NCBI GenBank assembly: GCA_903833275.1
Contig: CAILEP010000035.1
Span: forward strand, 41,602 to 105,601
Length of the DNA: 64,000 nt
Origin: an uncultured Bdellovibrionales bacterium
Lineage (GTDB): Bacteria; Bdellovibrionota; Bdellovibrionia; Bdellovibrionales; UBA1609
Reading direction: 5' to 3'
Of this stretch, positions 1 through 64,000 are shown piece after piece. Each line of letters opens with the position of its first letter. Positions within the stretch are counted from its first letter, which is position 1. Under the pieces are notes generated by a model. The model was not told where the DNA came from and made no database searches. It saw only the letters and a program-made list of their open reading frames with translations. A program made the position numbers and the translations under genes.

Positions 1-1
1 C

Positions 2-880
2 GGGCAGCCAGTTACCCTCAAAGTGCGCATTGATGGCAAGGGCAATGCTAAGGTCATTGATTTTCCGAAATTAGATTTGGGTTCGAACGTTCAAGTCTAT
101 GACCCAAAAATCAACATGAAATTTTTCGCCAATGGCCGTAGTTTTAAAGAGTTCGAAACTTTAATCGTTTCGCGAGCGCCGGGCGAATTGAAGATACCAG
201 CTATCAGCTTTTGGTTTTTCAATCCTGAAACTAAAAATTACGTCGAAGGGCGGACCACCGAGCTCACGGTACAGGTCGACCCCAGTGACGGAACAAACTC
301 GATCACGGCTCAAAAACTTGAAAGCCCGACAATCGCCAAAGCCGCAGAGCCGAAGGCGGCGACGCTGCCCGATCTTGTTTTCGCGTCAGAGCGCCCGGCG
401 TCGCTCTCAACCCAACAGCAGCTCGGGGCCTGGGCGGCTTTATTTCTTCTGACGATTTTGTCGCTTTGGGGTTACGGCTGGAAGCTTTTTCGTTCAAAAG
501 AAAAGCGTGAAGATCTTCGCCAGAAAATCGATCGCCGGCTGAAAGAAATAGAGTCATCACTCGACGCCGGTCGTTGGCGCGAAGTGGGCGTACATGCCAC
601 CGAGTTGATTTCGTTTATGCTAGGTGAAATAGCGGGCCTCGGCGGGGCCAGCTTTGAATTCGATAAGCTTATCGATAAAGCGCCGCCTAGTTTTAAGCGT
701 GAATTAGCCGGGCCGTTGAATGTGCTAATGCAAAAACTCGCGGTAGTGGCCTATGCACCTGATGCGGTGGTTGGCGCTCTTCGAGAAAAACCAAATCTAA
801 AGAAACTCTTGAGCGAAACCCGTCAACTGCTTGGTCGAGCGGCTGAATATGATTTCAGCGTTGCAAGCGAGAATAAGTAA
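2..880 (+). CDS. BatD-like (aerotolerance family) membrane protein, C-terminal part; the 5' end lies outside the window
   Basis: The frame is open from base 2 (GQPVTLKVRIDGKGN...), so the Met at 23 is internal. The layout is a beta-rich body, one TM helix (AWAALFLLTILSLWGYGW), then a helical tail. The family call is from memory of BatD sequences. Confidence 0.5.
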   Translation, partial: GQPVTLKVRIDGKGNAKVIDFPKLDLGSNVQVYDPKINMKFFANGRSFKEFETLIVSRAPGELKIPAISFWFFNPETKNYVEGRTTELTVQVDPSDGTNSITAQKLESPTIAKAAEPKAATLPDLVFASERPASLSTQQQLGAWAALFLLTILSLWGYGWKLFRSKEKREDLRQKIDRRLKEIESSLDAGRWREVGVHATELISFMLGEIAGLGGASFEFDKLIDKAPPSFKRELAGPLNVLMQKLAVVAYAPDAVVGALREKPNLKKLLSETRQLLGRAAEYDFSVASENK

Positions 881-3315
881 TGAAGAATTTTTTGACGGTT
901 TTTCGGGCCACAGGTTGTTTGATCGGCCTCCTCATTGCCATTGTGTGTTCGTCGCCAGCGGTATCTCAAGACCTTCATAAAGTGAATCTCGCGTTCAACG
1001 ATGCTGTGCCCGCCCCAAACAAAGCCGCGCAAGATTTGAGCGCCATTCGTAAGGCCGCTGACGACCAAAAATTCGATCAATGCGCAAGTCTCGCTAAAAA
1101 GGGCGAAGCCCAATTCGCAGAGTATGGCCCATGGCTGCGAGTGGCTGGCATTAGTTGCCAGAGGCGTTTTTTTGAAAAATCCAAAAAGGGCTACAAAGAT
1201 CTTTCGGCCCATATTGCGAATACCTGGCAAAACTCAATTTGGCTATTGCGCGGGCCCCATGTAACCGCTCTTAGACAAGAGTTGATCGATGGCACATTGG
1301 CATTGATTGACTCTGAGATTAAAGACAAACGTAAAAAAGCGTGGGCTAACATTAACAAGCTGACTTCAGTTAAGGATTGGCTTGATCATCACGAGTTGGC
1401 AGTGGTCTATCGCGCCGCGGGCGATTTGAGTTTTGTGGAGCAAAATTCGCGCGCCGCTCGCGACTACCTGGCGATGAGCTTGCGCGAGGAGCCCAATCGC
1501 AATGTTGAATTGCGTTTAAAATCGATTAAAGAGCCGGCAAAAGTTGCCTCAGCTGGCAAGGGCTCTGAGAAAGAAGATGTCGCCGAAAATGACGTGCCGT
1601 CGAACGAAAGCGCCACCGAACCCCCTAAGGCGACTGGCGGCGCAGTTGATAGTGTGACAACGACTAAATCAGAGACCGCGCCCGATTCGGCCGTAGAGCC
1701 CGCTACAGACGCTGGCGAAGTGAGCTCGACGGTCTTATCAACAGCTGAGAGCAGCGACGAAGAGAACGCCATCTTCAAACGGTTTCGCGAAGCGGTTAAG
1801 GCGCAAAATACGCTTGTGGCTTTGGATGAAGCCATGACTTTGTTAAAAAAATTCGCCGGCGGCACAAAAGCACAGCAATCATCAAAAGAAGTGCTCGCCC
1901 TGATTTTGAGTTTAGAGGTAAAGGCGGCGAACGAGTCGACGGCAGATAAGTTTATGTCGATTAAGAAAGATGCGATTAGTCGGATGAAGAACGCCGACGG
2001 CCAGCGGCTTTTTGACTGGGCGGCCACATTGGCGGCAAAAGGTTACTACAATGACGCCGTCGAGCTCTCTCAAAACAGTCTCGAGCAGGTCGGAGGCCAG
2101 CCCATTTCGACAAAAATACTTTTGCTCTGCGCCCAGTCGGCGACCCATGTCGCAGATTTGAAAAAAGCTCGCGAATTATTTCTCAAGCTTGCGCGTGAAC
2201 ATGCCGGCACCAAGGCCGCGAGCGAAGCGACCTTTCGTATGGGTATAATTGATATGCGCGAGCAAAAGTACTCAGAAGCCGCTGAACAATTTGAAAAGTA
2301 TTTGGGGTTGGAGAACAACTCTGACTACGAAGCGTCGTCGATGTACTGGCTTTGGCGTTCTCAACAAAAAACCAAATCAGGCAAGGCCAGCGATTCGGCT
2401 GAGAAATTGATTTCGAAATACCCGCTGAGTTATTTTGGTCTGCGAGCACGCTCTGAGCTCGCCGGCGGGTCGCTTATATTTGAAAGAGACTTTCGCAACA
2501 AAGTGCAAATTTCGCTTCAACTTACGCAAAGTGATTACGCTGGTTATGAGCGTTACAAGACACTTGCCCTGGCTGGTTGGAGTGAAGAGGGTAAGGCTGA
2601 GCTGGCCGCTCTCCCCATGCCGGATTCACCCGAAGCCAAATTAGTATTCGCCGAACTTTGGGCTCATGTACATGACTACGTAAAAGCCTCAGAGCTTTTG
2701 CTGGCCGCCTTTCAAAAAAACCCCGACTACGTGACGGTGGCGGCGATCAGAACAATTTACCCCACTGAATATGGCCCCGATATAAAGCGCGAGGCCGGTC
2801 GTTATGCCATCCCGAAAGAGTTGGTGCAGGCTTTAATCAAACAAGAAAGCTCATACCGTGCCGACGTTAAGAGCCCTGCCGGCGCCATTGGGCTCATGCA
2901 GCTCTTGCCTTCGACTGCGCGTGAAGTCGCACTCGATATGAAAATTAAAATGAGCGATGCCGCCGTCGATCTCACGCACCCGCAGGTGAATTTGAAAATT
3001 GGCACCAACTATTTGCACCGAAAACTTCGTTTATTTGATGGCCATGTGCCCTTAGCGCTAGCGGCTTACAATGCAGGCATTGGCAATATTCGAACGTGGT
3101 TGCGGTCGCGCCAAGACCTCAAAGACCTTGCTCATTCGCAGACGTCCCAACCTGAGACCGAGCTTTGGTTTGACGAGTTACCGTGGGCTGAAACGAGCGG
3201 CTATATCAAAGGTATTTTGCGCAATATGATGATCTATCGATTACTAGACCATGGGCAGTACGTTTTAACTGACCCGGTCTGGAAGTTTACTGAAAAATCG
3301 GACTCCTCGACCTAA
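880..3315 (+). CDS. slt: soluble lytic murein transglycosylase (Slt70-like, GH23)
   Basis: 811-aa ORF with a signal peptide. The C-terminal SLT domain shows the motifs 'LIKQESSYR', 'GAIGLMQLLPSTA' and 'LALAAYNAGIGN'. The ATG overlaps the upstream stop (TAATG). Confidence 0.85.
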   Translation: MKNFLTVFRATGCLIGLLIAIVCSSPAVSQDLHKVNLAFNDAVPAPNKAAQDLSAIRKAADDQKFDQCASLAKKGEAQFAEYGPWLRVAGISCQRRFFEKSKKGYKDLSAHIANTWQNSIWLLRGPHVTALRQELIDGTLALIDSEIKDKRKKAWANINKLTSVKDWLDHHELAVVYRAAGDLSFVEQNSRAARDYLAMSLREEPNRNVELRLKSIKEPAKVASAGKGSEKEDVAENDVPSNESATEPPKATGGAVDSVTTTKSETAPDSAVEPATDAGEVSSTVLSTAESSDEENAIFKRFREAVKAQNTLVALDEAMTLLKKFAGGTKAQQSSKEVLALILSLEVKAANESTADKFMSIKKDAISRMKNADGQRLFDWAATLAAKGYYNDAVELSQNSLEQVGGQPISTKILLLCAQSATHVADLKKARELFLKLAREHAGTKAASEATFRMGIIDMREQKYSEAAEQFEKYLGLENNSDYEASSMYWLWRSQQKTKSGKASDSAEKLISKYPLSYFGLRARSELAGGSLIFERDFRNKVQISLQLTQSDYAGYERYKTLALAGWSEEGKAELAALPMPDSPEAKLVFAELWAHVHDYVKASELLLAAFQKNPDYVTVAAIRTIYPTEYGPDIKREAGRYAIPKELVQALIKQESSYRADVKSPAGAIGLMQLLPSTAREVALDMKIKMSDAAVDLTHPQVNLKIGTNYLHRKLRLFDGHVPLALAAYNAGIGNIRTWLRSRQDLKDLAHSQTSQPETELWFDELPWAETSGYIKGILRNMMIYRLLDHGQYVLTDPVWKFTEKSDSST

Positions 3316-3357
3316 ATAGGGTTGAGCCAGCCAGACTTGTTGGATAAACTTTTAGAT

Positions 3358-4881
3358 ATGACAAACGCTTATCAACGCAGTGGTTCAAAGATTCTTAGCG
3401 CGGCTTCGGCCTTAATTATAGTCGGCCTTCAAGTGGGGTCACTGTGGCTTTCTGGTTGCGCGACGACTTCGTCGAAAGACCCCGTGGCGCCGTTGTCAGA
3501 CGTACCAAAGATCATACCCGAACAGGGTTATACGCCGAATACGCATTATGGCCCTATCGCGCTTGACGATAACCCGCGGGTTGATCAGTGGATTAAGTAC
3601 TTCACTGGCCGTGGTCGTAAATACATGCATATCTATCTTGAACGCTCAGCTCGTTACATGCCGTTAATGAAAGCGACATTTCGCGAACGCGGTATGCCTG
3701 ACGAACTGGCCTACGTCGCCATGATTGAGTCGGGCTTTAGTTCTTCGGCTTTTTCAAATGCCAGCGCTGTCGGCTATTGGCAGTTTATTCGTGAAACTGG
3801 TAAGCGCTATAATTTGCGCATAGACCCCTATGTTGACGAGCGTCGCGACCCGATTCTTTCGACCCAAGCCGCCGCGACTTACCTTGATTCATTATTCAGT
3901 CTTTTCGGGGATTGGCATTTGGCACTTGCGGCCTACAATTCGGGCGAGCAGCGTGTACTCAATGCTGTTATGAAAAAGCGCACCCGTAATTTTTGGGAGC
4001 TCGCAGCTTTGCGTAAAGCTCTGCCCAAAGAAACTGTTAACTATGTGCCAAAGTTTATCGCGGCAGTGAGAATCGCTGAACACCCTGAGAAATACGGCTT
4101 TACTGACATTGATTTTCAACCGGCCTTTACTTTTGATTCTGTAGTGGTTGAGAAGCCTATCAGTCTTGAGACGCTTTCAGCTGAGCTCAAAGTTGATTAC
4201 GACGATATGAAGCTTATGAACCCGCGCTATAAGAGTGATTTTGTGCCGGTTTATAACGATCGCGTGAATGCGGTTCGTGTCCCGGTCGGCATGAAAGAGC
4301 AGACTGTATCGGCGATTACCCGATCATTTAGCGAAGCCCCAAAGCATTTTGTCTCGTCATTTGAGTATTATAAAATTCGTCGCGGAGAAACTCTTTCTCA
4401 TATCGCCAAGCGCTTTCACACTTCGGTGGCCAAGCTTCGCGATCTAAATGATTTCTCGCGCCGCACGACCATACGCGCCGGCAAAAAAATAAAGGTTCCA
4501 GAAAAATTTGATAAGGCAATGGCCAAGGGTGAGATGACCAAAGCCAAAGTCCATGAGCCAGCAAGCGAAGACGTTTCGTCGGTGAGCGAAAAGACAGCCC
4601 TCATTGCGAGCCGCGAGGTCGCAACTGAAACGCCGGTAAAATCTTCAGAAAAAAAGAGCCGTTCACACGGCAGCAAGAGTGCTCATGCCAAAAAGTCTTC
4701 CGCTGCCAGCGCGATTGCAAAGGCTGATGGCGATAAGAAAGTGCATGTGGTTCGCCGAGGCGAGAATCTTTCGACGATTGCACGCAAATACAAGGTCACC
4801 ATTTCGCAAATTGCCCACGCCAACTCGTTGACTAAAAGGTCGAAAATTTTCGCTGGCACTGAGCTTATAATCCCAGATTAG
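3358..4881 (+). CDS. mltD: membrane-bound lytic murein transglycosylase D-like lipoprotein with two C-terminal LysM domains
   Basis: Lipobox 'WLSGC', and SLT motifs 'MIESGFSSSA', 'AVGYWQF' and 'LALAAYNSGEQRV'. Two LysM repeats are present (YKIRRGETLSHIAKRF..., HVVRRGENLSTIARKY...). The start is set at the ATG at 3358; a TTG at 3322 is also possible. Confidence 0.8.
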   Translation: MTNAYQRSGSKILSAASALIIVGLQVGSLWLSGCATTSSKDPVAPLSDVPKIIPEQGYTPNTHYGPIALDDNPRVDQWIKYFTGRGRKYMHIYLERSARYMPLMKATFRERGMPDELAYVAMIESGFSSSAFSNASAVGYWQFIRETGKRYNLRIDPYVDERRDPILSTQAAATYLDSLFSLFGDWHLALAAYNSGEQRVLNAVMKKRTRNFWELAALRKALPKETVNYVPKFIAAVRIAEHPEKYGFTDIDFQPAFTFDSVVVEKPISLETLSAELKVDYDDMKLMNPRYKSDFVPVYNDRVNAVRVPVGMKEQTVSAITRSFSEAPKHFVSSFEYYKIRRGETLSHIAKRFHTSVAKLRDLNDFSRRTTIRAGKKIKVPEKFDKAMAKGEMTKAKVHEPASEDVSSVSEKTALIASREVATETPVKSSEKKSRSHGSKSAHAKKSSAASAIAKADGDKKVHVVRRGENLSTIARKYKVTISQIAHANSLTKRSKIFAGTELIIPD

Positions 4882-4909
4882 TTGGCAATAAATTTATAAC
4901 GCTAACAGG

Positions 4910-5287
4910 CTATTTTTTAAGAGCGGCTCTAGCCGCTCGGTAGGCCATATCAAAAAATGGCCGCGAGTCTTGATCGGCCGTGGCGAGAGTTTCTTTGTAG
5001 GCGTTTTCGATTGTTTCAAGAGAAGTACCAGGCGGCAGGCCAAAGACCTCATAAACATCAAAATTATGCCCATTGAATTGAAAAATTATATTGAGATTGC
5101 GCTCTTGTCGCCGAGTGTGCTCAGGGGCATTTTTGAATTCCACCAGATCCAGCTTGTTTTGACTTTGAGATTCACGTAATTTGAGCCGGCTGGTTGGGTT
5201 CTTCTTTGGGCGCCACATCAGATAGGCCACGACAAGCACCACGACAGAGCCATAGAGATAAACATAGTTGCTGGTGCTTGGGTCCAT
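4910..5287 (-). CDS. small membrane-anchored protein with a J-domain-like C-terminus lacking the HPD motif
   Basis: 125-aa ORF with an N-terminal TM helix (YVYLYGSVVVLVVAYLMW). The C-terminus 'FDVYEVFGLPPGTSLETIENAYKETLA' resembles J-domain helices I-II, but no HPD follows. Confidence 0.45.
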   Translation of the reverse strand: MDPSTSNYVYLYGSVVVLVVAYLMWRPKKNPTSRLKLRESQSQNKLDLVEFKNAPEHTRRQERNLNIIFQFNGHNFDVYEVFGLPPGTSLETIENAYKETLATADQDSRPFFDMAYRAARAALKK

Positions 5288-5316
5288 GAGTCAATTTTTT
5301 CGTGTAGGTGTTATGC

Positions 5317-6156
5317 ATGTCAACGAACGCATCTAATAATTCGCCAACTAGGCCGTCACCGAACCCTTTTGAGCGCCAAGCACCCATACCCGGAGTTAAA
5401 CACGTCCTGCTCGTTGGCTCAGGTAAGGGCGGGGTCGGCAAATCAACCATAGCTGCGAACTTGGCAGTGGCTCTAAAGAGCGAAGGCTTAAAGGTCGGCC
5501 TGCTCGATGCAGATGTTTATGGGCCCTCGTTACCAAGAATGTTTGGCGCCCTCAACCAACGTCTAGCCATAAGTGATGCCGGCAAGCTTCAGCCACTGGT
5601 TCGTCATGGTCTTTGTTTGATGAGCATTGGCTTTGTGGTCGACGAGAACAAGGCGTTGGTTTGGCGTGGCCCGATGCTTTTTAAAGCGATTGAACAATTT
5701 CTTCGCGATGTCGTTTGGGGTGAGCTTGATGTGCTGGTTGTCGATCTACCACCGGGCACTGGCGACGTGGTGTTAACGTTAGCACAGAAAGTACCAGTCT
5801 CCGGGGCTGTGGTCGTTTGCACTCCGCAAAATATTGCTTTGGTCGATGCTATGAAAGCTGTCGATATGTTCGACCAAGTTAAAGTGCCCGTGCTTGGAGT
5901 GGTCGAAAACATGGCCTATCTTGAGCAGCCAAGTGTTGGCGGGGCGGACCCCGTTCGTATTCAGTTGTTCCCGAAGGGTAATCTTGATGGGTATATCGAA
6001 ACCAAAGGTTTGAGTAAGCTCGGTCAGGTTGCCTTCGAGCCGAGAATCGGTTTGAGTTCTGAGGCGGGGCTGCCCATATTGGTCAGCGAGCCCGAGAGCC
6101 CAATGGCCGAAAATTTTCGCCAGATGGCGCGAAAACTGATTTTACTTCTTAAATAA
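5317..6156 (+). CDS. apbC: Mrp/ApbC-type Fe-S cluster carrier ATPase (ParA/MinD superfamily)
   Basis: Deviant Walker A 'GSGKGGVGKST', 'VVDLPPGTGD' and 'VVCTPQNIALVDA'. The ATG at 5317 is preceded by AGGTG. Confidence 0.85.
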   Translation: MSTNASNNSPTRPSPNPFERQAPIPGVKHVLLVGSGKGGVGKSTIAANLAVALKSEGLKVGLLDADVYGPSLPRMFGALNQRLAISDAGKLQPLVRHGLCLMSIGFVVDENKALVWRGPMLFKAIEQFLRDVVWGELDVLVVDLPPGTGDVVLTLAQKVPVSGAVVVCTPQNIALVDAMKAVDMFDQVKVPVLGVVENMAYLEQPSVGGADPVRIQLFPKGNLDGYIETKGLSKLGQVAFEPRIGLSSEAGLPILVSEPESPMAENFRQMARKLILLLK

Positions 6157-7344
6157 TCCGTCTAGCGGCTTAAAGCGTTGGCCGCGGCGAATTTCATCGA
6201 GCGAATAGAAAACCCCGCGCCATGAGATGCCGTTTTGTCTATGGCAAATGAACGCCGAGCGTAGGCTTATTAACGGAAACAAAACAAAAGTGATCGGCAG
6301 CCACAAAACCATCAGTGGAGAAATTCGGGCCCAGCGACCGAAGGCATAGGCCGTATATAAAAAATAGCTTAAGGCCCCAGTCACAAAAAAAATTTGTGCG
6401 AAAGGGCTGGGTGCGAGCGGTGGTATGAAAATAGAGCTGAGTAAAAGCGCCCAGGTGAGAAAAATAAACGTTAAAAGATTCGGCATTGAGTATTGAAACA
6501 TCGCGAAGCCATTTTTCTCAAGCCCGCGAATAAAGCCGCGCAAGTTCGGATACCATTCAATTTCAATTTCGCTCATGCCGTCACAGAGACCAAGTCTGCC
6601 ACCGGCCTTTTTAATAAGAAAAGCCAAGCCTGAGTCATCGACGACTTCCATCTTTAGCCCTTCAAAGCCCTCTGACGAATCAAAAGTCGAACGCCGAACC
6701 AGATTGAATGCCCCGATGCCCAAAGCGTCGGGCAGGTTTGGGTCGCTCAAGCGTTTTTGGTCAAGGACCACGGCCCCTTGGTGTAAGAACTGATTGACAA
6801 AGATTTTGAGCCAAAAAGAGTTCATGATAAATCGCGGGCTGATGGTTAAAAAATCGAGCCCTTTTTTTTCGACGTAACTCAGAGCCCTCTTCAGCGCTTC
6901 GGGCCGAAAATGAACATCGGCATCGGTAAAAAGCAGCCACTCGCCGGTTGCGGCCTTTACGCCTTCATTGAGTGCGTGAACTTTGCCAAGCCAGCCTGGC
7001 GGCAAGGTTTTGATTTCGACAACTTTAATGCGTGGTTCGCTAAGGGCCAGTTTTTTAATTAAGGCGTTTGTGTTGTCGGTCGATCGATCGTCGATCAAAA
7101 CAATTTCAAGAGCGGGGTAATCGATTTTCAACAGCGAACTCGCGGCTTGAAAAATTGTCTCGCCCTCGTTACAGGCCGGTATGATCAAACTGACTTTTGG
7201 CCAAAGAGCCGTTCTGTTTTCATCGAACCAAACGTCTTTTAGATATTCAAGATTGTCATAAAAGCGAATGAGTCGCGCGGTGAGCGAAAAATACCAAACA
7301 CCGAGAAGGGCCGTCGAAACATCTAAGAAGGTGTGAAGCCACAT
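6142..7344 (-). CDS. family 2 glycosyltransferase, membrane-bound
   Basis: 'IIPACNEGETI', 'IDDRSTDNT' and 'FTDADV' (DxD) motifs, with several C-terminal TM helices. The start is set at the Met at 7344, which avoids a 41-nt overlap with the upstream gene. Confidence 0.75.
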   Translation of the reverse strand: MWLHTFLDVSTALLGVWYFSLTARLIRFYDNLEYLKDVWFDENRTALWPKVSLIIPACNEGETIFQAASSLLKIDYPALEIVLIDDRSTDNTNALIKKLALSEPRIKVVEIKTLPPGWLGKVHALNEGVKAATGEWLLFTDADVHFRPEALKRALSYVEKKGLDFLTISPRFIMNSFWLKIFVNQFLHQGAVVLDQKRLSDPNLPDALGIGAFNLVRRSTFDSSEGFEGLKMEVVDDSGLAFLIKKAGGRLGLCDGMSEIEIEWYPNLRGFIRGLEKNGFAMFQYSMPNLLTFIFLTWALLLSSIFIPPLAPSPFAQIFFVTGALSYFLYTAYAFGRWARISPLMVLWLPITFVLFPLISLRSAFICHRQNGISWRGVFYSLDEIRRGQRFKPLDGLFKK

Positions 7345-7351
7345 TCGTAAA

Positions 7352-8521
7352 TCAGTTCTGTTGGCGCGCAGCAGATTCGCGAACCATCTCAAGAATTTTA
7401 GCTAAGGCCACGTTTAGGTCGTTCTCTTTGGTGAAGCGGCCAATCCCGAAGCGAATAGTGGCGCGGGCGCGAGCCGTAGGCAGCCCAATGGCGGCCAAAA
7501 CATGCGACGGGGCGCCTTGCGAGCAAGCCGAGCCCGCGCTCACGGCTAGACCCGAAAGACTGAAGGCAAAAGCATCGGCCGAAAGTTCAGAAAATGAAAA
7601 ACTGATATTCGATACCAGGCGTTCGCGACGATGGCCATTGAGGTGCGCCGTCGGGATCGCATTGAGAACGCGATCGATAAATTGATCACGCAACAATCTC
7701 AATCTTTCAGTCTCGCTCGTCATCTCTCGTTGGCAAATGTCACAAGCCACACCCAGGCCGACAACACCGGGCACATTCAGTGTTCCGGGCCGAACGCCGT
7801 GTTCTTGGCCGCCGCCGAACTGCAGGGGTAGAAGTTCGATATTTTGCCGAACATAAAGAAAGCCAACGCCCTTTGGGGCATACAATTTGTGGCCAGAAAC
7901 CGAGAGCAAATCAATATTCAAGGCATTGACATCAATTGGCACGCGACCGGCCGCTTGAGCGGCATCAACGTGAAAGATTACATCGTCAGGCAATATTGCG
8001 CCAATCTCGCCAATTGGGTTGATCGAACCAATTTCATTTTGACCAAACATCACCGAAACAAGCCGTGTTGTGGGTCTAAGAGCTTTGCGAACTTGGTCGG
8101 CACTCACTCGGCCGTCGGCGTCAACCGGCAAATAGGTAACTTCAGCGCCCTCTTTTTCAGCCTGATGGGCCACATCCAGAACCGCTTTATGCTCGACCGC
8201 CGTTGTAATCAGATGGGGGCGGTTATTTTTTGCTTCTGTGCTCTTATTTTGCGAAAGCGCCAGGCGCATAACGCCAAATAGGGCCAAGTTATTGGCTTCG
8301 GTGGCGCCACTGGTAAAAACGATTGTTCGTGCCTCGGCACCAAGTAACTGAGCGCACGCAACCCGCGCCTTTTCTACGGCCTGAGAGGCTTGCCAGCCAT
8401 AAGCATGCTCGGTTGACGAAGGGTTGCCAAAATCTTCGCGCAAATAGGGGAGCATAGACTCCAGAACCGAGGGGTCCACTGGGGTCGTCGCGTTATAGTC
8501 TAAATAAATTGGCCGTTCCAT
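7352..8521 (-). CDS. cysteine desulfurase (NifS/IscS class V aminotransferase)
   Basis: 'IYLDYNATTP' N-terminus, PLP-lysine motif 'SVSGHKLYAPKGVG', and active-site Cys loop 'SAGSACS'. Confidence 0.9.
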   Translation of the reverse strand: MERPIYLDYNATTPVDPSVLESMLPYLREDFGNPSSTEHAYGWQASQAVEKARVACAQLLGAEARTIVFTSGATEANNLALFGVMRLALSQNKSTEAKNNRPHLITTAVEHKAVLDVAHQAEKEGAEVTYLPVDADGRVSADQVRKALRPTTRLVSVMFGQNEIGSINPIGEIGAILPDDVIFHVDAAQAAGRVPIDVNALNIDLLSVSGHKLYAPKGVGFLYVRQNIELLPLQFGGGQEHGVRPGTLNVPGVVGLGVACDICQREMTSETERLRLLRDQFIDRVLNAIPTAHLNGHRRERLVSNISFSFSELSADAFAFSLSGLAVSAGSACSQGAPSHVLAAIGLPTARARATIRFGIGRFTKENDLNVALAKILEMVRESAARQQN

Positions 8522-8598
8522 GTTGATCACTTTGTAAATCGGAAGCTAAATAAAGTCTAGCTCCAACAGTCGGCCATAAAAAGTGAGGACGCGCCATA

Positions 8599-9807
8599 AT
8601 GCTCGATGAAAATTTACGGTCGTTTGACCTTTATAATCCTAGCGATGAACATAAAATGTTGCGCGCCTCGGTGCGCGAATTTGTTGTGGCTGAGATTGAA
8701 CCTCAGGCCCTAGAGTTCGACCGAAAAGAGCAGTTTAATTTGCCACTTTTTCGAAAACTCGGTCAGCTTGGCTTGCTCGGCATAAGTGCCCCTGAAGCTT
8801 TCGGCGGCTCGAATATGGACGCTCTCGCCTGTGTGATTGTGCACGAAGAAATAAGTTGGTCTGACCCCGGGTTTGCACTCGCTTATCTCGCCCATGCAAT
8901 GCTTTGTGTAAATAACTTCGCCCGCAACGCCAGTGACGATCTTAAAACGCGTCTTCTGCCGAAACTCTGTTCGGGGGAGTGGGTAGGGGCCATGGCCATG
9001 TCAGAGCCCCACGTCGGCACCGATGTGCTTGGCATGAAGAGCACGGCGAAGCTCGTGGGTGACCATTACGTTATTAATGGCCGCAAAATGTGGATCACCA
9101 ACGGCACCCTCGATGAAAATAAAACTCCAGCCGACGTTTGTATGGTTTATGCCAAGACCGGCGAGAAAAAAGGCCGACCACTTATTTCAACATTTATGGT
9201 TGAGAAATCTCACCCGGGTTATTCTGTCGGGCAAAAGATCAAAGACAAAAATGGCATGCGGGCTTCGAATACGGCTGAAATCGTTTTCAATGATTGCAAA
9301 GTGCCGCGCGCCAATCTGGTCGGCGCCGAAGGCGATTCAATGCTTCATATGATGAAAAATCTTGAAATTGAACGGGTAACATTAGCAGCAATGAGTTTGG
9401 GGATTGCCAAACGTTCGATGCAAGTTATGAATAAATACGCGCGCGATCGCGAGGCCTTTGGGCAACCACTAGCCGCATTCGGGCAGATTCAAAAATACAT
9501 CGGCGAGAGCTACGCCGAATATCAGGCCGCCCGAGCTTACGTTTACGACACCGCTCGCAAAATGGATCTCGATAAGGGTGGTCAGCGTCTCGATACCGAT
9601 GGTGTAAAAATTGTTGCATCAACAATGGCAAAAAATGTCGCCGATCGAGCGATTCAGGTTTTAGGCGGCTACGGCTATGTTGGCGAATACGTGGTCGAAC
9701 GCCTCTGGCGAGACGCTAAATTGCTTGAAATTGGCGGTGGCACGCTTGAAGCGCACCAAAAAAATATTACTAATGATTTAGGTAAAAACCCCGGCGTTCT
9801 CTTTTAG
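8599..9807 (+). CDS. acyl-CoA dehydrogenase (isovaleryl-CoA dehydrogenase-like)
   Basis: 402 aa with typical ACAD motifs 'AMSEPHVGTD', 'KMWITNG' and 'GGYGYVGEYVVERLWRDAKLLEIGGGT'. Confidence 0.9.
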   Translation: MLDENLRSFDLYNPSDEHKMLRASVREFVVAEIEPQALEFDRKEQFNLPLFRKLGQLGLLGISAPEAFGGSNMDALACVIVHEEISWSDPGFALAYLAHAMLCVNNFARNASDDLKTRLLPKLCSGEWVGAMAMSEPHVGTDVLGMKSTAKLVGDHYVINGRKMWITNGTLDENKTPADVCMVYAKTGEKKGRPLISTFMVEKSHPGYSVGQKIKDKNGMRASNTAEIVFNDCKVPRANLVGAEGDSMLHMMKNLEIERVTLAAMSLGIAKRSMQVMNKYARDREAFGQPLAAFGQIQKYIGESYAEYQAARAYVYDTARKMDLDKGGQRLDTDGVKIVASTMAKNVADRAIQVLGGYGYVGEYVVERLWRDAKLLEIGGGTLEAHQKNITNDLGKNPGVLF

Positions 9808-9875
9808 TAGCCGCGCGGGTTTACATTCTAAACTAACTTTGATACTCTGCGCGTCAAATTTAAAAAGGCGTGTAG

Positions 9876-10844
9876 ATGATTTTTGAGGGCAGCGAAAAGA
9901 AATTTGAATTAACGGTCCGTGACGACGTTAATCTGCTTGATTGGCCCGAAAGCCACTATGCTGGGTTGGTTCGCGCCGCCAATACTCAAATTTTATCGAA
10001 AATTGAGAATCGCCACACCAAAGCGTATTTATTATCCGAATCGAGCCTCTTTGTTTGGCGCAATCGCCTAACGATGATCACTTGCGGTACAACCACCTTA
10101 GTTGATGCTGCGCTACGAGCCTTTGATTTTTTAAAGCCTGAGCAAGTCGAAGCTTTTTTCTACCAACGTAAGAACGAATACTTTCCGCAGCTTCAGAGCA
10201 CTGATTTTATCAATGATACCAAAAAGCTCAATGCTCGCATCAAAGGCAAAGGTTTTCGCTTAGGGCGGCCCGATGAGCACCATCTCTTTTTGTTTCATTC
10301 GGATCAGTTCTATAATGCTCAACATGATGATAAAACTCTCGAAGTTTTAATGTATGGTTTGCAGGGTAAAGCGCGCTCGGTTTTCAACACGACAGGTCTT
10401 GATACTAAGACCATTCGACTCGAGACCGGGGTTGATCAGATTGTGCCTGGCTTTCAGGTTGATGATTTTGCATTTTCACCCATCGGTTATTCTCTGAACG
10501 CCATACAAGATGATCGCTTCTACACCATCCATGTAACCCCGCAAGATGAGAGCCCCTATGTTAGCTTCGAAACCAATCTGACAGAACAGAACAGCTCACC
10601 TGAACTTATTCAGAAAACCCTTCAGTCGGTGCTGGCAGTTTTTCAGCCGCAATCTTTTGATATTATCTATTTCGACCCGCAGACCCCCGATCGGCGATCA
10701 TCGGCGGCGCTTTCGCCGGCCGTATCAGATTATGATTTGCGATCTGAAATACTTGAGAGCTTGAGTTGCGGTTATGACATCCAATACAGCCATCATTCGC
10801 AAGGCAACGTGAAGCGCACTCGGGCTCATAAATTTAAAATTTAA
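9876..10844 (+). CDS. S-adenosylmethionine decarboxylase proenzyme, eukaryote-type (class 2)
   Basis: Aligns by eye along its length with human AMD1. Matches include [40 protein letters not shown] (self-cleavage site, predicted Ser at 10041-10043), ITCGTT/KTCGTT, FFYQRKN/FFYSRKN, TLEVLM/TLEILM and [40 protein letters not shown]. Confidence 0.9.
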   Translation: [322 protein letters not shown]

Positions 10845-10857
10845 TTCGAGGTAACCA

Positions 10858-11805
10858 ATGGCTCCAAAAACGACTAAAGACACCGAGGTCCTTATCAAGA
10901 GCTCTAAAGAGGCGGTCGAGCGTAATGACGCAAATAATTTTTCGGTGCATTTTGATATTACTGAGGTTCTTTACTCGAAGAAAAGCCCATTTCAAAAAGT
11001 TGAAGTGGTGCAAACCAAAGGTCATGGGCGCATGTTGCTCAATGATGATCTCGTGATGATCACCGAGCGCGATGAGTTTGTGTATCATGACATGATTACG
11101 CATGTGCCGCTTTTTGTGCACCCCAACCCGAAGCGAGTTTTGGTCATTGGCGGCGGCGACGGCGGCACGGCGCGAGAGGTTCTGCGCCATAAGTCAGTTG
11201 AAAAGTGTGACATGGTCGAAATCGATGGTTTGGTTGTTGAAGCTTGCCGGCAGTTTATTCCGCAAACGGCTGTCGGCATGCAAGAGTCACCCCGCTTCGA
11301 ACTTTTTATCGAAGATGGCGTAAAGTTTGTGCACGAAACTAAAAATAAATACGATGTTATTATTGTCGATTCGACAGACCCAATTGGCCCCGCGACGCCG
11401 TTGTTTGGTATCGATTTTTACCGTGATGTTTATAAGTGCCTCGCCCCAAATGGTATTGTGGTGAGCCAGGGCGAATCGCCCTTTTATAATGCCGACACAC
11501 AGGTCGCGATGTCGAAAATATTGGGCCAATTGTTTCCGATCGTTAGATACTACAATTTTACCAATCTGACTTACCCCGGCGGGTTTTGGTCATTCAGTTT
11601 TGCCTCGAAAACTCTTCACCCTGTACGCGATTTTGAATATCTGCGGGTGGGGCAGTCAGGCCTAAAATTCAATTACTACAACGCCGAGTTGCACTCGGCG
11701 GCATTTCAATTGCCGTCATTTCAACTTCAAAATATCGCTCAGTATTTGAAAGACGGAGTGGTGACGGCCGCATTCAGTGCAATCGGAAAAAATGGCCGAC
11801 AATAG
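10858..11805 (+). CDS. speE: spermidine synthase
   Basis: 'VLVIGGGDGGTAREVLRH', 'DVIIVDSTDPIGPA' and 'QGESPF'. It lies 13 nt downstream of the AdoMetDC gene. Confidence 0.9.
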   Translation: MAPKTTKDTEVLIKSSKEAVERNDANNFSVHFDITEVLYSKKSPFQKVEVVQTKGHGRMLLNDDLVMITERDEFVYHDMITHVPLFVHPNPKRVLVIGGGDGGTAREVLRHKSVEKCDMVEIDGLVVEACRQFIPQTAVGMQESPRFELFIEDGVKFVHETKNKYDVIIVDSTDPIGPATPLFGIDFYRDVYKCLAPNGIVVSQGESPFYNADTQVAMSKILGQLFPIVRYYNFTNLTYPGGFWSFSFASKTLHPVRDFEYLRVGQSGLKFNYYNAELHSAAFQLPSFQLQNIAQYLKDGVVTAAFSAIGKNGRQ

Positions 11806-12613
11806 ATTCGCTGACGCTTTACCTTTTGAAACCCAAGATCTCGGGACGGGTGATTTTCACCTGGCCGGGCGAAATGTTTCGGCCGCTGAAGTGGTCGAGC
11901 GCCTGGCTCCGCACCTGACAGACGCCCGTATGGCACGCATCTCTCAAGTCGTTGGCGAGCGCACCTACTCTGTGGCCGCGGTCGTAGAGCACCTTTACGA
12001 CATTGGCAATATCTCAGCCGTTATGAGGTCGACCGAAAGCTTTGGCTTTTTGCCCTTTCATATTATCGAGCGACCAGGGGCTCGCTACAAAATGTCAGAT
12101 CGCATCTCACGGGGTACGGAGAAGTGGCTTGATATCCGTAAATATAGAGTTGAGTCTCGAGTTCATCAGACTGTCGCCAATGCGCCAGCCAACGAGTTGA
12201 CCAATCTCCTGACCACCGGCCCCGGCAATCCGATTGCGGCTAACCCAACGGCCGATTGTTTCGATTCACTTCACTCAATGGGTTACAAAATCTATGCCAC
12301 CGATCTTGATGCCACGACAACTATCGACGAAATCGATTTGTCGCAAAAAATCGCCATTGTAATGGGTAATGAGCACGAGGGCATTTCGCCTTACGCTCGC
12401 GAGCATGCCGATGGAAGGGTCATGCTACCCATGTACGGTTTCGCGCAAAGTTTTAATATCTCGGTGGCGGCGGCCCTGACGTTTTCGCAAGTTCACCGGT
12501 CGCGACGCCTGCAGCTTGGCCGAAGTGGTGACCTTACGCCCACTCAAAAACTGAACCTCACCGCCCAGTACTTTTTGCGCACTCTACAAAACGCTGAAGT
12601 TTATTTTAAATAG
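11792..12613 (+). CDS. SpoU/TrmH-family RNA 2'-O-methyltransferase
   Basis: SPOUT motifs 'NISAVMRSTESFG', 'IAIVMGNEHEGIS' and 'IPMYGFAQSFNISVAAAL'. The start is uncertain (ATG at 11777 or 11792). Confidence 0.75.
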   Translation: MADNRFADALPFETQDLGTGDFHLAGRNVSAAEVVERLAPHLTDARMARISQVVGERTYSVAAVVEHLYDIGNISAVMRSTESFGFLPFHIIERPGARYKMSDRISRGTEKWLDIRKYRVESRVHQTVANAPANELTNLLTTGPGNPIAANPTADCFDSLHSMGYKIYATDLDATTTIDEIDLSQKIAIVMGNEHEGISPYAREHADGRVMLPMYGFAQSFNISVAAALTFSQVHRSRRLQLGRSGDLTPTQKLNLTAQYFLRTLQNAEVYFK

Positions 12614-12637
12614 CTCGTTAAAGCGGCACGGCACTCG

Positions 12638-13234
12638 TTAGAGTTGTTTTGAATTTTCAGCTTGTGAAAGTTCAGCCTCAAGAGCTTGGCGCTCTTGTTC
12701 GAGGTGAATTTTTTCGCCTGAAAGAGCAGCTCGGCGCATCTGATCTGTAGATTTATCTATAGATTTATCTGCAGATTGATCTTTTAACATTTGATCTATG
12801 GTTTCGATTTTTCTCACGATTTCTTTTTGATTTTTCTGAAGCGCGGTAAATTTCTGACCATTGTTGTAGCCGCGCACAAATTCATCTCGCAAAAATAGCG
12901 GGCAGGTGGTCGATGAGCTTTGTTGGTTTCGTCGACCTTGCTCGAAGGCAACCGGGTAGGTGCAAAACTGCGCAATACCGCTGTCAAAGCCATTCTGATA
13001 AAGCGCCTCACTCAGCGATTGGTCAGTGTCTTCACACAAAACTTTCACCGCGCGCTGGCTATTATCGGCGAGTCCGCGCGAACCGTCGCGTCGGCCCATT
13101 TCGTACCAATCGAGCTCCTGACAAGCTTCTTTGGTGTGTGGGGCATGCGCACAGCCCGGCAGAAAACCAACCGAGATAAGGCTGAGCCCAAGAGCGGCGA
13201 TTAGCTTCGAAGTTGAAGTTAGGGTCATTCGCAT
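12638..13234 (-). CDS. DUF2799-like lipoprotein
   Basis: Signal peptide plus lipobox 'FLPGC', Cys-containing repeats, and a coiled-coil C-terminus. The start is chosen at the Met preceded by GAGG; other in-frame Mets sit at 13228, 13249 and 13255. Confidence 0.55.
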   Translation of the reverse strand: MRMTLTSTSKLIAALGLSLISVGFLPGCAHAPHTKEACQELDWYEMGRRDGSRGLADNSQRAVKVLCEDTDQSLSEALYQNGFDSGIAQFCTYPVAFEQGRRNQQSSSTTCPLFLRDEFVRGYNNGQKFTALQKNQKEIVRKIETIDQMLKDQSADKSIDKSTDQMRRAALSGEKIHLEQERQALEAELSQAENSKQL

Positions 13235-13462
13235 ACTAGAGAACCTCATTGTCATCGAATTTGAGACACGTCGAAATGGGGTACGGGTTAACAATATAGC
13301 GCGAAATATATAGGCGATTGGGTAAATCGCACAAGACTTGATCAATTTCTAGACGACGCTACGCGCCATGACGGGTTGGCTCGCTCGACGTATTGCTGCT
13401 CTCAATAAAAATCAACTAGGTACTCGGCTATTAATCCAGTTAGAAAATCAGGTAAAATCGAG

Positions 13463-13906
13463 ATGAAAAAACAGACAAAGTCACAGTTAAAGTTACAGTC
13501 AAATTCGCAGCCAAAGAACAAAAAGTCGGCTCTACTTTATGGCGAAACGGCGATTTTAGAAAGCCGCCTTGAGCGCTTTGCCAATCGCACTCTAGTTCGA
13601 AAGTATTTAATTGAATTTACCTGCCCTGAGTTTACCTGTGTCTGCCCTCGCTCGGGCTTTCCGGATTTCGCGACGATCTACATCAAATACGTGCCAGATC
13701 AGTGGTGCGTCGAATTGAAGTCGCTCAAGCTTTACATCAACTCGTTTCGCGATAAAAAGATTTTTCACGAAGACGTCACCAACTCGATTCTCGACGATAT
13801 GATTAAGCTGTTAAATCCGCATGAAATCGAGGTCAAAGGCGACTTCACCGTGCGTGGTAATATTCATACGGTGGTAACGTCTCGCCATGAGAAAAAAAAG
13901 AGCTAG
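13463..13906 (+). CDS. queF: NADPH-dependent 7-cyano-7-deazaguanine (preQ0) reductase, unimodular type
   Basis: 'FTCPEFTCVCPRSGFPDFATIYIKYVP' (catalytic Cys) and the QueF motif 'ELKSLKLYINSFRD'. Confidence 0.9.
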   Translation: MKKQTKSQLKLQSNSQPKNKKSALLYGETAILESRLERFANRTLVRKYLIEFTCPEFTCVCPRSGFPDFATIYIKYVPDQWCVELKSLKLYINSFRDKKIFHEDVTNSILDDMIKLLNPHEIEVKGDFTVRGNIHTVVTSRHEKKKS

Positions 13907-13940
13907 GGTTTCGCCTGACGCGAGAGTCCTAGCTCTTTAG
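13899..13940 (+). terminator. hairpin overlapping the queF stop codon, candidate terminator
   Basis: 9-bp arms agagctagg (13899-13907) and cctagctct (13928-13936), with an inner tcgc/gcga stem, followed by 'ttt'. The U-tract is short. Confidence 0.4.
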
Positions 13941-14202
13941 TGTTGCAAGGCCCAGGGTCTTTCATCGACCTGGTTTACATGAACCTAATACACGATTCAT
14001 GCCAGGCAAAAACGGCTCTTGTCAGGGCGCCCGACAATTGGCCTTATTTGGCCGCTTATCGAACGTGACAATCTACCGCGAACTGCCCAGTCTTTTGACG
14101 TTGACTGCAAATTAGCCAAAGGGCAAAACATTCTTCATCTAGTTCTTTAAAGCAGGTGAAGTGACAATATTTTTACGCAGGATGTTGTCTCAAATCTGAA
14201 AC

Positions 14203-14279
14203 GCGCTCGTAGCTCAGCTGGATAGAGTACCTGGCTTCGAACCAGGGTGTCGGAGGTTCGAATCCTTCCGAGCGCACCA
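14203..14279 (+). tRNA. tRNA-Arg (anticodon TCG), CCA encoded
   Basis: Cloverleaf read by eye. Acceptor stem gcgctcg/cgagcgc, D-arm 'tagctcagctggatagagta', anticodon stem cctgg/ccagg with loop cTTCGaa, T-arm ggagg-ttcgaat-ccttc, discriminator A plus CCA. It is very similar to E. coli tRNA-Arg. Confidence 0.95.
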
Positions 14280-14352
14280 TTTTAGATACGGTACGAACCA
14301 TGGACCCTTGGGTTTCGGAGTTCGTACCGCATCCAAAGTGGCCCAGGTTGCA

Positions 14353-14565
14353 TTCTGGCTTGGCGCCAAAGATCTCAATGTAAACGCCATTTTCACGCAC
14401 AACGATCCGCCGAATTCGACTTCGAAGAATTTCGGCCTGCGCTGCAACCGATAGAGCCTCGAAAGCTCCATCTCTGAAATCTTTGATAAAAGTCATGACA
14501 TTCGAAATATCTAAGCATCTCTTATTGTTATACAATTTTAGTTTGCGATCTGCAAAAAGCACCAT
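14353..14565 (-). pseudogene. possible C-terminal remnant of a large serine recombinase
   Basis: '...LSVAAQAEILRSRIRRIVVRENGVYIEIFG' resembles the extreme C-terminus of large serine recombinases. The enclosing ORF runs antisense through the tRNA, so it is not an intact gene. Confidence 0.3.
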
Positions 14566-14746
14566 TTTTCGGCTCTTTTTTCGCGACGACCCGAACGCGG
14601 AATCTCATCCATAAAAAGATCGTAAAAGGTTTTAAAATGAGCGCGTTGAACGAAGCAAAAGTTAAACGCTAATGATCGACTCAGGGATTGGTTTTTAAAG
14701 ATTTGCGGAAATCCGAGTTGACGGAAGAAGCCAGCAACTGGCGTGA

Positions 14747-17700
14747 TTACTGCGTGCAGTGATAATTGAATTGTTGGCTCGCGGTTGGCGATGCGGAGAA
14801 GTTCATAACCAATGCTGTTGTACTGGCAGAGACATACCACTGGATCGAGCCAGGAAAGCCCGCTGCGGGCGTAATGACGCAGTAAGGAGCCGTGGTATAG
14901 GCTGAGGCAAAAGTAATGGTACAGGCTGTTGGACTTCCGGTGCCTAGGGTTACAACTCCACGGGTATCATTACCCGTAATTGCGGGTGATGTTCCGCAAG
15001 TTCCAACGGTCGCCGCTGTTCCAGAATTCGTAATATGGCCATGAACATCAAGCAGTGCTCCGGGCGCCGTAGTGCCGATGCCGACGTTACCGGTGTCAAA
15101 TGTTGTAGAGGTTCCGTTACGACCTACTGTCATCCAACTTGTACCGGAATTTTTAAAGATGACACTACCGCCGACGCTATTGACGATGGCATTGAATCCA
15201 TCGCCGACACCAAAAGAGGCGCCTCGCGAATTGGTGGTATCGGTAAACAGCGCTATGGGCGAAGCCGAGGACTGAACGTCCAGCCTTTGAGCCGGGCTCG
15301 TCGTGCCTACACCAACATTGCCATTCGTGAAATTAACGCTGCCGGTGCCGAGCGATGCGATGTTGAGAGAAATATTGGTGTCGGTGCCGCCCGCGACTCC
15401 AAGGGTCGGAGCTGAGCCATTTGATGCATTAGTAATATTAAGGCTATTTGTTGACGTATTTGCAGTTGTGTTGCCGCTTGAAAAGCTTAGAAATTTATTG
15501 CCGTAATTGATGTCAGTCATTGTGACAGAAGAAGGGAACCGCCACGAACCTGAATAGAGCCCAAGGACTGTTGAACCGCCGGCGACAAAAGAGAAACCGC
15601 CGTCACCATTGGCTTTAAAACCTGAATTTGTATAGTTCGTAAATGAATACGAAGGCGCAGCGGCACTTCCATTCGGCATGAATATCTGACCACTGCCAAT
15701 CGTGAGTGCGGCAGATGGGCTTGTCGTGCCGATTCCAACGTTGCCGGCTCCATTCAAAGTCATGACTTGCTTCGTTCCAACCGTGGCTGCTCCATCTACT
15801 CCGTAATTCCATAAGTAAAAATCAATCGCATTGTCGCCCGCGACCCCACTACTGTGCCTGGTCTTAATCGAATGTTGATATGACGTACTGTTGTTGTATG
15901 CGAACACGATCTGGTTGTTTCCAAAATAACTTGCTGAATTGCCCGCACGGAGACCGATGGCTGTGTTACTTCCAGTTCCGCCACCTGATTGATTTACGTC
16001 TAACAAATAGCTTGGCGCCGTAGTGCCGATGCCGACGTTGCCGCCTGTGAATGTCGCCGCATAGCCAGCTCCGGATTGCGCGACCGCTAAAGCCGTGTTC
16101 GCACTATTTGTATTTATCGTCTCTTGAACCGTCGTGATTCCGTTTCCGCCGGTTTGAGTGACGCCACCGCTTAGCGTCCATCCGCTGCCGTAAGTTTTCG
16201 TTAAAGTGCCGTCACCCAAGTAGATGGTTCCGGACTGACCAGCCCCTGTGATGCCGTTGTTAATCTTAACAAAACCGGTTTCGACATCGAGACCATAAGC
16301 TGGCGCCGTCGTTCCGATTCCAACGTTGCCGGCCGAGGAGATAGTCATTCGATTCGTGCCGTTTGTTGTTGTAGAGTTTGCAGCGGTATAAAAATTAATA
16401 TCAGTGGCTGCATTGAAGTAACCAGAACCTCCTCCAATTAAAACAGAACTTGTAGATGAGGTATTTGCTCCCAAGATTATGGCCTGGGGACTTTGAGCCG
16501 AGTTGTAATGTGGCATGCCAATTCTTGCGGCCTTATTTGTAGCGTCGGTTCGTGTTTTTAGAACATTATCCGCTCCAATAATTAGTCCTATGGTTCCATC
16601 GGAGATATCTAGTGAAGCACCGGGGCTTATCGTCCCAATCCCGACGCGCCCACTTGAATCAACTCGGAGGCGTTCAGAACCCCCTGTAGAAAGGGCTATT
16701 GCGCTTGCAGCAGGTTGCCATAATCCAGACGCTGTATCTGCCGAGAACGTATGAGATGGGAGGGCAGCGGTGCCTTGAGAGGCCGCAATCACGCCGCCCG
16801 AATAAATGTTTCCGGCAATTCCAACGCCTCCGCTGACCGTTAAAGCGCCCGTCGTGGTCGATGTAGATGCCGTCGAATTAGTGACCGCTCCGGTGCCGGC
16901 ACTCGTAAAGCCGCCGGTTAAGGTCGAAAGGCCCGTTACCCCTAAAGTCGTACCTACGGTGGCCGCGTTCGTGACCGCGAGGCCCGTACCTGTACCCGTG
17001 ATCGAGACATCACCTGAGAACGTGTCGTTTCCGGCGATCGTCTGGCCACCGGCGGTCGTTGCAAGCGTGAGCCGTGAGGCCGACGAATTCGTGTAATAGA
17101 GACTTGTGCCGTCGTATTCGACAGCGCCTGCTTCAGGTGTTGAAAGTAAGGTGCCTGAGTTAAATTTCAAAGGCGATGTTCCAGCGGTTGCAGTGCCGGC
17201 TTTTAACGTCAAGATTGCACTCGGTGAAGTTGTTCCGATTGCCGTTTGACCGCTTGAATTGATCCGCATTCTTTCGGTGCCACCAGTTGACCAAGCAATA
17301 GAGCTCGCTGCTGGCTGCCAAAGCCCTGAAGCCGTATCCGCCGAAAATGTATGCGATGGCAGGGCCGCCGTACCTTGCGACGATGCAACGACGCCGCCGA
17401 GATAAATATTTCCGCCAACGCCAATGCCGCCACCGACAGTCAATGCACCGGTTGTCGTCGATGTTGAAGCCGTGTTGCTGGTGATCGCACCAGCCGCCGC
17501 ACTTGTGAATCCGCCGGTTAAGGTCGTAAGACCCGTTACACCTAAAGTTGTTCCAACCGTTGCGGCGTTTGTTACTACGAGGCCCGTTCCGCTTCCGGAC
17601 ATCGTGACGTCTTGAGAAAACGATTGCGAGCCTGCACCGTTGGTAGATGCGATTGTTCGACGAGTCGCGGTCCAGTCCGTGTAGTAAAGACTTGTTCCGT

Positions 17701-20695
17701 CGTATTCGATCGCGCCCGAAAGCGGTGTCGTGAGATTCACGCCCGAAGTTAACTGCAAAGGTGCAAGCGTTGCGGTGCCGGCTTTAATGTTTAAAAGTGC
17801 GGTCGGAGAAGTGCTTCCGATTCCAACTCGGCCAGAGGTATCGACGGTCACTTGAGTCGTGCCGCCGGTTACAAGGCTTAAATTATTTGCGTCAGCAGTA
17901 CCAATCGATGCCGCAGCTCCAAAGCTGTTGCCGCCAGTTTTAAAATATCTCGAGTCGTATCCGCCCGAAGGAAGATCTGCTGCAGCCAGCGCACGGAATG
18001 TTGGCGTCGCATTTCCGCCGCTCGAGGGACCTGCAAAAACAGTATTTGCGACTTGGGTCGCGAAGGCAGAACCCGTGATGGAAATACTTGAGCACGTCCA
18101 TGATCCGCTCGGTGAAATAAACGTCAGAGTTTGGTTACTCGCGCAGATGGCCGGCATTTGCGAAGCATTGATCATGTTGCCGAGCTGAGTGGAAAGACCA
18201 GATACATCGGAGATCGCAATCGCGGTATTCACCCAGTTCGTGCCGTTGTATTTTAAATACTGTGACGATGCGAGTGATGAAATGCTGTAGGCGACACCAT
18301 TGAGTCCGGTGTTCGTGATAACCCCTGCGTTCGTCATGGTCACGTCGCCACTTGGTGTGACGGCCGTTGCGACACTTGATCCGTTACCGACCCAGATACT
18401 GCCAGAGGCAAGAGTTGAAGTTTGCTTATTATTAAATGTCATAAAGTCAGCTTGAGCCAGGTATCCATCTTGAGTCGCACTCGATTTTGAAATCGAGATC
18501 GCGGGTGTCGCTCCAGCCGAAGACGAAAGTGGTGCTGTTGCGGTGACACTTGTAACCGAACCAGTCGCGGGAACGATCCACGACATATTTCCGCTCGTAT
18601 CACTTGATAAAACGTAACCGGATGTGCCCGGAAGAGCAGGTGGAAGTTTTAAAGCGTAAGACGTTGTAATTGTGGCTGGCGCCTGAAGAGTTGCTGTCTT
18701 CGGCGTGCCTTCACTGTCATTAAGAACAACGCTTGAAAGAGTCGCGTTTGTCGCGGCGAAATTTCCCGATCCATCACGCTTCATCAAAGTCGAAACCGTG
18801 TTGGTGCTAACCGCGCCGTTCGCGAGTAGCTCTGCCGCGTGAACGTTAGCGGCCGTCGAACCACCAACGCTTGCAACAACGGTTGCCCCTTGAGTGCCGG
18901 TGACGTTACCGGCAAGTGAGCCCGTGAAATTTGTTGCGGTGGTTGCGGTTGTCGCAGTCGTTGCACTTCCAGCCGTCAGAGCGCTTTGTGCCGTACAGGT
19001 CCAACCGGTCGTCGTGTTCCAAGTGAGAAGCTGGCCTGATGCGCAGGCAAGGGGTGCCAGCGTAGATCCGTCGTTGGAATCCGTCGCGACGAGTTGGCTG
19101 ACACCTGGGTTCGTAAATAATTTGGCGGTCGTGATGGCGCCGTTGTTAATTTTGGCCGTCGTCACCGCATTCGCGTTGATCGTTGGATTAGGATATGTGC
19201 CGCCAAGATCGCCGCCCGCAGAACCACCAGGCGTCACACCTGTGATCGTAACGTTTCCGGCGTTCGTCAGCTGACCTTGAGCATTAACCGTAAAACTGGG
19301 GACTTGGGTCGCTGAACCGTAGCTTCCTGCGGTGACCGCAGTGTTTGCAAGGTTCACCGTGACCGAGCCCGAGGTGCCACCACCGCTTAAGCCGGTCCCT
19401 GCCGTAATGCCGGTCAATGTACCGACTTGCGGAGAGTTCCACGAAAGATTTCCCGAAGCATCCGTCGTTAGAACTTGCCCGGCGCTGCCAAGAGTTGGTG
19501 GAAGTGTGAGCGAGTAACTATTAGCTAAGTTCGAAACCGTTTGAAGTGTGACTTCATGAGAACCTGAATCATAAATTTGAACGTTTCGGCCGGTGATGTT
19601 TGTGCCCGAGATCGTTGAAGCCACAACCGAGTTTGTGGTCGTAATCAAACCCGATGTGTTAATCGCGGTCGTTCCACCAATTGTTCCCGAATTGATTGCA
19701 CCGCCGAGGACATGACCTGCTGTTTGGATCGTCGGCAGATCAGTTTCAACTAATGAGCTCGATCCGGTGACTCGTCCGTATTGGTCAACGGTCACTTTCG
19801 GATACGTGCCGGCTGTCACTCCACTTGGCGAAAGCGAGATCGTTCCCGATGTCGTGATCGGACCGCCCGTAAGACCTGCTCCGGTCGCAACTGAAGTCAC
19901 CGATCCGCCCGAAGTCCCGATGGTTTGGGTTGAAGTGCCGGTGCTAAACTCAATGCTGTTTGAGCCGGAGTCATACCAAATCTGCCCTGCCGACGGCGAA
20001 GTCGGCGCCGAAGAAAGAACGGGCAAACTCGCTCCGCCCGAAGAAGCGTGCATGTACTGGGTGGATAATCCACCAATCAAATTTTGAAGCTCGGTGAAAT
20101 TCGCGGGACTCAGTGCCGTCGCCGGCTGGGCGTTGCCGCTGCTATCTTCAACTCTGACAAGCGATGACAGTGGAGCACCGCCAACAGCCGATGAGTCCGT
20201 GGCGTAGGCCGAATGGGTCAACGTTGTGACCGGCATTTGATCCCAGGTTGCCATCGCACTGTCTTTAAAATAAATCAAGACCTTGCGTTCATCCGAAGCG
20301 CCCGGCGTATATGTTACGGTCCCCGAACCTGATGCACAGTTCGTGGATGCGACCGGAAACGAGCTTCGGTTTGCAAGGGTTTGCGCAAACGTCCATGTGT
20401 TCGTGTCGTTTCTGGTTCCAGTTCCGTCGTTAAGGGAAACTGAAAAAAGACCCTGCGAATTCGCCAGGTTTTTGGTCTGGGTCTCATCGTAAAGAATGCA
20501 CTGGTGATCTGGACTCAAAACCTGAACACGGAACTGCATCGCCGTTGATTTAAACGGCGTTCCGTTTGCGTCCGCGATGCGGCCTTGGAGCGTGAGAGAC
20601 TGCGCAAGAGAACTTTCAGAATAGAAAAAGGCCACGACAACCGTCGCGAGACACAAAGCAAGTTTGTTGATACGGAAAGACCTCGTTTTTTTCAT
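14747..20695 (-). CDS. giant secreted repeat fibre/adhesin (phage-tail-fibre-like; resembles Bdellovibrio mosaic adhesive trimer fibres)
   Basis: 1982 aa from the Met at 20695, with signal peptide [33 protein letters not shown]. The composition is Gly/Thr/Ser/Ala-rich. The N-terminal half has phage-tail-fibre repeats ('[21 protein letters not shown]'). The C-terminal half has 8 copies of 'G-N-V-G-I-G-T-T-(S/A)-P'. The tip is Cys-containing. Confidence 0.8.
16622..17833 (-). repeat. diverged tandem duplication (~582 and ~600 nt units) inside the fibre gene
   Basis: Two ~195-aa units each run from a GxxxIG(T/S)(T/I)SP motif through '...[13 protein letters not shown]...[15 protein letters not shown](T/S)TLTGGFTSA...[24 protein letters not shown]...'. 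The motif copies lie at 17804-17833, 17222-17251 and 16622-16651. Confidence 0.85.
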
Positions 20696-20860
20696 AGACC
20701 TTAAAGAACTCATCGGCGAAATCGCCGATAGTCTTTGCAGGGCTTTAGGCAATAAAAATGATCTCTACTCACATTGAGATTAAGGTCCGAATCTCGTTAT
20801 GGACCAGGAGATTGCGATGCAGGTAAATCATTTTGATCTACAAGACCCAAGATAAAGGTC

Positions 20861-23137
20861 TTAGTAATCAAATAAAAGTCGCATTTCGACGGTCGAGAAA
20901 ATCGCGCTGTGCTCGCCGTGTTCGGTGACCTGGGGATCAGAATAATTAAAGTGCAGATCGTTATACTGACCGAGCCAGTGGAGTCCAAGCCAAGCGTGCT
21001 CGGAAATATTTTTTTCTATTCCGATCGAGCCGTCGAAAATAAACGGTGAGGTCACCGTAAAGGTAGCGCCCGAGGATGTGGGTGAAGCCGATAGCGGATA
21101 CTGAAAATGCATTAAGATACTGGCTCGCGTCCACGGGTTGAGGTAACGCACGTAACTTCCGCCGAGGCTTAAATTGATGAGGTCGACATTTCGTAACGTC
21201 GGCAGATTTCCAGAGTTTTCAAAAAGAGCGAGCGGGATCTGGTGTAACTGAAGGCCCCACAGCCAACGAAATTCAGAAATATAAGGAAGATTTGTGTTGG
21301 GCGCGGGCGTAAATAGCAAGTTCGACCGGCTGGATCCTTCGAGCGTCATGATTTGCCACTGCGCATGCGTCGTCGAAAGTCCGACCGACGAGTTATCAAA
21401 GCTTAAATCCGTTGAGCGCAACGAAACACCTACGTCCACTTTGTCTGTTACTTCAAAGTTCGCACCAAAGTTCCAACTTTCAGTTGGAAGGCTGTGATAG
21501 CTGGTTTGAACGTCAAAAAGATTTTCTTGATAAGCGAAGTAAGTGGCTCCGACTCCGGCAAAAAGCTTAAGGCCAATCGGCGGCCGTTTTGGAGGGGCGC
21601 TGGCGGTTGCTTGAGGTAAGGGAGCCGTAACCGGCGGATCGATCCTAGGGACCGGCGGCAGCTCTCGTGGCGCGGGTGGTTGGGGAATAACCAGGGGAAC
21701 TGGAGGCAGTTCTAAAGCCCGCACTTGAACAGATTCAGAAGGTGGTACATTCGAAACCGGCTTAAGGATCGATTCAATGACTTTAAGTTGGGCCGGTGGA
21801 GTCACCGAAACTGGAGGTGGTGGCGCAACAGTTGTCGTCGTTGGTGCCAGTGTGGTTGTGGTTGATGGAATGAGGGACGTGGGTGGAGCGGGCACTAGAG
21901 TCGTCGGAGTTTCCGGCGGCACCTGAGCAGGCTCGCGCGGCGCTAAAACCGGCGCATCAACGATGACGTTGATAATACCTGTCTGGGAAATCAGATCAGG
22001 GCGATTTTTCGCCTTTGAGGTCACACGCCAGTACAGTGTTCCCTCTTGAAGTCGGTTCAGCGCAAATTCAGTTTTTTCGACTTCAATCGCGTCCTTGATG
22101 TCGTGAAAGTCAGAACTGACAGACGTTTCAATCCGAAAGAAATCACTTCCAACAAGGTCCTTCCAAAGAAGAGTCGCTGACTGATCGAAGCGACCCTTGT
22201 CGTCCCGCTTGACATGAAATTCCATTTTTTCTTTTTCGAGCTGCGGTGGTGTCAGTGGATTTAAAGAAAAACTAGAGACAGGGCTTTGATCAGAACCCGG
22301 CTCCTCGCCGACGATACGCCAGAAATAAGTGGCCGATGGCTTTAGCAGCGTCGTGGCGTTTTCGCCTTCGACGGTGATCGTTTGAAGGTCGGCTTTAAAT
22401 TCAGGATCCTGGGAAACCTCAAGCCGCATCGACTTTGTTAAAGACGGAGACCAGGCAAATTCGACCGGCTTTCCGTCATCCCATAACGTCGCAGCCGGTT
22501 CAGGGCTCAGAAGCGTCACGGCGTGAGTCGTCATTTGAGTTTGTCCGCCAGCTGAAATTTTTAACTCTTCGTTCGCTTTAACGACCTGTGGCTCAGTGGA
22601 CTTCGATGCATTTGTGACGTTCGCTTCACCATGTAAAACAACGAGATTCAGATCGTCACCGGAAGCGCCCAGCCGAATCGTCGCTCCGTCAGAGGTGACA
22701 TTAGTTTCCCTGCCCTTGTACTTCACAAGCAGAGTAACGCCTTTTCTAATGTTAGTTAAAAATCCTCCCGCGCTTAAATTCACGGCCGACTTTTTGTTTT
22801 CGTCAGAAATTAAAATCGGGCTATTGGGTTCAACCGTAAAATTCTCAAGGTTTTTAAGTTTAACCTTCGCTGCAGATTTTTCTCCAGTGAATACGCGATC
22901 ATTTGAAAAAACATTGGCGTCTCTAGAAACGGGGCTCCAAGACACGTCTGTGTCGCCTTTAATCCGGATATCTGCGCCGACGGGTTTAACAGAGCCGAGA
23001 CTTTCGCGTGCGTTGGTAATATCAGACCTGTCGTTGCGATTGAAGAAAAGGTATCCACCGGAACCGAGCATTCCGATCAAACAAAAAAACATTAAGATGA
23101 ATTCTGGTCTTCGTCGCCAGCCCGTGGAGCGAGACAT
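20861..23137 (-). CDS. FecR-domain protein with two Ig-like repeats, a ~115-aa Pro/Thr-rich linker and a C-terminal outer-membrane beta-barrel-like domain
   Basis: 758 aa with an N-terminal hydrophobic anchor (FILMFFCLIGMLGSGGYLFF). A FecR-like segment follows (VFSNDRVFTGEKSAAKVKL...), then repeats ending YFWRI and LYWRV, then a PPxP-rich stretch. The last ~260 aa have alternating hydrophobic strands and end in the OMP beta-signal 'VEMRLLFDY'. Confidence 0.7.
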   Translation of the reverse strand: MSRSTGWRRRPEFILMFFCLIGMLGSGGYLFFNRNDRSDITNARESLGSVKPVGADIRIKGDTDVSWSPVSRDANVFSNDRVFTGEKSAAKVKLKNLENFTVEPNSPILISDENKKSAVNLSAGGFLTNIRKGVTLLVKYKGRETNVTSDGATIRLGASGDDLNLVVLHGEANVTNASKSTEPQVVKANEELKISAGGQTQMTTHAVTLLSPEPAATLWDDGKPVEFAWSPSLTKSMRLEVSQDPEFKADLQTITVEGENATTLLKPSATYFWRIVGEEPGSDQSPVSSFSLNPLTPPQLEKEKMEFHVKRDDKGRFDQSATLLWKDLVGSDFFRIETSVSSDFHDIKDAIEVEKTEFALNRLQEGTLYWRVTSKAKNRPDLISQTGIINVIVDAPVLAPREPAQVPPETPTTLVPAPPTSLIPSTTTTLAPTTTTVAPPPPVSVTPPAQLKVIESILKPVSNVPPSESVQVRALELPPVPLVIPQPPAPRELPPVPRIDPPVTAPLPQATASAPPKRPPIGLKLFAGVGATYFAYQENLFDVQTSYHSLPTESWNFGANFEVTDKVDVGVSLRSTDLSFDNSSVGLSTTHAQWQIMTLEGSSRSNLLFTPAPNTNLPYISEFRWLWGLQLHQIPLALFENSGNLPTLRNVDLINLSLGGSYVRYLNPWTRASILMHFQYPLSASPTSSGATFTVTSPFIFDGSIGIEKNISEHAWLGLHWLGQYNDLHFNYSDPQVTEHGEHSAIFSTVEMRLLFDY

Positions 23138-23260
23138 TTAGATATAGATCGGCTTAAAATGAGATAACCTAGATGAGCTTTGGACGATTTATGGGAGATT
23201 TCGACCTAGGTCTCGTGACGATTGTCGATCATGACCTACGTCAACGATTCGAGGGGCTGA

Positions 23261-23542
23261 TTATTGCGTCTGGCCGATGACGTTGAGCTGGTATCGGTTG
23301 CCCGAGATGGTCGTGCCTTGGAGGTCTTTTAGATTCGCACCAAGCGACACGCTCGCCGTGCCGCCGAGCTGAGTCGACTTTTGCAAAAACCCGCCGTTTG
23401 CCACGCCGAGGCCAGGGGCATAGGTCGCCACCGTATCCGGATTGTTCGCACGATTTCCTAGAAACGTAACGGTGTTTGTCTTGTTGCACGCTAAAAGCGA
23501 CAGCTGGGCCAATATGAAAACGCTATATTTAAGCCACTTCAT
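23261..23542 (-). CDS. small lipoprotein
   Basis: 93 aa with signal peptide plus lipobox 'LSLLAC'. It sits on the same strand as, and upstream of, the FecR/barrel gene. Confidence 0.6.
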   Translation of the reverse strand: MKWLKYSVFILAQLSLLACNKTNTVTFLGNRANNPDTVATYAPGLGVANGGFLQKSTQLGGTASVSLGANLKDLQGTTISGNRYQLNVIGQTQ

Positions 23543-23574
23543 GATACCGGTTATCGGCGTTTTGATCGAATTTC

Positions 23575-23985
23575 TTAAGCACGACTTTTAGCCGGAGCTC
23601 TTGGTTTTTTTGGCGTCTTCTCTGCCGTGGTATCGCGAATAGACTTATTTGGTTTATGTCTTTGGGATGCGCCGTAAGGGATAAAGGAAAATGCCCCGGC
23701 GAGAACGCCTTCGAGTTCGACGGCATTTAGATTTTGGCTTTGAAGCTGCATAAGCATTCCGGCAAGTTCACCGGCCTTCATTTCAATTCGGACTAAATCG
23801 GCGATGACGGCCGATGTCGGTTTTTGGGCTTTATGCACGATATAAAGTGCCAAGGTGCTTGTTAGAAGATGGTTGAGAGCCGACGAGAGTTGGCTGGGCG
23901 TCAGTGGCCGAACCGTGATGGGCTTCGCCTTCGTCTGGTGGACCGCCTTTCTAATTTTTGATTTCAAGGTCCCCTCCTTCACCAT
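23575..23985 (-). CDS. hypothetical basic protein
   Basis: 136-aa ORF with Lys/Arg-rich termini and no recognisable motif. It is the first gene of the minus-strand cluster and diverges from the XRE gene. Confidence 0.4.
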   Translation of the reverse strand: MVKEGTLKSKIRKAVHQTKAKPITVRPLTPSQLSSALNHLLTSTLALYIVHKAQKPTSAVIADLVRIEMKAGELAGMLMQLQSQNLNAVELEGVLAGAFSFIPYGASQRHKPNKSIRDTTAEKTPKKPRAPAKSRA

Positions 23986-24101
23986 TAAGCAAAAAACAAT
24001 CAGTAACCCGTAGTTCCAGCATCGTGTTTAAGTCCCCACTTCGCAAGCAAAATTAATACCCGAAGCTCTGGCTACGTTGATGCTTCAGATTCGGGGTAAG
24101 C

Positions 24102-24314
24102 TTGGTTAAGATACGGAAAATATTTTCAAAAAACCTGACGCGCTTAAGAAAACGAAAAGGATTTACCCAGGAAGACCTTGCCGAAAAACTCGGGATCTCC
24201 GTGCGCTATATCCAACAACTCGAAGGCATCAGGTGTCCCGATGTAAAGATTGAAACGATCGCGGTCCTTGCCAAGGCCCTTCATGCATTGCCCGGAGAAT
24301 TTTTTGAACCCTAA
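24102..24314 (+). CDS. XRE-family helix-turn-helix transcriptional regulator
   Basis: 70 aa; 'LRKRKGFTQEDLAEKLGISVRYIQQLEG' is a classic HTH_3 pattern. The start is TTG. Confidence 0.75.
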   Translation: MVKIRKIFSKNLTRLRKRKGFTQEDLAEKLGISVRYIQQLEGIRCPDVKIETIAVLAKALHALPGEFFEP

Positions 24315-24362
24315 GCCGTTCGTGGAATGTATAAAAAACGATGGCGCGAGAAGAGTCATTGA

Positions 24363-25511
24363 GTGATAAAAAGTCCAGACGAAATTGAGCACGGGCTCGA
24401 GACGACAATTAGGCGTGCGATTGATGACAATCGGATCGTTGGAACCGTCGTCATCGTTGCTCTGAACGGACAGGTGCTTTATCGAAAGGCTTCGGGCTTT
24501 CTTGACCGTGAGGCTCGTCGACCGATGCGAGAAGATACGATATTTCGATATGCCTCGCTAACGAAGCCGATCGTATCGGCTGCGGCACTTTCTCTGATCG
24601 ATTCTGGAAAAATGAATCTCAACGACGAGGTCACGCGCTGGATTCCCGCTTTCAATCCTCATCTTGCGAACGGACAAGCACCGACGATCCGGATTCGACA
24701 TCTTTTAACTCATACTTCGGGCTTAAATTACGGATTTTTCGAACCAGACGGACAAGGACCCTATCATGCACATGGAGTGTCTGACGGACTTGATCATCCT
24801 CATATCAGTTTACAAGAAAATTTAAAGCGCCTTGGGAACTGTCCGCTGCTTTTTGCGCCAGGAACCGAATGGAGATATTCGCTCGCGACAGATGTGCTAG
24901 GCGAAGTCGTGAGCCTTGCCGGCGGAGCAGATCTACAGGCGGTCGTTAGAAATCTTATAACTGGGCCGCTCAAAATGAACGAGACGGAGTTTTGGGCTAT
25001 CGATCCCGATCGTCTTGCGGCTCCCTATGCGGATGGAAACCCTAAGCCATTGAGAATGGCGGTTGAACATCGTCTTCCCTTTCGCGGGGGCATTGCGTCC
25101 TTTTCGCCGGCACGTGCGCTCGACAAAACCGCGTACCCTTCTGCGGGAGCCGGAATGGTCGGTACTGCCGATGATTTTCTGAAGTTTCTGGAGTCCCTTC
25201 GTCAAGGTGGCGCGCCCATTCTTAAGCCAGAGACGGCGCAGGCCATGACCTCGAACCAAGTTGGCGAGATACCAGTCGCGGCACGCGGGCAGGGCTGGGG
25301 CTTTGGTTTTGGATGTGCGGTTGTGACCGATCCGAAAACTGCAAAGACGCCGGCGCAGAATGGAAGTTTTGAATGGGGCGGCGTCTATGGAAACTCTTGG
25401 TGGGTCGATCCGAAGGCGGGTCTCACCGTGGTTGCTCTGACCAATACAGCTTTTGAAGGAATGGACGGAGCTTTCCCAAAGGAAATTAAAGCTGCCGTTT
25501 ACGGATTATAA
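24363..25511 (+). CDS. serine hydrolase, beta-lactamase/transpeptidase-like (class C/esterase type)
   Basis: S-x-x-K motif 'ASLTKPIV', 'LLTHTSGL', a Tyr motif 'WRYSLATDVLG', and 'FEWGGVYGNSWWVDP'. The start is GTG. Confidence 0.85.
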   Translation: MIKSPDEIEHGLETTIRRAIDDNRIVGTVVIVALNGQVLYRKASGFLDREARRPMREDTIFRYASLTKPIVSAAALSLIDSGKMNLNDEVTRWIPAFNPHLANGQAPTIRIRHLLTHTSGLNYGFFEPDGQGPYHAHGVSDGLDHPHISLQENLKRLGNCPLLFAPGTEWRYSLATDVLGEVVSLAGGADLQAVVRNLITGPLKMNETEFWAIDPDRLAAPYADGNPKPLRMAVEHRLPFRGGIASFSPARALDKTAYPSAGAGMVGTADDFLKFLESLRQGGAPILKPETAQAMTSNQVGEIPVAARGQGWGFGFGCAVVTDPKTAKTPAQNGSFEWGGVYGNSWWVDPKAGLTVVALTNTAFEGMDGAFPKEIKAAVYGL

Positions 25512-25622
25512 CGCCGGCAAGGCATGCGACGTTAGTCTCGTTCAGTCGTGCTAAGTCGCTTAAAATCGTTTAGACGACGGATCTGTGCTTAAATCGCTTA
25601 TAAGCTACAATCCGCTAATTTT

Positions 25623-25647
25623 AATATTCATATACATTGTGAATATT
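25623..25647. promoter_or_regulatory. palindrome upstream of abiEi, candidate autoregulatory operator
   Basis: aatattca-N9-tgaatatt lies 24 nt upstream of the ATG at 25671. Imperfect direct repeats 'gtgctaagtcgcttaaaa' and 'gtgcttaaatcgcttata' lie further upstream (25548-25602). Confidence 0.4.
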
Positions 25648-25670
25648 GGATATGTTTGTTAAAATTGGTC

Positions 25671-26255
25671 ATGAGCAATGCCCTGCAGAATCTTCTTAAA
25701 ACGACGGAGACCTTTACCGCAGCCGAAGGCCGCGCTTGCGGTGTTGCCCCGAGTCTACTTGCTTATTACGTGAAGACAGGCCTCCTCGAGCGAGTTTCAC
25801 GCGGCGTTTATCGGAATCTTAAAAAAGACCCTTCTACTCCTATGGAGTGGGCGAATCTGGTGGCGACTGTCGATAGTGTTCCGACCGGAGTTGTATGTCT
25901 TATTTCGGCTCTTGTTATTTATGAAATGACTGAGGAATTTCCAGAGGAACATTGGATTGCTGTACCCCGAGGTCAGTGGCGACCGAAAAGAAAAAATACG
26001 CGAGTCATTTGGCTCACGAATATGAAGCTTGGCCTTACAAAAATAAAAATCGGTAAAAAATCGATCCCAATATTCAATCGCGAGAGAACCGTCGTCGATG
26101 CATTTCGCCTTCTGCCGATTGAAACTGCGATCAAAGCACTAAAAATTTATCTGACGTCGACGGAGTCTCACAACCCGGATCTTCGACGACTTAATGCATA
26201 CGCGAACAAACTTCGCTTCGATATTTCTCCCTACGTCATGGCCCTCACAACATGA
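25671..26255 (+). CDS. AbiEi-family type IV toxin-antitoxin antitoxin (wHTH)
   Basis: 'TFTAAEGRACGVAPSLLAYYVKTGLLERVSRGVYRN' matches the AbiEi_4 N-terminal pattern. Its stop overlaps the next ORF's start (ATGA). Confidence 0.75.
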   Translation: MSNALQNLLKTTETFTAAEGRACGVAPSLLAYYVKTGLLERVSRGVYRNLKKDPSTPMEWANLVATVDSVPTGVVCLISALVIYEMTEEFPEEHWIAVPRGQWRPKRKNTRVIWLTNMKLGLTKIKIGKKSIPIFNRERTVVDAFRLLPIETAIKALKIYLTSTESHNPDLRRLNAYANKLRFDISPYVMALTT

Positions 26256-27112
26256 ATCAATCTATTGAGCGTTCGATTAAAGACAGAGTTAAAAGAATTG
26301 CGCTCGATCAAGGCCGCGAATTCGGCGCAGTTTGGCTCGAAGTTGTTCTTGAGCGCTGGCTCGCACGCATTCATAAATCAAACTACAAAGAGCATTTTAT
26401 TTTTAAGGGCGGAATGTGTCTTCGCGAGTATTTGCCCATTGGTCGCGAGACTCAAGATCTCGATTTCTTACTGAAGGGACTCCCGGCAACTCGAGATGCT
26501 CTCGTGAAGACTTTCGATGAAATCAGTCAGATTGATCTTGAAGACGGCTTTAGCTTCAAAGCCATCAGCGTAAGCGACCTTGCGCATCCACATATGAAAT
26601 ATCCGGGCTTCGCCATCACCATGCGCGCCGAGCTCTCTCAGACCAGAACGCCTCTCAGGATCGACATTGGCATCGGTGACATTGTAAAGCCTCAAAATCT
26701 GACGATTCATCTATCGGAAAACAAGGGCGGTCCGCTCTTTGAAAAAGAAATCGATCTGTGGGCCTATTCGCCCGAGGCGATTTTCGCGGAGAAATTTGAA
26801 ACGGCCGTCAAACGAGATTCTTTGAACAGTCGAATGAAGGACTATCACGACCTTTAATTGCTGGTCGCAGCCGGAATTCTCGATCATGAAAAAACCAGAG
26901 AAGCGATTCGAGCTACATTCAAGCATCGAGGCACAAAGTTGTCGTCCAGTCTTGAGTTTCCCGCCAACGCGATCGAGAAAATGAATACACTTTGGATGAA
27001 TCATCTAAAAAAACTAAAGGCCTCGAAACTGAAACCTGCTTTGCCACCGCACTTTTCTGACGTCCTGGCGGAAATCAACAGATGGACTGAGGCGCTGTCG
27101 CTGAAAGGTTGA
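26252..27112 (+). pseudogene. AbiEii-family nucleotidyltransferase toxin interrupted by an in-frame TAA at 26855-26857
   Basis: 'FIFKGGMCLREYLPIGRETQDLDFLLKG' is the NTase core. ORFs 26252-26857 and 26858-27112 share one frame, and together (~286 codons) they match the usual AbiEii length. The junction reads ...MKDYHDL*LLVAAGILDH. Confidence 0.7.
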
Positions 27113-27170
27113 TCGGCGAAGAGTTGTCAGCTCGACCAGGCGCATACCAGTTTAGATAAGCGCGGGCTAT

Positions 27171-27545
27171 GTGGCGACCTTTGTGCATAGATGTGTTGGC
27201 GGTATCGGCACGACGGCTCCGGCCTATAAAGTCGATGTCGTCGGCGACGTGGTCGTGACAAACACTTCGAATTTTTACGTGCGAGACAACGGTGGAACAC
27301 CTCGAAGTATTGCCTCAATCGACGCCTTCAATTCCATGTCGCTTGGATCTGGAACGACGAGCCCTTTAAGAATTGGCGATAACGCCTCTGGCGTAGAAAT
27401 TGGTGGCGTGCCCGGAAATCCTGCCAGCAAGCTCAGCGTTTACGGCAATCAATCCATCGGTGCCGGCTATGCGACGGTAGCGGCGCCGACGAACGGACTT
27501 CTGGTTCAAGGTAATGTTGGAGTTGGCACAACTGCCTGTAGTTAG
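27171..27545 (+). pseudogene. orphan single module of a fibre protein
   Basis: It begins inside the motif ('[18 protein letters not shown]') and ends inside the next motif ('[11 protein letters not shown]'). It has no signal peptide and no N- or C-terminal fibre parts. It is homologous to the motif regions of the 14747-20695 gene. Confidence 0.55.
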
Positions 27546-27653
27546 AACTTCCGATTTCATACTGAAATATCCTAATTTTTCAGATCTGTCGGAAGAATAA
27601 CAAACGAGCCCGCTTCCAAAATCCTAGATCACCGTGATGAAAATTCAGTGGCA

Positions 27654-27848
27654 TCATCGGCTCTCAGGCAGAGGCTTGTCGGAAGGCGCCGTTCGGTGAA
27701 GTTTATGGTTCATTTCGACAAGTGACGGTAGTCCTTGCGAGGCCTTCTCAAGGGCCGCTTTTCGAACGGTTCCATAAAAGTTAGCGGCGGCGCGAGTGCC
27801 GCCCCAAATTCCTACGACGACAAGTACGGCGCTGATAATTTCCTTCAT
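27654..27848 (-). CDS. small membrane protein
   Basis: 64 aa with an N-terminal TM helix. AGGAGGA lies 5 nt upstream of the ATG, which sits 9 nt after the upstream stop. Confidence 0.45.
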   Translation of the reverse strand: MKEIISAVLVVVGIWGGTRAAANFYGTVRKAALEKASQGLPSLVEMNHKLHRTAPSDKPLPESR

Positions 27849-27857
27849 CTGATCCTC

Positions 27858-28334
27858 CTAAAGTTTGTCTTTCCAACGTTTAAAGATATTGAACACGGTT
27901 TTGCTGTCCCACTTCGTTCGGCCGGCTCGGTTTTTCAGACCGCGCCTTGAGAGCTCGCGTGCGACTTCGCTCTTATTTTGTCCTTGTCTTTTGATGAGCT
28001 CGACAACAAGTTTGCAGATGCGTTGCTCGGCCTTGTTAAGCACAAGCTTTCCGTCCTTCACCGCGTGACCATAAGGAATCGATGGGTTGCGGTAATTGTC
28101 GGGGTTACTGGATCGCCCCTTGCCGGTGCCTCCGTGGACGCTCTGGGAACGAAGATGTGAAGTCACAGTGCTACGGGAAACGCCGAACTGCGCGGCAATT
28201 TGCGCCTTCGATTTGCCCTCAAGCTGGTGCAAATCGCGGATTTTAGCTGAATTTAGAAGTTGCGTACAGAGGCAGATTTCAATAAAGTCGCATAGATAAG
28301 GTGTGTTCGTACCGTATTCGGGTTGGCGCACCAA
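27858..28334 (-). CDS. HTH plus 'Recombinase'-domain protein lacking the resolvase catalytic domain (truncated serine-recombinase derivative)
   Basis: HTH 'SKAQIAAQFGVSRSTVTSHL', then 'PYGHAVKDGKLVLNKAEQRICKLVVELIKRQGQNKSEVARELSRRGLKNRAGRTKWDSKTVFNIF', which matches the PF07508-type recombinase domain. There is no catalytic-Ser N-terminal domain, zinc ribbon or coiled coil. The start is TTG/GTG. Confidence 0.6.
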   Translation of the reverse strand: MVRQPEYGTNTPYLCDFIEICLCTQLLNSAKIRDLHQLEGKSKAQIAAQFGVSRSTVTSHLRSQSVHGGTGKGRSSNPDNYRNPSIPYGHAVKDGKLVLNKAEQRICKLVVELIKRQGQNKSEVARELSRRGLKNRAGRTKWDSKTVFNIFKRWKDKL

Positions 28335-28457
28335 AAACTTTCTAATCGCCTTTCATACTTCGTTGCCCCGCCCTCGCTTCGCTGCGACGTGCGATTACGC
28401 ACGCCTCACTTCGCTCGTTCGGTAACGCCTCGTCTGAAAGGCAATTAGAAAGTTTTT
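28333..28457. repeat. 125-bp element bounded by 23-bp terminal inverted repeats (22/23 match)
   Basis: Left arm aaaaactttctaatcgcctttca (28333-28355) and right arm tgaaaggcaattagaaagttttt (28435-28457). A central hairpin cgtgcg-atta-cgcacg lies at 28388-28403, and internal 'ctcgcttcgct' and 'ctcacttcgct' form direct repeats. Confidence 0.8.
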
Positions 28458-28629
28458 AGATTGTGGGGCGCTCAGCTTGCAGGGCTAGTTGCCTATGGCA
28501 TTCGTGGGCCAAAAGTCATGGGTCAAGTTGTCGGAGAAAATGTCAGGCAAGAGGCCAGACAAATACAAGCGGGTGGCGAACTAGGTGGGGTAGAGCACCT
28601 TGAAGGTCATCTCATATTGATCCAAAATG

Positions 28630-28658
28630 TTGACATCAGAGTAAATATGCCGTAAATT
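28630..28658 (+). promoter_or_regulatory. sigma70-type promoter; predicted leaderless transcript for the ATPase gene
   Basis: TTGACA (28630-28635), a 17-nt spacer, then TAAATT (28653-28658). The ATG at 28666 is 7 nt after the -10 box, and there is no Shine-Dalgarno sequence. Confidence 0.5.
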
Positions 28659-28665
28659 TACCCAC

Positions 28666-29817
28666 ATGATAGACAGATTGATAAAGCCCCAATTATTGAA
28701 AGCAGCTAAAAGTGCTCTCTTAATAGGGCCAAGGCAAACGGGTAAATCAACTTTGCTTGGGCAACTTAAGCCTGATTTGACAATTAATTTAGCCGATGAA
28801 AATGAGTTTTTAAGATATTCGGTTGAGGCCAATTTGCTGTCGGAGCAAATTCAATCTAACGCTTACAAGCTTGTTTTAATCGATGAAATTCAGCGTATTC
28901 CAAGTTTAATGAATACGATCCAATTTCTATTAGATGATGCGAAGGTGAGAAAAAAACCTTTACGGTTTTTGCTGTCGGGCTCTAGTGCTAGAAAATTAAA
29001 GCGTGGCCATGCCAATCTGCTACCAGGTCGAGTTTTTTCTTACCAGTTATCCGGTGTCTGTGCGGCTGAGGTTTCGTATAGTCTTGATATAAATCGCTGC
29101 ATGAAATTTGGCTTTCTGCCAGAGCCTTTTTTAGAGAAATCTGAGTTTGATGCGCAAAAACTTCTAGAGAGTTATGGTGCCACCTATTTAAAAGAAGAGA
29201 TTCGGTCTGAAGCGCTATCGAGAAATCTTCAAGGGTTCGCTCGCTTTTTGATGGCAACCGCGAGTGTGGCAGGGCAGGTTGTCGATATGTCTAAAATGGC
29301 TTCTAAATCAAAAGTTTCGAGAAGCAGTGCAGCCCGTTTTTTTGAAATACTTGAAGACACCTTGATTGCTCAACGAATTGCCACCTATGAGGGCGCCGAG
29401 GGTGCCGATATTATAAAACACCCCAAGCTCTATTATTTTGATGTTGGTGTACTCAATGGTCTTCTGAATAACTTTGAGTGCTCAGGTGATCGAAAAGGTT
29501 TGTTATTTGAGCATGTGGTTTATAATCAACTTAGAAATTCGTTTATGGCGCGTGATTTTTCAGTTCAAATTGAATACTTCAGAACCAGACATGGCCTTGA
29601 AATTGATTTTATTGTTAAGGTTAAAAATAAGACTTGGGCTATCGAAGTTAAATCTGGTCATGTCACGGATTCTGATTTGCGGGCCTTAAAAGAATTTAAG
29701 CAATACAAGTCATCGGTTGATCATTTCGCTGTCGTCAGCATTAATGAAAAGAAGCGAATGAAAAATGGCATATTAATTTGTGATTTGCCGACGCTTTTGA
29801 ACGAAATGGGGCTTTAG
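28666..29817 (+). CDS. AAA_14 / DUF4143-family ATPase
   Basis: Walker A 'GPRQTGKSTLL' and Walker B 'LVLIDEIQ', with a C-terminal DUF4143-like region ('YFDVGVLN', 'EIDFIV...WAIEVKSG'). It is visibly AT-richer than its neighbours. Confidence 0.85.
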   Translation: MIDRLIKPQLLKAAKSALLIGPRQTGKSTLLGQLKPDLTINLADENEFLRYSVEANLLSEQIQSNAYKLVLIDEIQRIPSLMNTIQFLLDDAKVRKKPLRFLLSGSSARKLKRGHANLLPGRVFSYQLSGVCAAEVSYSLDINRCMKFGFLPEPFLEKSEFDAQKLLESYGATYLKEEIRSEALSRNLQGFARFLMATASVAGQVVDMSKMASKSKVSRSSAARFFEILEDTLIAQRIATYEGAEGADIIKHPKLYYFDVGVLNGLLNNFECSGDRKGLLFEHVVYNQLRNSFMARDFSVQIEYFRTRHGLEIDFIVKVKNKTWAIEVKSGHVTDSDLRALKEFKQYKSSVDHFAVVSINEKKRMKNGILICDLPTLLNEMGL

Positions 29818-30011
29818 GTCGGCCGCGCCGACCGTGAAAAAACAATTTGCCCCTCTTCGGTCAAAGTGAGTTTTTTCGAGGTAGATCGAATGATTAGTTT
29901 TTTGCCTAAGAAATCTTCAAGGGTCGCGACCTGTAGACTTACGGCAGATTGGGCGATTCTCAGTTCTTCTGCTGCTTTTGTGAAGCTCTTAAGCTTTCCA
30001 ACCGTCCAGAA
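29817..30011 (-). pseudogene. LysR-family regulator fragment (HTH domain only)
   Basis: 'SFTKAAEELRIAQSAVSLQVATLEDFLGKKLIIRSTSKKLTLTEEGQIVF' is the LysR N-terminal wHTH. The first ~8 codons and the whole effector-binding domain are missing. Confidence 0.6.
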
Positions 30012-30018
30012 AACGTTG

Positions 30019-30120
30019 TCTCCGATGGCCATCGCCAGTATAGAGTACGCAATTGCAAACCTGGGTACGAGCCTCATCGTAGTTCTTGGGCACACAAACT
30101 GTGGCGCCGTAAAGGCGGTA
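30019..30120 (+). pseudogene. beta-class carbonic anhydrase internal fragment
   Basis: 'SIEYAIANLGTSLIVVLGHTNCGAVKAV' matches the conserved beta-CA segment around the His/Cys zinc ligands. The upstream CxDxR motif and the C-terminus are absent. Confidence 0.5.
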
Positions 30121-30158
30121 TCGCGGGCAAAAACACGCCCACATTTGTCTATTAGGCA

Positions 30159-30206
30159 TTGGTTCAAATATTGGTTCAAATATTGGTTTAAACATTGGCC
30201 TAAATA
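30159..30206. repeat. 12-bp tandem repeat, 4 copies
   Basis: ttggttcaaata, ttggttcaaata, ttggtttaaaca, ttggcctaaata, then a partial 'tttgg'. It lies 21 nt from the MFS stop codon. Confidence 0.9.
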
Positions 30207-30226
30207 TTTGGCTGGCGATCGTGTCC

Positions 30227-31477
30227 TCACTCCTCATAAAAATTCAGATCATCACCAAAGGTCTCGCGCATTCGATAGGCCGAGTAGAAGGCCATGACGA
30301 TGCAAATCGCGCCGACGAGAGAGGCGCTTTGAATGAGTGTGAAGCCAAAGCGGGGCGATGCGAGCATTTTAAAGGCAAGGGTCAGTGGCACGACCGCCCC
30401 CCGCACGAAATTGGGCACGGTGGTGGTGACTGTTGCGCGTAGGTTTGTGCCAAACTGCTCTGCGGCTGATGTTACGAAAATGGCCCAGTAGCCAGACGCA
30501 AAACCCATGAAAACACAAAGGCCGTAAAAAGCTGTAGAAGTAAAATTATGCCAAGAGCAATAGACGCCGACGCCTACAACAGTGAGGCCTAAAAAAATAA
30601 GCACAACTTTGCGTCTTGAGGCCCACCACTGACTTAAAAGCCCCGAGGCGATGTCGCCAAATGTGAGGCCAACGTAGCAAAATAGAATCGAGTGCCCGGC
30701 CGATACAGAGCCGGTGACACCCAATTCGCGCGTCAGTTCGGGCGCGAAAGTGACTAAGATGCCGATCACGTACCAAATCGGCACGCCGATAAAAATGGCG
30801 TAAAGATAACGCTTAACGCGATCCATGTTTTTAAAAAGCAAACTGATGTCACCACGACGCAAGTGGGTTTGCTTTTGGGCGTGCGCAAAGAGCACAGATT
30901 CGAGAGTGCCGATTCGTAACAAAAGAAGGCCAATGCCGAGGCTGCCGCCGACAAGGTATGAGGTCTTCCAGGTAAAAAGATCGCCAATTGCGCCAGCAAA
31001 TATCGCCCCGCAAATTCCGACTGTCGCCACAATGGTTGTGCCATAGCCGCGCATTTGTCGCGGTAGAATTTCGCTAACCAAAGTAATGGCAGCGCCTAAT
31101 TCGCCGGCGAGCCCGACCCCGGCCAAAAAGCGCAGCGCCGCATATTGAGGCACTGTGGTGACAAAGGCATTTAATATATTGGCGATCGAATAAAGAAATA
31201 TCGAGCCAAACAAAACCGACAGACGGCCTTTTTTATCACCGACGATGCCCCAGACGACCCCTCCAACGAGCATCCCGACCATTTGCATGTTCAGTAGTAA
31301 GACACCGACATCAAGAATTGTGTTTTCTGGCACGCCAATTGATCTTAAGCTGCCGACGCGCACAATACTGAAGAGCACGACGTCATAAATATCTACGAAA
31401 TAGCCCAGCGCTGAAACGATCACAGTTGCATTTAAGAGAAGGCGCCAATTGTGGGGTTTTGTTGTCGAGTTGGTCAT
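30227..31477 (-). CDS. MFS transporter
   Basis: About 12 TM helices, with MFS loop motifs 'GDKKGRL' and 'RFLAGVGLAGE'. The start is set at the Met at 31477. Confidence 0.85.
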   Translation of the reverse strand: MTNSTTKPHNWRLLLNATVIVSALGYFVDIYDVVLFSIVRVGSLRSIGVPENTILDVGVLLLNMQMVGMLVGGVVWGIVGDKKGRLSVLFGSIFLYSIANILNAFVTTVPQYAALRFLAGVGLAGELGAAITLVSEILPRQMRGYGTTIVATVGICGAIFAGAIGDLFTWKTSYLVGGSLGIGLLLLRIGTLESVLFAHAQKQTHLRRGDISLLFKNMDRVKRYLYAIFIGVPIWYVIGILVTFAPELTRELGVTGSVSAGHSILFCYVGLTFGDIASGLLSQWWASRRKVVLIFLGLTVVGVGVYCSWHNFTSTAFYGLCVFMGFASGYWAIFVTSAAEQFGTNLRATVTTTVPNFVRGAVVPLTLAFKMLASPRFGFTLIQSASLVGAICIVMAFYSAYRMRETFGDDLNFYEE

Positions 31478-31634
31478 CGGCCAAGTAGAGCACACGCCTG
31501 TCGCGCTGAGCAATTAATAGTGTGTGCTGGGCCAAATAATTTTTTGGGCCACCTATAAATAGTTTTGGCAATCGTGACGACAAGAAACTATCAGCCCGGC
31601 GATTTCAGTCAGGCTCGAAATAAAAGGAGACTCA

Positions 31635-32033
31635 ATGAAAAGTAAGTCGATTAAGCACGGGCCCAACCGTTTCAAAATGTATCTAAAGGCCGCGGGCAAA
31701 GGCTATGAAGTTGGATTTTTGAGCGGCTCAAAATCACTCTTTGTGGGTAACTTTGTAAATGCTGCCGAAGCCCAAACTTGGTTTGTTATGATGGGCAAAG
31801 AATTTTCGCGATTTTCAAAGAAATTCTGGGCGAAACCACTAAAAGCCAACGCGTTCTATTATAAATTTATCACTAACAACCTCTACAAGCACTACTACGA
31901 TTATCTCGACAAGTGCTTTGGTAAATACACTCGTAGTTATCATAAAGAATTTAATCGTGATGTGAAGGTCTACAATCGGCTTAAGAAAGACTGGCCCCAC
32001 AAAGACATCCATTACAGCCGTAAAGTCGCTTAA
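31635..32033 (+). CDS. hypothetical basic, aromatic-rich protein
   Basis: 132 aa, preceded by AAGGAG and followed by a clean terminator. Rich in Lys/Tyr/Phe. I did not recognise a confident family. Confidence 0.55.
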   Translation: MKSKSIKHGPNRFKMYLKAAGKGYEVGFLSGSKSLFVGNFVNAAEAQTWFVMMGKEFSRFSKKFWAKPLKANAFYYKFITNNLYKHYYDYLDKCFGKYTRSYHKEFNRDVKVYNRLKKDWPHKDIHYSRKVA

Positions 32034-32077
32034 TAGACAAAGCTTAACTGGCTTCTTGGCCTAGTTGGTAATCTAAG

Positions 32078-32111
32078 ATCGGCGTCTTTAGCAAGGCGCC
32101 GATTGTTTTTT
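32078..32111 (+). terminator. rho-independent terminator
   Basis: Stem atcggcgtc (32078-32086) / ggcgccgat (32095-32103) with one G-U pair, an 8-nt loop, then tgtttttt. Confidence 0.8.
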
Positions 32112-32138
32112 AGCAGATTCGTCTTCATAATCTAACTT

Positions 32139-32960
32139 ATGCGATTTCTATTTTGGTTTACTCTCGCCCTTCTTTCGATTGCCGCTTACTTTTTCTTCTT
32201 TGGGGCTGATCAGGGGATACAGCTGGCCTCAGGTTATTTTATCGAGCTCGCCTTGAGTGTCGATAATCTTGTTATTATTTATATGGTGTTCAGTTCGTTG
32301 AAAGTGAAGCCTGAAGACCAGCAGCGTGTGCTCTTTTGGGGCATCTTGATTGCGGCGGTAGCTCGCATTGCGTTTATAGTGGGTGGGCTCGAGTTACTGA
32401 GTCATTTTCATTTCGTTATTTACATCTTTGCCGGTATTTTGCAGTTGAGCGCATTTCAGGTTCTTTGGGATTGGCTTAAGGGTGACCGCGCTGAGCTTGA
32501 GCAACGCGAGGGGCGCATCCTTGGCTTTCTAAAGAGGCATTTGCGTTACGATTCGACCTACAAAGGGCATGCGTTTTTTATCAGTCGAGATGGCAAGCTT
32601 TGGGTGACCACTGGATTTATCGCCTTAATTCTTGTTGAGATTAGCGACCTAATCTTTGCCGTCGATTCGGTGCCAGCTGTTCTCGCGGTCACGCGCGACC
32701 CAGTGATTGCGGTGCTTTCAAACATCTTGGCGATTTTCGGTTTGCGCTCACTTTACTCGTTAATAGCAAAAAAGCTTGAATCGTGGCGTTTTCTTAAGCC
32801 GAGTTTAGTTTTCGTGCTGAGCTTCGTGGCGCTCAAGATGGCCGCGGCAGACTCCTTCGAGATCTCGGCGCTCACATCACTCTTCGTCGTCTTGGCCACA
32901 CTCTCAGTGGGGGCGTTGGCGAGTTGGCTTTGGCCCCACAAGAAGCCTCACCGGCAATAG
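32139..32960 (+). CDS. TerC-family integral membrane protein
   Basis: 'YFIELALSVDNLVIIYMVF' and a second 'ISDLIFAVDSVPAVLAVT' half-repeat typical of TerC/Alx. Confidence 0.85.
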   Translation: MRFLFWFTLALLSIAAYFFFFGADQGIQLASGYFIELALSVDNLVIIYMVFSSLKVKPEDQQRVLFWGILIAAVARIAFIVGGLELLSHFHFVIYIFAGILQLSAFQVLWDWLKGDRAELEQREGRILGFLKRHLRYDSTYKGHAFFISRDGKLWVTTGFIALILVEISDLIFAVDSVPAVLAVTRDPVIAVLSNILAIFGLRSLYSLIAKKLESWRFLKPSLVFVLSFVALKMAAADSFEISALTSLFVVLATLSVGALASWLWPHKKPHRQ

Positions 32961-33024
32961 GTGCGGTTAGGCCCGCATCAAGTTCAAGTTCTTCGTAAAA
33001 ATATTTCAAAAAACGCCGTCAGTA

Positions 33025-33053
33025 TTGACACTTAACGTGCCGCATTCTAAAAA
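33025..33053 (+). promoter_or_regulatory. sigma70-type promoter candidate for the giant AAA+/protease gene
   Basis: TTGACA (33025-33030), a 17-nt spacer, then TAAAAA (33048-33053). The ORF-track TTG 'start' is this -35 box. The real ATG at 33091 is preceded by AAAGGGG. Confidence 0.45.
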
Positions 33054-33090
33054 TCGGGCTCTCGTTAATATCTTAGAAAAGGGGCCTTGG

Positions 33091-36000
33091 ATGAGCGGGC
33101 GACGACTTCTCTTTATGGCGGTGCTTTACCCAACGTTGTTGTGGGCGGCAGTGCCTGCGACTGTTCAGGAGCTTAACGAACACTCTTACAGCGAAGTCAT
33201 TTCAGAGCTCGCCAAATCTGGCGCCGAAACAAAAGAAATTCTATCGCTCATGGCCGAGTTAAACGGCACTGGCACAAGTGTCGAAGAGGCAGCAAAAAAG
33301 CTAGCTCTACAGGCCGACGAGAATATTCTATTTTCGATCTTAGTGCGAATTGAGCACGAGTTTGTTTCGAAGAACATTCAGGGTAGTTTGGCCGAAAATT
33401 TGATCGAAATCGTCGGTAAAGTTGCGAGCCAGAAATATGAAGACATTTTGCGAAGTTTTCGCGAGCAATTGAACGACAAGGCGCTCAATTTTGGTCAGCA
33501 TCGAAAAATATTGCGCCGAACAATAGAAGCGGCACTAGCGCAGGTGAGAACTCGCACTGAAATTGGTCAACTGACTCAGGTTGAAATTGCGCCAAGCGAG
33601 GTGTCAACATTGCCGTTTGGTATGAAATCCTTCAAAGAATATTTGACCAAAGCCGCAAGCGAACAGGCGAAGCAAGGTAGCAGCGCAGGCCGAAACGCGA
33701 AGAATGGTCAGCCGAGCACTCCTGAAGGTTTTGTGCTAATGGCCACGTCGCAAATATTGACCGATGAAATTCGGCGCGAGCGAGCCGCGGGCACCGCTAA
33801 AGCCTTTATTGGTCGTGAAGAAGAGAAAGAGCAAGCGCGTAACGTGATGTTGCGGTCTAAAAATAAAATGCCAGTTTTGGTTGGGCCTTCTGGCGTTGGT
33901 AAATCGACAGTGGCGCTTATGTTGGCTGAAGATTTTTACGATGGTAAAATACCTGATTCGGAGGTTTTTAGAGAGCAATTTAAAAACGCTGAAGTGATCG
34001 AAACTTCTCCGGCCCGAATTTCTCAAATGGCTTTGTCCAATGAGCCCACGGCCCAAGCCGCCGCGCTCGAAATGTTTTTCGATGATGTTCGTCGTGTTGA
34101 AGAAAACTATCGCGAACGCACCGGCAAAGTGAAGCCGATCATCGTTTTAATTGATAACGTTCAGTCTTTTGATCCGCCCCAGATGGCGGCACTTATGCAG
34201 ACTCTCGAAAACAACAAAACCCCTATTCGAGTTATTGGTACGGCCCTGAGCGAAGCTCTCGACCTTAAAACCAAAATGACGGCCGGCATGGCTAAGGTTT
34301 TTGAAAAGATCGCGATCAGAGAGTTTTCAGTTGAAGAGGCGCGTGCTCGAATCGTTGAAACGTGGGCGCCAGAGTTTAAGAAAAAATTTAACGTGACCTT
34401 TGATAATGGCGCCCTTGACGCTGTTTTTCGGGTATCGAAGTACTTGAAGCCGAACAGTGCTCTGCCCGAAGGGCCGATTCGCGCTCTCGAAGACTATTCT
34501 ATCTATATACATGCTAAAAATCCGAAACAAGAAATCGTGGTCACCGGTCGAATGATCTATGATTATGCCCAAAAAATTACTGGCTTGCCGGTCAACCCTC
34601 TCGATGCAGCTGGTTTCTCCGAATATATTGATGGCGTTAGGGCCAAGTTAAATGAGCGTGTTGTTAATCAAGAGCCCATGGTGAAAGTTGCGGTCGACGC
34701 TCTCGAGCGAGCTTTAAGCGGTGACCCGCGTAAGCCAGTCTCAGTTCTTTTTGCGGGCCCAACAGGGGTCGGTAAGACTCTGGTCGGGCAATCTCTTGCT
34801 GAATTCGCGTTCAATGATAAAAATCGTTTCTTTGAAATCGACGGTACCGCTCTTCAAGACGGTAAATATTCGTTGGGTTCAATCTTTGGTGTGCCAACGG
34901 GCATTCAAGGCGCGGATGTTTCATCTGGTGAACTCATGGAGTGGATGGATGACCCGGCCCGCGGCAAATTCGGCGGCATTATCCTGATCAACGAAGCTGA
35001 TAAAATGCACCTGGATGGCTGGAAGCGCCTGATGGAGTTTCTAGATCGAGGCGCACTCTCTGGTGGCGACGGCAAACTTCGCTACGGCAATCGACATATC
35101 GTGATCTTCACATCGAACAAGGGCACGAAGAAAGTGTTTCCGGATTCGTTTGTCGGTTGGTCAGATGCTGAAATTGAAACTCGCGCTAAAAACACCTCAA
35201 CGCAGTTTCTTAAAAACATGCTGCTAGAGCGTGATCTCGAGCCGTCGAAAAACGAAGTTATTTTGACGCCCGAAATTGTCGGTCGAATTGATTTGGCGGC
35301 ATTGGCCTTGCCGGTTACCAAGACCACGGCACCAAGAATTACTGAAATTGAAACTCGTGAGTTCTTAAAGAATTTCAAAGCGACCTACGACGTTGACGTT
35401 GAGGTGAGCAAAGAGCTCAATGCGCAACTTGGGTTGACGGGCGTAAACTTTTTGTCAGGCGCGCGTAATATTCGAAATCAGGTGTCAGAGTATTTAACTC
35501 CCGCATTAAATGCAGCCCGAAAAAAATGGGCTTTAGCAGGTGGCCACACCTTGAAGTTGTCTCTTGAGGCCGCGCAGCCAGGGCAAGCGCCACAAATTGA
35601 AATCGAATTTAACGGCGAGAAGATCACGAGCCCGGCGCCTCAGTTAGCCCATGAAAACCCGCTCGAAGACCCCACCGTGCGCGACATGCTCGCTCATCTC
35701 TCTGAAAAAATGCACAGCCACATGCCCGAACAGCCTGAGGCGGTGGATATTATCGTAAGCGCTGTTCATGGTAAGTACGGTGATGTAAATCGCAAACGCC
35801 CGATTTCAATTTTGTTAGTGGGCCGCACAGGTCTTGGTAAGACCGAAATCGGCAAAGCCTTGGGTTTTGCCGTCTATGGCGATACCGAGAGATATTCGGC
35901 AATACCAATGAGCGATGTTGTTGATGAGCAGAGCTGGAACGAAGTGTTCATCCCGCAATTTGAGCGCGCACTAATGAACAACCCACAAGGTGGCGTTATT

Positions 36001-37314
36001 ATACCTGACGAGTTTTCAAACGTCGGTGGCGGCAACGTTCAGAAGAAAAAGGCTTTGCTGCTTAAATTTTTACATTTGCTCGAAGAAGGCACCTGGGTTT
36101 CGCCAGTCGACCCAACGCGAGTCTACGATTTGCGAAAGTACATCGTATTGTTTACCGGTAATGATCTTGAGACTCTTACTCAGGGTGTAACCAGTGACGA
36201 AGAGAATTTGAATATCTGGAAGGACAATCACTCGCGTGCGAAAGTTGAAACTCACTTAAAAGCCAATGGCGTGCCTGAGTCGTTTCTCAGCCGCCAAGAC
36301 GCGGTTTTGATGATCAAGCCTCTTACTGGTGAAGGCAAAGGTCGAGTCACTGATCGAATATTGATTGAGATCAGCAATCGGTTAATGAAACAACATAAAG
36401 GCGTCAAGTTTAAGTGGGGTGAGAAATTCACCTCGCAGATGGGTCATAGCTTTTTTACCCACGCTCGTGGGGCACGCAGTGTGCGCTCGGTTCTTGAAAA
36501 CACCGTGGCCGCCATGGTGACCGAAGTTTTGACGAAGTTTGGCTACGATCAGAAAAATCTCGACGGCTCTGAAATTCACTTTTCTATCACCGATAACGCC
36601 ATCACAAAGCCCTATATCAAGGGTCACGAATTGCCTCAGCGTGAGGTGATTTTAACGGCAGAGCTCTATAAGGGCGGCGAGCGCCGAGAGTCGCTAAGTG
36701 TAAATGCCACAGAATCGGCAGAGCCCATACAGCTCTTAACCGAGGCTGAAGCCGATTTAGCGAGTTATCACGAATTGGGGCATGCGCTGTTGAACGACGA
36801 GAGCCTAACGGGCCTCAGGCTTGTTCGAATCAGCATTCGAGGTCGATTGATCAATGGCGAATCTGTTATTGGTTACAATAGATATGACACTGTTCGCGGG
36901 GCTTCTCCGAGCCTTACTAGGCGCAGCGTTTTGGCGCGCTTAAAAATGCTCTGGGGTGGTCGCTTGGCCCAAGAGAAAGCTAATTTCGACCCCGATTCGG
37001 GTTGGGAAACTGACCTCGCGAACATGCGACAGATCGCCACCGATTATTTCAAAAAATACGGTTTGAAAGATGGTCTTGAGGCGATGAACCTCGATAGCGA
37101 TGGGCGCCCTCAGCCAAGTCGCGAGCAAACTGTTGAAATGCAAACTGAGATGAAAGCCCTTTTTGATGAATCACGAAAAATGGCAGAGCAAGAGCTTGAA
37201 GTCGTTTGGCCAAAGCTTCTTGAGGCTCACGCGTTGTTAAAAGAGCGCGGTGATATCGAAGGTTCAGAGTTACATGCGAAACCTGCAAAGACCTGTGCCG
37301 ACGAATTAAAGTAG
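33091..37314 (+). CDS. signal-peptide-bearing protein with three Clp-like AAA+ modules and a C-terminal FtsH/M41-like metalloprotease domain
   Basis: Signal peptide MSGRRLLFMAVLYPTLLWAAVPA. Walker A boxes lie at 33883 (GPSGVGKS), 34756 (GPTGVGKT) and 35821 (GRTGLGKT). Clp signatures are 'FIGREEEKEQ', 'VVNQEPMVKVAVDAL' and sensor-1 'IFTSN'/'LFTGN'. M41 signatures are 'SYHELGHALL' (HExxH at 36769-36783), 'ISIRGR', 'WGGRLAQE' and 'DLANMRQIATDYFKKYGL'. Confidence 0.8.
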   Translation: MSGRRLLFMAVLYPTLLWAAVPATVQELNEHSYSEVISELAKSGAETKEILSLMAELNGTGTSVEEAAKKLALQADENILFSILVRIEHEFVSKNIQGSLAENLIEIVGKVASQKYEDILRSFREQLNDKALNFGQHRKILRRTIEAALAQVRTRTEIGQLTQVEIAPSEVSTLPFGMKSFKEYLTKAASEQAKQGSSAGRNAKNGQPSTPEGFVLMATSQILTDEIRRERAAGTAKAFIGREEEKEQARNVMLRSKNKMPVLVGPSGVGKSTVALMLAEDFYDGKIPDSEVFREQFKNAEVIETSPARISQMALSNEPTAQAAALEMFFDDVRRVEENYRERTGKVKPIIVLIDNVQSFDPPQMAALMQTLENNKTPIRVIGTALSEALDLKTKMTAGMAKVFEKIAIREFSVEEARARIVETWAPEFKKKFNVTFDNGALDAVFRVSKYLKPNSALPEGPIRALEDYSIYIHAKNPKQEIVVTGRMIYDYAQKITGLPVNPLDAAGFSEYIDGVRAKLNERVVNQEPMVKVAVDALERALSGDPRKPVSVLFAGPTGVGKTLVGQSLAEFAFNDKNRFFEIDGTALQDGKYSLGSIFGVPTGIQGADVSSGELMEWMDDPARGKFGGIILINEADKMHLDGWKRLMEFLDRGALSGGDGKLRYGNRHIVIFTSNKGTKKVFPDSFVGWSDAEIETRAKNTSTQFLKNMLLERDLEPSKNEVILTPEIVGRIDLAALALPVTKTTAPRITEIETREFLKNFKATYDVDVEVSKELNAQLGLTGVNFLSGARNIRNQVSEYLTPALNAARKKWALAGGHTLKLSLEAAQPGQAPQIEIEFNGEKITSPAPQLAHENPLEDPTVRDMLAHLSEKMHSHMPEQPEAVDIIVSAVHGKYGDVNRKRPISILLVGRTGLGKTEIGKALGFAVYGDTERYSAIPMSDVVDEQSWNEVFIPQFERALMNNPQGGVIIPDEFSNVGGGNVQKKKALLLKFLHLLEEGTWVSPVDPTRVYDLRKYIVLFTGNDLETLTQGVTSDEENLNIWKDNHSRAKVETHLKANGVPESFLSRQDAVLMIKPLTGEGKGRVTDRILIEISNRLMKQHKGVKFKWGEKFTSQMGHSFFTHARGARSVRSVLENTVAAMVTEVLTKFGYDQKNLDGSEIHFSITDNAITKPYIKGHELPQREVILTAELYKGGERRESLSVNATESAEPIQLLTEAEADLASYHELGHALLNDESLTGLRLVRISIRGRLINGESVIGYNRYDTVRGASPSLTRRSVLARLKMLWGGRLAQEKANFDPDSGWETDLANMRQIATDYFKKYGLKDGLEAMNLDSDGRPQPSREQTVEMQTEMKALFDESRKMAEQELEVVWPKLLEAHALLKERGDIEGSELHAKPAKTCADELK

Positions 37315-37322
37315 TCAGGCAG

Positions 37323-38081
37323 ATGCAATACGCGCGCACACGCAATCGTTTCGACCCTCTCTCTGAGAAACCGTTTCGCCTTTCTCGATCAAAGCTTGAA
37401 CTGTTCATGAATTGTCAGCGCTGTTTCTACCTCGATCGCCGCTTAGGGATCGGGGCGCCGCCGAGCTTTCCGTTTAACTTAAATAATGCCGTTGATGCGC
37501 TTTTAAAAAAAGAATTCGATGAATATCGCGAACGGGGCATCCCGCACCCCTTGATGACTAAGAACAAGATCGCAGCCGTGCCGTTTCGTCATGAGAAGAT
37601 GGATCACTGGCGAGACGCTCTTCGTGGCGGGGTTTCATTTCACCACGCCGAAAGCAATTTTACCTTATCGGGCGGTATCGACGACCTTTGGCTCAATGGT
37701 GCGGGAGAGTTGATTATTGTTGATTACAAAGCCACCTCGAAGGCTGAGCGCGTATCGCTCGATGCCGATTGGCAAATTAGCTATAAGCGCCAATTAGAAG
37801 TTTATGCTTGGCTCTTTAGCCAAAATGATTTCAAGGTAGCCGAGGTGGGCTATTTCGTTTACTGCAATGCGCTCGCAACTGGGGCGCGCTTTGATCAGCG
37901 TCTTGATTTTGATATTTCGTTTTTGCCCTATAAAATTTCGGATGGTTGGGTCGGGCCGGCATTAAATCGCGCACGCGAATGTTTGCTGCAAAGCGAATTG
38001 CCGATTTATGGCGAAAACTGCGTTTACTGCGGCTACAATGAGGCCATTGGGCGTCTTAACAATCAGCTCAGTCTTTTTTAG
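37323..38081 (+). CDS. PD-(D/E)XK nuclease, RecB/Cas4-like
   Basis: 'GGIDDLW...LIIVDYKATSK' (D...DxK) and 'YKRQLEVYAWL' (QxxxY), with Cys pairs 'CQRC' near the N-terminus and 'CVYC' near the C-terminus. It starts 8 nt after the upstream stop. Confidence 0.75.
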   Translation: MQYARTRNRFDPLSEKPFRLSRSKLELFMNCQRCFYLDRRLGIGAPPSFPFNLNNAVDALLKKEFDEYRERGIPHPLMTKNKIAAVPFRHEKMDHWRDALRGGVSFHHAESNFTLSGGIDDLWLNGAGELIIVDYKATSKAERVSLDADWQISYKRQLEVYAWLFSQNDFKVAEVGYFVYCNALATGARFDQRLDFDISFLPYKISDGWVGPALNRARECLLQSELPIYGENCVYCGYNEAIGRLNNQLSLF

Positions 38082-38171
38082 TTAAAATTTAACTACAAAA
38101 AATCCACCTAGACCGGCGTATTTCAATGCATAAGGATCGGATGTAAGTTGCTCGTGATTGAAGGGTGATTT

Positions 38172-38690
38172 ATGAGCCACGCAGCAGAGAGGGGGGTGTG
38201 TATGACATTAGTTGGCGCTATATTTACGGGATTAATGTTTTTATTTTTCGTCGCGCCTTGGATATCAATTCTATTGAGCCCATTTTTGGGGCTTGCCGCG
38301 GCAGGTTCAATGGCCGGAGGCCGTTCGCTGCGCGCCACGCAAAGAACTTTGGCGAGATTTCGATTTTATGCCAGCACTCGAGAAATATTGTCTCGTTATT
38401 TTTACGCCCTGCCACACGCAATTGCCGTCTGTTCCTGTGCGCGTGAGGTGGATGGTCGTAAAATTCTTTCGGTGCAATTCAAAGCACCAGGGGTTAGCTG
38501 GAGTCACCTAGTAAGTGGTACCACGTTTGAGGCCGTATCAGCGCGTTTGCAAAGCAAACTAAAGCGTGAGGCGGGCAGTATGCCGAAATGTGGCGAAATG
38601 AATTGCTGCAATCTAGGTCATTGCCCGCGTCGAAAGTGCAAACAGGCAGACAAAGAGTTTTTTAGAATCACGACGCCGGTCATGGTTTAG
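38172..38690 (+). CDS. hypothetical membrane protein with a Cys-rich C-terminus
   Basis: 172 aa with two TM helices and the tail 'CGEMNCCNLGHCPRRKC'. Several ORFs on both strands overlap it, so its coding status is uncertain. Confidence 0.4.
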   Translation: MSHAAERGVCMTLVGAIFTGLMFLFFVAPWISILLSPFLGLAAAGSMAGGRSLRATQRTLARFRFYASTREILSRYFYALPHAIAVCSCAREVDGRKILSVQFKAPGVSWSHLVSGTTFEAVSARLQSKLKREAGSMPKCGEMNCCNLGHCPRRKCKQADKEFFRITTPVMV

Positions 38691-38758
38691 TTCGCGGCGG
38701 ATGTTGCTGCTCCCAAAAGATTGACATTGCCAGCGGGCGGCCTATTTTTATAGGCAAT

Positions 38759-39280
38759 ATGAGTAAGCCAAAGTCGTCTTCGATTTTTAAGATTGAAGAG
38801 GCCTTCTTAGGCCTCGGTGTCTGCATTAGAGACTCGGAGCTTCGTGTTCTTTATCAAAATGAAGAATGTATCAGTCGTTGTGGCTCGAGGGCTGCCTCAA
38901 TTTGCAGAGGCAACCTTGTGGGCCCACAGGCGGACGAAAAGACGGTTCATAGAGTGTTGATGTCAAACGAGCTTGCCTCAAATAACGAGTTGATCGAATG
39001 CGTGATCGTTAAAAATGAAAAGCATATAATTGCAATTCAAGTCCATGCCAACCAGCAGGTGGTGTCGTTGTTACAACAACTCGAGCGTTCTGAGTTAACC
39101 CCTGCCGAGTTGGCAGTGGTTAAATTGAAGCTTTGTGGGCGCAGCCACGTTGAAATATCTAAACAGTTGTTCATCAGCCGTGCGACAGTTAAAACGCATC
39201 TCAATAATATTTACGCGAAAATACCGGCTGGCTTAAAAGAAGAAATTTTGCACGTTCGAAACGAAGTGGCTAGTCCGTAA
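38759..39280 (+). CDS. LuxR/GerE-family transcriptional regulator with a Cys-containing N-terminal domain
   Basis: C-terminal HTH 'LTPAELAVVKLKLCGRSHVEISKQLFISRATVKTHLNNIYAKI'. The N-terminal ~100 aa carry 4 Cys (CIRD...CISRC...ICRG). Confidence 0.75.
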   Translation: MSKPKSSSIFKIEEAFLGLGVCIRDSELRVLYQNEECISRCGSRAASICRGNLVGPQADEKTVHRVLMSNELASNNELIECVIVKNEKHIIAIQVHANQQVVSLLQQLERSELTPAELAVVKLKLCGRSHVEISKQLFISRATVKTHLNNIYAKIPAGLKEEILHVRNEVASP

Positions 39281-40415
39281 TCCAATTTGAAGCGTACTCT
39301 TTGCCGCACCTTGGGTCGCGAAAAATGACTCGCTTAGGGTTTTTACTATTCTCGTAGTAAACCAAATTTCGCATTTCAAAATACGAGGACACCTGCCATG
39401 TGCCAATAAGCCGGGTTTGATCAAGGCTGTTTCGTTCTTCAAGAAAAATTTGAGAGGCCAGTTTGCGATCGCCTTGGCCGGGGGTTGATAGAAAGGTTTC
39501 GCTCACTTGGGTCGGAAGGTCGAGCGATATCGCCTGTTGCCCAACGGAAGCATCAAACCTCTCAGGCGTTTGAGTAAAATCTTTTTCAGAGTGCCAACGA
39601 TTCTGTTCGTAAACCGGCGATCTTTTCGCCAATACGGCCATCGACTTCGCAATTTCGTCACAATGGTCATTCGAACTTTGAATTAGATCTTTCAGGTAGT
39701 CGTGATCATTTCGATAATCACTGAATGCCTGGCGCGGCAAAATCTCGACCGTCAGATTTTTCAGGTCAGGTTCGCCCGTTGCGCTATCGAAGCGCAATCG
39801 TGAGGGGTGAATAATAATATCAGAAGTTAGAAATCGCGGGTTTTCGCCAATTTGCACAACTTCGCAGCGCCCGGTCTTTTCAAATTCTACCTGCCACTGA
39901 TAGCCTTCGCCTTCCATTATAAGGCTCAGCCTTGGTTCGGGTCGTTCGCCTTTGCAAATAAGCTGAGTTTCAAACTTCTGTTTGGGTGGCGAAACCTGTT
40001 TGGCGAGACTGCTTTTGACAAGTTCGGTCAGCATTTTCGAATAGTTTTTCGAAAGAGCCATATAATAATAAGGGTTGGGTTTCGGGGCAGGGTATTGCCG
40101 GTTCGTTTTGGTATTGAGCACAACGGTGTTGGTGTTGAGGGCCAGAGGGTCCTCGCTCGACGACTCGTGGGTGACAATAGTGACATAGAATTCAAAGGGC
40201 AGTAAGCCCGGCCATTTTTCAGCCGTACAAAGTACAATCTGGCTGTCTTCAGCTGCAATTTTGGCACGAACGGGCATTGCGGTCTCGGGGCACGGTTTGC
40301 TAATAGGAGACTCGGTCAGCGTGCGAATTTGTGAATCAGCTAACGAGTGACTACAAAGGCAAGCGAACGTACAAAAAAGCCCCACTAAATTTTGAAAATT
40401 CAATTTTAAGGTCAT
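39270..40415 (-). CDS. secreted hypothetical protein
   Basis: 381 aa with a signal peptide (LVGLFCTFACLCSHSLA) and no recognised motif. Its 3' end overlaps the convergent LuxR gene by 11 nt. Confidence 0.6.
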   Translation of the reverse strand: MTLKLNFQNLVGLFCTFACLCSHSLADSQIRTLTESPISKPCPETAMPVRAKIAAEDSQIVLCTAEKWPGLLPFEFYVTIVTHESSSEDPLALNTNTVVLNTKTNRQYPAPKPNPYYYMALSKNYSKMLTELVKSSLAKQVSPPKQKFETQLICKGERPEPRLSLIMEGEGYQWQVEFEKTGRCEVVQIGENPRFLTSDIIIHPSRLRFDSATGEPDLKNLTVEILPRQAFSDYRNDHDYLKDLIQSSNDHCDEIAKSMAVLAKRSPVYEQNRWHSEKDFTQTPERFDASVGQQAISLDLPTQVSETFLSTPGQGDRKLASQIFLEERNSLDQTRLIGTWQVSSYFEMRNLVYYENSKNPKRVIFRDPRCGKEYASNWITD

Positions 40416-40529
40416 AGAAAAAGGTTATGGCGCTGCGGGCGCGAATGCAATTTATTTCGAATACAGTTATGACATTTGGGTTGCGATGTGAGCTGTACGA
40501 TTCAATTTTTATGTGATGAGATTTAACTT

Positions 40530-41711
40530 ATGAATTCGACAATATTTCGTTTGGGTCTAGTTTCATTTTTTGCCGACATTTCGAGCGAGATGCTTTACCC
40601 AGTAACCCCACTGTTTCTGACAGTTGTTTTGGGTTCTAGCATGCTGCAGGTTGGGGTTATCGAAGGGGCAGCTGAGGGCATTGCAAGTCTTTTGAAGACC
40701 TATTTTGGCGCGTGGTCAGATAGAACGCAAAAGCGCTTACCCTTTGTTTTCACGGGTTATCTATTGTCGGCACTTTCAAAGCCACTTATTGGATTGTCGT
40801 CGTCTTGGTTTGGGGTCTTGGGAGCGAGAGCAGTTGACCGCGTCGGCAAAGGCGTACGGACAGCCCCGCGAGATGCCCTGCTGGGCGAATCGGTGGTTGC
40901 AGAAGAGCGCGGGCGAGCCTTCGGGTTTCATCGCGGCATGGATTCGGCTGGGGCCGCTATTGGGCCACTGCTCGCGCTTTTTGTGACCAGCGAAAACATG
41001 CGGCAGTATTACTATTGGGCCGTCGTGCCAGGCCTAATCGCAGCCGCCCTTGTTCTGACGGTGAGGCCATTAGGGACTCCGCAGGTGACACCAAAGAAAC
41101 CCCCAGCGCCAAAAGTGGCCTTTTCAGTTTTCTGGCGAGCCCAGACTTCAAATTTTAAAAAATTCGCCTTTGCTCTTGGTATTTTTGCGTTCACCAATTC
41201 GAGCGATGCATTTTTGCTTTTAAAAGTGAAGGCGAGCGGTTATTCGTTTTTTGCGACAATCATGTTTTATTGCCTCTACAATTTAATTTATTCGATATTT
41301 AGCCCTATTTTCGGTCGTTTTTCAGATCGATCGCGGCACGGCTTTATTTACGGTCGGCAAAGAATGTTTTCTATCGGGCTGCTGATTTTTGTTTTGGTTT
41401 ATATTGGTTTTTCGATCGCCCATTTGTCCTTGTGGGCATTTGGATTGCTGTTTTTATGTTATGGTCTCTACATGGCGGCCACGGACGGTATCAGTAAGGC
41501 CTTAGCACTCGATTTTATGACCACAGAGATGCACGCAACCGGCCTCGGCCTCATCGGCACGATCACTGGCATTGCTACGATATTTGCGAGTGTTTCAGCC
41601 GGTTTCTTGTGGGATCATCTCGGGCCATCGTTCGCATTTCTTTATGGCGCCTCGGGTGCGATTGTCACTATCGTGCTGATTTTAGGGTTGAAAACAAAGA
41701 TTCCACATTGA
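40530..41711 (+). CDS. MFS transporter
   Basis: 393 aa with about 12 TM helices and the MFS loop 'GAWSDRTQKRLPF'/'RAVDRVGKGVRTAPRDAL'. Confidence 0.8.
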   Translation: MNSTIFRLGLVSFFADISSEMLYPVTPLFLTVVLGSSMLQVGVIEGAAEGIASLLKTYFGAWSDRTQKRLPFVFTGYLLSALSKPLIGLSSSWFGVLGARAVDRVGKGVRTAPRDALLGESVVAEERGRAFGFHRGMDSAGAAIGPLLALFVTSENMRQYYYWAVVPGLIAAALVLTVRPLGTPQVTPKKPPAPKVAFSVFWRAQTSNFKKFAFALGIFAFTNSSDAFLLLKVKASGYSFFATIMFYCLYNLIYSIFSPIFGRFSDRSRHGFIYGRQRMFSIGLLIFVLVYIGFSIAHLSLWAFGLLFLCYGLYMAATDGISKALALDFMTTEMHATGLGLIGTITGIATIFASVSAGFLWDHLGPSFAFLYGASGAIVTIVLILGLKTKIPH

Positions 41712-41742
41712 CATAGGTCGTGGCGTGTAAAACCATGATGGT

Positions 41743-42924
41743 ATGGCCTCAAATTCTGCATCGACAAAGAGTACGCACAATAAAGGACACCCGAAGCTTG
41801 GTATAAATCTGACGGGCGGCGGCTCTCGCGGCAGTTATCAGGCAGGCGCTTTACTGGCTCTCACTGAAATTATGCGCGACGAAAAAATGTTGGGCGAGCA
41901 GAGCCCCTTTGAGAATCTGTGTGGCGTTAGCGCGGGTGCGATCAATGCTTCATTTCTTGCCGCTGGTTCTAGTACGATATACGACACCGCTCGAAAACTT
42001 GTAGACCTCTGGGCTCGCATTCGGCCAAATCAGGTCTATAAAACGGATGCTTTATCAATGGGTCATAACGGTTTTCGTTGGATTCGGGATCTCACCTTTG
42101 GGCCGATTTTCGGTAAACGATTGGCACGATCGTTGCTCGACACGGCACCGCTTTGGAAGTTAATTGAAGAGGGCGTCAACACTGGCGATATCGCGATGCA
42201 CATTGCCTCAGGTCACCTAAAAGGTTTGGCCTGTTCAGCCTACAGTTACGGACAAAACAAAACCGTGACCTTTTTGCAGACCAAGGCGCCAGTTTCTTGG
42301 CAGAAAAGCCGCCGAATTTCGCAGGCCACGACGATTCGAGCCGAGCATATTGTGGCCTCGTGTGCGATACCAATTTTGTTTCCGTCGACTGAGATCCACA
42401 GTGAATCGTTTGCTGACGGAAGTTTTCGTAATACTTCACCAGTGAGCCCTGTTATTCATATGGGGAGTAAAAAAATTCTCGCCATTGGCGTGCAGGGGCC
42501 CAATGAGGTCGAGGGTCGAGAGCCAACGCGTAACCCTGGCGTGGCCAAGATGGCCGGTTCGATTTTGAATGCGCTATTTTTCGATACATTTGATATCGAT
42601 CTCGAGCGAGTTCGCCATATGAATGAGATTGTAACCGCGTTAAAGAAAGATGTTGAGACAGATCGATCTGATTACACTTATCTCGATTTGAAAGTGATCA
42701 GGCCTTCGCGCGATATTTCAGCGGTTGCAGGGCAAAAGGCCCAAGCCGGGTTGCCGGGGACGGTTGAATTTATGTTGGCCGGGTTGGGCACAGTCGAAGA
42801 GACCGCAGAGCTGGCGAGCTATATTCTATTTGAGCCGAATTTCACTCAGGCTTTGATTGAAATTGGTTATCAGGATGTAAAAAGTCAGAAAGACGAACTG
42901 GTCGCTTGGCTACGTCAACCCTAG
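41743..42924 (+). CDS. patatin-like phospholipase
   Basis: Oxyanion 'LTGGGSRGSYQAG', nucleophile elbow 'GVSAGAINA' (GxSxG), and catalytic Asp 'FADGSFRN'. Confidence 0.85.
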   Translation: MASNSASTKSTHNKGHPKLGINLTGGGSRGSYQAGALLALTEIMRDEKMLGEQSPFENLCGVSAGAINASFLAAGSSTIYDTARKLVDLWARIRPNQVYKTDALSMGHNGFRWIRDLTFGPIFGKRLARSLLDTAPLWKLIEEGVNTGDIAMHIASGHLKGLACSAYSYGQNKTVTFLQTKAPVSWQKSRRISQATTIRAEHIVASCAIPILFPSTEIHSESFADGSFRNTSPVSPVIHMGSKKILAIGVQGPNEVEGREPTRNPGVAKMAGSILNALFFDTFDIDLERVRHMNEIVTALKKDVETDRSDYTYLDLKVIRPSRDISAVAGQKAQAGLPGTVEFMLAGLGTVEETAELASYILFEPNFTQALIEIGYQDVKSQKDELVAWLRQP

Positions 42925-42937
42925 AGAGGTTCTAACT

Positions 42938-43702
42938 TTGGGCGAACAAATAAAAAAAATTGATCTCGAGAACGTGCATGCAGAAACTTCGAGCCGACGA
43001 GGGGCTAGTGGCTTGCTCGAATCGGCCTTGCGAAGATTTCGAAATTTGGCTTTCATTTTTCTACTGATTCCGGTTATAGCCATTTGCACTTCGGCCATTG
43101 GTTTGTCGCTTGTGCCCGCAATTTTTCTGGTCAAATATATTCATCGCTTTACCATCGCTTGGCCGGCATTCGGGCATTATTTTGCAGACGGCACCGCCAT
43201 TGCTGTCGGCTTTCTCGTCTATGGGCTGACGCTTATTATCGTAGTGCCGACCTTTAATTTTCTTTTGCCATTTCGAGTAAAGCCCTTTCGAGGCAATTGG
43301 TACTCGCTGCCATCGATACCCTGGTACGTGCACAACGCATTGACTTACGTTGTGCGCTACACCTTTCTCGAATTTGCCACGCCGTCGCCAGCCAATCTTC
43401 TCTTCTATCGTTTGATGGGGATGAAGATTGGCAAAGGTGTCGTCATCAATTCGACCAATATTTCGGACCCTTCGATGATTGTGCTCGGGGACTTCGTCAC
43501 CATCGGTGGTTCAGCTCATTTAATGGCGCATTATGGGCAGAAAGGGTATTTGATTATCGCGCCGGTGGTTATAGGCAAGGGGACCACGGTCGGGCTCAAG
43601 GCCACGATTATGGGTGGGGTCACTGTCGGTGAAAATTGCAACATTAAGCCACACACGGCGGTTTTGCCGAAAACCGAAATCCCTGACGGGACAACTGTTT
43701 AA
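42938..43702 (+). CDS. membrane-anchored hexapeptide-repeat (left-handed beta-helix) protein, acyltransferase-like
   Basis: N-terminal TM helices. The C-terminus has [LIV]-G-x4 hexapeptide periodicity ('IGKGVVINSTNISDPSMIVLGDFVTIGGSAHL...VIGKGTTVGLKATIMGGVTVGENCNI'). The start is TTG. Confidence 0.6.
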   Translation: MGEQIKKIDLENVHAETSSRRGASGLLESALRRFRNLAFIFLLIPVIAICTSAIGLSLVPAIFLVKYIHRFTIAWPAFGHYFADGTAIAVGFLVYGLTLIIVVPTFNFLLPFRVKPFRGNWYSLPSIPWYVHNALTYVVRYTFLEFATPSPANLLFYRLMGMKIGKGVVINSTNISDPSMIVLGDFVTIGGSAHLMAHYGQKGYLIIAPVVIGKGTTVGLKATIMGGVTVGENCNIKPHTAVLPKTEIPDGTTV

Positions 43703-43704
43703 AT

Positions 43705-44697
43705 TTAGCGGGGTTGTCGGGCGCGAAATGCGTCGCGGTGAATTCGTTTTGATCTATGCCCCATGCGAAAATGATGGGCGCAATTTTTAGAGCAGGTCTT
43801 AAATTGCTCTTCTTTTTCAATACAATGGTTGCAAACAATAGCGGCGATACCACACTGGGGGCAGTCGATTTTTTCTTTTGCGGGCTGACCGCAATGGGGG
43901 CAAAGCTTAAAGTTTTGTGACGGCGCCAAGTCTTGATCTACAGCCACTCGATAATCAAAAACAAAACATTCGCCTTCAAAATTGCGGCGCGGAGATTCTT
44001 TAAGGTAATTAAGAATGCCGCCCTCAAGCTGATAAACGTTGTGATAACCTTGTTCTTGCATTTCAAGAATGGCCTTTTCACAACGAATTCCGCCAGTACA
44101 GTAAATTAATACTTTCTGATCTTTCGTTATGGGTTGCTTTTTAACCCAAACCGGAAACTCAGTGAACTCACGAGTTTTGGGGTCGACGGCGCCCTTAAAG
44201 TGGCCAATTTCGTATTCGTAAGAATTACGGGTGTCGATCACCACGACGTCTTCGTTATCAATAGCGTGATCCCACTCAGCGGGGCTTAAATGATGATTTT
44301 TGCCCGATTCGCTCGTTGGCTGACCGGTGGGATGAGCCAAGTGCGGAGCTAGATCGGGGCGCAGTAGGGTGACTATTTCGGGGCGAATCTTTACCGAAAG
44401 TTCATGAAACGGGTGTCTGTCGGCAAAGCTATCTTTAAAGAAAATATCATTCGCAGAAAGTGTAAAAAAATTGGCGATGGCGGTCTTAAATGCGGCAGCG
44501 TTTTCTCGCGGTAACGAAAATGTGCAATTGATGCCTTCGGTGCCGACAATAAATAGCCCACGCAAGCCGAGCGAGTCGGTCTGTGGGGTTAGCCAGGCCT
44601 TAAGATCTTCAAGTTGCGTCAGTGACAGGGGCATAAAGCGATAAAATGTGACAACCTGAATTGGGCGAATCGACCCATTCAATTCTTGTTTAGACAT
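43705..44697 (-). CDS. trhO: rhodanese-domain protein of the UPF0176/TrhO family (tRNA U34 hydroxylase)
   Basis: Rhodanese active-site loop 'YCTGGIRCEKA' and a C-terminal Cys cluster 'CPHCGQP...CPQCG...CNHC...CSKNC'. Confidence 0.8.
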   Translation of the reverse strand: MSKQELNGSIRPIQVVTFYRFMPLSLTQLEDLKAWLTPQTDSLGLRGLFIVGTEGINCTFSLPRENAAAFKTAIANFFTLSANDIFFKDSFADRHPFHELSVKIRPEIVTLLRPDLAPHLAHPTGQPTSESGKNHHLSPAEWDHAIDNEDVVVIDTRNSYEYEIGHFKGAVDPKTREFTEFPVWVKKQPITKDQKVLIYCTGGIRCEKAILEMQEQGYHNVYQLEGGILNYLKESPRRNFEGECFVFDYRVAVDQDLAPSQNFKLCPHCGQPAKEKIDCPQCGIAAIVCNHCIEKEEQFKTCSKNCAHHFRMGHRSKRIHRDAFRARQPR

Positions 44698-44715
44698 GGC
44701 GGCAATTTAAGGTTT

Positions 44716-45693
44716 CTAGCCGGTTTTGGCAAATTCTTTGTTTACGATCAATTGAAGCGCGCGAAAGGCTTCGCGATTATGGGGTTGGCCCATGGTCACT
44801 TCGATCGTTGTAATGGCTTCGCGAGGGGTGCGGGGGTTGGTGTTATTAGGCCCCGGCAGGGTCAGTTCGCAAAAATCACTAGCCAATGCAACCACTTTGG
44901 CGAGCGGATGTATTTTTAAATTGCGAAGTTTGCGGGGGTAGCCTTGGCCGATGGCGTTCTCATGGTGCTCGTAGGCCACAGCAATCACATCGTCGGGCAC
45001 AATGCCGAGACCGAGTAGCATTTGCATACCTTTGAAGGGGTGAGTTTCATAAAGTTGAATCTCATCAAAGGTCATTTTAGCCTTGGGCTTACTGACCAAT
45101 TCGGCCGGCAGGCTTTTGAGGCCAATATTGTGCAAGAGGGCGCCAAGAGCAAGCTTCTCAACTGTCTGCTGGTTCTCCCACTTCAATACTTGCGCGATCA
45201 TGACGCTAATACAGCTAACGGCAAGTGAATGTTGAAGCACTTGATCGTTGCAGTCTTTGAGGCTGGCAAATAGATCGCTGAGGTCACGGTGTGACTCTGA
45301 CAGCGCGACTGTCGCCTCAACGATTTGTTTTGAATGAGTATAGGAGTCAAAACTCAAACCCATATGCTCGAGCTCAGTAAAGACGCTACCAGCGGCCTGC
45401 GAAAGAATGGTGGTTTTCTGATGTACGTTTAAGTTGGAGGCGGTCACAACTACGCCGGCAATACTAAGATTGTTGGCGATCAATTTCGAATACTCTTCTC
45501 GTTTGACCCAACGATATTCGACTGTTTTATTCTCGTAAGTTTTAAATTGATCTTTGTTCGGTTTCTGACCGGCGTTTGACACCAATACAAATTTACTGTC
45601 GCTCAGGCGAACATAGAGGTTGACCGGAACCACTGTGCCACCAATAAAATCGGTTATCGGCACAGGGATCATTTGTGGGTGTTTGACTTCCAT
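44716..45693 (-). CDS. HD-GYP-domain protein with a variant HD motif (His-Asn)
   Basis: 'HHENAIGQGYPRKL' is the GYP signature. The HD position reads 'LLHNIGL' (His-Asn codons at 45127-45132) where the usual motif is LLHDIGK. The start is set at the ATG at 45693. Confidence 0.75.
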   Translation of the reverse strand: MEVKHPQMIPVPITDFIGGTVVPVNLYVRLSDSKFVLVSNAGQKPNKDQFKTYENKTVEYRWVKREEYSKLIANNLSIAGVVVTASNLNVHQKTTILSQAAGSVFTELEHMGLSFDSYTHSKQIVEATVALSESHRDLSDLFASLKDCNDQVLQHSLAVSCISVMIAQVLKWENQQTVEKLALGALLHNIGLKSLPAELVSKPKAKMTFDEIQLYETHPFKGMQMLLGLGIVPDDVIAVAYEHHENAIGQGYPRKLRNLKIHPLAKVVALASDFCELTLPGPNNTNPRTPREAITTIEVTMGQPHNREAFRALQLIVNKEFAKTG

Positions 45694-45934
45694 AGTTATA
45701 TAATCGGCAATTCCGTAGTGATTTCTAAAGGACGGCAGGGTATAAAAGAAAAAATTAGCGACCAAGCTAGACCACTAAGCTCGGCTACTAATCTAGCCAA
45801 TGGTGCCGTTGCGCAGGCCCGTGCTGCGGTGGTTGATTCGAACGGATTATGATAAAAGCAGCGCCCAAGACGTTGGTCGAGTCTTTAGGCGAGCAAAAGA
45901 TCGAGTTTTCAAACGAGCAGAAGAGAGACAGGCA

Positions 45935-46828
45935 ATGACGGCAAGTGAGAATTCAGCGGGAGTAACAAAAGATACTGTGTCGCCACTATTAGTTCAAAAC
46001 CTTTCGAAGAACTATGGGGCCATCGAAGCCGTTCGTAATGCCAGTTTCAATCTTAATAAGGGTGAAGTTTTCGGATTGCTCGGCCCAAACGGCGCCGGTA
46101 AGACTTCGATAATTTCGTGCATCGTGACCCTTGAAAAGCCGACCTCAGGCTCGATTTTCGTTGGCGGCTTTGACGTTCAAAAAAATCCGCGCGAGGCTAA
46201 GCGCAACGTCGGTTTTGTTCCACAAGAAATTATCAATCACGGCTATTTTAATGTTGAAGAAATATTGTCATTTCAGTCGGGCTATTTTGGTTTACTACAC
46301 AATCGTGAACGCACCGATTACATTCTTCATGAGCTTCGCCTTTATGAACATCGGCATAAAAAAGTAAAACAACTGTCGGGGGGCATGAAGCGCCGACTTT
46401 TGATCGCCAAAGCGCTCGTGCATTCACCCCAACTTTTGTTATTGGATGAGCCGACTGCAGGCGTCGACATCGAATTGCGCGAACAATTATGGCAATTCGT
46501 AAAAAAATTAAAAGCCGAAGGTGTCACGGTGCTTTTAACCACGCACTACCTAGAAGAGGCCGAACAGCTTTGCGATCGCGTCGGTTTGATCGATAAGGGT
46601 GAAATCAAAATGGTTGAGAGCACTCAGTTCTTGATCGACAAATTTACCGGGCGATCGGTGCGAGTCAAATTTCGAAATGTCGTTGCCCCAAGAGATTTCG
46701 AGCTGCGCACTGGCGAAACCGTGGGCGACCTGATCAACAAAGAAAAACTAGATGTGAATCAAATTGAAGATATTAATATTTCAGAAGGCACTCTCGAAGA
46801 TGCCTTTCGTCGGGTGATTTACCAATGA
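45935..46828 (+). CDS. ABC transporter ATP-binding protein (ABC-2 type)
   Basis: Walker A 'GPNGAGKTS', signature 'LSGGMKRRL' and Walker B 'LLLLDEPTAGVD'. The start is set at the ATG at 45935 rather than the ORF-track start at 45800. Confidence 0.85.
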   Translation: MTASENSAGVTKDTVSPLLVQNLSKNYGAIEAVRNASFNLNKGEVFGLLGPNGAGKTSIISCIVTLEKPTSGSIFVGGFDVQKNPREAKRNVGFVPQEIINHGYFNVEEILSFQSGYFGLLHNRERTDYILHELRLYEHRHKKVKQLSGGMKRRLLIAKALVHSPQLLLLDEPTAGVDIELREQLWQFVKKLKAEGVTVLLTTHYLEEAEQLCDRVGLIDKGEIKMVESTQFLIDKFTGRSVRVKFRNVVAPRDFELRTGETVGDLINKEKLDVNQIEDINISEGTLEDAFRRVIYQ

Positions 46829-47664
46829 GTTCGAATGTTCAAAGCGAAAAATTTCGAGGCTCAAATGTGAAAGGTCAGGCCGATCTTTTTCTCGGCCCGT
46901 TTTACAGTTTGCTTCGCAAAGAGGTCATGAGATTTCTAAAAGTGAGCATGCAGACCATTCTGACGCCAATGGTGAGTTCATTATTGTATCTACTTATTTT
47001 TGGGGTCAGTCTCGGCGCCTATATTCAAATGAAGGGTGGGATTTCGTACCTCGAGTTTTTAATCCCCGGATTGGTGATGATGGGTTGTCTTAATAATGCA
47101 TTTCAAAACTCATCGAGTTCGATCATTATCGCTAAGTTTAGCGGCGATCTTGAGGACCTCAAGGTCGCCCCGATTAGTTACACCCAGATTATTTTGGCGG
47201 TGGCCTTGGGGGGTCTTGTGCGCGGCGTGGTGGTCGGTACGATCACCTACGTTGTTGGCGCTATTTTCTGTTACTTTAAGGCTGACACCGTCATCGCCAT
47301 CCATCACCCTCTTTGGCTTTTGGTTTTTATTGTTCTGGGTGGGCTTTCGTTTTCGCTGCTGGGGCTTGCCGCCGCATTTTGGGCCAAAAGTTTCGACCAA
47401 ATGGCCGCGGTCAATAGCTTCATTCTTTTGCCATTGATGTATTTAGGCGGAGTCTTTTTTTCGATCGATAATCTGCACCCCTTTTGGCAGTCGATTGCTC
47501 GTGCCAATCCGCTCATTTATTTTATAAACGGAGTGCGCTATGGCATTCTGGGTGTTTCTGATGTAACTCCAGAGCATGCTTGCGTTGTGGCGCTCGTCAC
47601 CTTGGTACTAATGTATTGGTTGGCATTTCGAACTTTGGCCCGGGCTTCTTTTTTACGATGGTAG
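46825..47664 (+). CDS. ABC-2 type transporter permease
   Basis: 279 aa with 6 TM helices. It overlaps the ATPase stop by 4 nt (ATGA). Confidence 0.8.
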   Translation: MSSNVQSEKFRGSNVKGQADLFLGPFYSLLRKEVMRFLKVSMQTILTPMVSSLLYLLIFGVSLGAYIQMKGGISYLEFLIPGLVMMGCLNNAFQNSSSSIIIAKFSGDLEDLKVAPISYTQIILAVALGGLVRGVVVGTITYVVGAIFCYFKADTVIAIHHPLWLLVFIVLGGLSFSLLGLAAAFWAKSFDQMAAVNSFILLPLMYLGGVFFSIDNLHPFWQSIARANPLIYFINGVRYGILGVSDVTPEHACVVALVTLVLMYWLAFRTLARASFLRW

Positions 47665-47670
47665 TGTAAA

Positions 47671-49044
47671 ATGTTTGATAATCTTTCAGATAAATTATTG
47701 TCGACGATTAAAAAAGTACGTGGTCAGAGTCGTATTACCGAGGCCAATGTCGACGAAGCTATTCGCGAGATTCGCTTGGCGCTTCTCGAGGCCGACGTTA
47801 ATTTTAAAGTTGTTAAACTTTTTCTCGATCGCGTCAGGGTCAAAGCTCTCGGTCAAGAAGTTCTCACGAGCGTATCGCCCGGGCAGCAATTTACCAAGAT
47901 CGTTCATGATGAACTTTTGCAGGTTTTGGGCGGCAGTGACCCGGTCGAAATTAATCTCAAAGGGTCGCCAGCAGTTTTAATGATTGTCGGCTTAAATGGC
48001 GCGGGCAAAACAACGACCGCGGCGAAACTCGGCCTGCACATTCGGCAAAAAATTAAACGTAAACCGGGCTTAGTTTCAGTCGACATTTATCGCCCAGCGG
48101 CTCGCGAACAGCTTGAGATTTTGGCGAAACAAAATGATTTGCCAATTTGCACCGTGCCGATCTCTGAGCCACAGAAGATGGTCGAAGAGGCGCTCAAATG
48201 GGCCAAAGATAATTTTGTTGAAGTGTTGATTGTCGATACAGCCGGCCGAATGCAAATCGATGAGACTCTTATGGCTGAGCTGACCAAGCTTAAAGATTTT
48301 TTGAAACCCCAAGAAGTGGTGCTGGTGGCCGACTCTCAATTGGGTCAGCAATCGGTGAATGTCGCCGAGGGTTTCAATAAAGCAGTGGGGCTGACCGGTT
48401 TGATTTTGACTAAAATCGATGGCGATGCGCGTGGCGGGGCGGCTTTAAGCATTCGCGAAACGCTCGGCATCCCGATTAAATTTCTTGGCACCGGCGAAAA
48501 AGTGTCGGCTCTTGAGATCTTTCACCCAGATCGCTTGGCTTCGCGGTTGCTCGATATGGGCGATGTCTTGACCCTTGTTGAGAAGGCTCAAGAGGTGATG
48601 GATGAGAAAGAAGTGCGCGATTCTGTTAAAAAAATGGCGCGCTCACAATTCACCGTAGATGATTTTCTTAAGCAGCTGAAAATGCTTAAAAAGATGGGCG
48701 GTATGGAGAGTATTCTTTCAATGCTGCCGGGTATGGGCCAATTGACCAAACAAATGAAGCAAATGGCCCCTCCTGATCAAGAAATGAAAAAAATTGAGGC
48801 CATTATTCAATCGATGACTCAAGGTGAACGAACCAATCACAAGGTTCTAAACGGCTCGCGGCGCCTTCGAATAGCTAAGGGCAGCGGCACCCAAGTTAGC
48901 GACGTAAATAAATTTATCAACCAATTCGAACAGTCGCAAAAGATGATGTCGCAGATGATGAAGATGGGCATGGGCAGGGGCGGGGCCGGCGGTAACCCAT
49001 TTGGTGGGGCCCCTGGCGGTAAGGGTGCCGGTCGATTTCGATAG
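47671..49044 (+). CDS. ffh: signal recognition particle protein Ffh
   Basis: 'GLNGAGKTTTAAKL', 'DTAGR' and 'TKIDGDARGGAALS', a Met-rich M domain, and a Gly-rich tail. Confidence 0.95.
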   Translation: MFDNLSDKLLSTIKKVRGQSRITEANVDEAIREIRLALLEADVNFKVVKLFLDRVRVKALGQEVLTSVSPGQQFTKIVHDELLQVLGGSDPVEINLKGSPAVLMIVGLNGAGKTTTAAKLGLHIRQKIKRKPGLVSVDIYRPAAREQLEILAKQNDLPICTVPISEPQKMVEEALKWAKDNFVEVLIVDTAGRMQIDETLMAELTKLKDFLKPQEVVLVADSQLGQQSVNVAEGFNKAVGLTGLILTKIDGDARGGAALSIRETLGIPIKFLGTGEKVSALEIFHPDRLASRLLDMGDVLTLVEKAQEVMDEKEVRDSVKKMARSQFTVDDFLKQLKMLKKMGGMESILSMLPGMGQLTKQMKQMAPPDQEMKKIEAIIQSMTQGERTNHKVLNGSRRLRIAKGSGTQVSDVNKFINQFEQSQKMMSQMMKMGMGRGGAGGNPFGGAPGGKGAGRFR

Positions 49045-49094
49045 TAACTAAAAGCCTAAGCACATTAATGAGTCAGGCCTGCACACTCTTGGCC

Positions 49095-49730
49095 TCAGTC
49101 TCTGCTGGGTACTAGATATCCGCGAGTTTTAATTTGACCTAACTTGATATCGCCAAGGTTGTTGAAATTGTTATCGCCCATAAAGATAATCCACGATTCA
49201 AATCGCACATGTCTAAAATCACCCTTATCAAGCACGGCCCGAAAAGCTTTGTCAGAGTTCAAGTCGGGCTCCGAAAAAGCATGCGGTATAATCGAATTGT
49301 AATTATCTTGCGGATGGGTGTGGCGTTTTCGAACGGTCGCGATTAGGTTTTTACGTTCTGAATTCTGCATCAAGAGCAGCCAGGCTGCCGCGCTCAACCC
49401 CTGAACCTGTTGAACCGCCCCTTTAATTATTTTTTGATCGATGACATTGCCGTCCTTATCGAGCAGTTCGACGATGCCCATTTCGATTGGATTATTAATG
49501 CTGCGAGAATATGAGCTCCATAAGAGGGCATGATCGGTGTGGTCAGCGGGGCGGCGAAGAGTTTTTGCTGAAAATGGAATATACGAACGAGCAAACGGCA
49601 GTAAAAAAGACGGGGCTTCATAGACGCCAAACGTTTCTGTTTTTAATAAATCTGAACAATCAACTTTAGAGTTTTCAGCCAAGACCAGCTGGCTTGCCAA
49701 TAATACAGTTAGAAAAATCCAAATCTTCAT
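49095..49730 (-). CDS. secreted hypothetical protein
   Basis: 211 aa with signal peptide MKIWIFLTVLLASQLVLA. It lies 20 nt downstream of the metalloprotease-like gene on the same strand. Confidence 0.55.
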   Translation of the reverse strand: MKIWIFLTVLLASQLVLAENSKVDCSDLLKTETFGVYEAPSFLLPFARSYIPFSAKTLRRPADHTDHALLWSSYSRSINNPIEMGIVELLDKDGNVIDQKIIKGAVQQVQGLSAAAWLLLMQNSERKNLIATVRKRHTHPQDNYNSIIPHAFSEPDLNSDKAFRAVLDKGDFRHVRFESWIIFMGDNNFNNLGDIKLGQIKTRGYLVPSRD

Positions 49731-49750
49731 TGTCTTGGCCTCAGCGAAAA

Positions 49751-51118
49751 TTAATTAGTCTTATGGTATATTGAAAACTTCTCGTGTTTCTGTGCGTAGT
49801 CGATAACTTGTGCGTCTACTTTCGAGAAATGGATTTTAAAATGTTGGGTAATGGGGTCAGATAATTCGATCGGGATAAGGCCACTGGTGACACCGTAATC
49901 ACTTTTTAGAATCTGATCAATCTGGCGTCGAGCAATACATTGTTCGGTGTTTTGTTGGTTAAATGGCAAAAAGGCTAAGGGCACACACGCCTCAGCTGTC
50001 GCTTGTATTTCGGCCGTCGAAGTGAGCACATTGGTCTCAGCGTATTTGCTTTTAAACTCGTTGAGAATGGTCGGATTGTGGCAAAGGGTTGAAGCAAACT
50101 CTTCGCCGCCAAAGACATAAAAGCGAATGAAGTCATATTTTTCGGGGTGGATTACTTTGAGTTTCGTTGGCTCGAGCATGTAATAAGTGACGGCCTCGGC
50201 AAAATCTTCTGCCGCATTGGTTTGCGCGTATTCGGACACAAAGCGAACCGTCGAATTGTTTCTTTTGGCGGCGCGCTCTGCCACCCAACCGCTTAATTTG
50301 AGCCAAGATGGTGAGGTATCAAGACGTTGAGAGTCAGTGAAAAGCACACTTGAACTCATTTTTGCCGGCACCTGGCTGAATGATAGATTGTGGGCGATTT
50401 CGTGCACGACCGTATAAACTCTAACTTGCGGCGAAGAGTCTGACCAAAGATCAAAGAACGACATCGTCGCGTTCGCGAGGATATTCGGGTCGTGCGGATT
50501 GTCCAGGTTCGAGATTAAGCCCCGTCGAATTTTAATGGTTTGTTTGTTCTCCGAAATCGGCAGAAGCCGATCGGGGTAAAGATGGGCGGCGTTAATGATC
50601 GAATCGAGCTGGCTGACTCCAAACGTTTCGGCATTTCGAAAAACGAGTTTTGAAGTATTAAGATTAAATCGCGCTTGAAGGTAGATCATTCGGCGGCCGA
50701 TTTCGGCACCAAAAAGGGCATCGGCGGCGCAGATCACTTTTCTGCAGGTTGAGCTTTGGCGCACCCGTTTGGTCAGGCCTGAGAGGTCGCTGTTATCTGG
50801 CGAAGACCCAGTGGGCGCGTAGGGCTCGTCAGATTTTACAACTAGTTCGCGAAAAGCCCAAATTAATGTGGGCGACTCGTTTTTAAGCCTAAAGCCGGCG
50901 ACTTCGGCATCAGCCTGGCTATCGCCAGAGGCGTCGCGAGCTTCTAAACTGGCAAAGAATTGGGCCATACGAGAAGAGGGGGTTCTGGTGGTTGCGCAAG
51001 CCGTAGTGCTCGGCGGGTAGACTTGAGCCATGGCCGTGCTCACGGCCAATATGGCCAGAAACTGTACAGTTAGCCGTAAAGAGAGACTTGTAAGGTGAGA
51101 TATTCGTTCCTGTTGCAT
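49751..51118 (-). CDS. secreted zinc metalloprotease-like protein (HExxH plus downstream 'EDFAE', lethal-factor/M34-like signature)
   Basis: Signal peptide (LTVQFLAILAVSTAMA), then 'VVHEIAHNL' and 'AAEDFAEAVTYYM'. The start may be at 51118 or 51148. Confidence 0.65.
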   Translation of the reverse strand: MQQERISHLTSLSLRLTVQFLAILAVSTAMAQVYPPSTTACATTRTPSSRMAQFFASLEARDASGDSQADAEVAGFRLKNESPTLIWAFRELVVKSDEPYAPTGSSPDNSDLSGLTKRVRQSSTCRKVICAADALFGAEIGRRMIYLQARFNLNTSKLVFRNAETFGVSQLDSIINAAHLYPDRLLPISENKQTIKIRRGLISNLDNPHDPNILANATMSFFDLWSDSSPQVRVYTVVHEIAHNLSFSQVPAKMSSSVLFTDSQRLDTSPSWLKLSGWVAERAAKRNNSTVRFVSEYAQTNAAEDFAEAVTYYMLEPTKLKVIHPEKYDFIRFYVFGGEEFASTLCHNPTILNEFKSKYAETNVLTSTAEIQATAEACVPLAFLPFNQQNTEQCIARRQIDQILKSDYGVTSGLIPIELSDPITQHFKIHFSKVDAQVIDYAQKHEKFSIYHKTN

Positions 51119-51252
51119 GGTGCAGATAGAGAGCAAAAAGGGGGCCATCGGGCCACTTAAAGCACCTAAACCGAAAGGAATTCAATATTCTTTGTTGCCG
51201 AGACGCCATTGAGTGAGGTAGATCTGGAAGCCGTTTTTAAGGAGTATCGCAA

Positions 51253-51513
51253 ATGGTAGTAATTCGTTTAGCTCGCTTTGGCACCAAACACGTCCCTAAA
51301 TATCGCATCACAGTTGCAGATCAAAAATATGCAGCGACTGGTCGATTTCTTGAAGTAGTGGGGCTGTATAATCCGAAGCCTTTGGGTAAAGATAAAGAAA
51401 TTGCCCTTGATATGGCAAAAGTCCAAGCCTGGATGAAGCAAGGCGCGCAACCCACTGAGCGTGTGCGTAGTCTTATTCGTAAGTTTGAAAAAACTAACGA
51501 AAAATCTAAGTAA
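51253..51513 (+). CDS. rpsP: 30S ribosomal protein S16
   Basis: 'MVVIRLARFGTKHVPKYRITVADQ', preceded by AAGGAG. Confidence 0.95.
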   Translation: MVVIRLARFGTKHVPKYRITVADQKYAATGRFLEVVGLYNPKPLGKDKEIALDMAKVQAWMKQGAQPTERVRSLIRKFEKTNEKSK

Positions 51514-51550
51514 GCATTTCTAGGTTTCAAATACAGCAAGGGAGTCTCAC

Positions 51551-51796
51551 ATGGATAGCACCAGCCTAAAAGAACTCGTTGAGTTCATGGCCAAGTCACT
51601 CGTTGATAACCCAGATCAAGTTGAAGTTAATGAAATCGTTGGCGAGCAAACCACCGTTGTTGAGTTGAGAGTATCGAAAGAAGATCTCGGCAAGGTCATT
51701 GGTAAACAGGGCCGTACCGCTCGCTCAATGCGAACTATTTTGAACGCCGCCAGCACCAAGCTGCAAAAGCGCAGCGTTCTTGAAATCGTCGAGTAA
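51551..51796 (+). CDS. KH-domain RNA-binding protein (UPF0109/YlqC-like)
   Basis: '[16 protein letters not shown]' GXXG loop, in the conserved position between rpsP and rimM. Confidence 0.85.
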
Positions 51797-51861
51797 GAAA
51801 ACAAGAATAAAGAAAACCAGAATCTTGCGTCGCGTCTAGAATTCGGGCATATTCTGCCCGA

Positions 51862-52410
51862 ATGACACAAAATCCATCGGGCTCAGAGCCTGCTAAATAT
51901 TTGAATGTTGGATGGCTTAAAGATGCCCATGGCCTCAAGGGTGAAGTGTTTGTTCGCCTTGCGGCAGCAAAGGCTGATTGGCTTCAACGCCTTGATATCT
52001 TGCGGCTGCTCTCAAAATTTGATGGGCAGTTGAGCGAATTCGAAGTTTTGGCCAAATCAGTTCATAAGGACGGCCTTATTTTGAAATTAAAGGGTGTCGA
52101 ATCTCGAGAGGCTGCTGAGGCCTTGAAGGGCAGCGTTGTTGAAATCCCCGCTGATTATTTAAATTCTAAATCAGGTGAAGGCATTTATTTGCACGAAATT
52201 CTGGGGTTTGAAGTGATCGATGGGCAGCTCGGGTCGCTCGGCCCCATTTTGAAATTCAGCAGCAATGGCGCCCAAGATCTATTGGTTGTAAAACCAGGGC
52301 GAACTGAACAATTAATACCGTTTGTTAAAGCCTTTATCGAAGAAATTAACTGGAGCGAAAAGAAGATTCGCATGCAGTTGCCCGAGGGTCTCATTGAGCT
52401 TTCAGTCTAA
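51862..52410 (+). CDS. rimM: 16S rRNA processing protein RimM
   Basis: 'VGWLKDAHGLKGEV' N-terminus and a PRC-barrel C-terminus, with rpsP-rimM-trmD synteny. Confidence 0.9.
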   Translation: MTQNPSGSEPAKYLNVGWLKDAHGLKGEVFVRLAAAKADWLQRLDILRLLSKFDGQLSEFEVLAKSVHKDGLILKLKGVESREAAEALKGSVVEIPADYLNSKSGEGIYLHEILGFEVIDGQLGSLGPILKFSSNGAQDLLVVKPGRTEQLIPFVKAFIEEINWSEKKIRMQLPEGLIELSV

Positions 52411-53221
52411 GTTACAATTTAACGTTATCACGCTCTTTCCGCAGATGGTTGAGGATGCACTCAAGCAGGGTGTCGTCGGTCAAGCGGTCACGCGCGGCGA
52501 GGTTATTGTTAACACCATCAACCCGCGTGATTTTGCCACCGACGGGCACAAAACGGTCGATGATCGCCCTTTCGGCGGCGGCGACGGGATGGTGATGCTC
52601 GTTGACCCCCTGGTCGCTTCGTTAGAATCCATTCGCGCCAAGGGCCAAAGTGTTGGCCACCGAGTTTACCTTTCGGCTCAAGGTCGATTGTGGCGCGATG
52701 ATCTGGCTCGCGATTGGGCCAGTCGCCATCAAGTGATTACATTAATTTGCGGTCGTTACGGCGGCGTAGATCAGCGATTTCTCAATGCCCACGTCGACGA
52801 AGAGATTTCAGTTGGTGATTATATTTTGAGCGGCGGCGAGCTCGCGGCCCTTGTCGTGGTCGATTCGTTGGCCCGAATGCAACCGGGTGTTTTGGGAAAC
52901 GTTCAGTCAAAAGATCAAGAAAGTTTCTCAGACGGCTTGCTCGAGGCCCCTTTATTTACTCGACCGCAAGAGCTTAGTGGTGCCCGTGTGCCGGCCAGTT
53001 TATTGAGTGGCAATCACGCCAAGATAAGTGAGTTTCGCCGTGCCATATCGCTGACGGTGACGCTTGAAAAGCGCCCTGATCTATTGACTAAAGCACACGA
53101 AATTGAGCTCGGTAAGGCGATGCGCCTTCTTGGTTCTTTGCCAGTTGAAGAGCTCAAGGCCTGTGGCTTGGGCGAGCAGTTGATTCGAAATATTTCTCAA
53201 TCCGCATATACATTGCGCTAA
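52394..53221 (+). CDS. trmD: tRNA (guanine37-N1)-methyltransferase
   Basis: 'FNVITLFPQM', 'VDDRPFGGGDGMVM' and 'LICGRYGGVDQR'. The likely TTG start at 52394 overlaps the rimM end by 17 nt. The ORF-track start at 52322 is probably too far upstream. Confidence 0.9.
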   Translation: MSFQSKLQFNVITLFPQMVEDALKQGVVGQAVTRGEVIVNTINPRDFATDGHKTVDDRPFGGGDGMVMLVDPLVASLESIRAKGQSVGHRVYLSAQGRLWRDDLARDWASRHQVITLICGRYGGVDQRFLNAHVDEEISVGDYILSGGELAALVVVDSLARMQPGVLGNVQSKDQESFSDGLLEAPLFTRPQELSGARVPASLLSGNHAKISEFRRAISLTVTLEKRPDLLTKAHEIELGKAMRLLGSLPVEELKACGLGEQLIRNISQSAYTLR

Positions 53222-53227
53222 TTTAAT

Positions 53228-53848
53228 GTGAAAACACCGCCCATGAATGATTCAAAGATAACTGAAAAAACAGAGGCCGCAATCGACGCCCCGTCATTGA
53301 CGGTGGGGCTTGTGCATTGGCCCTGTTTTAACCAAAACGGTGAAGTGGTCTGTACCAATGTTACCAATTTCGACATCCATGATATCGCACGTAGTTCACG
53401 CACCTTCGGGGTTGAGCAATATTTCATAATCAATCGTGTGCAAGAACAGCTGATGTTTGTTCATCGGGTGCTTGATCATTGGCGCGTGGGTGAGGGCAGT
53501 GACCATAACCCCATGAGAAAAACTGCGATTAATATGGTTAAAACGGCTCAAACCGTAGAAGAGTCGCTTAAAGAGTTTAAAGTAAAGCCCATTTTGGTGG
53601 CCACCAGTGCTCAAAACCGCGAGGACTACCCCCAGATAGGCTTTAAAGCTCTGCGTGAGCTTATGTGGCATGACCGCTCAAGGCCGGTTTATTTGCTATT
53701 TGGCACTGGCTGGGGTCTTACAAACGACGTGTTAAAGCTCTGCGACTATGTGCTTGACCCCATTAAGGGGTCATCGGCCGATGATTATAGGCATTTGCCA
53801 GTTCGATCAGCAGTTGCCATCTGTCTTGACCGTCTGCTGGGGCAGTGA
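53228..53848 (+). CDS. SPOUT-like RNA methyltransferase (Methyltrn_RNA_4-type)
   Basis: '[14 protein letters not shown]' and '[16 protein letters not shown]'. I recall this family lying between trmD and rplS in several lineages. The start may be the GTG at 53228 or the ATG at 53243. Confidence 0.55.
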
Positions 53849-53879
53849 TAGTTTGGCGAGCTCAAAAGAGGTAGAAAAA

Positions 53880-54347
53880 ATGGACCTAATTAGACGTATT
53901 ACGCTTAAACGCGCTGAAGATAAAAAATGGATCAAGAAACACGAAGACTTTCGCGTTGGTGACACCGTGAATGTGAACGTGACAATTAAAGAAGGCGAAA
54001 AAGAACGCGTTCAGGTTTACAAAGGCGTTGTCATAAAAATTCAAGGTGAAGGCCTCGGCAAATCTTTTACTGTTCGAAAAATTTCGAGCGGCATCGGCGT
54101 TGAAAGAACGTTTCCGTTCTCAAGCCCGAACATTGATAAAGTTGAAGTTGTAAGTCGTGGTCGCGTTCGTCGCGGTCGACTTTATTTCTTGCGAAATCTT
54201 TCTGGTCGCGCTGCACGTCTTGAGTCAGACCTTGTCATCAATGAAGGCGAAGCGAGACAGGTAGAAACGGCTGATGGCGCGGCTCCAGCTAAAGCAACTA
54301 AGGCTGAGAAAAAAGCCAAAGCTGCAGGCGCAAAAGCAAAAGCCTAG
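53880..54347 (+). CDS. rplS: 50S ribosomal protein L19 with a Lys/Ala-rich C-terminal extension
   Basis: '[29 protein letters not shown]...[14 protein letters not shown]', with AAAGAGG upstream. The ORF-track start at 53748 is upstream read-through. Confidence 0.95.
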
Positions 54348-54374
54348 TTATAATTTCAGAATAATTTTTGGACA

Positions 54375-54404
54375 AGAGCGTAGCAACAAGACTACGCTCT
54401 TTTT
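54375..54404 (+). terminator. rho-independent terminator after rplS, abutting the rnhB ATG
   Basis: Stem agagcgtag (54375-54383) / ctacgctct (54392-54400), an 8-nt loop, then tttt (54401-54404). Confidence 0.75.
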
Positions 54405-55043
54405 ATGTCAACCAAACGCAACTCCACGCCAAAATTTAGGCCACCGCAATTTGATAAAAATCAAATTTGCATCGGTGTCGACGAAGCCGGTCGCGGCTGT
54501 CTAGCGGGGCCTGTTTATGCCGGCGCCGTTATATTTAAATTCGACGAGACTTCCGAGGATATTCGAGATTCGAAACAAATATCCGAGATCCGCCGAGAAG
54601 AAATCTTTGAGTACATTTTAAGTCATCACCGCGTTGGCATTGGCGTTGCAACTGTTGATGAAATCACGAAGCTCAATATTTTGGGCGCGGCCTTATTGGC
54701 CATGAAGCGTGCAGTAGAGAGCCTCGAGGTATCGAAGGCAGAGCGGCTCAGTGGGCGCGTTTATGTTGATGGCAATCAGCAGATTCGTGGGCTCACGTGG
54801 CCGCAGACAACAATTATAGGGGGCGATCGGCACATGAAGGCGATTGCCGCGGCTTCAATTGTAGCAAAGGTTTCGCGTGACAGAGAAATTCGGCGATTGC
54901 ATGAAATCTACCCCGAGTATGGGCTTGCCGCCCACAAAGGGTACGGCACCGAAGCCCATAGAAGTGCCATCGCCAAGTTTGGCCCGCTCGAAATCCATCG
55001 GCCCACCTTTGCCGGGGTCAGAGAGTATATCGGCACCAGGTAA
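54405..55043 (+). CDS. rnhB: ribonuclease HII
   Basis: 'IGVDEAGRGCLAGPV' and 'DSKQIS'. Confidence 0.9.
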   Translation: MSTKRNSTPKFRPPQFDKNQICIGVDEAGRGCLAGPVYAGAVIFKFDETSEDIRDSKQISEIRREEIFEYILSHHRVGIGVATVDEITKLNILGAALLAMKRAVESLEVSKAERLSGRVYVDGNQQIRGLTWPQTTIIGGDRHMKAIAAASIVAKVSRDREIRRLHEIYPEYGLAAHKGYGTEAHRSAIAKFGPLEIHRPTFAGVREYIGTR

Positions 55044-55398
55044 TGCCCTTGACCCCGGTCGCCGAAATTGGGAGCGCGGGCGTCGCTGTGAAAACATCGT
55101 AAAAGAATATTTTCAACAAAAAGAGTTTTTGGTTCTCGCGGTCAATTTGCCGTTGGTTTTTGCCGAAATTGATTTGGTCATGCTCTCGCCAGAAAAAGAA
55201 GTTTGGCTGATCGAGGTGAAATCAGTTTTTGATAGTGATTTGATTTTCACTTCGCCAATCAAAGCTCAACAAAAGGCTCGACTGCGGCGGGCGCTCGAAA
55301 GATGGATGGGGGGCGTGACGATACCTGTAAGGCTGCACCTTGCCGCGGTGAATCACCTCGACCGAGTGTCGGTCTTTCACGATGTGCTCGGCCTTTAA
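55009..55398 (+). CDS. YraN-family (UPF0102) endonuclease-like protein
   Basis: 'GRRCENIVKEYFQQKEF...EIDLVM...WLIEVKS'. The start is uncertain. An in-frame TTG at 55009 gives the usual ~129 aa; other options are the GTG at 54964 and the ATGs at 54877-54919. Confidence 0.6.
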   Translation: MPGSESISAPGNALDPGRRNWERGRRCENIVKEYFQQKEFLVLAVNLPLVFAEIDLVMLSPEKEVWLIEVKSVFDSDLIFTSPIKAQQKARLRRALERWMGGVTIPVRLHLAAVNHLDRVSVFHDVLGL

Positions 55399-55449
55399 GA
55401 GTCGCGGTCTTGAGTTGCGAGACCGATGTGGTTGTGGAACAATATTCTT

Positions 55450-55857
55450 ATGCATCGAATTCTTAGAACTACACTGACTGTTTTGGCTCTTGTCGCTTCG
55501 GTGGCAACTGCGCCGCGTGCGTTGGCGAGCCCCGAGCGCGAATTTATCATGAGCTGCACTTATGGCGTGTTGGCCGGCACATTGGTCGGCGCCGCGACGC
55601 TCGCGTTTACCAAAAGCCCCGCTGATAATTTGCAAAATGTAGCTCGTGGTGCCTCGTTGGGTCTTTATGCCGGGATTGGTCTCGGTTTTTACACCGTTTA
55701 TATTTTGCCAAAGCAGCTTGAGAAAGAACAAGAGAAAATTCTCGAGGGTGAAACCGAAGATAAGCGTTCGGCGTTGCCGAGAGTGTTGTTGTTTCCGATC
55801 GCTGAGCAAAATAAAATCAGCGGTGGTTTCGCGCTATGGAATATCGCGAATTTCTAA
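55450..55857 (+). CDS. small membrane protein
   Basis: Signal peptide (LTVLALVASVATAPRALA) followed by two TM helices. Confidence 0.5.
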   Translation: MHRILRTTLTVLALVASVATAPRALASPEREFIMSCTYGVLAGTLVGAATLAFTKSPADNLQNVARGASLGLYAGIGLGFYTVYILPKQLEKEQEKILEGETEDKRSALPRVLLFPIAEQNKISGGFALWNIANF

Positions 55858-55894
55858 AAAATCTAAAAGTTAAAGTTTTAAATTGCTAAAAAAA

Positions 55895-58330
55895 TTAGCC
55901 GCCGAAATTGAAGTTTAAGCTCGCGCTAAACTTCACGTCTGATCCGAGTTGTCGGGTTTGGCCAAAGCGAAGCACGAGACAGTCGCCCGGAAACTTCATG
56001 TTGGCGTCGTACTCCCACGATTCGATAGATTGGCTGACCAGAGAGAAAACGCGCCGACCCACGAGTTCAATATATTTGGTTTTAAAGCCCAGGCCGACCC
56101 CGTAATCTTTGGTGTGCTGATTGGTTGGGCTATTTGTCGACTCGTCGATAAGCACGTTGTCGGCAAAAGTCAGTTCTAAGAAACTTTTGAGGTCGCTAAT
56201 AAATTTAGCCCGAAGAGTTTGATTCAATATGCCGGCATAGGGGTAGTAATCGGCCGTCAAGTGGGTTTCAAAATTGGCGATACGCACATCGAGCAGCCCG
56301 TTGACAGTCGACCAGGGGTGCGGATTGATTAGTTTGGCCTCATTAATGTCGTAACTCTGAGTGACTCGAAAAGTAATGAACTTGAAATAATCTGGTTCGA
56401 GAGTGCCCTCGGGTGTCGCGTGATAGTGTTTGCGGGTGATGTAATTGCTGAGTACAAAGGTGGCCAAATCTTTATCAAAGTAGCGATCGTCATAATCAAA
56501 CTGTAGGCCTGACGGGCTGGTGAAGTCTGTGTTTGAAGCGGCCTCGTGTTTTCGCCAAAAGGGCTGGTTTTGAAAGTCTCCGAAAAACTGATTGCTGGGT
56601 TTTTTCACCCACGGGATTTTCGAATAAATAACCTCGGGTTCGATTTCGTGTTTGTAACGGTTTGATTTGCCATCGTCGACACCATAGATTGCATTGTATT
56701 TTGTTTTAAACGAAATATCAGTTTCGACGAATCGGCGTTCGGCATGGTCAGAATAACCATCAACGGCAGAGGGTGGCTTAGCGTCAAATTTGTACTGCAT
56801 TTCTTGATAGCTTACAGCGGGCTCGATATCGAGAAAATTGCCGATGTGAAACGGGTAGCTGAGGCGCGGGGTAAAAATAAAACGTTGGCCGGTGCGAATT
56901 TGATCAATGGTCGGGTCAAAGTAACCGCGCAGATTGGCGATGGGGGTAATAATGCGACCTTGAGTTGGGTCGCTCGTGGCTTCGTCATACGAATAGTTAC
57001 GCCGTTCGAAATTGGTATAGTTAAAATCAACGCGAAAGAAAAAATTTGAAGAACCGATTCGATTTTCGATAAACGAGTAATTGATTTCGGGTAGGCGGTG
57101 AACCGAGTCGTCGTTTTTAATTAAGAAATCAGAATTTAAAAGCGTCGTGTAGTATGTCGATTCAGCGCTGATGTGGTGAGAGTCGAAGTTTTTGGTGAGC
57201 GAGAGGCTAGACTCCATGGCTGAATTACCAAGGCCAGGCACTTCTTCGTAAAAGTCTCGTGGGTATCGCGTGTCTGAAATATAATTGAGGCTCGAGCGCT
57301 GTACAAAATTGTTGGGCAATTCAAAAATATGTTCGTAGAGCAGGTAACCGCGATCAAGAGCTTGGGTCGGGCTACTTGATTGGCCGTCGGCGGTGAACGC
57401 TTGGTCGCGAATGGCGCCAGTGTGAAGAATGCCGCGGCTGCCTTCGCTCAGCAAATAGCGATATTCGATCTGTTCTTTGAGCCCCCGGCGAGCATAACTG
57501 CGGGTCGTAAAAGTGGCGTCTTGGCTGCGCGAAATGGCCCAGAAAAAGGGCAGGCCAAACTCCGAACCGCCGTTTGCAGAATAACTGAAATTCGGCACCA
57601 GAAGGCCTGACTGTCTTGTGCTTTTGAGGGGCACAAGAAGGCGCGGCAAAATAAGCACCGGAAAGTCGACTATATGAAGCACCGGATATTTAATGTAAGC
57701 GTAGCCGCCCATTTCGGCCTCGATTTCTGTGCCCGAAAAGCTCCAGGCCTCGGGGCAGGTGGCGCAAGCCGAAAAAGAGGCGTTGGTCGCCAAATATTTT
57801 TTATCCGAATTTTTCTTAATTGTGTCGCCGACAAATATAACGTTTCCGGATTCGACAGAGCCCTTGGTGATTTCACCGATTTGGGTTTTGTAGTTATAGA
57901 CAATTTTTTCGCCAGCGATAAAAGTTTCTGGCCCCTCGAGGGTGATGTGACCTTCGGCCGTGATTTGATTGGTGTTTAAATCGATGCGCGCTTTGTCGCA
58001 CTGCAGTTTTTCAGAACCAAATTTAATTTTAACATTGCCTTCGAGTGCCAACGAACGGGTGTCATAGTCTCGAGAAATACTGTCGGCAGAAACATCGAGG
58101 TCACTTTTATTGCTAAGTTCGGATTTGACGGTTTTCTTCAGAACTTCTGATTTCTTGGTTTTTTCAAAGCCCTTGCCGAGAGTATTTTTTAAATCAGCTT
58201 GGGCAAAGGCCAACGTGGGCCCCATGATAGATAGCCCGAAAGGCGAAAAGCCTAAAATAGGCAGGCCAAAAATGAATACCAAAAATACAAACGCGTATTG
58301 CGGTGCCTTCGGTGCCGAACCATGATGCAT
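55895..58330 (-). CDS. lptD: LPS-assembly outer membrane protein LptD
   Basis: OstA-like N-domain ('LEGNVKIKFGSEKLQCDKARIDLNTNQITAEGHITLEG') followed by a large beta-barrel. Confidence 0.8.
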   Translation of the reverse strand: MHHGSAPKAPQYAFVFLVFIFGLPILGFSPFGLSIMGPTLAFAQADLKNTLGKGFEKTKKSEVLKKTVKSELSNKSDLDVSADSISRDYDTRSLALEGNVKIKFGSEKLQCDKARIDLNTNQITAEGHITLEGPETFIAGEKIVYNYKTQIGEITKGSVESGNVIFVGDTIKKNSDKKYLATNASFSACATCPEAWSFSGTEIEAEMGGYAYIKYPVLHIVDFPVLILPRLLVPLKSTRQSGLLVPNFSYSANGGSEFGLPFFWAISRSQDATFTTRSYARRGLKEQIEYRYLLSEGSRGILHTGAIRDQAFTADGQSSSPTQALDRGYLLYEHIFELPNNFVQRSSLNYISDTRYPRDFYEEVPGLGNSAMESSLSLTKNFDSHHISAESTYYTTLLNSDFLIKNDDSVHRLPEINYSFIENRIGSSNFFFRVDFNYTNFERRNYSYDEATSDPTQGRIITPIANLRGYFDPTIDQIRTGQRFIFTPRLSYPFHIGNFLDIEPAVSYQEMQYKFDAKPPSAVDGYSDHAERRFVETDISFKTKYNAIYGVDDGKSNRYKHEIEPEVIYSKIPWVKKPSNQFFGDFQNQPFWRKHEAASNTDFTSPSGLQFDYDDRYFDKDLATFVLSNYITRKHYHATPEGTLEPDYFKFITFRVTQSYDINEAKLINPHPWSTVNGLLDVRIANFETHLTADYYPYAGILNQTLRAKFISDLKSFLELTFADNVLIDESTNSPTNQHTKDYGVGLGFKTKYIELVGRRVFSLVSQSIESWEYDANMKFPGDCLVLRFGQTRQLGSDVKFSASLNFNFGG

Positions 58331-58403
58331 GCCAATATCTTGGCTGAGAAGGTCTAGGTACTCAACAAAACATTTAAAATTAAATCTAAATGTTGCGGCC
58401 GGC

Positions 58404-61196
58404 TTATTTGGTTTTCATCACGTAAACGCCGTCCCAATTCTCGGGGGGTGGTTCAGCGATGAACTCTTGGCAACGCTCGATGTATAGCTGAGAGGGTGGG
58501 TCTTCGGCCTGACACGTTAGAGCCTTTTCAAAGAGCTCTATGGCTTTACTGAACTGCTTTTCGTGGTATTGCAGGTAGCCTTCAGAGAAGTACTTACTCA
58601 TATCCACGATATTGTCGGCCGGTTTGCCCTCAGAAATTAGCTCATAGATTTTGACTGGCTGCAGTTTGCCCTTAACGCGAACCCAGTCGACTTCTCGACA
58701 CACAAAATCATCTTTGATCTCTTTATAGGTGTTTTCGCTGATGATGATGCGGGTGCCGTACTCTTTGTTAATACCCTCGAGGCGTGAAGCCAGATTCACC
58801 GGGTCGCCCATCACGGTGTAACTTCGCACCGTTTGCGAGCCCATGTTGCCCACGCTGCACTCGCCGGTGTTAAGGCCGATACCGATATCAATAACCGGAA
58901 GGCCCTTTCTGACATAGTCGGCCTGCAATTCTTTGAGCTTCTCGAGACTCTGAAGGGCGCAGCGGCAGGCGTGCTTGGCGTGATCAGGGTAGTGAATCGG
59001 GGCGCCAAAGAAAGCCATAACGGCGTCGCCCATGTACTTATCGAGGGTGCCTTTGTTTTTGAATACCAGATCGGTCATCGGGGTCAGGTAACTGTTCAAA
59101 AGATCACTCAGCGCGCGCGGGTCTAATTTTTCAGAAATCGTGGTGAAGCCGCGAACGTCTGAGAAGAACACCGTGATGCGCTCTTTTCGGCCACCGAGCT
59201 CGAGATTTTTCGGGTCTTTCAAAATCTCTTCGACGATCGCCGGAGAAACGTATTTTGAGAAAGTGCCGCGCAACTCTTTTTTACTTCGTTCTTCGGTGAA
59301 GTACTTATAGGTTGTGAGGGTCATATAGGTCAGAAAGACCTGAGCCATGGGCAAGCCACTCGAAACAAGTATGCCTCGGCCGAAGAGAAAATGTTTATCG
59401 ATAAAGAGAATGGCTGCGCCGATTAGAAAGGCAAAGATAAGGCCGTACAGAGCGCCGAAGCGTGAAAGGGCAATACTGATAATGAAGCCAATGGCTAGCA
59501 TTACCAAAGGCATGAGCATGTCTTCTTTTTTATTTTGCTTGAAAAAATCTCGGCGCAGAAGATTGTCGATGACATTGGCGTGCGTCTCAACCCCCGGAAA
59601 GTTTTCGTCAAAAGGTGTGACTCGCAAATCGAAGACGCCGATGGCCGTGGCACCGAGCACTAGAATTTTATCTTTGAAAAAATCGCCTTTCAAAATCTCT
59701 TTTTTGTCGTCGCGACGGGCTTTCTCATTCCAGGTTGTGACGGTTACGGTTTTCTTATTTTCGCTGAGAAGATCGGCGATTGAGGCGTGCGGGACCATAT
59801 GCTGGCGGCCGGCGTAGTTAATCGTCATGGCGCCTTCGTAAGAAACGGGTACGTCGAAAAGCGCTTCGCCATCGTCGTTATCCATGGTGAACTTTTTTAT
59901 ACCCTTAACTTCAGCGAGTTTTTCATTGGGTTCAATTTTAAGATCTAAGTGCTGACCTGTGCCAACAAGGTAAGCCTGAAGAGCGATGGACGGCATATAT
60001 TGTGAGCCCGTGCGAGTGATGAGTTGCGATCGGCGAATGGTGCCATCTTTGTCAAGCATCGCGTTGAAATAGCCATGAGCTTGGCTTTGGGTCGAGATCA
60101 TCGGGATATTAATTGTCCAATTCGTGGTCTCCGGGACCTGGTTGAAGAGATTTCGGTTTTTGAAACTGCCAAGCCACTCTTCGAACGATTTCGCTGATAT
60201 CGACTTTACCACCTCCCGTATTTGTGGCCAATTTTCTGAAATTGCCATTGCGACGTCATCAGCCTTTCGGCCAGTAACTTTATCTTCTTTTAGATTAAGA
60301 AAATCACGCGCACAGAAAGTCAGTTTAGATTGAAGAATTTTTTGATCGAGTTGGTAGCGTTCGTTACTGTTTTGGGGTGGAGGCTCTGACTTTCTTATTT
60401 CAGCTTCCATATCAGCAAATTTTTGTTGGTAGAGTTGAACAAATTCTTCAGGCAGTATTTGTTCAGCAGAATCAACGGCGACGATCGGGGTGGCCTCGCT
60501 CTCGACCATTTTTGAAAAAGGGCTGTTTTTTAAGACGATATCGTGACAACTGGCTTGATAGCCATCGGCCTCATCGTCGGGCCCCTGAATATCGGTGTCA
60601 CTATAGAAATTGCCTAGCACGAAGTTTTTCTTATGTCGGGCGATAAACTGGCTAAATAATATGTCGCTGTCAGTTTCGGTTAGCTTGCGCTCAAATTGGC
60701 TTTTTATGACGGCAGGCAAGGGGGCGGCGCGATCTACATTTTCAACGAGGCGCACTTCGGGTCGATCGGTCGGCTCGCTCCAGACCACGTCGGCCGCGAT
60801 CACTTTTGCACCGAAGGTGTAGGCGTTTTCGAGAGCCCGAGCGAGAACCTCTCTCGGCCACGGCCATCGACCAACTATATCAAGTGACGCATCATCAACG
60901 GCGAGAACGGCGACGTCGGGGCTCACCGGGCGTGGGCCTCGAAACCATAGACGCCAATCGATTGTTTTCTGATCAATATCTGACACGATTTGAAAAAACT
61001 TGCCCGCACTTCGGATATCGATTCGCTTTTGATAATAGTTAAAGGTCAGGATCGCAAAAGACAAAGTGAGGTAGGCGCCAATAGTCATCGGATGCACCAA
61101 CAGAGCCATCACCTTTTTGAGTCGAGCAGTTAGTGGTATTTTACTTTTGGCTTTAGGTGTGGCATTTGGCGTCGGCGAAGCATTGGCATCAGACAT
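58404..61196 (-). CDS. CHASE2-sensor class III adenylate/guanylate cyclase with a C-terminal TPR-like tail
   Basis: N-terminal TM helix, a periplasmic CHASE2-type region and 3 further TM helices. The cyclase core shows 'ITVFFSDVRGFTTISE' and 'DKYMGDAVMAFFGAP'. Confidence 0.85.
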   Translation of the reverse strand: MSDANASPTPNATPKAKSKIPLTARLKKVMALLVHPMTIGAYLTLSFAILTFNYYQKRIDIRSAGKFFQIVSDIDQKTIDWRLWFRGPRPVSPDVAVLAVDDASLDIVGRWPWPREVLARALENAYTFGAKVIAADVVWSEPTDRPEVRLVENVDRAAPLPAVIKSQFERKLTETDSDILFSQFIARHKKNFVLGNFYSDTDIQGPDDEADGYQASCHDIVLKNSPFSKMVESEATPIVAVDSAEQILPEEFVQLYQQKFADMEAEIRKSEPPPQNSNERYQLDQKILQSKLTFCARDFLNLKEDKVTGRKADDVAMAISENWPQIREVVKSISAKSFEEWLGSFKNRNLFNQVPETTNWTINIPMISTQSQAHGYFNAMLDKDGTIRRSQLITRTGSQYMPSIALQAYLVGTGQHLDLKIEPNEKLAEVKGIKKFTMDNDDGEALFDVPVSYEGAMTINYAGRQHMVPHASIADLLSENKKTVTVTTWNEKARRDDKKEILKGDFFKDKILVLGATAIGVFDLRVTPFDENFPGVETHANVIDNLLRRDFFKQNKKEDMLMPLVMLAIGFIISIALSRFGALYGLIFAFLIGAAILFIDKHFLFGRGILVSSGLPMAQVFLTYMTLTTYKYFTEERSKKELRGTFSKYVSPAIVEEILKDPKNLELGGRKERITVFFSDVRGFTTISEKLDPRALSDLLNSYLTPMTDLVFKNKGTLDKYMGDAVMAFFGAPIHYPDHAKHACRCALQSLEKLKELQADYVRKGLPVIDIGIGLNTGECSVGNMGSQTVRSYTVMGDPVNLASRLEGINKEYGTRIIISENTYKEIKDDFVCREVDWVRVKGKLQPVKIYELISEGKPADNIVDMSKYFSEGYLQYHEKQFSKAIELFEKALTCQAEDPPSQLYIERCQEFIAEPPPENWDGVYVMKTK

Positions 61197-61345
61197 AAAA
61201 ACCTCTCTTATTACAAAAGGTTAAATAAGCTAGGAGGGGGTGACAATTGAGCTATTAATAAACTGGACTCAAAACGGCATGAAATTCAGGCTAGAATTGA
61301 TTTGTGGACGTCTTATGACGTTCGTCGATCACTAGGGGGCGTTAG

Positions 61346-61735
61346 GTGGATGCAAAAGTTGAAGACCGAGAAGGTATTTTTGTCGTTAGCCTAAGTGGCC
61401 AAATGGACTTCGAAAGTGCCGACAGCCTGAAAGCGCAGTGTCTGCGAAATCTGAACCAAAAGAGTGTGATTTTTAATTTGCGAGATTTAAGCTTTGTCGG
61501 TTCGAGCGGTATCACTCCATTTCTTGAGCTGTTGCAAGAGCTGTCGAGAAGCCTGGGCCCCAAGTTTAAAATTTGCTCGGTGGGTACCGAGTTTATGCGA
61601 CTTTTCGAAAGTGAATCTTCTGGTGGCATAGAGATTTATCGTGACGTAAATGATGCCCATCGCGCCTTTCAATCAAGCGAAGTGCAAGCTCTCACACGAA
61701 TTCGCCCGTTTGGGTTGAAGCTCGAAATTCAGTAA
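61346..61735 (+). CDS. STAS-domain protein (anti-sigma-factor antagonist-like)
   Basis: 'IFVVSLSGQMDFESADSLK' and 'LRDLSFVGSSGI'. GTG start with GGGGG 6 nt upstream. Confidence 0.7.
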   Translation: MDAKVEDREGIFVVSLSGQMDFESADSLKAQCLRNLNQKSVIFNLRDLSFVGSSGITPFLELLQELSRSLGPKFKICSVGTEFMRLFESESSGGIEIYRDVNDAHRAFQSSEVQALTRIRPFGLKLEIQ

Positions 61736-61749
61736 CCACAAAATTAAAG

Positions 61750-62451
61750 ATGCCGAAATTTAAGCTACTCGCGATTGTAACTTTGATTGTCGTGAGCGCG
61801 GCCTCGCTCTACTTCTTGGGGCCGTATCTCAATTTCGCCACAGTGAAGGAGTATCAGGGGCAGATATTGCAAGTTTACGAAGGGCACAAAATTGAAAGCA
61901 TCGTTGGCTACTTTTTGGTTTACGTCGCTCTCACGGCCCTCTCTGTGCCGATCGCCTCAGCCCTGAGTCTGATTGCAGGAGTGGTGATGGGGGTCGGTTA
62001 TGGGGCGGCTGTTGTGTCGTTTGCGGCCACGTTTGGTTCGCTGCTGGCCTTTTGGCTGGTGCGCTATCTCGTGCGGGGTGCATTTACTAAGAGGCATGAT
62101 GAGTGGCTTGAGGGGCGATTGGGTAAATATAAGGCGCAGGCCGAGGCTGTTAAAAAAGGCGTTCGCGAAGAAGGGCGCTTTTATCTTTTTGCGCTTCGAT
62201 TGAACCCAATTGTGCCATTTTTTATTGTTAATATGGCGATGGGCCTTACTGATATTTCAGCATTTGATTTTTTCTGGGTGAGTTGGGTGGGGATGCTGCC
62301 CGGCACATGGCTTTACGTAAATGCCGGGGCCAAGATTGGCGCGATCGGCGCAGCGAGTGATATTTTATCGTTGAAGACGATTGTTTCACTCGCGGCACTG
62401 GGGTTGTTTCCGCTTCTCATGAAGAAACTAGCTCGATTCGGTAATTTCTAA
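61750..62451 (+). CDS. TVP38/TMEM64 (DedA-related) membrane protein
   Basis: 233 aa with 5-6 TM helices; 'LRLNPIVPFFIVNMAMGLT' is typical of the family. Confidence 0.75.
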   Translation: MPKFKLLAIVTLIVVSAASLYFLGPYLNFATVKEYQGQILQVYEGHKIESIVGYFLVYVALTALSVPIASALSLIAGVVMGVGYGAAVVSFAATFGSLLAFWLVRYLVRGAFTKRHDEWLEGRLGKYKAQAEAVKKGVREEGRFYLFALRLNPIVPFFIVNMAMGLTDISAFDFFWVSWVGMLPGTWLYVNAGAKIGAIGAASDILSLKTIVSLAALGLFPLLMKKLARFGNF

Positions 62452-63624
62452 GTCTTCGAGTGGGTACGAAACACAAGCGAGCCACTCGCCTTTTTGTTTT
62501 TCGGCAGTGGTGAGCCCGGCGTCGGTCAGCATTTTCACTCGGCCGTGGCCAGAGCAGCGGCAAGTCCCGCAAACGCCTACGCGACAAGCCGACGAAATAT
62601 TTTCAACCTGCTCTTCGAGAAACTCGAGAATTGTTTTTTGACCACTGTACTTAAGACTTTTGCCCTTAAATACGATACTGGCTTCGCGATGGGGCACTTG
62701 TTGCGAGTCAAGTTCAAGGGGTGAAACAAATTTCTCGAGGTGAATTCTTTTGTCACTGACACCGGAAGCTATTAATTCGGCGATAAGCGCCTCGGTCATA
62801 ACCGTGGGCCCGCAAAAAAAGAAATGAGCATCAGGGGCAATTGTCGTCTTGGACTTTATATAGGCGAGCTTAAGAAAGCCCCGGTCGAAAGTGGCATCAT
62901 CGGCGTTTGATAAAATAGTGAAATATCTAAGCCACGAGCAATTGCTTGTGAGCGTCTTGAGTTCAGAATGATACGCGAGGTCTTTTTGGGTTCGGGCGCC
63001 GTAAAACAAACTTACATTTGTGGGCATCTTTGACTCGCGCGTGGCGCGGGCTTGGTGCTCGTGCACCATCGACATAAAAGGCGTTAGGCCGATGCCGCCG
63101 GCGATATAAATTCTTTGAGTTGAAATTGGTAAATTATCGACGAAATGACCGGCCGGAGGGTGGGCGTCGACAAGGTCGCCGACTTTTAAGCTGTGAAACC
63201 AAGATGAGCCGACTCCGTTCGGGATTTTTTTAATGGCCACTGAAATGCGCGAGAGTTCATTCGGTGAGCTTGAAATTGAATAGGAGCGAGCCTTGACCGG
63301 CTTGTTGGTATCGGGTGTGCCGATCTGAAAGCTGATAAATTGCCCACCCAAGAACGGCGAGAACGGGAGACCGTTTTGGCGCTGAAATGTGAAAGATCGA
63401 ATATCGGGGGTGAGTTCTTTAATTTCGACGATATTCAAAGCTTCTCGTCGCGCCCAAACATCGGCGCCAAGGGTTGGGTCATTTAAGCGATTGCCCTTAA
63501 GTCGAGAATCGAGGCGCGCGCTAAGAGCACGAAAAATAAAGAGCAGTGAGAAAAAGGCGAAGACCGCAGCGGTTAAATTGGCAAAGCCTTGTGAACTGAT
63601 GTTTGTTGAAAGTGCACTAAGCAT
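62428..63624 (-). CDS. ferredoxin-NAD(P) reductase-type flavoprotein with a C-terminal plant-type 2Fe-2S domain
   Basis: FAD motif 'RSYSISS', NAD motif 'GGIGLTPF', and 2Fe-2S 'CRVGVCGTCRC', with an N-terminal TM helix. Confidence 0.8.
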   Translation of the reverse strand: MLSALSTNISSQGFANLTAAVFAFFSLLFIFRALSARLDSRLKGNRLNDPTLGADVWARREALNIVEIKELTPDIRSFTFQRQNGLPFSPFLGGQFISFQIGTPDTNKPVKARSYSISSSPNELSRISVAIKKIPNGVGSSWFHSLKVGDLVDAHPPAGHFVDNLPISTQRIYIAGGIGLTPFMSMVHEHQARATRESKMPTNVSLFYGARTQKDLAYHSELKTLTSNCSWLRYFTILSNADDATFDRGFLKLAYIKSKTTIAPDAHFFFCGPTVMTEALIAELIASGVSDKRIHLEKFVSPLELDSQQVPHREASIVFKGKSLKYSGQKTILEFLEEQVENISSACRVGVCGTCRCSGHGRVKMLTDAGLTTAEKQKGEWLACVSYPLEDLEITESS

Positions 63625-64000
63625 GACGCGACTCGGGCGCGGCGCCAGGGCCAGTTGAATCAGAGTGATTCAGGATTTCTTGAAACGAAAGGGCCTGAAC
63701 GGGGCAAATATCAATGCAGCCGCCGCAACCGATGCAGGGTGAGTTTTGTAAGCCGAAGTGACCTTTGATGGGCACTTTGTCTTTGTGGGCGTAGCTCGCC
63801 ACGTCGATACCCATTGGGCATTGTGTGGTGCAAAGATTCAGCCCTTTGCAATCGTCGTTCGCGATAACTTGAAAGCGTGATTTAGCATACTTACCGTAAA
63901 GGCGCATGCCGGCGGCGAGTGGGCAGCCGTAGCGGCACCAAATGCGACTGCCAAGAAATGGGTAAGCGCCAATGCCGATCAGCGCGCCAAACATTAGGTC
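63617..64000 (-). CDS. 4Fe-4S cluster protein (NapH/MauN-like), 5' end outside the window
   Basis: 'CTTQCPMGIDV' and 'CIGCGGCIDICP'. The frame remains open to base 64000. It overlaps the downstream reductase gene by 8 nt. Confidence 0.6.
   Translation of the reverse strand, partial: DLMFGALIGIGAYPFLGSRIWCRYGCPLAAGMRLYGKYAKSRFQVIANDDCKGLNLCTTQCPMGIDVASYAHKDKVPIKGHFGLQNSPCIGCGGCIDICPVQALSFQEILNHSDSTGPGAAPESRHA

Follow-up and report, generated by a model that had tools for sequence, protein, structure and literature searches.

The window analysed here is a stretch of 64,000 nt from an uncultured Bdellovibrionales bacterium (GCA_903833275.1 CAILEP010000035.1:41602-105601). A cluster of four genes is located on its minus strand at positions 14747-23985. 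Translation of the open reading frames yielded, from upstream to downstream, a 136-aa basic protein (23575..23985), a 93-aa lipoprotein designated p93 (23261..23542), a 758-aa protein (20861..23137) and a 1982-aa fibre (14747..20695), with gaps of 32, 123 and 165 nt between successive genes. These reading frames and gaps agree with those in the first-pass annotation of this DNA. The DNA around the cluster is accessory in character and also encodes an AbiE toxin-antitoxin pair, a DUF4143 ATPase and an XRE regulator.

Judged by its sequence, the fibre is a non-S74 mosaic adhesive trimer (MAT) fibre of Bdellovibrionota, a known class. NCBIfam NF053851 (Bdello_MAT_N) matched aa 24-181 (20153..20626, minus strand) with an E-value of 1.3e-26 and 93.3 bits against a cut-off of 60. 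This conserved, beta-rich N-terminal domain, about 130 aa long in the MAT family and thought to sit at the predator surface, directly follows a signal peptide (MKKTRSF...SSLAQS) that starts from the ATG at 20695. A TTG at 20752 could extend the reading frame; the ATG at 20695 gives a proper signal peptide. As shown by phmmer, the shaft resembles Bd2133 (8ond, E 2.6e-7) and 8ojn (E 7e-4), and the fibre also matched the PHROG tail-fibre family phrog_9942 (E 2.4e-17). Local alignment located a tandem duplication of about 195 aa within the shaft (aa 958-1150 and 1152-1350; 16646..17824, minus strand), with 139 of 198 residues identical and a score of 706. The Pfam search detected no domain of any kind in the fibre, including Peptidase_S74 and RTX repeats, and the SDxxxK motif was not found. 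The lack of this motif and of a Peptidase_S74 match places the fibre in the NS74 subgroup. The earlier statement that the fibre carries only a Sec signal held up, with no Pfam domain and no S74, autotransporter or T1SS signature found. Its membership of the MAT family had not been recognised at that stage.

MAT fibres have been described previously (Caulton et al. 2024, PMC10769870), and those of B. bacteriovorus include Bd2133, Bd1334, Bd2439, Bd2734, Bd2740 and Bd3182. The fibre studied here shares with them the signal peptide and conserved N-terminal domain, the Gly/Thr/Ser-rich phage-tail-fibre-like shaft, which is similar in sequence to that of Bd2133, and a distinct C-terminal tip, without S74 as in the NS74 subgroup. 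From membership of the family it is predicted to be homotrimeric and surface-exposed. It differs in being about twice the typical length of about 1000 aa, with the internal duplication of 195 aa, and in coming from an uncultured relative instead of HD100. Its FecR-barrel and lipoprotein neighbours are a context not mentioned for known MATs in the portion of the founding paper drawn on here (PMC10769870). According to the same portion, the cell-surface element that holds the invariant MAT N-terminal domain is still unidentified, and the passage on MAT proteins in a 2025 review names no such element.

The 758-aa protein was modelled by AlphaFold2 with a mean pLDDT of 72. The model, together with Foldseek searches, bore out the succession of FecR, Ig, Pro-rich and outer-membrane barrel segments that had been read from the sequence alone. 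It starts with a transmembrane (TM) helix at aa 11-31 (23045..23107), which coincides with a hydropathy peak at 12-32; the roughly 10 residues before it form a basic cytoplasmic tail. The motif G-x-YLFF[SN][KR] of the helix was conserved across the homologues in the family alignment, which speaks for a membrane anchor that is functional and against cleavage as a signal peptide. In the public gene call P0001 (736 aa), translation starts at Met23, and this helix would be missing. The beta domain that follows (aa 48-205; 22523..22996) was matched by Pfam FecR with an E-value of 7.4e-5 and 23.6 bits, just below the gathering threshold of 24. By Foldseek it is similar to the cell-surface-signalling domain (CCSSD) of PupR (6ovk, E 3.2e-6) and to the anti-sigma protein BDI_1681 (4m0h, E 8e-6). 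FecR was also matched in the relatives P0005, P0007 and P0008 (PF04773, precomputed Pfam, E <=1e-5) and, with 34.9 bits, in the L017 protein described below. Two Ig/FN3-like domains (aa 207-293 and 304-393; 21959..22519), supported by the alignment, the model and Foldseek, both end in a Y(F/Y)WRV motif; domains of this type occur in up to 24 repeats in giant proteins. The next segment (aa 397-519; 21581..21949) is a disordered tether with 29% Pro and pLDDT below 50.

The C-terminal domain is an outer-membrane beta-barrel, spanning aa 522-757 in the model and assigned to aa 522-758 (20864..21574). DSSP counted ten strands of about 20 residues each, with pLDDT of 80-90, and Foldseek matched the domain to Pla (2x56, E 1.4e-7), OpcA (2vdf, TM 0.68) and OmpT (1i78). 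Pfam OMP_b-brl scored 19.1 bits against a threshold of 28.7. The barrel is closed and antiparallel, and the protein has an aromatic C-terminus (…RLLFDY) of the beta-signal type found in BAM substrates; most relatives end in the beta-signal …LRLGYEF. As the number of strands is even, both ends of the barrel should be periplasmic, and the tether, the FecR domain and the Ig domains would then be periplasmic as well. On the model, the chain is thus predicted to span the envelope. The omptins OmpT and Pla and OpcA have the same fold and height as this domain (Foldseek E about 1e-7, TM 0.57-0.68 relative to the target), but sequence identity is 7-11% and the barrel is here the C-terminal module of a multidomain protein.

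A single-pass inner-membrane anchor followed by a periplasmic FecR-type domain is also the arrangement of FecR/PupR regulators. Those regulators have a cytoplasmic anti-sigma domain, whereas only about 10 residues precede the TM helix of the 758-aa protein. Its likeness to the FecA-FecR-FecI and PupB-PupR-PupI systems lies in the conceptual role, the transfer of information from the outer to the inner membrane. In contrast to those systems, the outer-membrane part is fused into the same chain through the Ig domains and the Pro-rich tether, and the usual neighbour in the family is a HAMP-PP2C phosphatase. No ECF sigma gene or TonB-dependent transducer was found in the cluster or in 11 related loci. 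Keyword searches of the literature returned nothing relevant on a FecR domain tethered to its own outer-membrane barrel or on Bdellovibrio together with FecR or SpoIIE, and no paper uniting FecR, SpoIIE and HAMP.

The small protein p93 is Gly/Ser/Thr-rich and has the lipobox LSLLAC|N. A homologue with 57% identity heads the orthologous cassette in the related locus L003. The 136-aa protein, mostly helical, had no family match in Pfam, NCBIfam or PHROG, and its AlphaFold2 model (pLDDT 52) was unusable for a fold search. No homologue was present in the related loci, among which only L003 shows sequence upstream of the p93 homologue, and there only 298 nt.

Promoter motifs were compared with the attack-phase FliA consensus of Bdellovibrio (Karunker et al. 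2013, PMC3627812). TTAAG-N16-CCGATA at 23552..23578 on the minus strand was the only 11/11 match to this FliA/sigma-28 consensus in the window on both strands. Its −10 element ends 9 nt before the ATG of p93, and the motif overlaps the stop codon of the 136-aa gene. Because this perfect consensus lies between the two genes, the 136-aa gene is probably a separate unit, adjacent to the module and outside it. A second motif, CAAAG-N16-CCGATG, is located just upstream of the fibre ATG (20711..20737, minus strand) and overlaps a small hairpin. It matches the consensus at 8 of 11 positions and is therefore weak, since chance alone yields many 8/11 matches (470 per window). The site aligned with it in L003 reads TAAAG-N16-TCGATA (9/11), and the intergenic alignment between the window and L003 was poorly conserved except for this FliA-like motif. 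Sites with 10/11 matches lie right next to the start codons of adhesin genes in L004 (twice), L020 and L014. A scan of the cluster for sigma-70 promoters and terminators gave fewer matches than shuffled sequence, and the relevant intergenic regions contained none. Adjacency and coordinates of the proposed four-gene cluster thus stand, but its first gene falls outside the conserved set, and the promoter motifs suggest more than one transcription unit.

The 758-aa protein is a member of an undescribed, unannotated family. In an exhaustive HMMER search, at least 36 full-length representative clusters were present among the top 150 matches, and most of them end in an OMP beta-signal. The extreme rarity of the family in word-index searches (about 10 members) was shown by HMMER to be an artefact of sensitivity. 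A further word-index search added no members and missed even the L017 protein, and a scan of metagenome contigs with a short FecR block gave no confirmed locus.

To compare gene order we used 12 family loci including that in the window, a small, non-random and metagenome-derived sample whose members share ancestry. In 8 of the 12, an adhesin gene on the same strand follows downstream at a distance of up to about 2.5 kb. The positive outcome of this check of 758-aa homologues against fibre genes supports a putative functional link of the protein with its adhesin. Five of the adhesins are MAT fibres (the window, L003, L002, L019 and L022/23), in which MAT_N scored 64-134 bits against the cut-off of 60. 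The other three (L004, L005 and L020/21) are giant Big_13/Big_12 lipoproteins of 2200 to more than 3800 aa. MAT_N is absent from the Big-type giants, and the N-termini of the two kinds of adhesin are unrelated. The synteny is kept over 28-55% protein identity despite changes in gene order. On a rough neighbour-joining tree of the family the two cargo types are interspersed, which suggests repeated re-association rather than one inherited accident. No adhesin lies nearby in L006, L007, L008 or L009; L006 is disrupted by IS66. A more distant family member in L017 (HMM E 3.9e-15) is located 2.6 kb from another MAT.

The reverse test was small, since scanning GTDB genomes with MAT_N gave nine other MAT loci owing to the narrow peptide patterns derived from it. 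A family member lies near only one of these nine, and the 758-aa family therefore cannot be the general route or anchor of MAT fibres. In L010 and L011, a MAT gene is accompanied by genes for a barrel-like protein and a lipoprotein in another arrangement. The barrel-like C-terminus of the 428-aa protein in L010 showed no similarity to the 758-aa barrel, and a LysM reading of that protein by eye was not confirmed by Pfam.

A small lipoprotein gene is present in all five MAT-linked family loci. It lies directly upstream of the MAT gene in three of them, with a 4-nt overlap in L002 and L022/23. Treating the p93-type and the L002/L019/L023-type lipoproteins as one family was rejected, as BLASTP found nothing and hhalign gave a probability of 0.9%.

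Immediately upstream of the family gene, 7 of the 12 loci carry a gene for a HAMP-PP2C (SpoIIE) sensor phosphatase, which overlaps the family gene by 4 nt in L004 and L022/23. The protein consists of TM1, a periplasmic domain of about 210 aa, TM2, HAMP and SpoIIE/PP2C. This layout is that of SiaA of Pseudomonas aeruginosa and RsbU-type proteins, and SiaA was its best NCBIfam match, but at 73 bits against a cut-off of 700 the similarity does not go beyond the domain level. Beside the phosphatase gene, the family loci showed no SiaB/C/D-like or STAS partner genes. The HAMP-PP2C gene is absent throughout the window.

The barrel protein and lipoprotein had been proposed as a dedicated export or anchoring module for the fibre. 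The association with adhesins stood in the synteny analysis; the export channel did not fare as well. Like the TpsB/Omp85, autotransporter and Slam translocons, the family has a barrel gene just upstream of a gene for a very large surface protein or lipoprotein. Unlike them, it has a FecR signalling fold as its periplasmic part, with an anchor in the inner membrane. Pfam and NCBIfam gave no POTRA or Omp85 match in the 758-aa protein, and its barrel has 10 strands rather than the 16 of TpsB/Omp85. Type Va/Ve autotransporters have 12 strands; EstA (3kvn) was a weak partial match (TM 0.2), and by Pfam the fibre has no barrel of its own. The comparison with Slam gave no DUF560 or TPR match in Pfam, 10 strands instead of 14 and a different architecture. 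Matches of the 758-aa protein to retention_LapA, as in LapA/LapG-type retention (E 0.078, 13 bits against a cut-off of 50), and to DUF7354 were at chance level. A small barrel of the OmpT/OpcA type without POTRA, Omp85, DUF560 or 12-strand autotransporter features is unlikely to be an export channel. A FecR/PupR-type domain on an inner-membrane anchor, next to a HAMP-PP2C neighbour, points to signalling rather than secretion. Export of the fibre would more simply proceed through Sec and then a general pathway, presumably one such as the type II secretion of Bdellovibrio genomes.

We tentatively consider the locus an attack-phase adhesin cassette of a Bdellovibrionales-type predator in which the 758-aa protein is not a secretion pore but specifically serves the neighbouring adhesin, as a coupling or signalling device across the envelope, with a probability of about 0.4. 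The cassette would comprise the double-length non-S74 MAT fibre, the small outer-membrane lipoprotein and the envelope-spanning family member. Along the chain of the latter, the cytoplasmic tail, inner-membrane helix, FecR domain and two Ig domains would be joined to the tall barrel by a Pro-rich tether that may be long enough to cross the periplasm. Close to the surface, the barrel, possibly with the lipoprotein, would sense or hold the fibre or giant adhesin, and the FecR-like end would report to an inner-membrane partner. In most relatives this partner may be the SiaA/RsbU-like phosphatase, which would be co-transcribed. We infer that the 758-aa protein or the lipoprotein contacts the fibre, that signals pass in this direction and that the phosphatase is the output. 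This would follow the logic of FecA-FecR cell-surface signalling, except that the outer-membrane and periplasmic parts are fused and the sigma output is replaced. A functional analogy is the Rcs stress sensor, in which the lipoprotein RcsF is threaded through OMP barrels and signals to the inner-membrane protein IgaA. There, too, a barrel and a small lipoprotein form the surface-monitoring end of trans-envelope signalling, but here barrel and periplasmic transducer would lie in one chain, and no kinship in sequence or fold is claimed. Against this reading, the absence of HAMP-PP2C from the window means that the proposed output is missing here; the phosphatase may be encoded in another part of the genome, or its gene may have been lost. 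The two kinds of small lipoprotein without detectable homology, the four family loci without an adhesin, the eight other MAT loci without a family member and the FecR and barrel Pfam scores below gathering thresholds were also counted against it.

The same synteny could reflect an outer-membrane element, the barrel with or without the lipoprotein, where the MAT N-terminus or giant lipoprotein docks or threads while the FecR-Ig-Pro part staples it to the inner membrane or cell wall. The tall barrel, with strands as long as those of OmpT/OpcA, would offer a surface platform, and small lipoprotein genes directly precede the MAT gene in three loci. The giants of L004, L005 and L020 are lipoproteins with a shared N-terminal region, L010 and L011 combine a barrel-like protein, a lipoprotein and a MAT in another way, and no MAT anchor is known from the part of PMC10769870 considered. 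This explanation is nevertheless somewhat unlikely: a 10-strand barrel has no precedent as translocon of a trimeric 2000-aa fibre, the cluster proteins showed none of the translocon features searched for, and most MAT loci lack the family. Moreover, one docking surface would have to serve two unrelated N-termini, and the FecR signalling fold and tight PP2C coupling would be left unexplained. It is also conceivable that the proteins are merely co-located, the FecR-barrel protein with or without PP2C being an envelope-stress or attack-phase regulatory unit in variable surface-protein islands that neither touches nor specifically controls the adhesin. The accessory surroundings of the cluster, the IS66 and recombinase genes carried by L006 and L022, the loci without a nearby adhesin, the apparent own promoters of the adhesins and the gaps of 62-165 nt between the barrel gene and the next gene downstream are consistent with this. 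We regard it as unlikely, since adjacency, strand and order persist across divergent family members and two unrelated cargo families, and such a neighbour is expected for a random gene with a chance of a few percent by rough estimate, not measurement.

A TM anchor, a Pro-rich periplasm-spanning linker and a barrel in one chain, downstream of a putative attack-phase promoter, would also suit a general staple between inner and outer membrane (like OmpA, TonB or TolA), keeping the envelope spacing constant or the invasive pole intact without an adhesin-specific or signalling role. A housekeeping tether is, however, expected in a conserved core context with one copy per genome. The genes of the family instead occur in varying surroundings, next to those for PP2C sensors and adhesins, and their products have a signalling-type FecR fold, which makes the staple very improbable.

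MAT fibres have been proposed as the adhesins by which Bdellovibrio recognises its prey, and the 758-aa family is a concrete candidate link between giant fibres and the predator envelope. The locus and its relatives provide testable candidates, namely an envelope-spanning FecR/barrel protein, a small lipoprotein and usually a sensor phosphatase, which bear also on how an attached predator cell comes to decide on invasion. A bolder extension of the coupling reading, which we rate as quite improbable, is that these three form a prey-contact sensor. When the tip of a barrel-held adhesin engages prey, the Pro-rich tether and Ig domains would relay this to the FecR domain by mechanical force or a change of conformation, switching the phosphatase and triggering the attachment-to-invasion programme. 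If true, this would be single-chain, sigma-independent cell-surface signalling, and a surface element coupling a MAT fibre to the predator cell would have been identified for the first time. Predation aside, a FecR domain covalently tethered to its own barrel would extend the concept of cell-surface signalling to systems other than the three-part one of TonB-dependent transducer, anti-sigma factor and ECF sigma factor.

ORF calls and translations bore out the gene order described in the first-pass annotation: four minus-strand ORFs of the lengths claimed, encoding a 136-aa protein (23575-23985), the 93-aa lipoprotein p93 (23261-23542; lipoprotein signal …LSLLAC|N), the 758-aa protein (20861-23137) and the 1982-aa fibre (14747-20695), were separated by gaps of 32, 123 and 165 nt. 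The window is chromosomal DNA and carries genes for SRP54, LptD, SLT transglycosylases and a Mrp/ParA-type ATPase. Next to the cluster is a stretch of accessory DNA that encodes an XRE regulator, a beta-lactamase-family protein, AbiEi together with AbiEii, and a DUF4143 ATPase. The DNA upstream was considered accessory because the AbiEi/AbiEii toxin-antitoxin pair (25656-26857, plus strand) and the AAA_14/DUF4143 ATPase (28666-29817, plus strand) are located there. The XRE-type HTH gene (70 aa, …GFTQEDLAEKLGISVRYIQQLE…; 24102-24314, plus strand) is divergent from the gene of the 136-aa protein. Here the public assembly annotates the other strand instead, with a 71-aa ORF contained in the 82-aa ORF at 24144-24392 (minus strand), which looks spurious. 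Elsewhere in the window, a 1429-aa protein (33025-37314, plus strand) combines STAND/AAA_16-like, Clp/AAA_2-like and Peptidase_M41 (FtsH-type) regions, an unusual multi-ATPase protease architecture. The gene for a 930-aa CHASE2-adenylate/guanylate cyclase immediately precedes LptD in the same orientation (55895-61196, minus strand), and no FecR-domain partner was found adjoining it in the window.

The best start of the fibre gene is the ATG at 20695, which is followed by a classical Sec signal peptide. The earlier description of a fibre with a Sec signal only was upheld, as it has no Pfam domain, S74 motif, barrel or RTX repeats. In an NCBIfam scan, residues 24-181 matched NF053851 (Bdello_MAT_N, here MAT_N), the conserved N-terminal domain of mosaic adhesive trimer (MAT) fibres, at 93.3 bits against a cut-off of 60. 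The shaft was similar to a solved Bd2133 fragment (8ond, E 2.6e-7) and to 8ojn, and it also matched phage tail-fibre PHROGs. Because of these matches in both regions, the fibre is, as judged from its sequence, a non-S74 member of the Bdellovibrio MAT family (Caulton et al. 2024, PMC10769870), and thus a new member of a family already known. Its length, 1982 aa, is roughly double that of a usual MAT; a recent tandem duplication of a 195-aa shaft unit (16646-17824, minus strand; 70% identity in an internal alignment) helps to account for this. The closest MAT_N relatives among GTDB genomes came from Bdellovibrionales and Pseudobdellovibrionaceae MAGs and from Bdellovibrio sp. HCB185ZH, and the source bacterium is presumably an uncultured predator of the Bdellovibrionales type. 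Where PMC10769870 deals with the invariant MAT N-terminal domain, its binding partner on the predator surface is explicitly left open; a 2025 review, where it treats MAT proteins, does not name a surface element that binds this domain either.

An AlphaFold2 model of the 758-aa protein built from nine homologues (mean pLDDT 72) comprised a TM helix (residues 11-31), a beta domain (48-205), two Ig-like domains (207-293 and 304-393), a disordered segment with 29% proline (397-519) and a ten-stranded barrel with strands of about 20 residues (522-757). In a Foldseek search of the PDB, the barrel matched Pla, OmpT and OpcA, which are 10-stranded proteins of the outer membrane, and the N-terminal domain matched both the cell-surface-signalling domain of PupR (6ovk) and an anti-sigma factor of FecR type from Bacteroidetes (4m0h). 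The Pfam FecR and OMP_b-brl scores were slightly below threshold; among relatives, the FecR match PF04773 is precomputed for P0005, P0007 and P0008 and reached 34.9 bits in the homologue at locus L017. The C-terminal residue is aromatic, and most relatives finish in a canonical …LRLGYEF beta-signal. The sequence of the TM segment is kept among aligned homologues, which argues for a real membrane anchor and against a cleaved signal. The public gene call P0001 (736 aa) begins at Met23 and drops 23072-23137 (minus strand), hence the conserved helix; the homologue alignment supports the longer form, also present as P0019. Since the number of strands is even, both barrel termini should be periplasmic. 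The tether, Ig and FecR domains would then lie in the periplasm too, and the chain would be fixed in both membranes.

Word-index searches returned only about 10 relatives of the 758-aa protein. An exhaustive HMMER scan of 1.84 billion representatives gave at least 36 full-length FecR-barrel family representatives among the top 150 matches, as well as proteins that combine FecR and Ig domains but lack the barrel and many giant proteins repeating the Ig type of the 758-aa protein. This type, which ends in Y[FY]WRV, is present in up to 24 copies in very large proteins, e.g. P0033 (3818 aa), P0062 (5162 aa) and P0074 (5602 aa). The common Ig type therefore suggests that the periplasmic spacer domains and the giant-adhesin repeats share ancestry. 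About one third of the family (P0004, P0006, P0007, P0009, P0034, P0035, P0037, P0039, P0043, P0045, P0057 and P0138; the window protein is not among them) bears an extra C-terminal tail after the barrel beta-signal, composed of a short hydrophobic segment and then RRRR(K). The tail resembles a sorting tag of the exosortase/rhombosortase kind, which would be odd after an outer-membrane beta-signal, and it had no match in an NCBIfam scan of P0004, P0007, P0034 and P0035.

Neighbourhoods were compared at 12 distinct family loci, with neighbours verified by tblastn and HMM scans. The synteny with fibre genes that the first-pass annotation had proposed to look for was recurrent: in 8 of the 12 loci, a small and phylogenetically non-independent sample, a fibre or giant adhesin gene of the same orientation lay no more than about 2.5 kb downstream. 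The downstream gene encodes a MAT fibre in the window, L003, L002, L019 and L022/23 (MAT_N 64-134 bits), the FecR-barrel partners in L003 and L002 being 55% and 32% identical. In L004, L005 and L020/21 it encodes a Big_13/Big_12 lipoprotein of giant size, from 2200 to more than 3800 aa; these giants have a common N-terminal region, and MAT_N is absent from them. The two cargo types are interspersed on a rough family tree. L017, with a more distant family member, has another MAT gene 2.6 kb away. In L019 a 309-aa ORF (8475-9404, minus strand) that resembles a piece of a MAT shaft or C-terminus separates the FecR-barrel gene from the lipoprotein-MAT pair and has the inverse orientation; it could have been left behind by fibre-tip exchange or serve as a donor in it. 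HTH regulator genes that may be dedicated regulators adjoin MAT or giant-adhesin genes (DUF4423 type, L004 7379-8143 and L008 4120-5004; TrmB-like, L013 70-747; Cro/C1-type, L018 8085-8912), and an XRE gene is located between the FecR-barrel and giant genes in L020/L021.

Immediately upstream of the FecR-barrel gene, 7 of the 12 loci encode a HAMP-SpoIIE membrane phosphatase (PP2C) that has two TM helices and, in the periplasm, a domain of about 210 aa, the genes overlapping by 4 nt in L004 and L022/23. Its best named relative is SiaA, with similarity at the domain level only. No SpoIIE gene was found anywhere in the 64-kb window; in L003, the closest relative, the p93 homologue and the FecR-barrel gene have the PP2C gene exactly between them. 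Because PP2C is present across the family, its lack in the window looks like loss or relocation. All five MAT-linked loci encode a small lipoprotein. It is of the p93 type and placed upstream in the window and L003; L002, L019 and L022/23 have a second type, whose gene immediately precedes that of the MAT and in L002 and L022/23 overlaps it by 4 nt. Comparison of the two types detected no homology.

In B. bacteriovorus, attack-phase promoters have the FliA/sigma-28-type consensus TTAAG-N16-CCGATA (Karunker et al. 2013, PMC3627812). The only perfect match to it (11/11) on both strands of the window, where about 0.1 is expected by chance, was at 23552-23578 (minus strand), overlapping the stop codon of the 136-aa gene and ending 9 nt before the p93 ATG. 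No Shine-Dalgarno sequence was found in between, and this spacing would imply a leaderless or near-leaderless p93 mRNA. The site reads as a predicted attack-phase promoter for p93, perhaps together with the 758-aa gene, and the 136-aa gene is probably a separate transcription unit. Matches before the 758-aa and fibre genes were 8/11 each, a score that chance often gives; for the fibre gene, though, L003 has a site at the corresponding position (9/11). Sites with 10/11 matches lie 7-45 nt from the starts of both L004 giants (12975-13002 and 20025-20052), the L020 giant (12534-12559) and the L014 MAT (8988-9014), and another abuts the L002 FecR-barrel gene start (1194-1220). Adhesin genes thus tend to have predicted promoters of their own, and attack-phase mRNAs with very short leaders may be the source of many of these adhesins. 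A simple sigma-70 and terminator scan of the cluster was uninformative.

Taken together, the results support a specific, recurrent partnership between an envelope-spanning FecR-barrel protein and a large surface adhesin. The functional link between fibre and 758-aa protein put forward at first is likely in view of the recurrent synteny; the dedicated export channel proposed with it is unlikely, and the 136-aa gene is probably not one of the set. We tentatively propose, with a probability of roughly 0.4, that the 758-aa protein is a sigma-independent counterpart of cell-surface signalling in fused form. At the outer membrane the barrel, alone or with the lipoprotein, would be associated with the adhesin, and the inner end of the protein would communicate with the membrane phosphatase. 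What suggests signalling is a FecR/PupR fold anchored in the inner membrane, together with translational coupling to a sensor phosphatase, although the missing PP2C gene in the window is a weak point. Literature keyword searches turned up no relevant paper on the FecR-Ig-tether-barrel architecture or on its grouping with adhesin, lipoprotein and PP2C in one cassette, and we rate the protein as a variant of cell-surface signalling components and outer-membrane tethers.

That the protein acts purely as an anchor or export module, a role its position beside fibre genes might suggest, is unlikely. An export pore is improbable given ten strands, no translocon features and the lack of such a neighbour at most MAT genes; Pfam, NCBIfam, the model and Foldseek gave no POTRA, Omp85, DUF560 or autotransporter features. 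A Sec-exported fibre folded in the periplasm could exit by a general pathway known from Bdellovibrio genomes, e.g. type II secretion. Mere co-location in surface-protein islands, with no partnership, we also hold to be improbable, given the recurrent gene order; on its side, no adhesin lies near the family gene in L006 (broken by IS66), L007, L008 and L009. In the reverse test only one of nine other MAT loci in GTDB genomes, L017, had a family member. A general envelope tether, to which a chain fixed in both membranes might also lend itself, we consider very unlikely. L010 and L011 have a different set of barrel-like protein, lipoprotein and MAT. There (L010 3739-8720, L011 1427-6664) a MAT gene of another lineage is preceded by two genes. 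The product of the first, about 420 aa long, combines a signal peptide and an acidic linker with a C-terminus that resembles a barrel and ends in …KDW, and it gave no Pfam match; that of the second is a lipoprotein of about 350 aa containing an FN3 domain, and this gene shares 4 nt with the MAT gene.

The locus and its relatives give testable candidates for what holds MAT fibres on the predator cell. The same candidates bear on a second question of bacterial predation, the sensing of prey contact, and follow-up is worthwhile because candidates for both are supplied.

Follow-up and report, generated by a model that had tools for sequence, protein, structure and literature searches.

A long fiber of probable mosaic adhesive trimer type with a phage-type, lectin-like tip in an uncultured Bdellovibrionales bacterium

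[quoted passage not shown] The initial annotation had likened the layout of this protein to the mosaic adhesive trimers of Bdellovibrio, and this comparison is borne out by a profile of the N-terminal domain, by BLASTP against Bd2133, by the capping loops, and by a profile of the beta-helix modules. Peptidase_S74 (PF13884) is absent from the fiber protein and from the whole 97%-complete genome. Lacking this chaperone, the fiber is therefore assigned to the non-S74 MATs, of which Bd2133 (8OND, 8OK3) and Bd1334 (8OML, 8ON4) of B. bacteriovorus HD100 are the closest known systems (Caulton et al. 2024, PMC10769870).

The reading frame proposed by the initial annotation was verified as one uninterrupted gene (Table 1). 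Its stop codon lies at 14747-14749 on the minus strand, and the longest possible frame (14747..20752, minus strand; 2,001 codons) begins with a TTG at 20752. The ATG at 20695 (MKKTRSF...) is the start that gives the 1,982-residue protein, with AAGG upstream and a typical signal peptide downstream, and an identical 1,982-aa protein is present in public sequence collections. Relatives of the fiber carry equivalent signal peptides immediately ahead of their N-terminal domain. Scans for consensus promoters and terminators around the gene returned sites no more numerous than in shuffled sequence.

Table 1. Features of the fiber gene and its surroundings (positions in the window).
Feature	Position	Strand	Details
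Probable MAT-family (non-S74) fiber gene	14747..20695	-	1,982 aa
Sec-type signal peptide (read from sequence)	20603..20695	-	31 residues; likely cleavage between SLA and Q (predicted site)
MAT N-terminal beta-rich domain	20147..20599	-	aa 33-183; two invariant Cys
Stalk of phage-tail-fiber-like repeats	17891..20146	-	aa about 184-935; internal repeats
21-residue stalk motif of the initial annotation	19760-19822	-	sequence match
27-residue stalk motif of the initial annotation	19256-19336	-	sequence match
Two diverged tandem 195-200-aa modules	16592..17926	-	aa 924-1168 and 1118-1368; a capping loop closes each
Five short beta-helix modules	15062..16651	-	77-141 aa each; between capping loops 3 to 8
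Capping loop 1	17804-17833	-	regex match; consensus in PMC10769870 Fig. 4c, Suppl. Fig. 18
Capping loop 2	17222-17251	-	regex match
Capping loop 3	16622-16651	-	regex match; aligns with Bd2133 loop NLGLGTAAP in 8OND
Capping loop 4	16301-16330	-	regex match and alignment with 8OND
Capping loop 5	16013-16042	-	regex match; DNA 28/30 identical to loop 8
Capping loop 6	15716-15745	-	regex match
Capping loop 7	15293-15322	-	regex match
Capping loop 8	15062-15091	-	regex match; immediately ahead of the tip
C-terminal tip, beta-sandwich	14750..15061	-	104 aa; eight strands; four invariant Cys
758-aa upstream gene	20861..23137	-	same strand as the fiber gene; FecR-like
tRNA-Arg(TCG)	14203..14279	+	468 bp past the fiber stop codon; boundary of conserved synteny

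The family assignment starts with the conserved domain of ca. 150 residues behind the signal peptide, which is presumed to be the attachment end at the cell surface. A profile of this domain (A2), built from the fiber and 11 relatives with B. bacteriovorus sequences left out, matched the N-termini of 19 ORFs (627-1,964 aa; E 5e-38 to 9e-13) in a B. bacteriovorus-type genome (G085). This genome is one contig of 3.8 Mb, and the Bd2133 crystal sequence (8OND) matches it at 100% identity. The order, pairing, and sizes of these ORFs agree with the published bd0704...bd3442 list, and 21 MATs have been published for B. bacteriovorus (PMC10769870, Suppl. Tables S1/S4). Against an HMM of 50 MAT N-domain sequences, among them the ORFs of this genome, the fiber itself reached 123 bits (E 3e-36). 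The BLASTP comparison to Bdellovibrio fibers that the initial annotation had suggested gave significant matches to full-length Bd2133 (its sequence taken from the same genome), with residues 9-485 of the fiber aligning to 1-477 (E 6e-29) and residues 1296-1567 to 631-884 (E 8e-17). A narrower N-domain alignment used in a contig profile search reached Bdellovibrionales MAGs only and did not reach B. bacteriovorus. Across Bdellovibrionales genomes the MAT N-domain was found opening large ORFs, and the named homologues of the fiber are exclusively Bdellovibrio, Pseudobdellovibrio, or Bdellovibrionales records, many of them with PF13884 (S74).

The stalk that follows is reminiscent of phage tail fibers. 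Among family members, about the first 430 residues keep 35-49% identity; PHROG tail-fiber profiles match the N-terminal half (E 2.7e-7 and 1.4e-4), and the stalk is matched by the tail-fiber profiles phrog_38058 and phrog_7389. In tblastn searches, the region of the 21-residue motif gave matches of 31-42 aa with 51-65% identity (E 8e-5 to 5e-3) to annotated tail-fiber genes of Pseudomonas phages and Aeribacillus phage AP45 and to one “hypothetical protein”. The initial annotation had recognized motifs of P2/Mu-type tail fibers in this half of the protein: their positions are confirmed, and the PHROG and short tblastn matches support a likeness to tail fibers in general without pointing to P2 or Mu in particular; neither phage was among the stalk's phage matches.

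Such similarities could also mean that the gene encodes no cellular adhesin at all and is a tail-fiber gene of a phage, prophage, or tailocin left behind in the chromosome. This would fit with matches to tail-fiber PHROGs (phrog_9942 at 8e-17, also phrog_18345 and phrog_38058), with the presence of the tip family on IMG/VR viral contigs and the match of some tip carriers to tail-spike or tail-fiber PHROGs, and with the location of the gene next to a tRNA in a variable region, along with a toxin-antitoxin pair (AbiE) and remnants of genes. However, the protein opens with a Sec signal peptide and, directly behind it, the MAT N-domain, which is specific to Bdellovibrionales. None of the neighbors tested was a gene for a capsid, terminase, baseplate, or sheath, and tblastn searches of GenBank phages with a 566-aa stalk query and with the tip returned no match. 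We consider a phage remnant very improbable. The neighbors QueF, tRNA-Arg, serine hydrolase, and AbiE are chromosomal, non-phage genes, and no tRNA-derived direct repeat delimiting an island was found.

In the C-terminal half, the assignment as a MAT is carried by the capping loops and the modules between them. The pattern G[NRQ][VT][GA][IV]G[TS][TI][SA]P matches the fiber exactly eight times, as the initial annotation had counted, compared with 0 matches when the protein was shuffled 5,000 times and none in the other ORFs of at least 200 aa of the 3.08-Mb genome. The published capping-loop consensus is V-G-G/N-pi-x-x-P-x-x-x-L, with examples such as NVGIGATAPTAKLE in Bd2133 and NVGIGATSPSAKLQ in Bd0884 (PMC10769870), and all eight loops of the fiber conform to this consensus and to the listed examples. 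The proposed continuation xxL(D/N/T)(V/I) needed correction by one residue: a leucine does follow the motif, but three residues rather than two precede L(D/N/T)(V/I/L) (e.g., TALLNI, AYGLDV, or GALLDV after the loop proline), which is an exact fit to the published consensus.

The loops are unevenly spaced (194, 200, 107, 96, 99, 141, and 77 aa, with the 104-aa tip after the last loop). Modules 1 and 2 share 64-79% protein identity, and their DNA is 71% identical across 300 nt, with the copies 600 nt apart; judged from these sequences, they are a diverged tandem duplication. The five short modules are homologous to the crystallized beta-helices of Bd2133, Bd1334, Bd3182, and Bd2439: searched against all PDB sequences, a profile of these modules (A4) retrieved only structures of these MATs (8OND, E 4e-33; 8OML, 2e-19; 8OJN, 2e-17; 8ON4, 5e-10; 8OL4, 5e-8), in agreement with phmmer of the fiber against 8OND (E 3e-7). 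A monomer AF2 prediction of residues 1296-1600 was poor (pLDDT 62, TM about 0.2 to MAT chains), as is usual for intertwined trimers. The best 15 Foldseek matches of this low-confidence beta-helix model were all MAT structures, which lends weak support, and the T5 L-shaped fiber appeared among the weaker fold matches. Separately, the DNA of the capping loops was considered as a recombination handle and this idea was dropped as unsupported; loops 5 and 8 share 28 of 30 nucleotides, the others diverge at synonymous sites, and no exact copy of the 26-mer common to loops 5 and 8 turned up in IMG/VR.

Homology to solved MAT beta-helices at this level of specificity also bears on whether the protein could be an autotransporter or a YapH-like repeat adhesin of a generic kind, with a likeness to fibers in composition only. 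The abundance of T, G, S, and A and the database names of relatives (“beta strand repeat-containing protein”, “cell wall surface anchor family protein”) would suit such an adhesin, yet a Pfam search of the whole protein matched no family, including any autotransporter barrel or YadA anchor, and at its C-terminus the protein has a small, soluble-type beta-sandwich. Taken together with the profile homology, this leaves next to no weight on a generic repeat adhesin.

The C-terminal tip is presumed to be the receptor-binding domain of the fiber. Folded alone in AF2, it gave a confident all-beta model (pLDDT 85.8), and its cysteines follow the pattern C-x24-C-x13-C-x40-C (alignment A1). The same tip is carried, almost always at the C-terminus, by 3,052 representative proteins (clusters) and was found in 16 of 301 Bdellovibrionales genomes; the B. 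bacteriovorus-type genome gave no match to the tip profile. The nearest carriers of the tip are proteins with no assigned name. A 626-aa carrier (P0096) had been considered as Bd2872 by its length and was rejected as a fragment from a 2-kb contig, in line with the lack of a tip-profile match in that genome. The tip has no match in Pfam, and 5 of 15 tip relatives touch PF21882 (Gp53-like_C) weakly (best E 0.003).

The closest folds of the tip in Foldseek are fiber proteins of uncultured Caudovirales (E 7e-7, TM 0.69, 34% identity), followed by H-type lectins, AP22 gp53, the C-terminal domain of the Pam1 tailspike, and R-pyocin fiber feet. Compared with structures of this H-type-lectin/Gp53-like_C class (PF21882), i.e., AP22 gp53 (4MTM), Helix pomatia agglutinin (2CCV), the R-pyocin fiber foot (6CL6), and the Pam1 tailspike (7EEA), it shows a Foldseek probability of 0.96-1.00 and TM of 0.39-0.51 at PDB E-values of at least 0.02. 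The match to 4MTM has a probability of 0.99, TM 0.47, and an rmsd of 3.3 Å over 76 columns at E 0.1, and the match to 2CCV has E 0.02 and TM 0.39. Because all PDB fold matches are weak (best E 0.02), “lectin-like” refers to similarity of fold and does not imply a proven activity. The fiber resembles this class in its architecture, with a C-terminal beta-sandwich of small size forming the far end of a (here presumably) trimeric fiber, and no solved MAT tips were among the top 50 fold matches.

Different proteins are closest to the fiber in its N-terminus, in its middle modules, and in its tip. At full length, the nearest relative shares 45% identity across 52% of the fiber's length, one further protein (P0033) is 38% identical in the N-domain and 76% in the tip with an unrelated middle, and a 687-aa ORF in another genome (G035) combines the MAT N-domain with the same tip. 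On the basis of these sequence relationships, the fiber gene is a mosaic, and phage tail fibers also carry its tip family. Its description as a new variant in the initial annotation is supported by the distance to the closest relative and by a tip for which the B. bacteriovorus genome gave no match, and is tempered by the MAT concept already predicting such mosaics.

We propose that the Sec signal peptide would export the chain and that the N-terminal MAT domain would hold the fiber on the surface of its own cell. The ca. 750 residues of phage-fiber-like repeats and the seven beta-helix modules, each of them capped, would then build a long, probably trimeric shaft of roughly 0.1 µm, as scaled from Bd3182 (922 aa, about 550 Å). 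At its distal end, the lectin-like beta-sandwich, which is probably stabilized by disulfides, may bind a molecule on the surface of another bacterium, most likely a glycan, and the fiber may thereby take part in prey or host recognition. A predatory lifestyle of the uncultured host is assumed from its taxonomy only.

A MAT-type structure could also serve something other than prey recognition, e.g., attachment to surfaces, kin, eukaryotes, or particles or a role as a coat, maybe in a non-predator. The host genome, at 97% completeness, encodes one recognizable MAT N-domain protein, and one MAT compared with 21 in B. bacteriovorus is a poor fit with a broad prey-recognition repertoire. Besides, within the host's family 61 of 109 genomes lack the MAT N-domain at E<=1e-6, and fibers with capping loops are widespread beyond predators (PMC10769870, Suppl. 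Table S3). On the other hand, the N-domain is common to B. bacteriovorus fibers whose presence on the predator surface and in the invasion vesicle has been demonstrated (PMC10769870), and the tip resembles the class used by phages for binding bacterial surfaces. We regard a role outside prey recognition as quite unlikely. A second fiber of the same genome (contig C5), considered as a candidate divergent MAT, gave an hhalign probability of 20% and no HMM match with filters off.

How the fiber is mounted on the cell may be linked to its upstream neighbor. In the MAT paper, what the N-terminal domain binds is an open question (PMC10769870). The 758-aa product combines a TM anchor, a FecR-like domain (Pfam FecR, E 7e-5, just below the cut-off), two repeats, a Pro-rich linker, and a beta-rich C-terminus whose last residues, LLFDY, close with an aromatic one. 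Homologues of 754-809 aa lie less than 1 kb from, and divergent to, a MAT gene in four genomes (G004, G006, G007, and G018) that represent three genera of the host's family, so that with the host five related genomes show this neighborhood. No such homologue was found beside the MAT genes of the B. bacteriovorus-type genome or within the 8 kb flanking each of 19 MAT loci in other Bdellovibrionales. That the two proteins form a functional pair, with the FecR-like protein possibly exporting or anchoring MAT fibers as an envelope element in the host's family, is a tentative and rather doubtful idea, though the recurrent neighbor is a cheap lead to how these fibers are mounted on the cell.

Like Bd2133 and Bd1334, the fiber has a signal peptide ahead of a conserved, beta-rich domain at the N-terminus, a long shaft of repeats, beta-helix modules bounded by capping loops, a beta-sandwich tip without a chaperone, and mosaic relations between paralogues. 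Unlike the non-S74 MATs of HD100, it has roughly double the length (1,982 aa compared with about 1,000), contains an internal tandem duplication as well as eight capping loops as opposed to three in Bd2133, and is the sole recognizable MAT of its genome. With S74-group MATs and phage S74 fibers such as Bd3182 (8OJN/8ONC), T5 pb1 (4UW8), and the K1F endosialidase (3GW6), it shares the capping-loop motif and the type of beta-helix module, presumably trimeric here too, as reflected in the profile match to 8OJN, but not the Peptidase_S74 chaperone/protease domain. MATs of 1,600-1,900 aa with alternative tips are also listed for other predators, e.g., A11Q_1788 of Pseudobdellovibrio exovorus (1,621 aa, TNF-like tip) and BMS_2153 of Halobacteriovorax marinus (1,915 aa, S74), which differ from the fiber in tip type (PMC10769870, Suppl. 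Table S3).

The fiber thus adds an unusually long, phage-tipped member to a kind of system that is already known, and the current picture of the MAT family is unchanged. It extends this prey-recognition family to an uncultured lineage of the Bdellovibrionales, in which one genome can hold a single very long fiber, and the MAT repertoire gains a tip class in the form of a four-cysteine, phage-type, lectin-like beta-sandwich. As a compact domain of 104 residues that folds confidently, this tip would be suited to expression and ligand screening. Absent from the search of the reference predator and common among environmental fibers and phage proteins, it supports the view that predators and phages use one common pool of receptor-binding modules.

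The 1,982-aa fibre is a new, long, single-copy member of the mosaic adhesive trimer (MAT) family of Bdellovibrio prey-gripping fibres, and falls into the subgroup without the Peptidase_S74 chaperone (S74, PF13884) because this domain was found neither in the fibre nor elsewhere in its own genome. Its novelty is modest, since the MAT paper foresees further tips and tip swapping (PMC10769870). Named relatives all come from Bdellovibrio, Pseudobdellovibrio or Bdellovibrionales MAGs. The 3.08-Mb genome (97% complete) encodes exactly one protein with the MAT N-domain, a count that a broad 50-sequence HMM run with all filters off did not change, compared with 19-21 in B. bacteriovorus, 0-15 in genomes of its own family and 29 reported for Peredibacter (PMC13147790). 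A metagenome scaffold from ENA (locus L087) carries three giant S74-type MAT genes head to tail (2,269, 2,543 and 2,388 aa), a tandem array of a kind that the window's genome lacks.

The gene lies in a single, uninterrupted frame of 2,001 codons, in which the ATG at 20695, preceded by AAGG, is the likely start and would give the 1,982-aa product; public collections already contain an identical sequence. Its N-terminus is a classical signal peptide that runs through a hydrophobic core into SSLA|Q. The protein is rich in Thr (15.7%), Gly (13.4%), Ser (12.9%) and Ala (11.6%), which probably explains why local G+C is raised (ca. 54% vs 48.6% for the genome).

The initial annotation had counted eight GNVGIGTT(S/A)P-type motifs and proposed a Bdellovibrio-type MAT fibre. 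Its regular expression indeed matches the fibre at exactly eight places, and neither 5,000 shuffles of the fibre nor the genome's other ORFs of 200 aa or more gave a match. The conserved Leu after the Pro is present as well; the one point to amend is the distance between them, which is three residues rather than two. Motifs of this kind are the "capping loops" of Bdellovibrio MAT fibres, where they seal trimeric beta-helix modules at their edges (Caulton et al. 2024, PMC10769870), and all eight motifs fit the published consensus V-G-G/N-pi-x-x-P-x-x-x-L, for which Bd2133 NVGIGATAPTAKLE, Bd0884 NVGIGATSPSAKLQ and Bd2439 NVGIGTTTTTEKLN are listed as examples (PMC10769870). A phmmer search of the PDB with the whole fibre found Bd2133 (8OND, E 3e-7) and Bd3182 (8OJN, E 7e-4), in alignments that keep the loops in register. 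A profile of the fibre modules and their relatives matched MAT structures only across the whole PDB (8OND 4e-33, 8OML 2e-19, 8OJN 2e-17, 8ON4 5e-10, 8OL4 5e-8). The AlphaFold monomer model of residues 1296-1600 is poor (pLDDT 62) and confident only around the capping loops, as is usual for intertwined trimers. When Foldseek compares this model with the PDB, MAT fibres take all of the first 15 places and T5/T4 fibres and VgrG/gp5 spikes come next, though with TM-scores of only ca. 0.2 this is weak support that depends on the sequence.

The loops alone do not define a MAT, given that many phyla have capping-loop fibres. In all 21 MATs of B. bacteriovorus HD100, the signal peptide is immediately followed by a shared beta-rich domain of ca. 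130 aa (PMC10769870). G085 is a B. bacteriovorus-type genome, of the same order as the window's genome but of another family. It is a single 3.8-Mb contig, and one of its frames, 1,038 codons long, contains a 100% match to a stretch of the Bd2133 crystal sequence (Bd2133 has 1,031 aa). A profile of the window's N-domain and 11 relatives, none from G085, matched 19 ORF N-termini there, including ORFs of 1,038, 627, 633 and 868 codons that fit Bd2133, Bd2872, Bd2740 and Bd2734, and others of 654, 922 and 1,158 codons that fit the lengths of Bd3442, Bd3182 and Bd1334. The order and pairing of these hits appear to fit the published list bd0704/0705 ... bd2734/2740 ... bd3266/3267, bd3442. In BLASTP against full-length Bd2133, fibre residues 9-485 (E 6e-29) and 1296-1567 (E 8e-17) both matched. 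N-domain and modules thus both point to membership in the MAT superfamily, as far as sequence can tell, and bear out the MAT interpretation.

Features of the fibre and its surroundings (nucleotide positions in the window unless residues are given)
Feature	Position	Strand	Remarks
Open frame of fibre	14747-20752	-	
Signal peptide	residues 1-31		
MAT N-domain	residues 33-183		two invariant Cys
Stalk	residues ~184-935		internally repeated segments
Two tandem modules	residues 924-1168 and 1118-1368		~195-200 aa each
Five short modules	between capping loops 3 and 8		77-141 aa
Capping loop 5	16013-16042		
Capping loop 8	15062-15091		
Tip	last 104 aa		
130-aa ORF	14173-14565	-	overlaps tRNA-Arg gene on opposite strand
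tRNA-Arg(TCG)	14203-14279	+	468 bp from fibre gene end
Region past tRNA	14280-30300		fibre, FecR-like gene, serine hydrolase, AbiEi/AbiEii, HTH remnant, AAA_14/DUF4143 ATPase, truncated LysR and carbonic-anhydrase genes
758-aa (FecR-like) gene	20861-23137	-	directly upstream of fibre, same strand
AbiEi antitoxin and AbiEii nucleotidyltransferase toxin	25656-26857	+	intact-looking pair

The two N-terminal motifs quoted as P2/Mu-type tail-fibre repeats are present where they had been placed, and the stalk resembles phage tail fibres in a general sense: it matches tail-fibre PHROG profiles (E 2.7e-7 and 1.4e-4), and the stretch around the 21-residue motif is 51-65% identical over 31-42 aa to genes of Pseudomonas phages and Aeribacillus phage AP45 that are annotated as tail fibres, besides one "hypothetical protein". 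These matches do not point to P2 or Mu ancestry specifically. Further along, the two tandem modules share 64-79% protein and 71% DNA identity, so the duplication is old rather than recent. Capping loops 5 and 8 are identical at 28/30 nt although the sequences on either side of them are unrelated (17/39); the remaining loops diverge at synonymous sites. The identity includes an exact 26-nt run for which IMG/VR has no exact counterpart, and may reflect chance or a small tract of gene conversion.

The fibre is mosaic, with its first ca. 430 aa common to relatives at 35-49% identity, while middle and C-terminal modules are matched at differing positions and in differing combinations. The best full-length relative shares 45% identity over 52% of the length, and no orthologue was found in same-genus genomes. 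In the 1,256-aa relative P0033, the N-domain is 38% and the tip 76% identical to the fibre, with nothing alignable between them.

The tRNA-Arg(TCG) gene marks the end of synteny common to same-genus genomes, two of which keep the QueF-tRNA-Arg arrangement and differ in everything past the tRNA. What lies beyond it resembles a variable, possibly acquired accessory region, though no flanking direct (att-like) repeat was found around it and no neighbouring ORF scanned matched phage structural families. The 130-aa ORF opposite the tRNA is probably not a gene.

In the 758-aa neighbour, an N-terminal TM segment precedes a FecR-like domain (Pfam E 7e-5, slightly below the cut-off) and a Pro-rich linker, and the beta-rich C-terminus ends in LLFDY. 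In G004, G006, G007 and G018, genomes from three genera of the same family, a homologue of 754-809 aa lies within 1 kb of a MAT gene and diverges from it; these homologues resemble the 758-aa protein over the N-terminal 150-280 aa only (23-25% identity), and in G018 also over the C-terminal 170 aa. A search for such a neighbour found none at the G085 MAT loci and none in the 8-kb flanks examined at 19 MAT loci elsewhere in Bdellovibrionales, so the pairing is recurrent but local. Hypothetically, this protein might be linked to the fibre functionally, as an anchor or export platform.

Modelled alone, the tip folds into an eight-strand beta-sandwich (pLDDT 85.8), and its four Cys, invariant across 15 aligned relatives, can reasonably be expected to form two disulfides in an exported domain. 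Its top 50 fold matches include none of the five MAT tips that have been crystallised. The closest solved folds are weak matches (E at least 0.02), namely the Helix pomatia H-type lectin, R-pyocin fibre feet, AP22 gp53 and the Pam1 tailspike C-domain. Better matches come from predicted viral structures: an uncultured Caudovirales protein (E 7e-7, TM 0.69, 34% identity) alongside proteins named H-type lectin or gp53-like C-terminal domain. An exhaustive HMMER search found the domain in 3,052 representative proteins, which range from 100 to 2,600 aa and nearly always carry it at their very C-terminal end; it is present on IMG/VR viral contigs, some carriers match tail-spike/tail-fibre PHROGs, and 16 of 301 sampled Bdellovibrionales genomes from six families have it.

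The fibre's own genome encodes another secreted fibre-like protein, 1,085 aa long (locus L014, contig C5:14426-17680, +), with many GQVL..G..APSW-type repeats and no recognisable MAT N-domain or capping loops. Its tip is related to that of the window's fibre (41% identity, same four Cys), so one tip family sits on two different scaffolds within one genome.

Distribution and fold matches together mark the tip as a phage-type, probably carbohydrate-binding receptor module. It was not found in a search of the reference predator genome G085, yet many environmental fibre proteins have it and it is shared with proteins of uncultured phages.

Follow-up and report, generated by a model that had tools for sequence, protein, structure and literature searches.

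The window analysed here, a stretch of 64,000 nt from an uncultured Bdellovibrionales bacterium (contig CAILEP010000035.1 of assembly GCA_903833275.1), carries a gene whose product, read from its sequence, combines three Clp-type motors and an FtsH-type zinc protease in one chain behind an N-terminus resembling an export signal (Table 1). The Ffh protein encoded in the same window has its nearest relatives in Bdellovibrionales MAGs, with 80% identity. The open reading frame of the fusion protein is located on the + strand, runs without interruption over 4.2 kb to position 37314 and offers two candidate starts, a TTG at 33025 and an ATG at 33091. The ATG, giving a protein of 1,407 aa, is favoured because a promoter-like site lies at 33025-33054 and the motif AAGGGG precedes this codon; the TTG more plausibly belongs to a -35 box than serves as translation start. 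A preliminary description of the locus, made from the DNA letters and their translations, had assigned to this CDS a Sec-type signal peptide, a helical region of ~230 aa, a ClpA/B D1-like module, a ClpB D2-like module, a second D2-like module and an FtsH/M41-like protease domain, in this order. The layout is correct, and all motif strings quoted in support of it are present. The next open reading frame, encoding a nuclease, begins 8 nt past the TAG stop codon, and the gap contains no terminator.

Table 1. Features of the AAA+/M41 fusion gene and its downstream neighbour (positions within the window)
Feature	Position	Strand	Evidence or motifs
Sigma-70-like promoter (TTGACA, 18 nt spacer, AAAAAT)	33025..33054	+	Consensus match only, 10 of 12
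CDS of the 1,407-aa AAA+ x3 / M41 fusion protein	33091..37314	+	ORF, Pfam, NCBIfam, profile versus PDB
Sec-type signal-peptide-like segment MSGRRLLFMAVLYPTLLWAAVPA	33091..33159	+	Basic n-region, hydrophobic core, small residues before likely cleavage site
N-terminal helical region, ~210 aa, no family match	33160..33795	+	Pfam and NCBIfam scans
AAA+ module 1, ClpA-D1-like, no M-domain insertion	33796..34605	+	Walker A GPSGVGKS, Walker B LIDNV
AAA+ module 2, ClpB/ClpC-D2-type, with D2-small domain	34606..35580	+	Walker A GPTGVGKT, sensor-1 TSN, sensor-2 GAR
Beta-hairpin linker and AAA+ module 3, second D2-type	35581..36675	+	Walker A GRTGLGKT, Walker B PDEF, sensor-1 TGN, sensor-2 GAR
M41 (FtsH-type) zinc metallopeptidase domain	36676..37245	+	HELGH at 36769-36783; D1308 at 37012-37014
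C-terminal tail with family-invariant Cys	37246..37311	+	C1402, nt 37294-37296, motif C-x-x-hydrophobic-[LF]
PD-(D/E)XK (Cas4/RecB-like) nuclease gene, 252 aa, no signal peptide	37323..38081	+	PDDEXK_1 at E 9e-13

The three ATPase modules were assigned by profile matches. Module 1 is recognized by Pfam AAA_16/AAA_22 at residues 239-382 and lies within an NCBIfam ClpA match (PRK11034) over residues 230-685; its Walker B motif has Asn in place of the catalytic Glu (DN for DE). Module 2 matches AAA_2 at residues 548-734 (E 1e-21) and ClpB_D2-small at 745-806. In most family members its Walker B reads ‘NE’ rather than ‘DE’, and its pore loop in the window copy, PTGIQG, is devoid of aromatic residues. 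A profile of residues 830-1407 searched against the PDB found ClpC/ClpB D2 (E about 1e-32), corresponding to module 3, and FtsH protease domains (E 1.5e-18). Compared with most of the family, the pore-1 loop of module 3 has a deletion of ~12 residues in the window copy; outside the subclade of this copy, most members have a GYVGS-like aromatic module-3 pore loop and nearly all a DE Walker B. An AlphaFold model of module 3 plus M41 (pLDDT 85.9, pTM 0.73) matched ClpB NBD2 (TM 0.72-0.78) and aligned with the FtsH chain 3kds over 562 columns, which cover its AAA part as well as its protease part. The model of residues 208-1407, built from 3 sequences, is of low quality (pLDDT 62, pTM 0.37) and served only for a coarse Foldseek comparison, in which about 650 columns of this low-quality model matched two-ring chains of ClpC/ClpB/ClpA (E about 1e-24). 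A recent duplication of module 2 as the source of module 3 was dismissed, the two being only distantly similar (BLASTP E 1e-8 over 69 residues).

The protease domain scores 41.7 bits with Pfam Peptidase_M41 (PF01434, residues 1216-1369) versus a gathering score of 29.9 bits. The zinc ligands, which the preliminary description had singled out for checking in the M41-like region, are in place: in the alignment to T. maritima FtsH, YHELGHA corresponds to YHEAGHA and ‘wetD’ to ‘aanD’, giving H1227, E1228 and H1231 of the HEXXH motif and D1308 as the third-ligand Asp. We take the Asp of the FtsH aanD motif to be the third zinc ligand of that enzyme. Behind the protease domain follows a short tail with C1402, the sole Cys of the protein. 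A Cys is located within the last 30 residues in 132 of the 139 family representatives and is the sole one in 56 of those; it is followed by 1-28, mostly 5-10, residues and by no hydrophobic helix. Cys-containing C-terminal sorting signals are tripartite, consisting of a Cys motif, a transmembrane helix and an Arg cluster (bioRxiv 10.1101/2023.06.07.544157). A sorting signal of the MYXO-CTERM, JDVT-CTERM or a similar type was considered for the tail and rejected, since no transmembrane helix follows the Cys; four family C-terminal tails gave nothing credible against NCBIfam at E<=10.

Signal peptides were scored by a simple home-made rule rather than by SignalP, with a hydrophobicity threshold of 2.2 over a 10-residue window. 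The rule was passed by 73 of 98 full-length family members and by none of 117 cytoplasmic ClpB/ClpC controls. The Sec-type signal peptide proposed earlier for the window protein is backed by a signal-like segment and by a family-wide trend, but the copy itself falls just under the threshold (hydrophobic core 1.85 versus 2.2) and is weaker than most members. Across the family, the N-termini show basic residues, a hydrophobic core, then small and after them acidic residues, and cleavage sites of the AXA type (for instance VFA|DE or LWA|KD) are common. A second TM-like segment (19-residue window) is absent from 97 of the 98 full-length members. The region behind the signal-like segment differs between family members; neither the N-terminal 234 residues of the window protein against NCBIfam (E<=10) nor the N-terminal regions of seven members against Pfam (E<=1) produced a credible match. 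For a machine that runs on ATP, a place outside the cytoplasm is a paradox, except where it gives access to a compartment that contains ATP.

With the whole protein as query, a word-index search for homologues recovered only 3 true relatives, its candidate list being filled by ClpC/ClpB, and a repetition with a 15-sequence profile only 4, so that an exhaustive profile search was needed. This search yielded 245 proteins at E<=1e-30. The family was defined as 139 cluster representatives (50% identity) at E<=5e-65, most of which span module 3 and M41 while some are fragments. By these matches, the fusion protein is no isolated case: its module-3 plus M41 core recurs in about 139 clusters. HExxH is found in 131 of the 139 representatives. 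Among 15 diverse members, Walker A, the Asp of Walker B, the Asn of sensor-1, Gly and Arg of sensor-2, H-E-x-x-H with its third-ligand Asp, and the C-terminal Cys are invariant, and the Glu of Walker B is nearly so. Source annotations are generic (‘ClpA’, ‘AAA family ATPase’), as are the names at NCBI, ‘AAA family ATPase [Oligoflexia bacterium]’ or ‘[Deltaproteobacteria bacterium]’. Neither a described family nor an exported Clp-M41 protease was found in the literature searched. The earlier remark that no described family was known to have this architecture stands with regard to curated models at cut-off, database names and literature, yet the protein does belong to a family of ~139 clusters. 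In a genome scan with two peptide patterns, which can miss members, all 12 matches with real similarity came from Bdellovibrionota/Oligoflexia or from unclassified MAGs, every genome with a name being a Bdellovibrionota/Oligoflexia MAG, and no cultured predator carrying the gene was found by these two patterns. Sequence matches thus point to an unnamed family so far seen only in Bdellovibrionota/Oligoflexia genomes and metagenomes. One match from Micavibrio (L015), a candidate for a second predator lineage, was discarded, as it consists of two tandem ClpA-like two-ring genes with neither M41 nor signal peptide.

In textbook AAA+ proteases, the peptidase either is a separate partner of a Clp or HslU unfoldase or is fused, as a single unit, to one AAA module, as in Lon and FtsH. 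Two or three Clp/Hsp100 modules joined to M41 would be a further, hitherto unstudied architecture, in a family that also has an export signal and seems restricted to one phylum of predatory bacteria. With Clp/Hsp100 class I proteins the window protein shares the clade and the tandem arrangement of its AAA+ modules: module 1 resembles ClpA D1, modules 2 and 3 resemble ClpB/ClpC D2, with the D2-small domain and the sensor-2 motif GAR included in the alignment, and the NCBIfam ClpA and ClpB alignments cover residues 230-825 (tandem D1 plus D2). Unlike Clp/Hsp100, however, it has three modules instead of two and a signal-like N-terminus, lacks the M-domain as well as Clp_N (PF02861, present in every ClpC/ClpB match), and has no aromatic residue, as in the GYVG of D2, in any pore loop. 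Its protease is a zinc M41 domain in cis, whereas ClpA/ClpC work with the serine protease ClpP; a regular expression for the ClpP-docking IGF/IGL loop matched only LGL at 780 and LGF at 924, the latter in the helix after the module-3 Walker A. The equivalog models for ClpB (TIGR03346, 174 bits versus 1232) and ClpA (TIGR02639, 168 versus 993) are missed widely, as is that for FtsH (TIGR01241), with 51 bits over the protease part only versus a cut-off of 600. Like FtsH, YME1 and AFG3L2, the protein has a C-terminal M41 domain with HEXXH and Asp directly after an AAA+ module. This module, in contrast, is of the Clp D2 type and not the classic-clade FtsH AAA, the family has two or three ATPase modules where FtsH has one, and a single N-terminal hydrophobic segment takes the place of the two FtsH transmembrane helices with their periplasmic loop. 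Lon, in which AAA+ is fused to an S16 peptidase, likewise unites unfoldase and peptidase in one polypeptide without a separate partner, but it belongs to another AAA+ subfamily, uses a Ser-Lys peptidase, forms a single ATPase ring and is cytoplasmic. Clp/Hsp100- or FtsH-type ATPases which have a signal peptide or outward topology and act outside the cytoplasm of their producer, in an ATP-containing host-derived or lumenal compartment, include Plasmodium HSP101 of PTEX, torsins and phytoplasma FtsH/AAA+ proteins, the last of which face outward (PMC6981957). HSP101 was among the PDB sequence matches (6e10/6e11) and Pfam Torsin matched weakly at residues 513-576. None of these eukaryotic or mollicute proteins has three modules or M41 fused behind Clp-type modules, and what they share with the window protein is a logic rather than a family.

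The preliminary description had proposed the fusion protein and the Cas4-like nuclease as a candidate ATPase-protease-nuclease system, pointing to such coupling as a recurring logic of anti-phage systems. The 8-nt spacing was confirmed, and together with the missing terminator it makes the suggested co-transcription in this genome probable. A two-gene system, anti-phage or otherwise coupled, could further draw on weak PADLOC matches, to Cas4 (E 2.5e-7) and, within the AAA_2 region, to PDC-M37B and DolB, and on a PDC-S01-like ATPase 3.3 kb upstream; against this, the matches to PDC-M37B and DolB are limited to generic AAA regions, and a defence island is not indicated, the other neighbours being TerC, MFS transporters, a LuxR-type regulator and a patatin-like protein. 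The nuclease has the PDDEXK_1 fold with Cys pairs at both ends, as in Cas4/RecB-type nucleases, but reaches only 26.6 bits of the 65-bit cas4 cut-off (TIGR00372), and there are no cas genes among the neighbours scanned. Above all, the pairing fails in both directions. No relative of the nuclease was present at any of 14 loci of fusion homologues within up to 10 kb, and no AAA-M41 or Clp relative at any of 80 loci of nuclease relatives. The 14 loci share no conserved neighbour of any kind, one of them being located within the dcw cell-division cluster; a 260-aa gene downstream of the homologue P0003, considered as a hidden counterpart of the nuclease, showed no similarity to it. With at least 290 relatives at 50-60% identity in many unrelated contexts, the nuclease family is much more widespread and better conserved than the ATPase-protease. 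Since the pairing fails both ways, no neighbour is conserved and the nuclease is without signal peptide, which would leave the two proteins in different compartments, the defence reading is rejected and any coupling of the two genes appears very improbable. The nuclease is judged to be a widespread independent gene which adjoins the fusion gene in this genome and is no functional partner; as a practical lesson, the pairing that lent the locus its defence-like look is an accident of one genome. From the idea of a prey-directed effector pair, the part concerning the large protein survives owing to its signal-like N-terminus, while the part concerning the signal-less nuclease does not.

The explanation that we consider best, and to which we give slightly better than even confidence, is that a member of the family acts as a stand-alone, self-contained exported ATP-dependent protease, the nuclease being an unrelated neighbour. 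The common plan would begin with a Sec-type signal peptide and a variable N-terminal domain, continue with two or three Clp/Hsp100-type AAA+ modules, the first of ClpA-D1 type and optional, the following two of ClpB-D2 type, and end with M41 and the tail with its invariant Cys. By analogy with ClpAP and FtsH, we infer that six chains would form stacked ATPase rings which unfold a protein and pass it by threading to a protease chamber made up of these six chains, requiring neither ClpP nor a partner gene. The conserved export signal would imply work outside the cytoplasm of the producer. An uncleaved membrane anchor would instead make the protein an enlarged FtsH-like quality-control protease of the cytoplasm, acting on membrane or aggregated proteins. 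This would solve the ATP problem, and it agrees with the anchoring of FtsH itself, with the only moderately signal-like hydrophobic segment of the window copy and with the dcw-cluster homologue, which lies next to membrane-associated division genes. We nevertheless regard it as rather unlikely, as the family-wide basic-hydrophobic-small-acidic order predicts an N-in/C-out topology or cleavage and not C-in, there is one hydrophobic segment versus two in FtsH, and AXA-type sites are frequent. For the exported protease, action in or at the invaded prey cell, where prey ATP would be available, is a speculative but the most coherent reading, because the periplasm has no ATP; it is on taxonomy alone that the family may be linked to predation. 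In its full form, which we think improbable, this would be a ‘portable proteasome’ of Bdellovibrionota: a hexamer of two or three Clp-type rings and an FtsH-type chamber, delivered to the prey, driven by prey ATP, unfolding and digesting folded prey proteins, with the C-terminal Cys serving as a latch (a zinc ‘cysteine switch’), an inter-subunit staple or an attachment point. If true, it would represent a new architectural class of AAA+ proteases and, among ATP-dependent proteases, the first known case of secretion by a bacterium. The family may point to a prey-digestion tool and, if it is active, raises the testable question of where an exported ATPase finds its ATP.

Whether the window copy is an active representative has to be considered separately. 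From the alignments, it belongs to a divergent subclade; the copy keeps the zinc site and shows losses in all three ATPase modules, namely of the module-3 pore loop, of the aromatic residue in the module-2 pore loop and of the module-1 Walker-B Glu. Its activity is uncertain because the first and the last of these are lost in the subclade, and it may be a weakened or repurposed version. In four of its closest relatives HEXXH is broken (HEVGR in P0122, HHIGH in P0002, YYVGR in P0128 and REAGR in L004), which suggests that selection on proteolysis has been relaxed in this group. These broken motifs, the deleted or shortened pore loop 3 and a subclade module-1 Walker B reading DN, DG or DD would all suit a degenerate or repurposed protein, incapable of threading or cleavage and acting as a nucleotide-binding scaffold or holdase, or simply decaying. 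We find this doubtful for the window copy, whose reading frame is whole and which retains the Walker A motif of each of its three modules, the DE of module 3, sensor-1 and sensor-2 as well as HELGH, the third-ligand Asp and the Cys of the tail. Furthermore, members of the subclade are 41-57% identical to each other, which speaks for long maintenance.

The gene at 33091-37314 encodes a protein of 1,407 residues by translation, in which three Clp-type AAA+ modules and an FtsH-type M41 peptidase domain are joined in one chain. This arrangement had been proposed in the preliminary description and is borne out by Pfam, NCBIfam and PDB profile matches. A profile of residues 830-1407, built from the window protein and its two closest full-length relatives, matched the D2 modules of ClpC and ClpB in the PDB with an E-value of about 1e-32 and FtsH protease domains with an E-value of 1.5e-18. 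In the alignment with T. maritima FtsH, YHELGHA is aligned with YHEAGHA and the Asp of "wetD" with the Asp of "aanD", the third zinc ligand in FtsH structures. The zinc ligands of the M41-like region (HELGH and Asp) are present. Module 3 and the M41 domain were modelled with AlphaFold from a 15-sequence alignment, with a pLDDT of 85.9 and a pTM of 0.73. The ATPase part of the model superposes with ClpB NBD2 (TM 0.72-0.78), and FtsH chain 3kds is aligned over 562 columns spanning the ATPase and protease parts. The position of the nuclease gene, starting 8 nt past the TAG stop of the fusion gene, is likewise as described, and the initial sequence observation is confirmed in every detail.

Features of the fusion gene, its product and the downstream nuclease gene (nucleotide positions refer to the window)
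Feature	Position	Strand	Basis or remark
Promoter-like site TTGACA-18-AAAAAT	33025-33054	+	consensus match
Open frame of fusion gene	33025-37314	+	ORF reading
Likely start ATG	33091	+	AAGGGG motif ahead of ATG
P-loop AAA, module 1	residues 239-382		aligned with ClpA D1 (Pfam, NCBIfam)
AAA_2, module 2	residues 548-734		with ClpB_D2-small at 745-806 (Pfam, NCBIfam)
Third P-loop, module 3	near residue 911		Pfam, NCBIfam
Peptidase_M41	residues 1216-1369		41.7 bits, gathering score 29.9 (Pfam)
C-terminal tail	37246-37311		C1402 at 37294-37296
PD-(D/E)XK nuclease ORF	37323-38081	+	PDDEXK_1, E 9e-13

The fusion protein belongs to a family and is no isolated case. A word-indexed homology search returned only three true relatives, and exhaustively searching 1.84 billion cluster representatives with a profile yielded 245 proteins at E<=1e-30. 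The family set analyzed here comprises 139 cluster representatives (E<=5e-65), the majority of which span module 3 and M41, while some are fragments; the usual length is 1,100-1,570 residues. HExxH is found in 131 of these representatives, and three Walker A motifs occur in 55 and two in 38. In 15 diverse members there is no variation in Walker A, in the Asp of Walker B, in the Asn of sensor-1, in the Gly and Arg of sensor-2, in H-E-x-x-H, in the Asp at the third ligand position or in a C-terminal Cys, and hardly any in the Walker B Glu. Judged from sequence, family members have a common domain order, their zinc site is intact, and module 3 retains its nucleotide-binding and sensor motifs. In the databases, members are named only "ClpA", "ClpC", "AAA family ATPase" or "hypothetical"; no curated NCBIfam model scores above its cut-off with the window protein, and no description of a Clp-M41 fusion family was found in the literature searched. 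In line with the earlier statement that no described family was known, the fusion represents a real, unnamed and unusual architecture, a new variant among AAA+ proteases.

In most family members, Walker B of module 2 (residues 632-636 of the window protein, nt 34984-34998) has "NE" where "DE" is canonical, and since this occurs also in members with otherwise canonical motifs, it looks like a conserved deviation rather than decay. Large extra domains are fused to the AAA-M41 core in the homologues P0127 (2,327 aa; NCBI name "SUMF1/EgtB/PvdO family") and P0204 (2,040 aa), which have in common a domain of about 300 residues ("LFGG.AA..A.Y.Y...") located C-terminally in one and N-terminally in the other.

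The most surprising feature of the family is its apparent export, because the periplasm offers no fuel for an ATPase. Members start with basic residues, continue with a 10-16-residue hydrophobic core and carry small residues at -3/-1, with cleavage-like sites such as VFA|DE, LWA|KD and VSA|NN. A home-made signal-peptide rule (an uncharged hydrophobic 10-mer of >=2.2, an n-region with positive net charge and a site of AXA type) was satisfied by 73 of 98 full-length members versus 0 of 117 cytoplasmic ClpB/ClpC proteins, and 97 of the 98 have no second transmembrane segment; on these grounds, the family looks exported. The N-terminus of the window copy, MSGRRLLFMAVLYPTLLWAAVPA, falls slightly below the hydrophobicity threshold and has the same layout as other members. 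Known parallels to an exported ATPase are Plasmodium HSP101, the torsins and the outward-facing phytoplasma FtsH, all of which act in host or lumenal compartments containing ATP. By analogy with ClpAP and FtsH, the fusion proteins would assemble into hexamers with stacked ATPase rings and, contributed in cis by the same chains, a protease chamber into which substrate would be threaded. More speculatively, the targets might be prey proteins, degraded at the expense of prey ATP.

The invariant C-terminal Cys is an unexplained family feature. A Cys lies within the last 30 residues in 132 of the 139 representatives and is the sole Cys of the protein in 56, frequently the single one in about 1,400 residues. 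Aligned on this residue, the tails follow the motif C-x-x-[LAIV]-[LF] and end after a few residues, the distance to the C-terminus being 1-28 and mostly 4-14 residues (family including P0002, P0003 and P0121-P0256). No NCBIfam model matched the tail, and a sorting signal of the MYXO-CTERM type was rejected because no transmembrane helix follows the Cys; possible roles of this residue are those of a zinc latch, of a disulphide staple or of an attachment site.

The proposed coupling of the ATPase-protease to the nuclease, and with it a defence-system logic, is not supported. Conservation of the nuclease as neighbour had been set beforehand as the test and failed: tblastn detected no nuclease relatives within flanks of up to 10 kb at 14 ATPase-protease loci, and all-against-all comparison of ORFs revealed no conserved flanking gene at homologue loci except between the near-identical genomes L008 and L009. 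A 260-aa gene downstream of one homologue, considered as a counterpart of the nuclease, proved unrelated. Conversely, at least 290 relatives of the nuclease were found in metagenomes at 50-60% identity, and none of 80 fetched loci (L083-L162) carried AAA-M41 or Clp relatives nearby; their neighbours vary, the commonest neighbour cluster occurring in 13 of the 80. The nuclease, which has no signal peptide, is a member of a widespread, well-conserved stand-alone family. PADLOC gave generic matches only, and the surrounding genes encode TerC, MFS transporters, a LuxR-type regulator and a patatin-like protein. The homologue P0002 (42% identical; L001 10001-13792, JGI 3300003465 contig), in which HEXXH has degenerated to HHIGH, is inserted in a dcw cluster of cell-division and cell-wall genes; it lies between ftsQ and murB and is encoded on the opposite strand. 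An AAA_14 + DUF4143 ATPase (28666-29817, +) matching PADLOC PDC-S01, a candidate single-gene defence family (E 6e-51), lies 3.3 kb upstream of the fusion gene, with an MFS transporter gene, a small ORF and a TerC gene in between.

By identity, the window copy groups with P0122, P0274, P0002 and P0128 (41-57%), and this subclade carries several warning signs. The pore loop of module 3 is shortened or deleted throughout, three of the four relatives have a broken HEXXH, as does L004, and Walker B of module 1 reads DN, DG or DD except in P0002. In the window copy itself, HELGH and the Asp ligand are retained, the pore loop of module 3 is missing, module 2 has PTGIQG and module 1 has DN; judged by these motifs, the copy may have been weakened or taken on another role.

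The fusion architecture appears to be confined to a predatory phylum. A scan of GTDB with one genome per species and two peptide patterns, by which members may be missed, gave 12 loci with real similarity, all from MAGs labelled Bdellovibrionales, Bdellovibrionaceae, Bdellovibrionota, Oligoflexia or unclassified; further members bear the NCBI names Oligoflexia or "Deltaproteobacteria". The window itself comes from the chromosome of such an organism and contains ffh, lptD and genes for lytic transglycosylase; the Ffh protein shares 80% identity with its counterpart in a Bdellovibrionales MAG. The chromosome of Micavibrio aeruginosavorus, also a predator, encodes a tandem pair of paralogous ClpA-like ATPases with two rings and about 830 aa each (L015 8558-11068 and 11295-13772), with long unmatched N-terminal regions and neither signal peptide nor M41. 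Elsewhere in the window, two adjacent ORFs of 2,001 aa (14747-20752, -) and 758 aa (20861-23137, -), without Pfam match at E<=1e-5, lie in a stretch with a G+C content of 0.54 versus about 0.48 around it.
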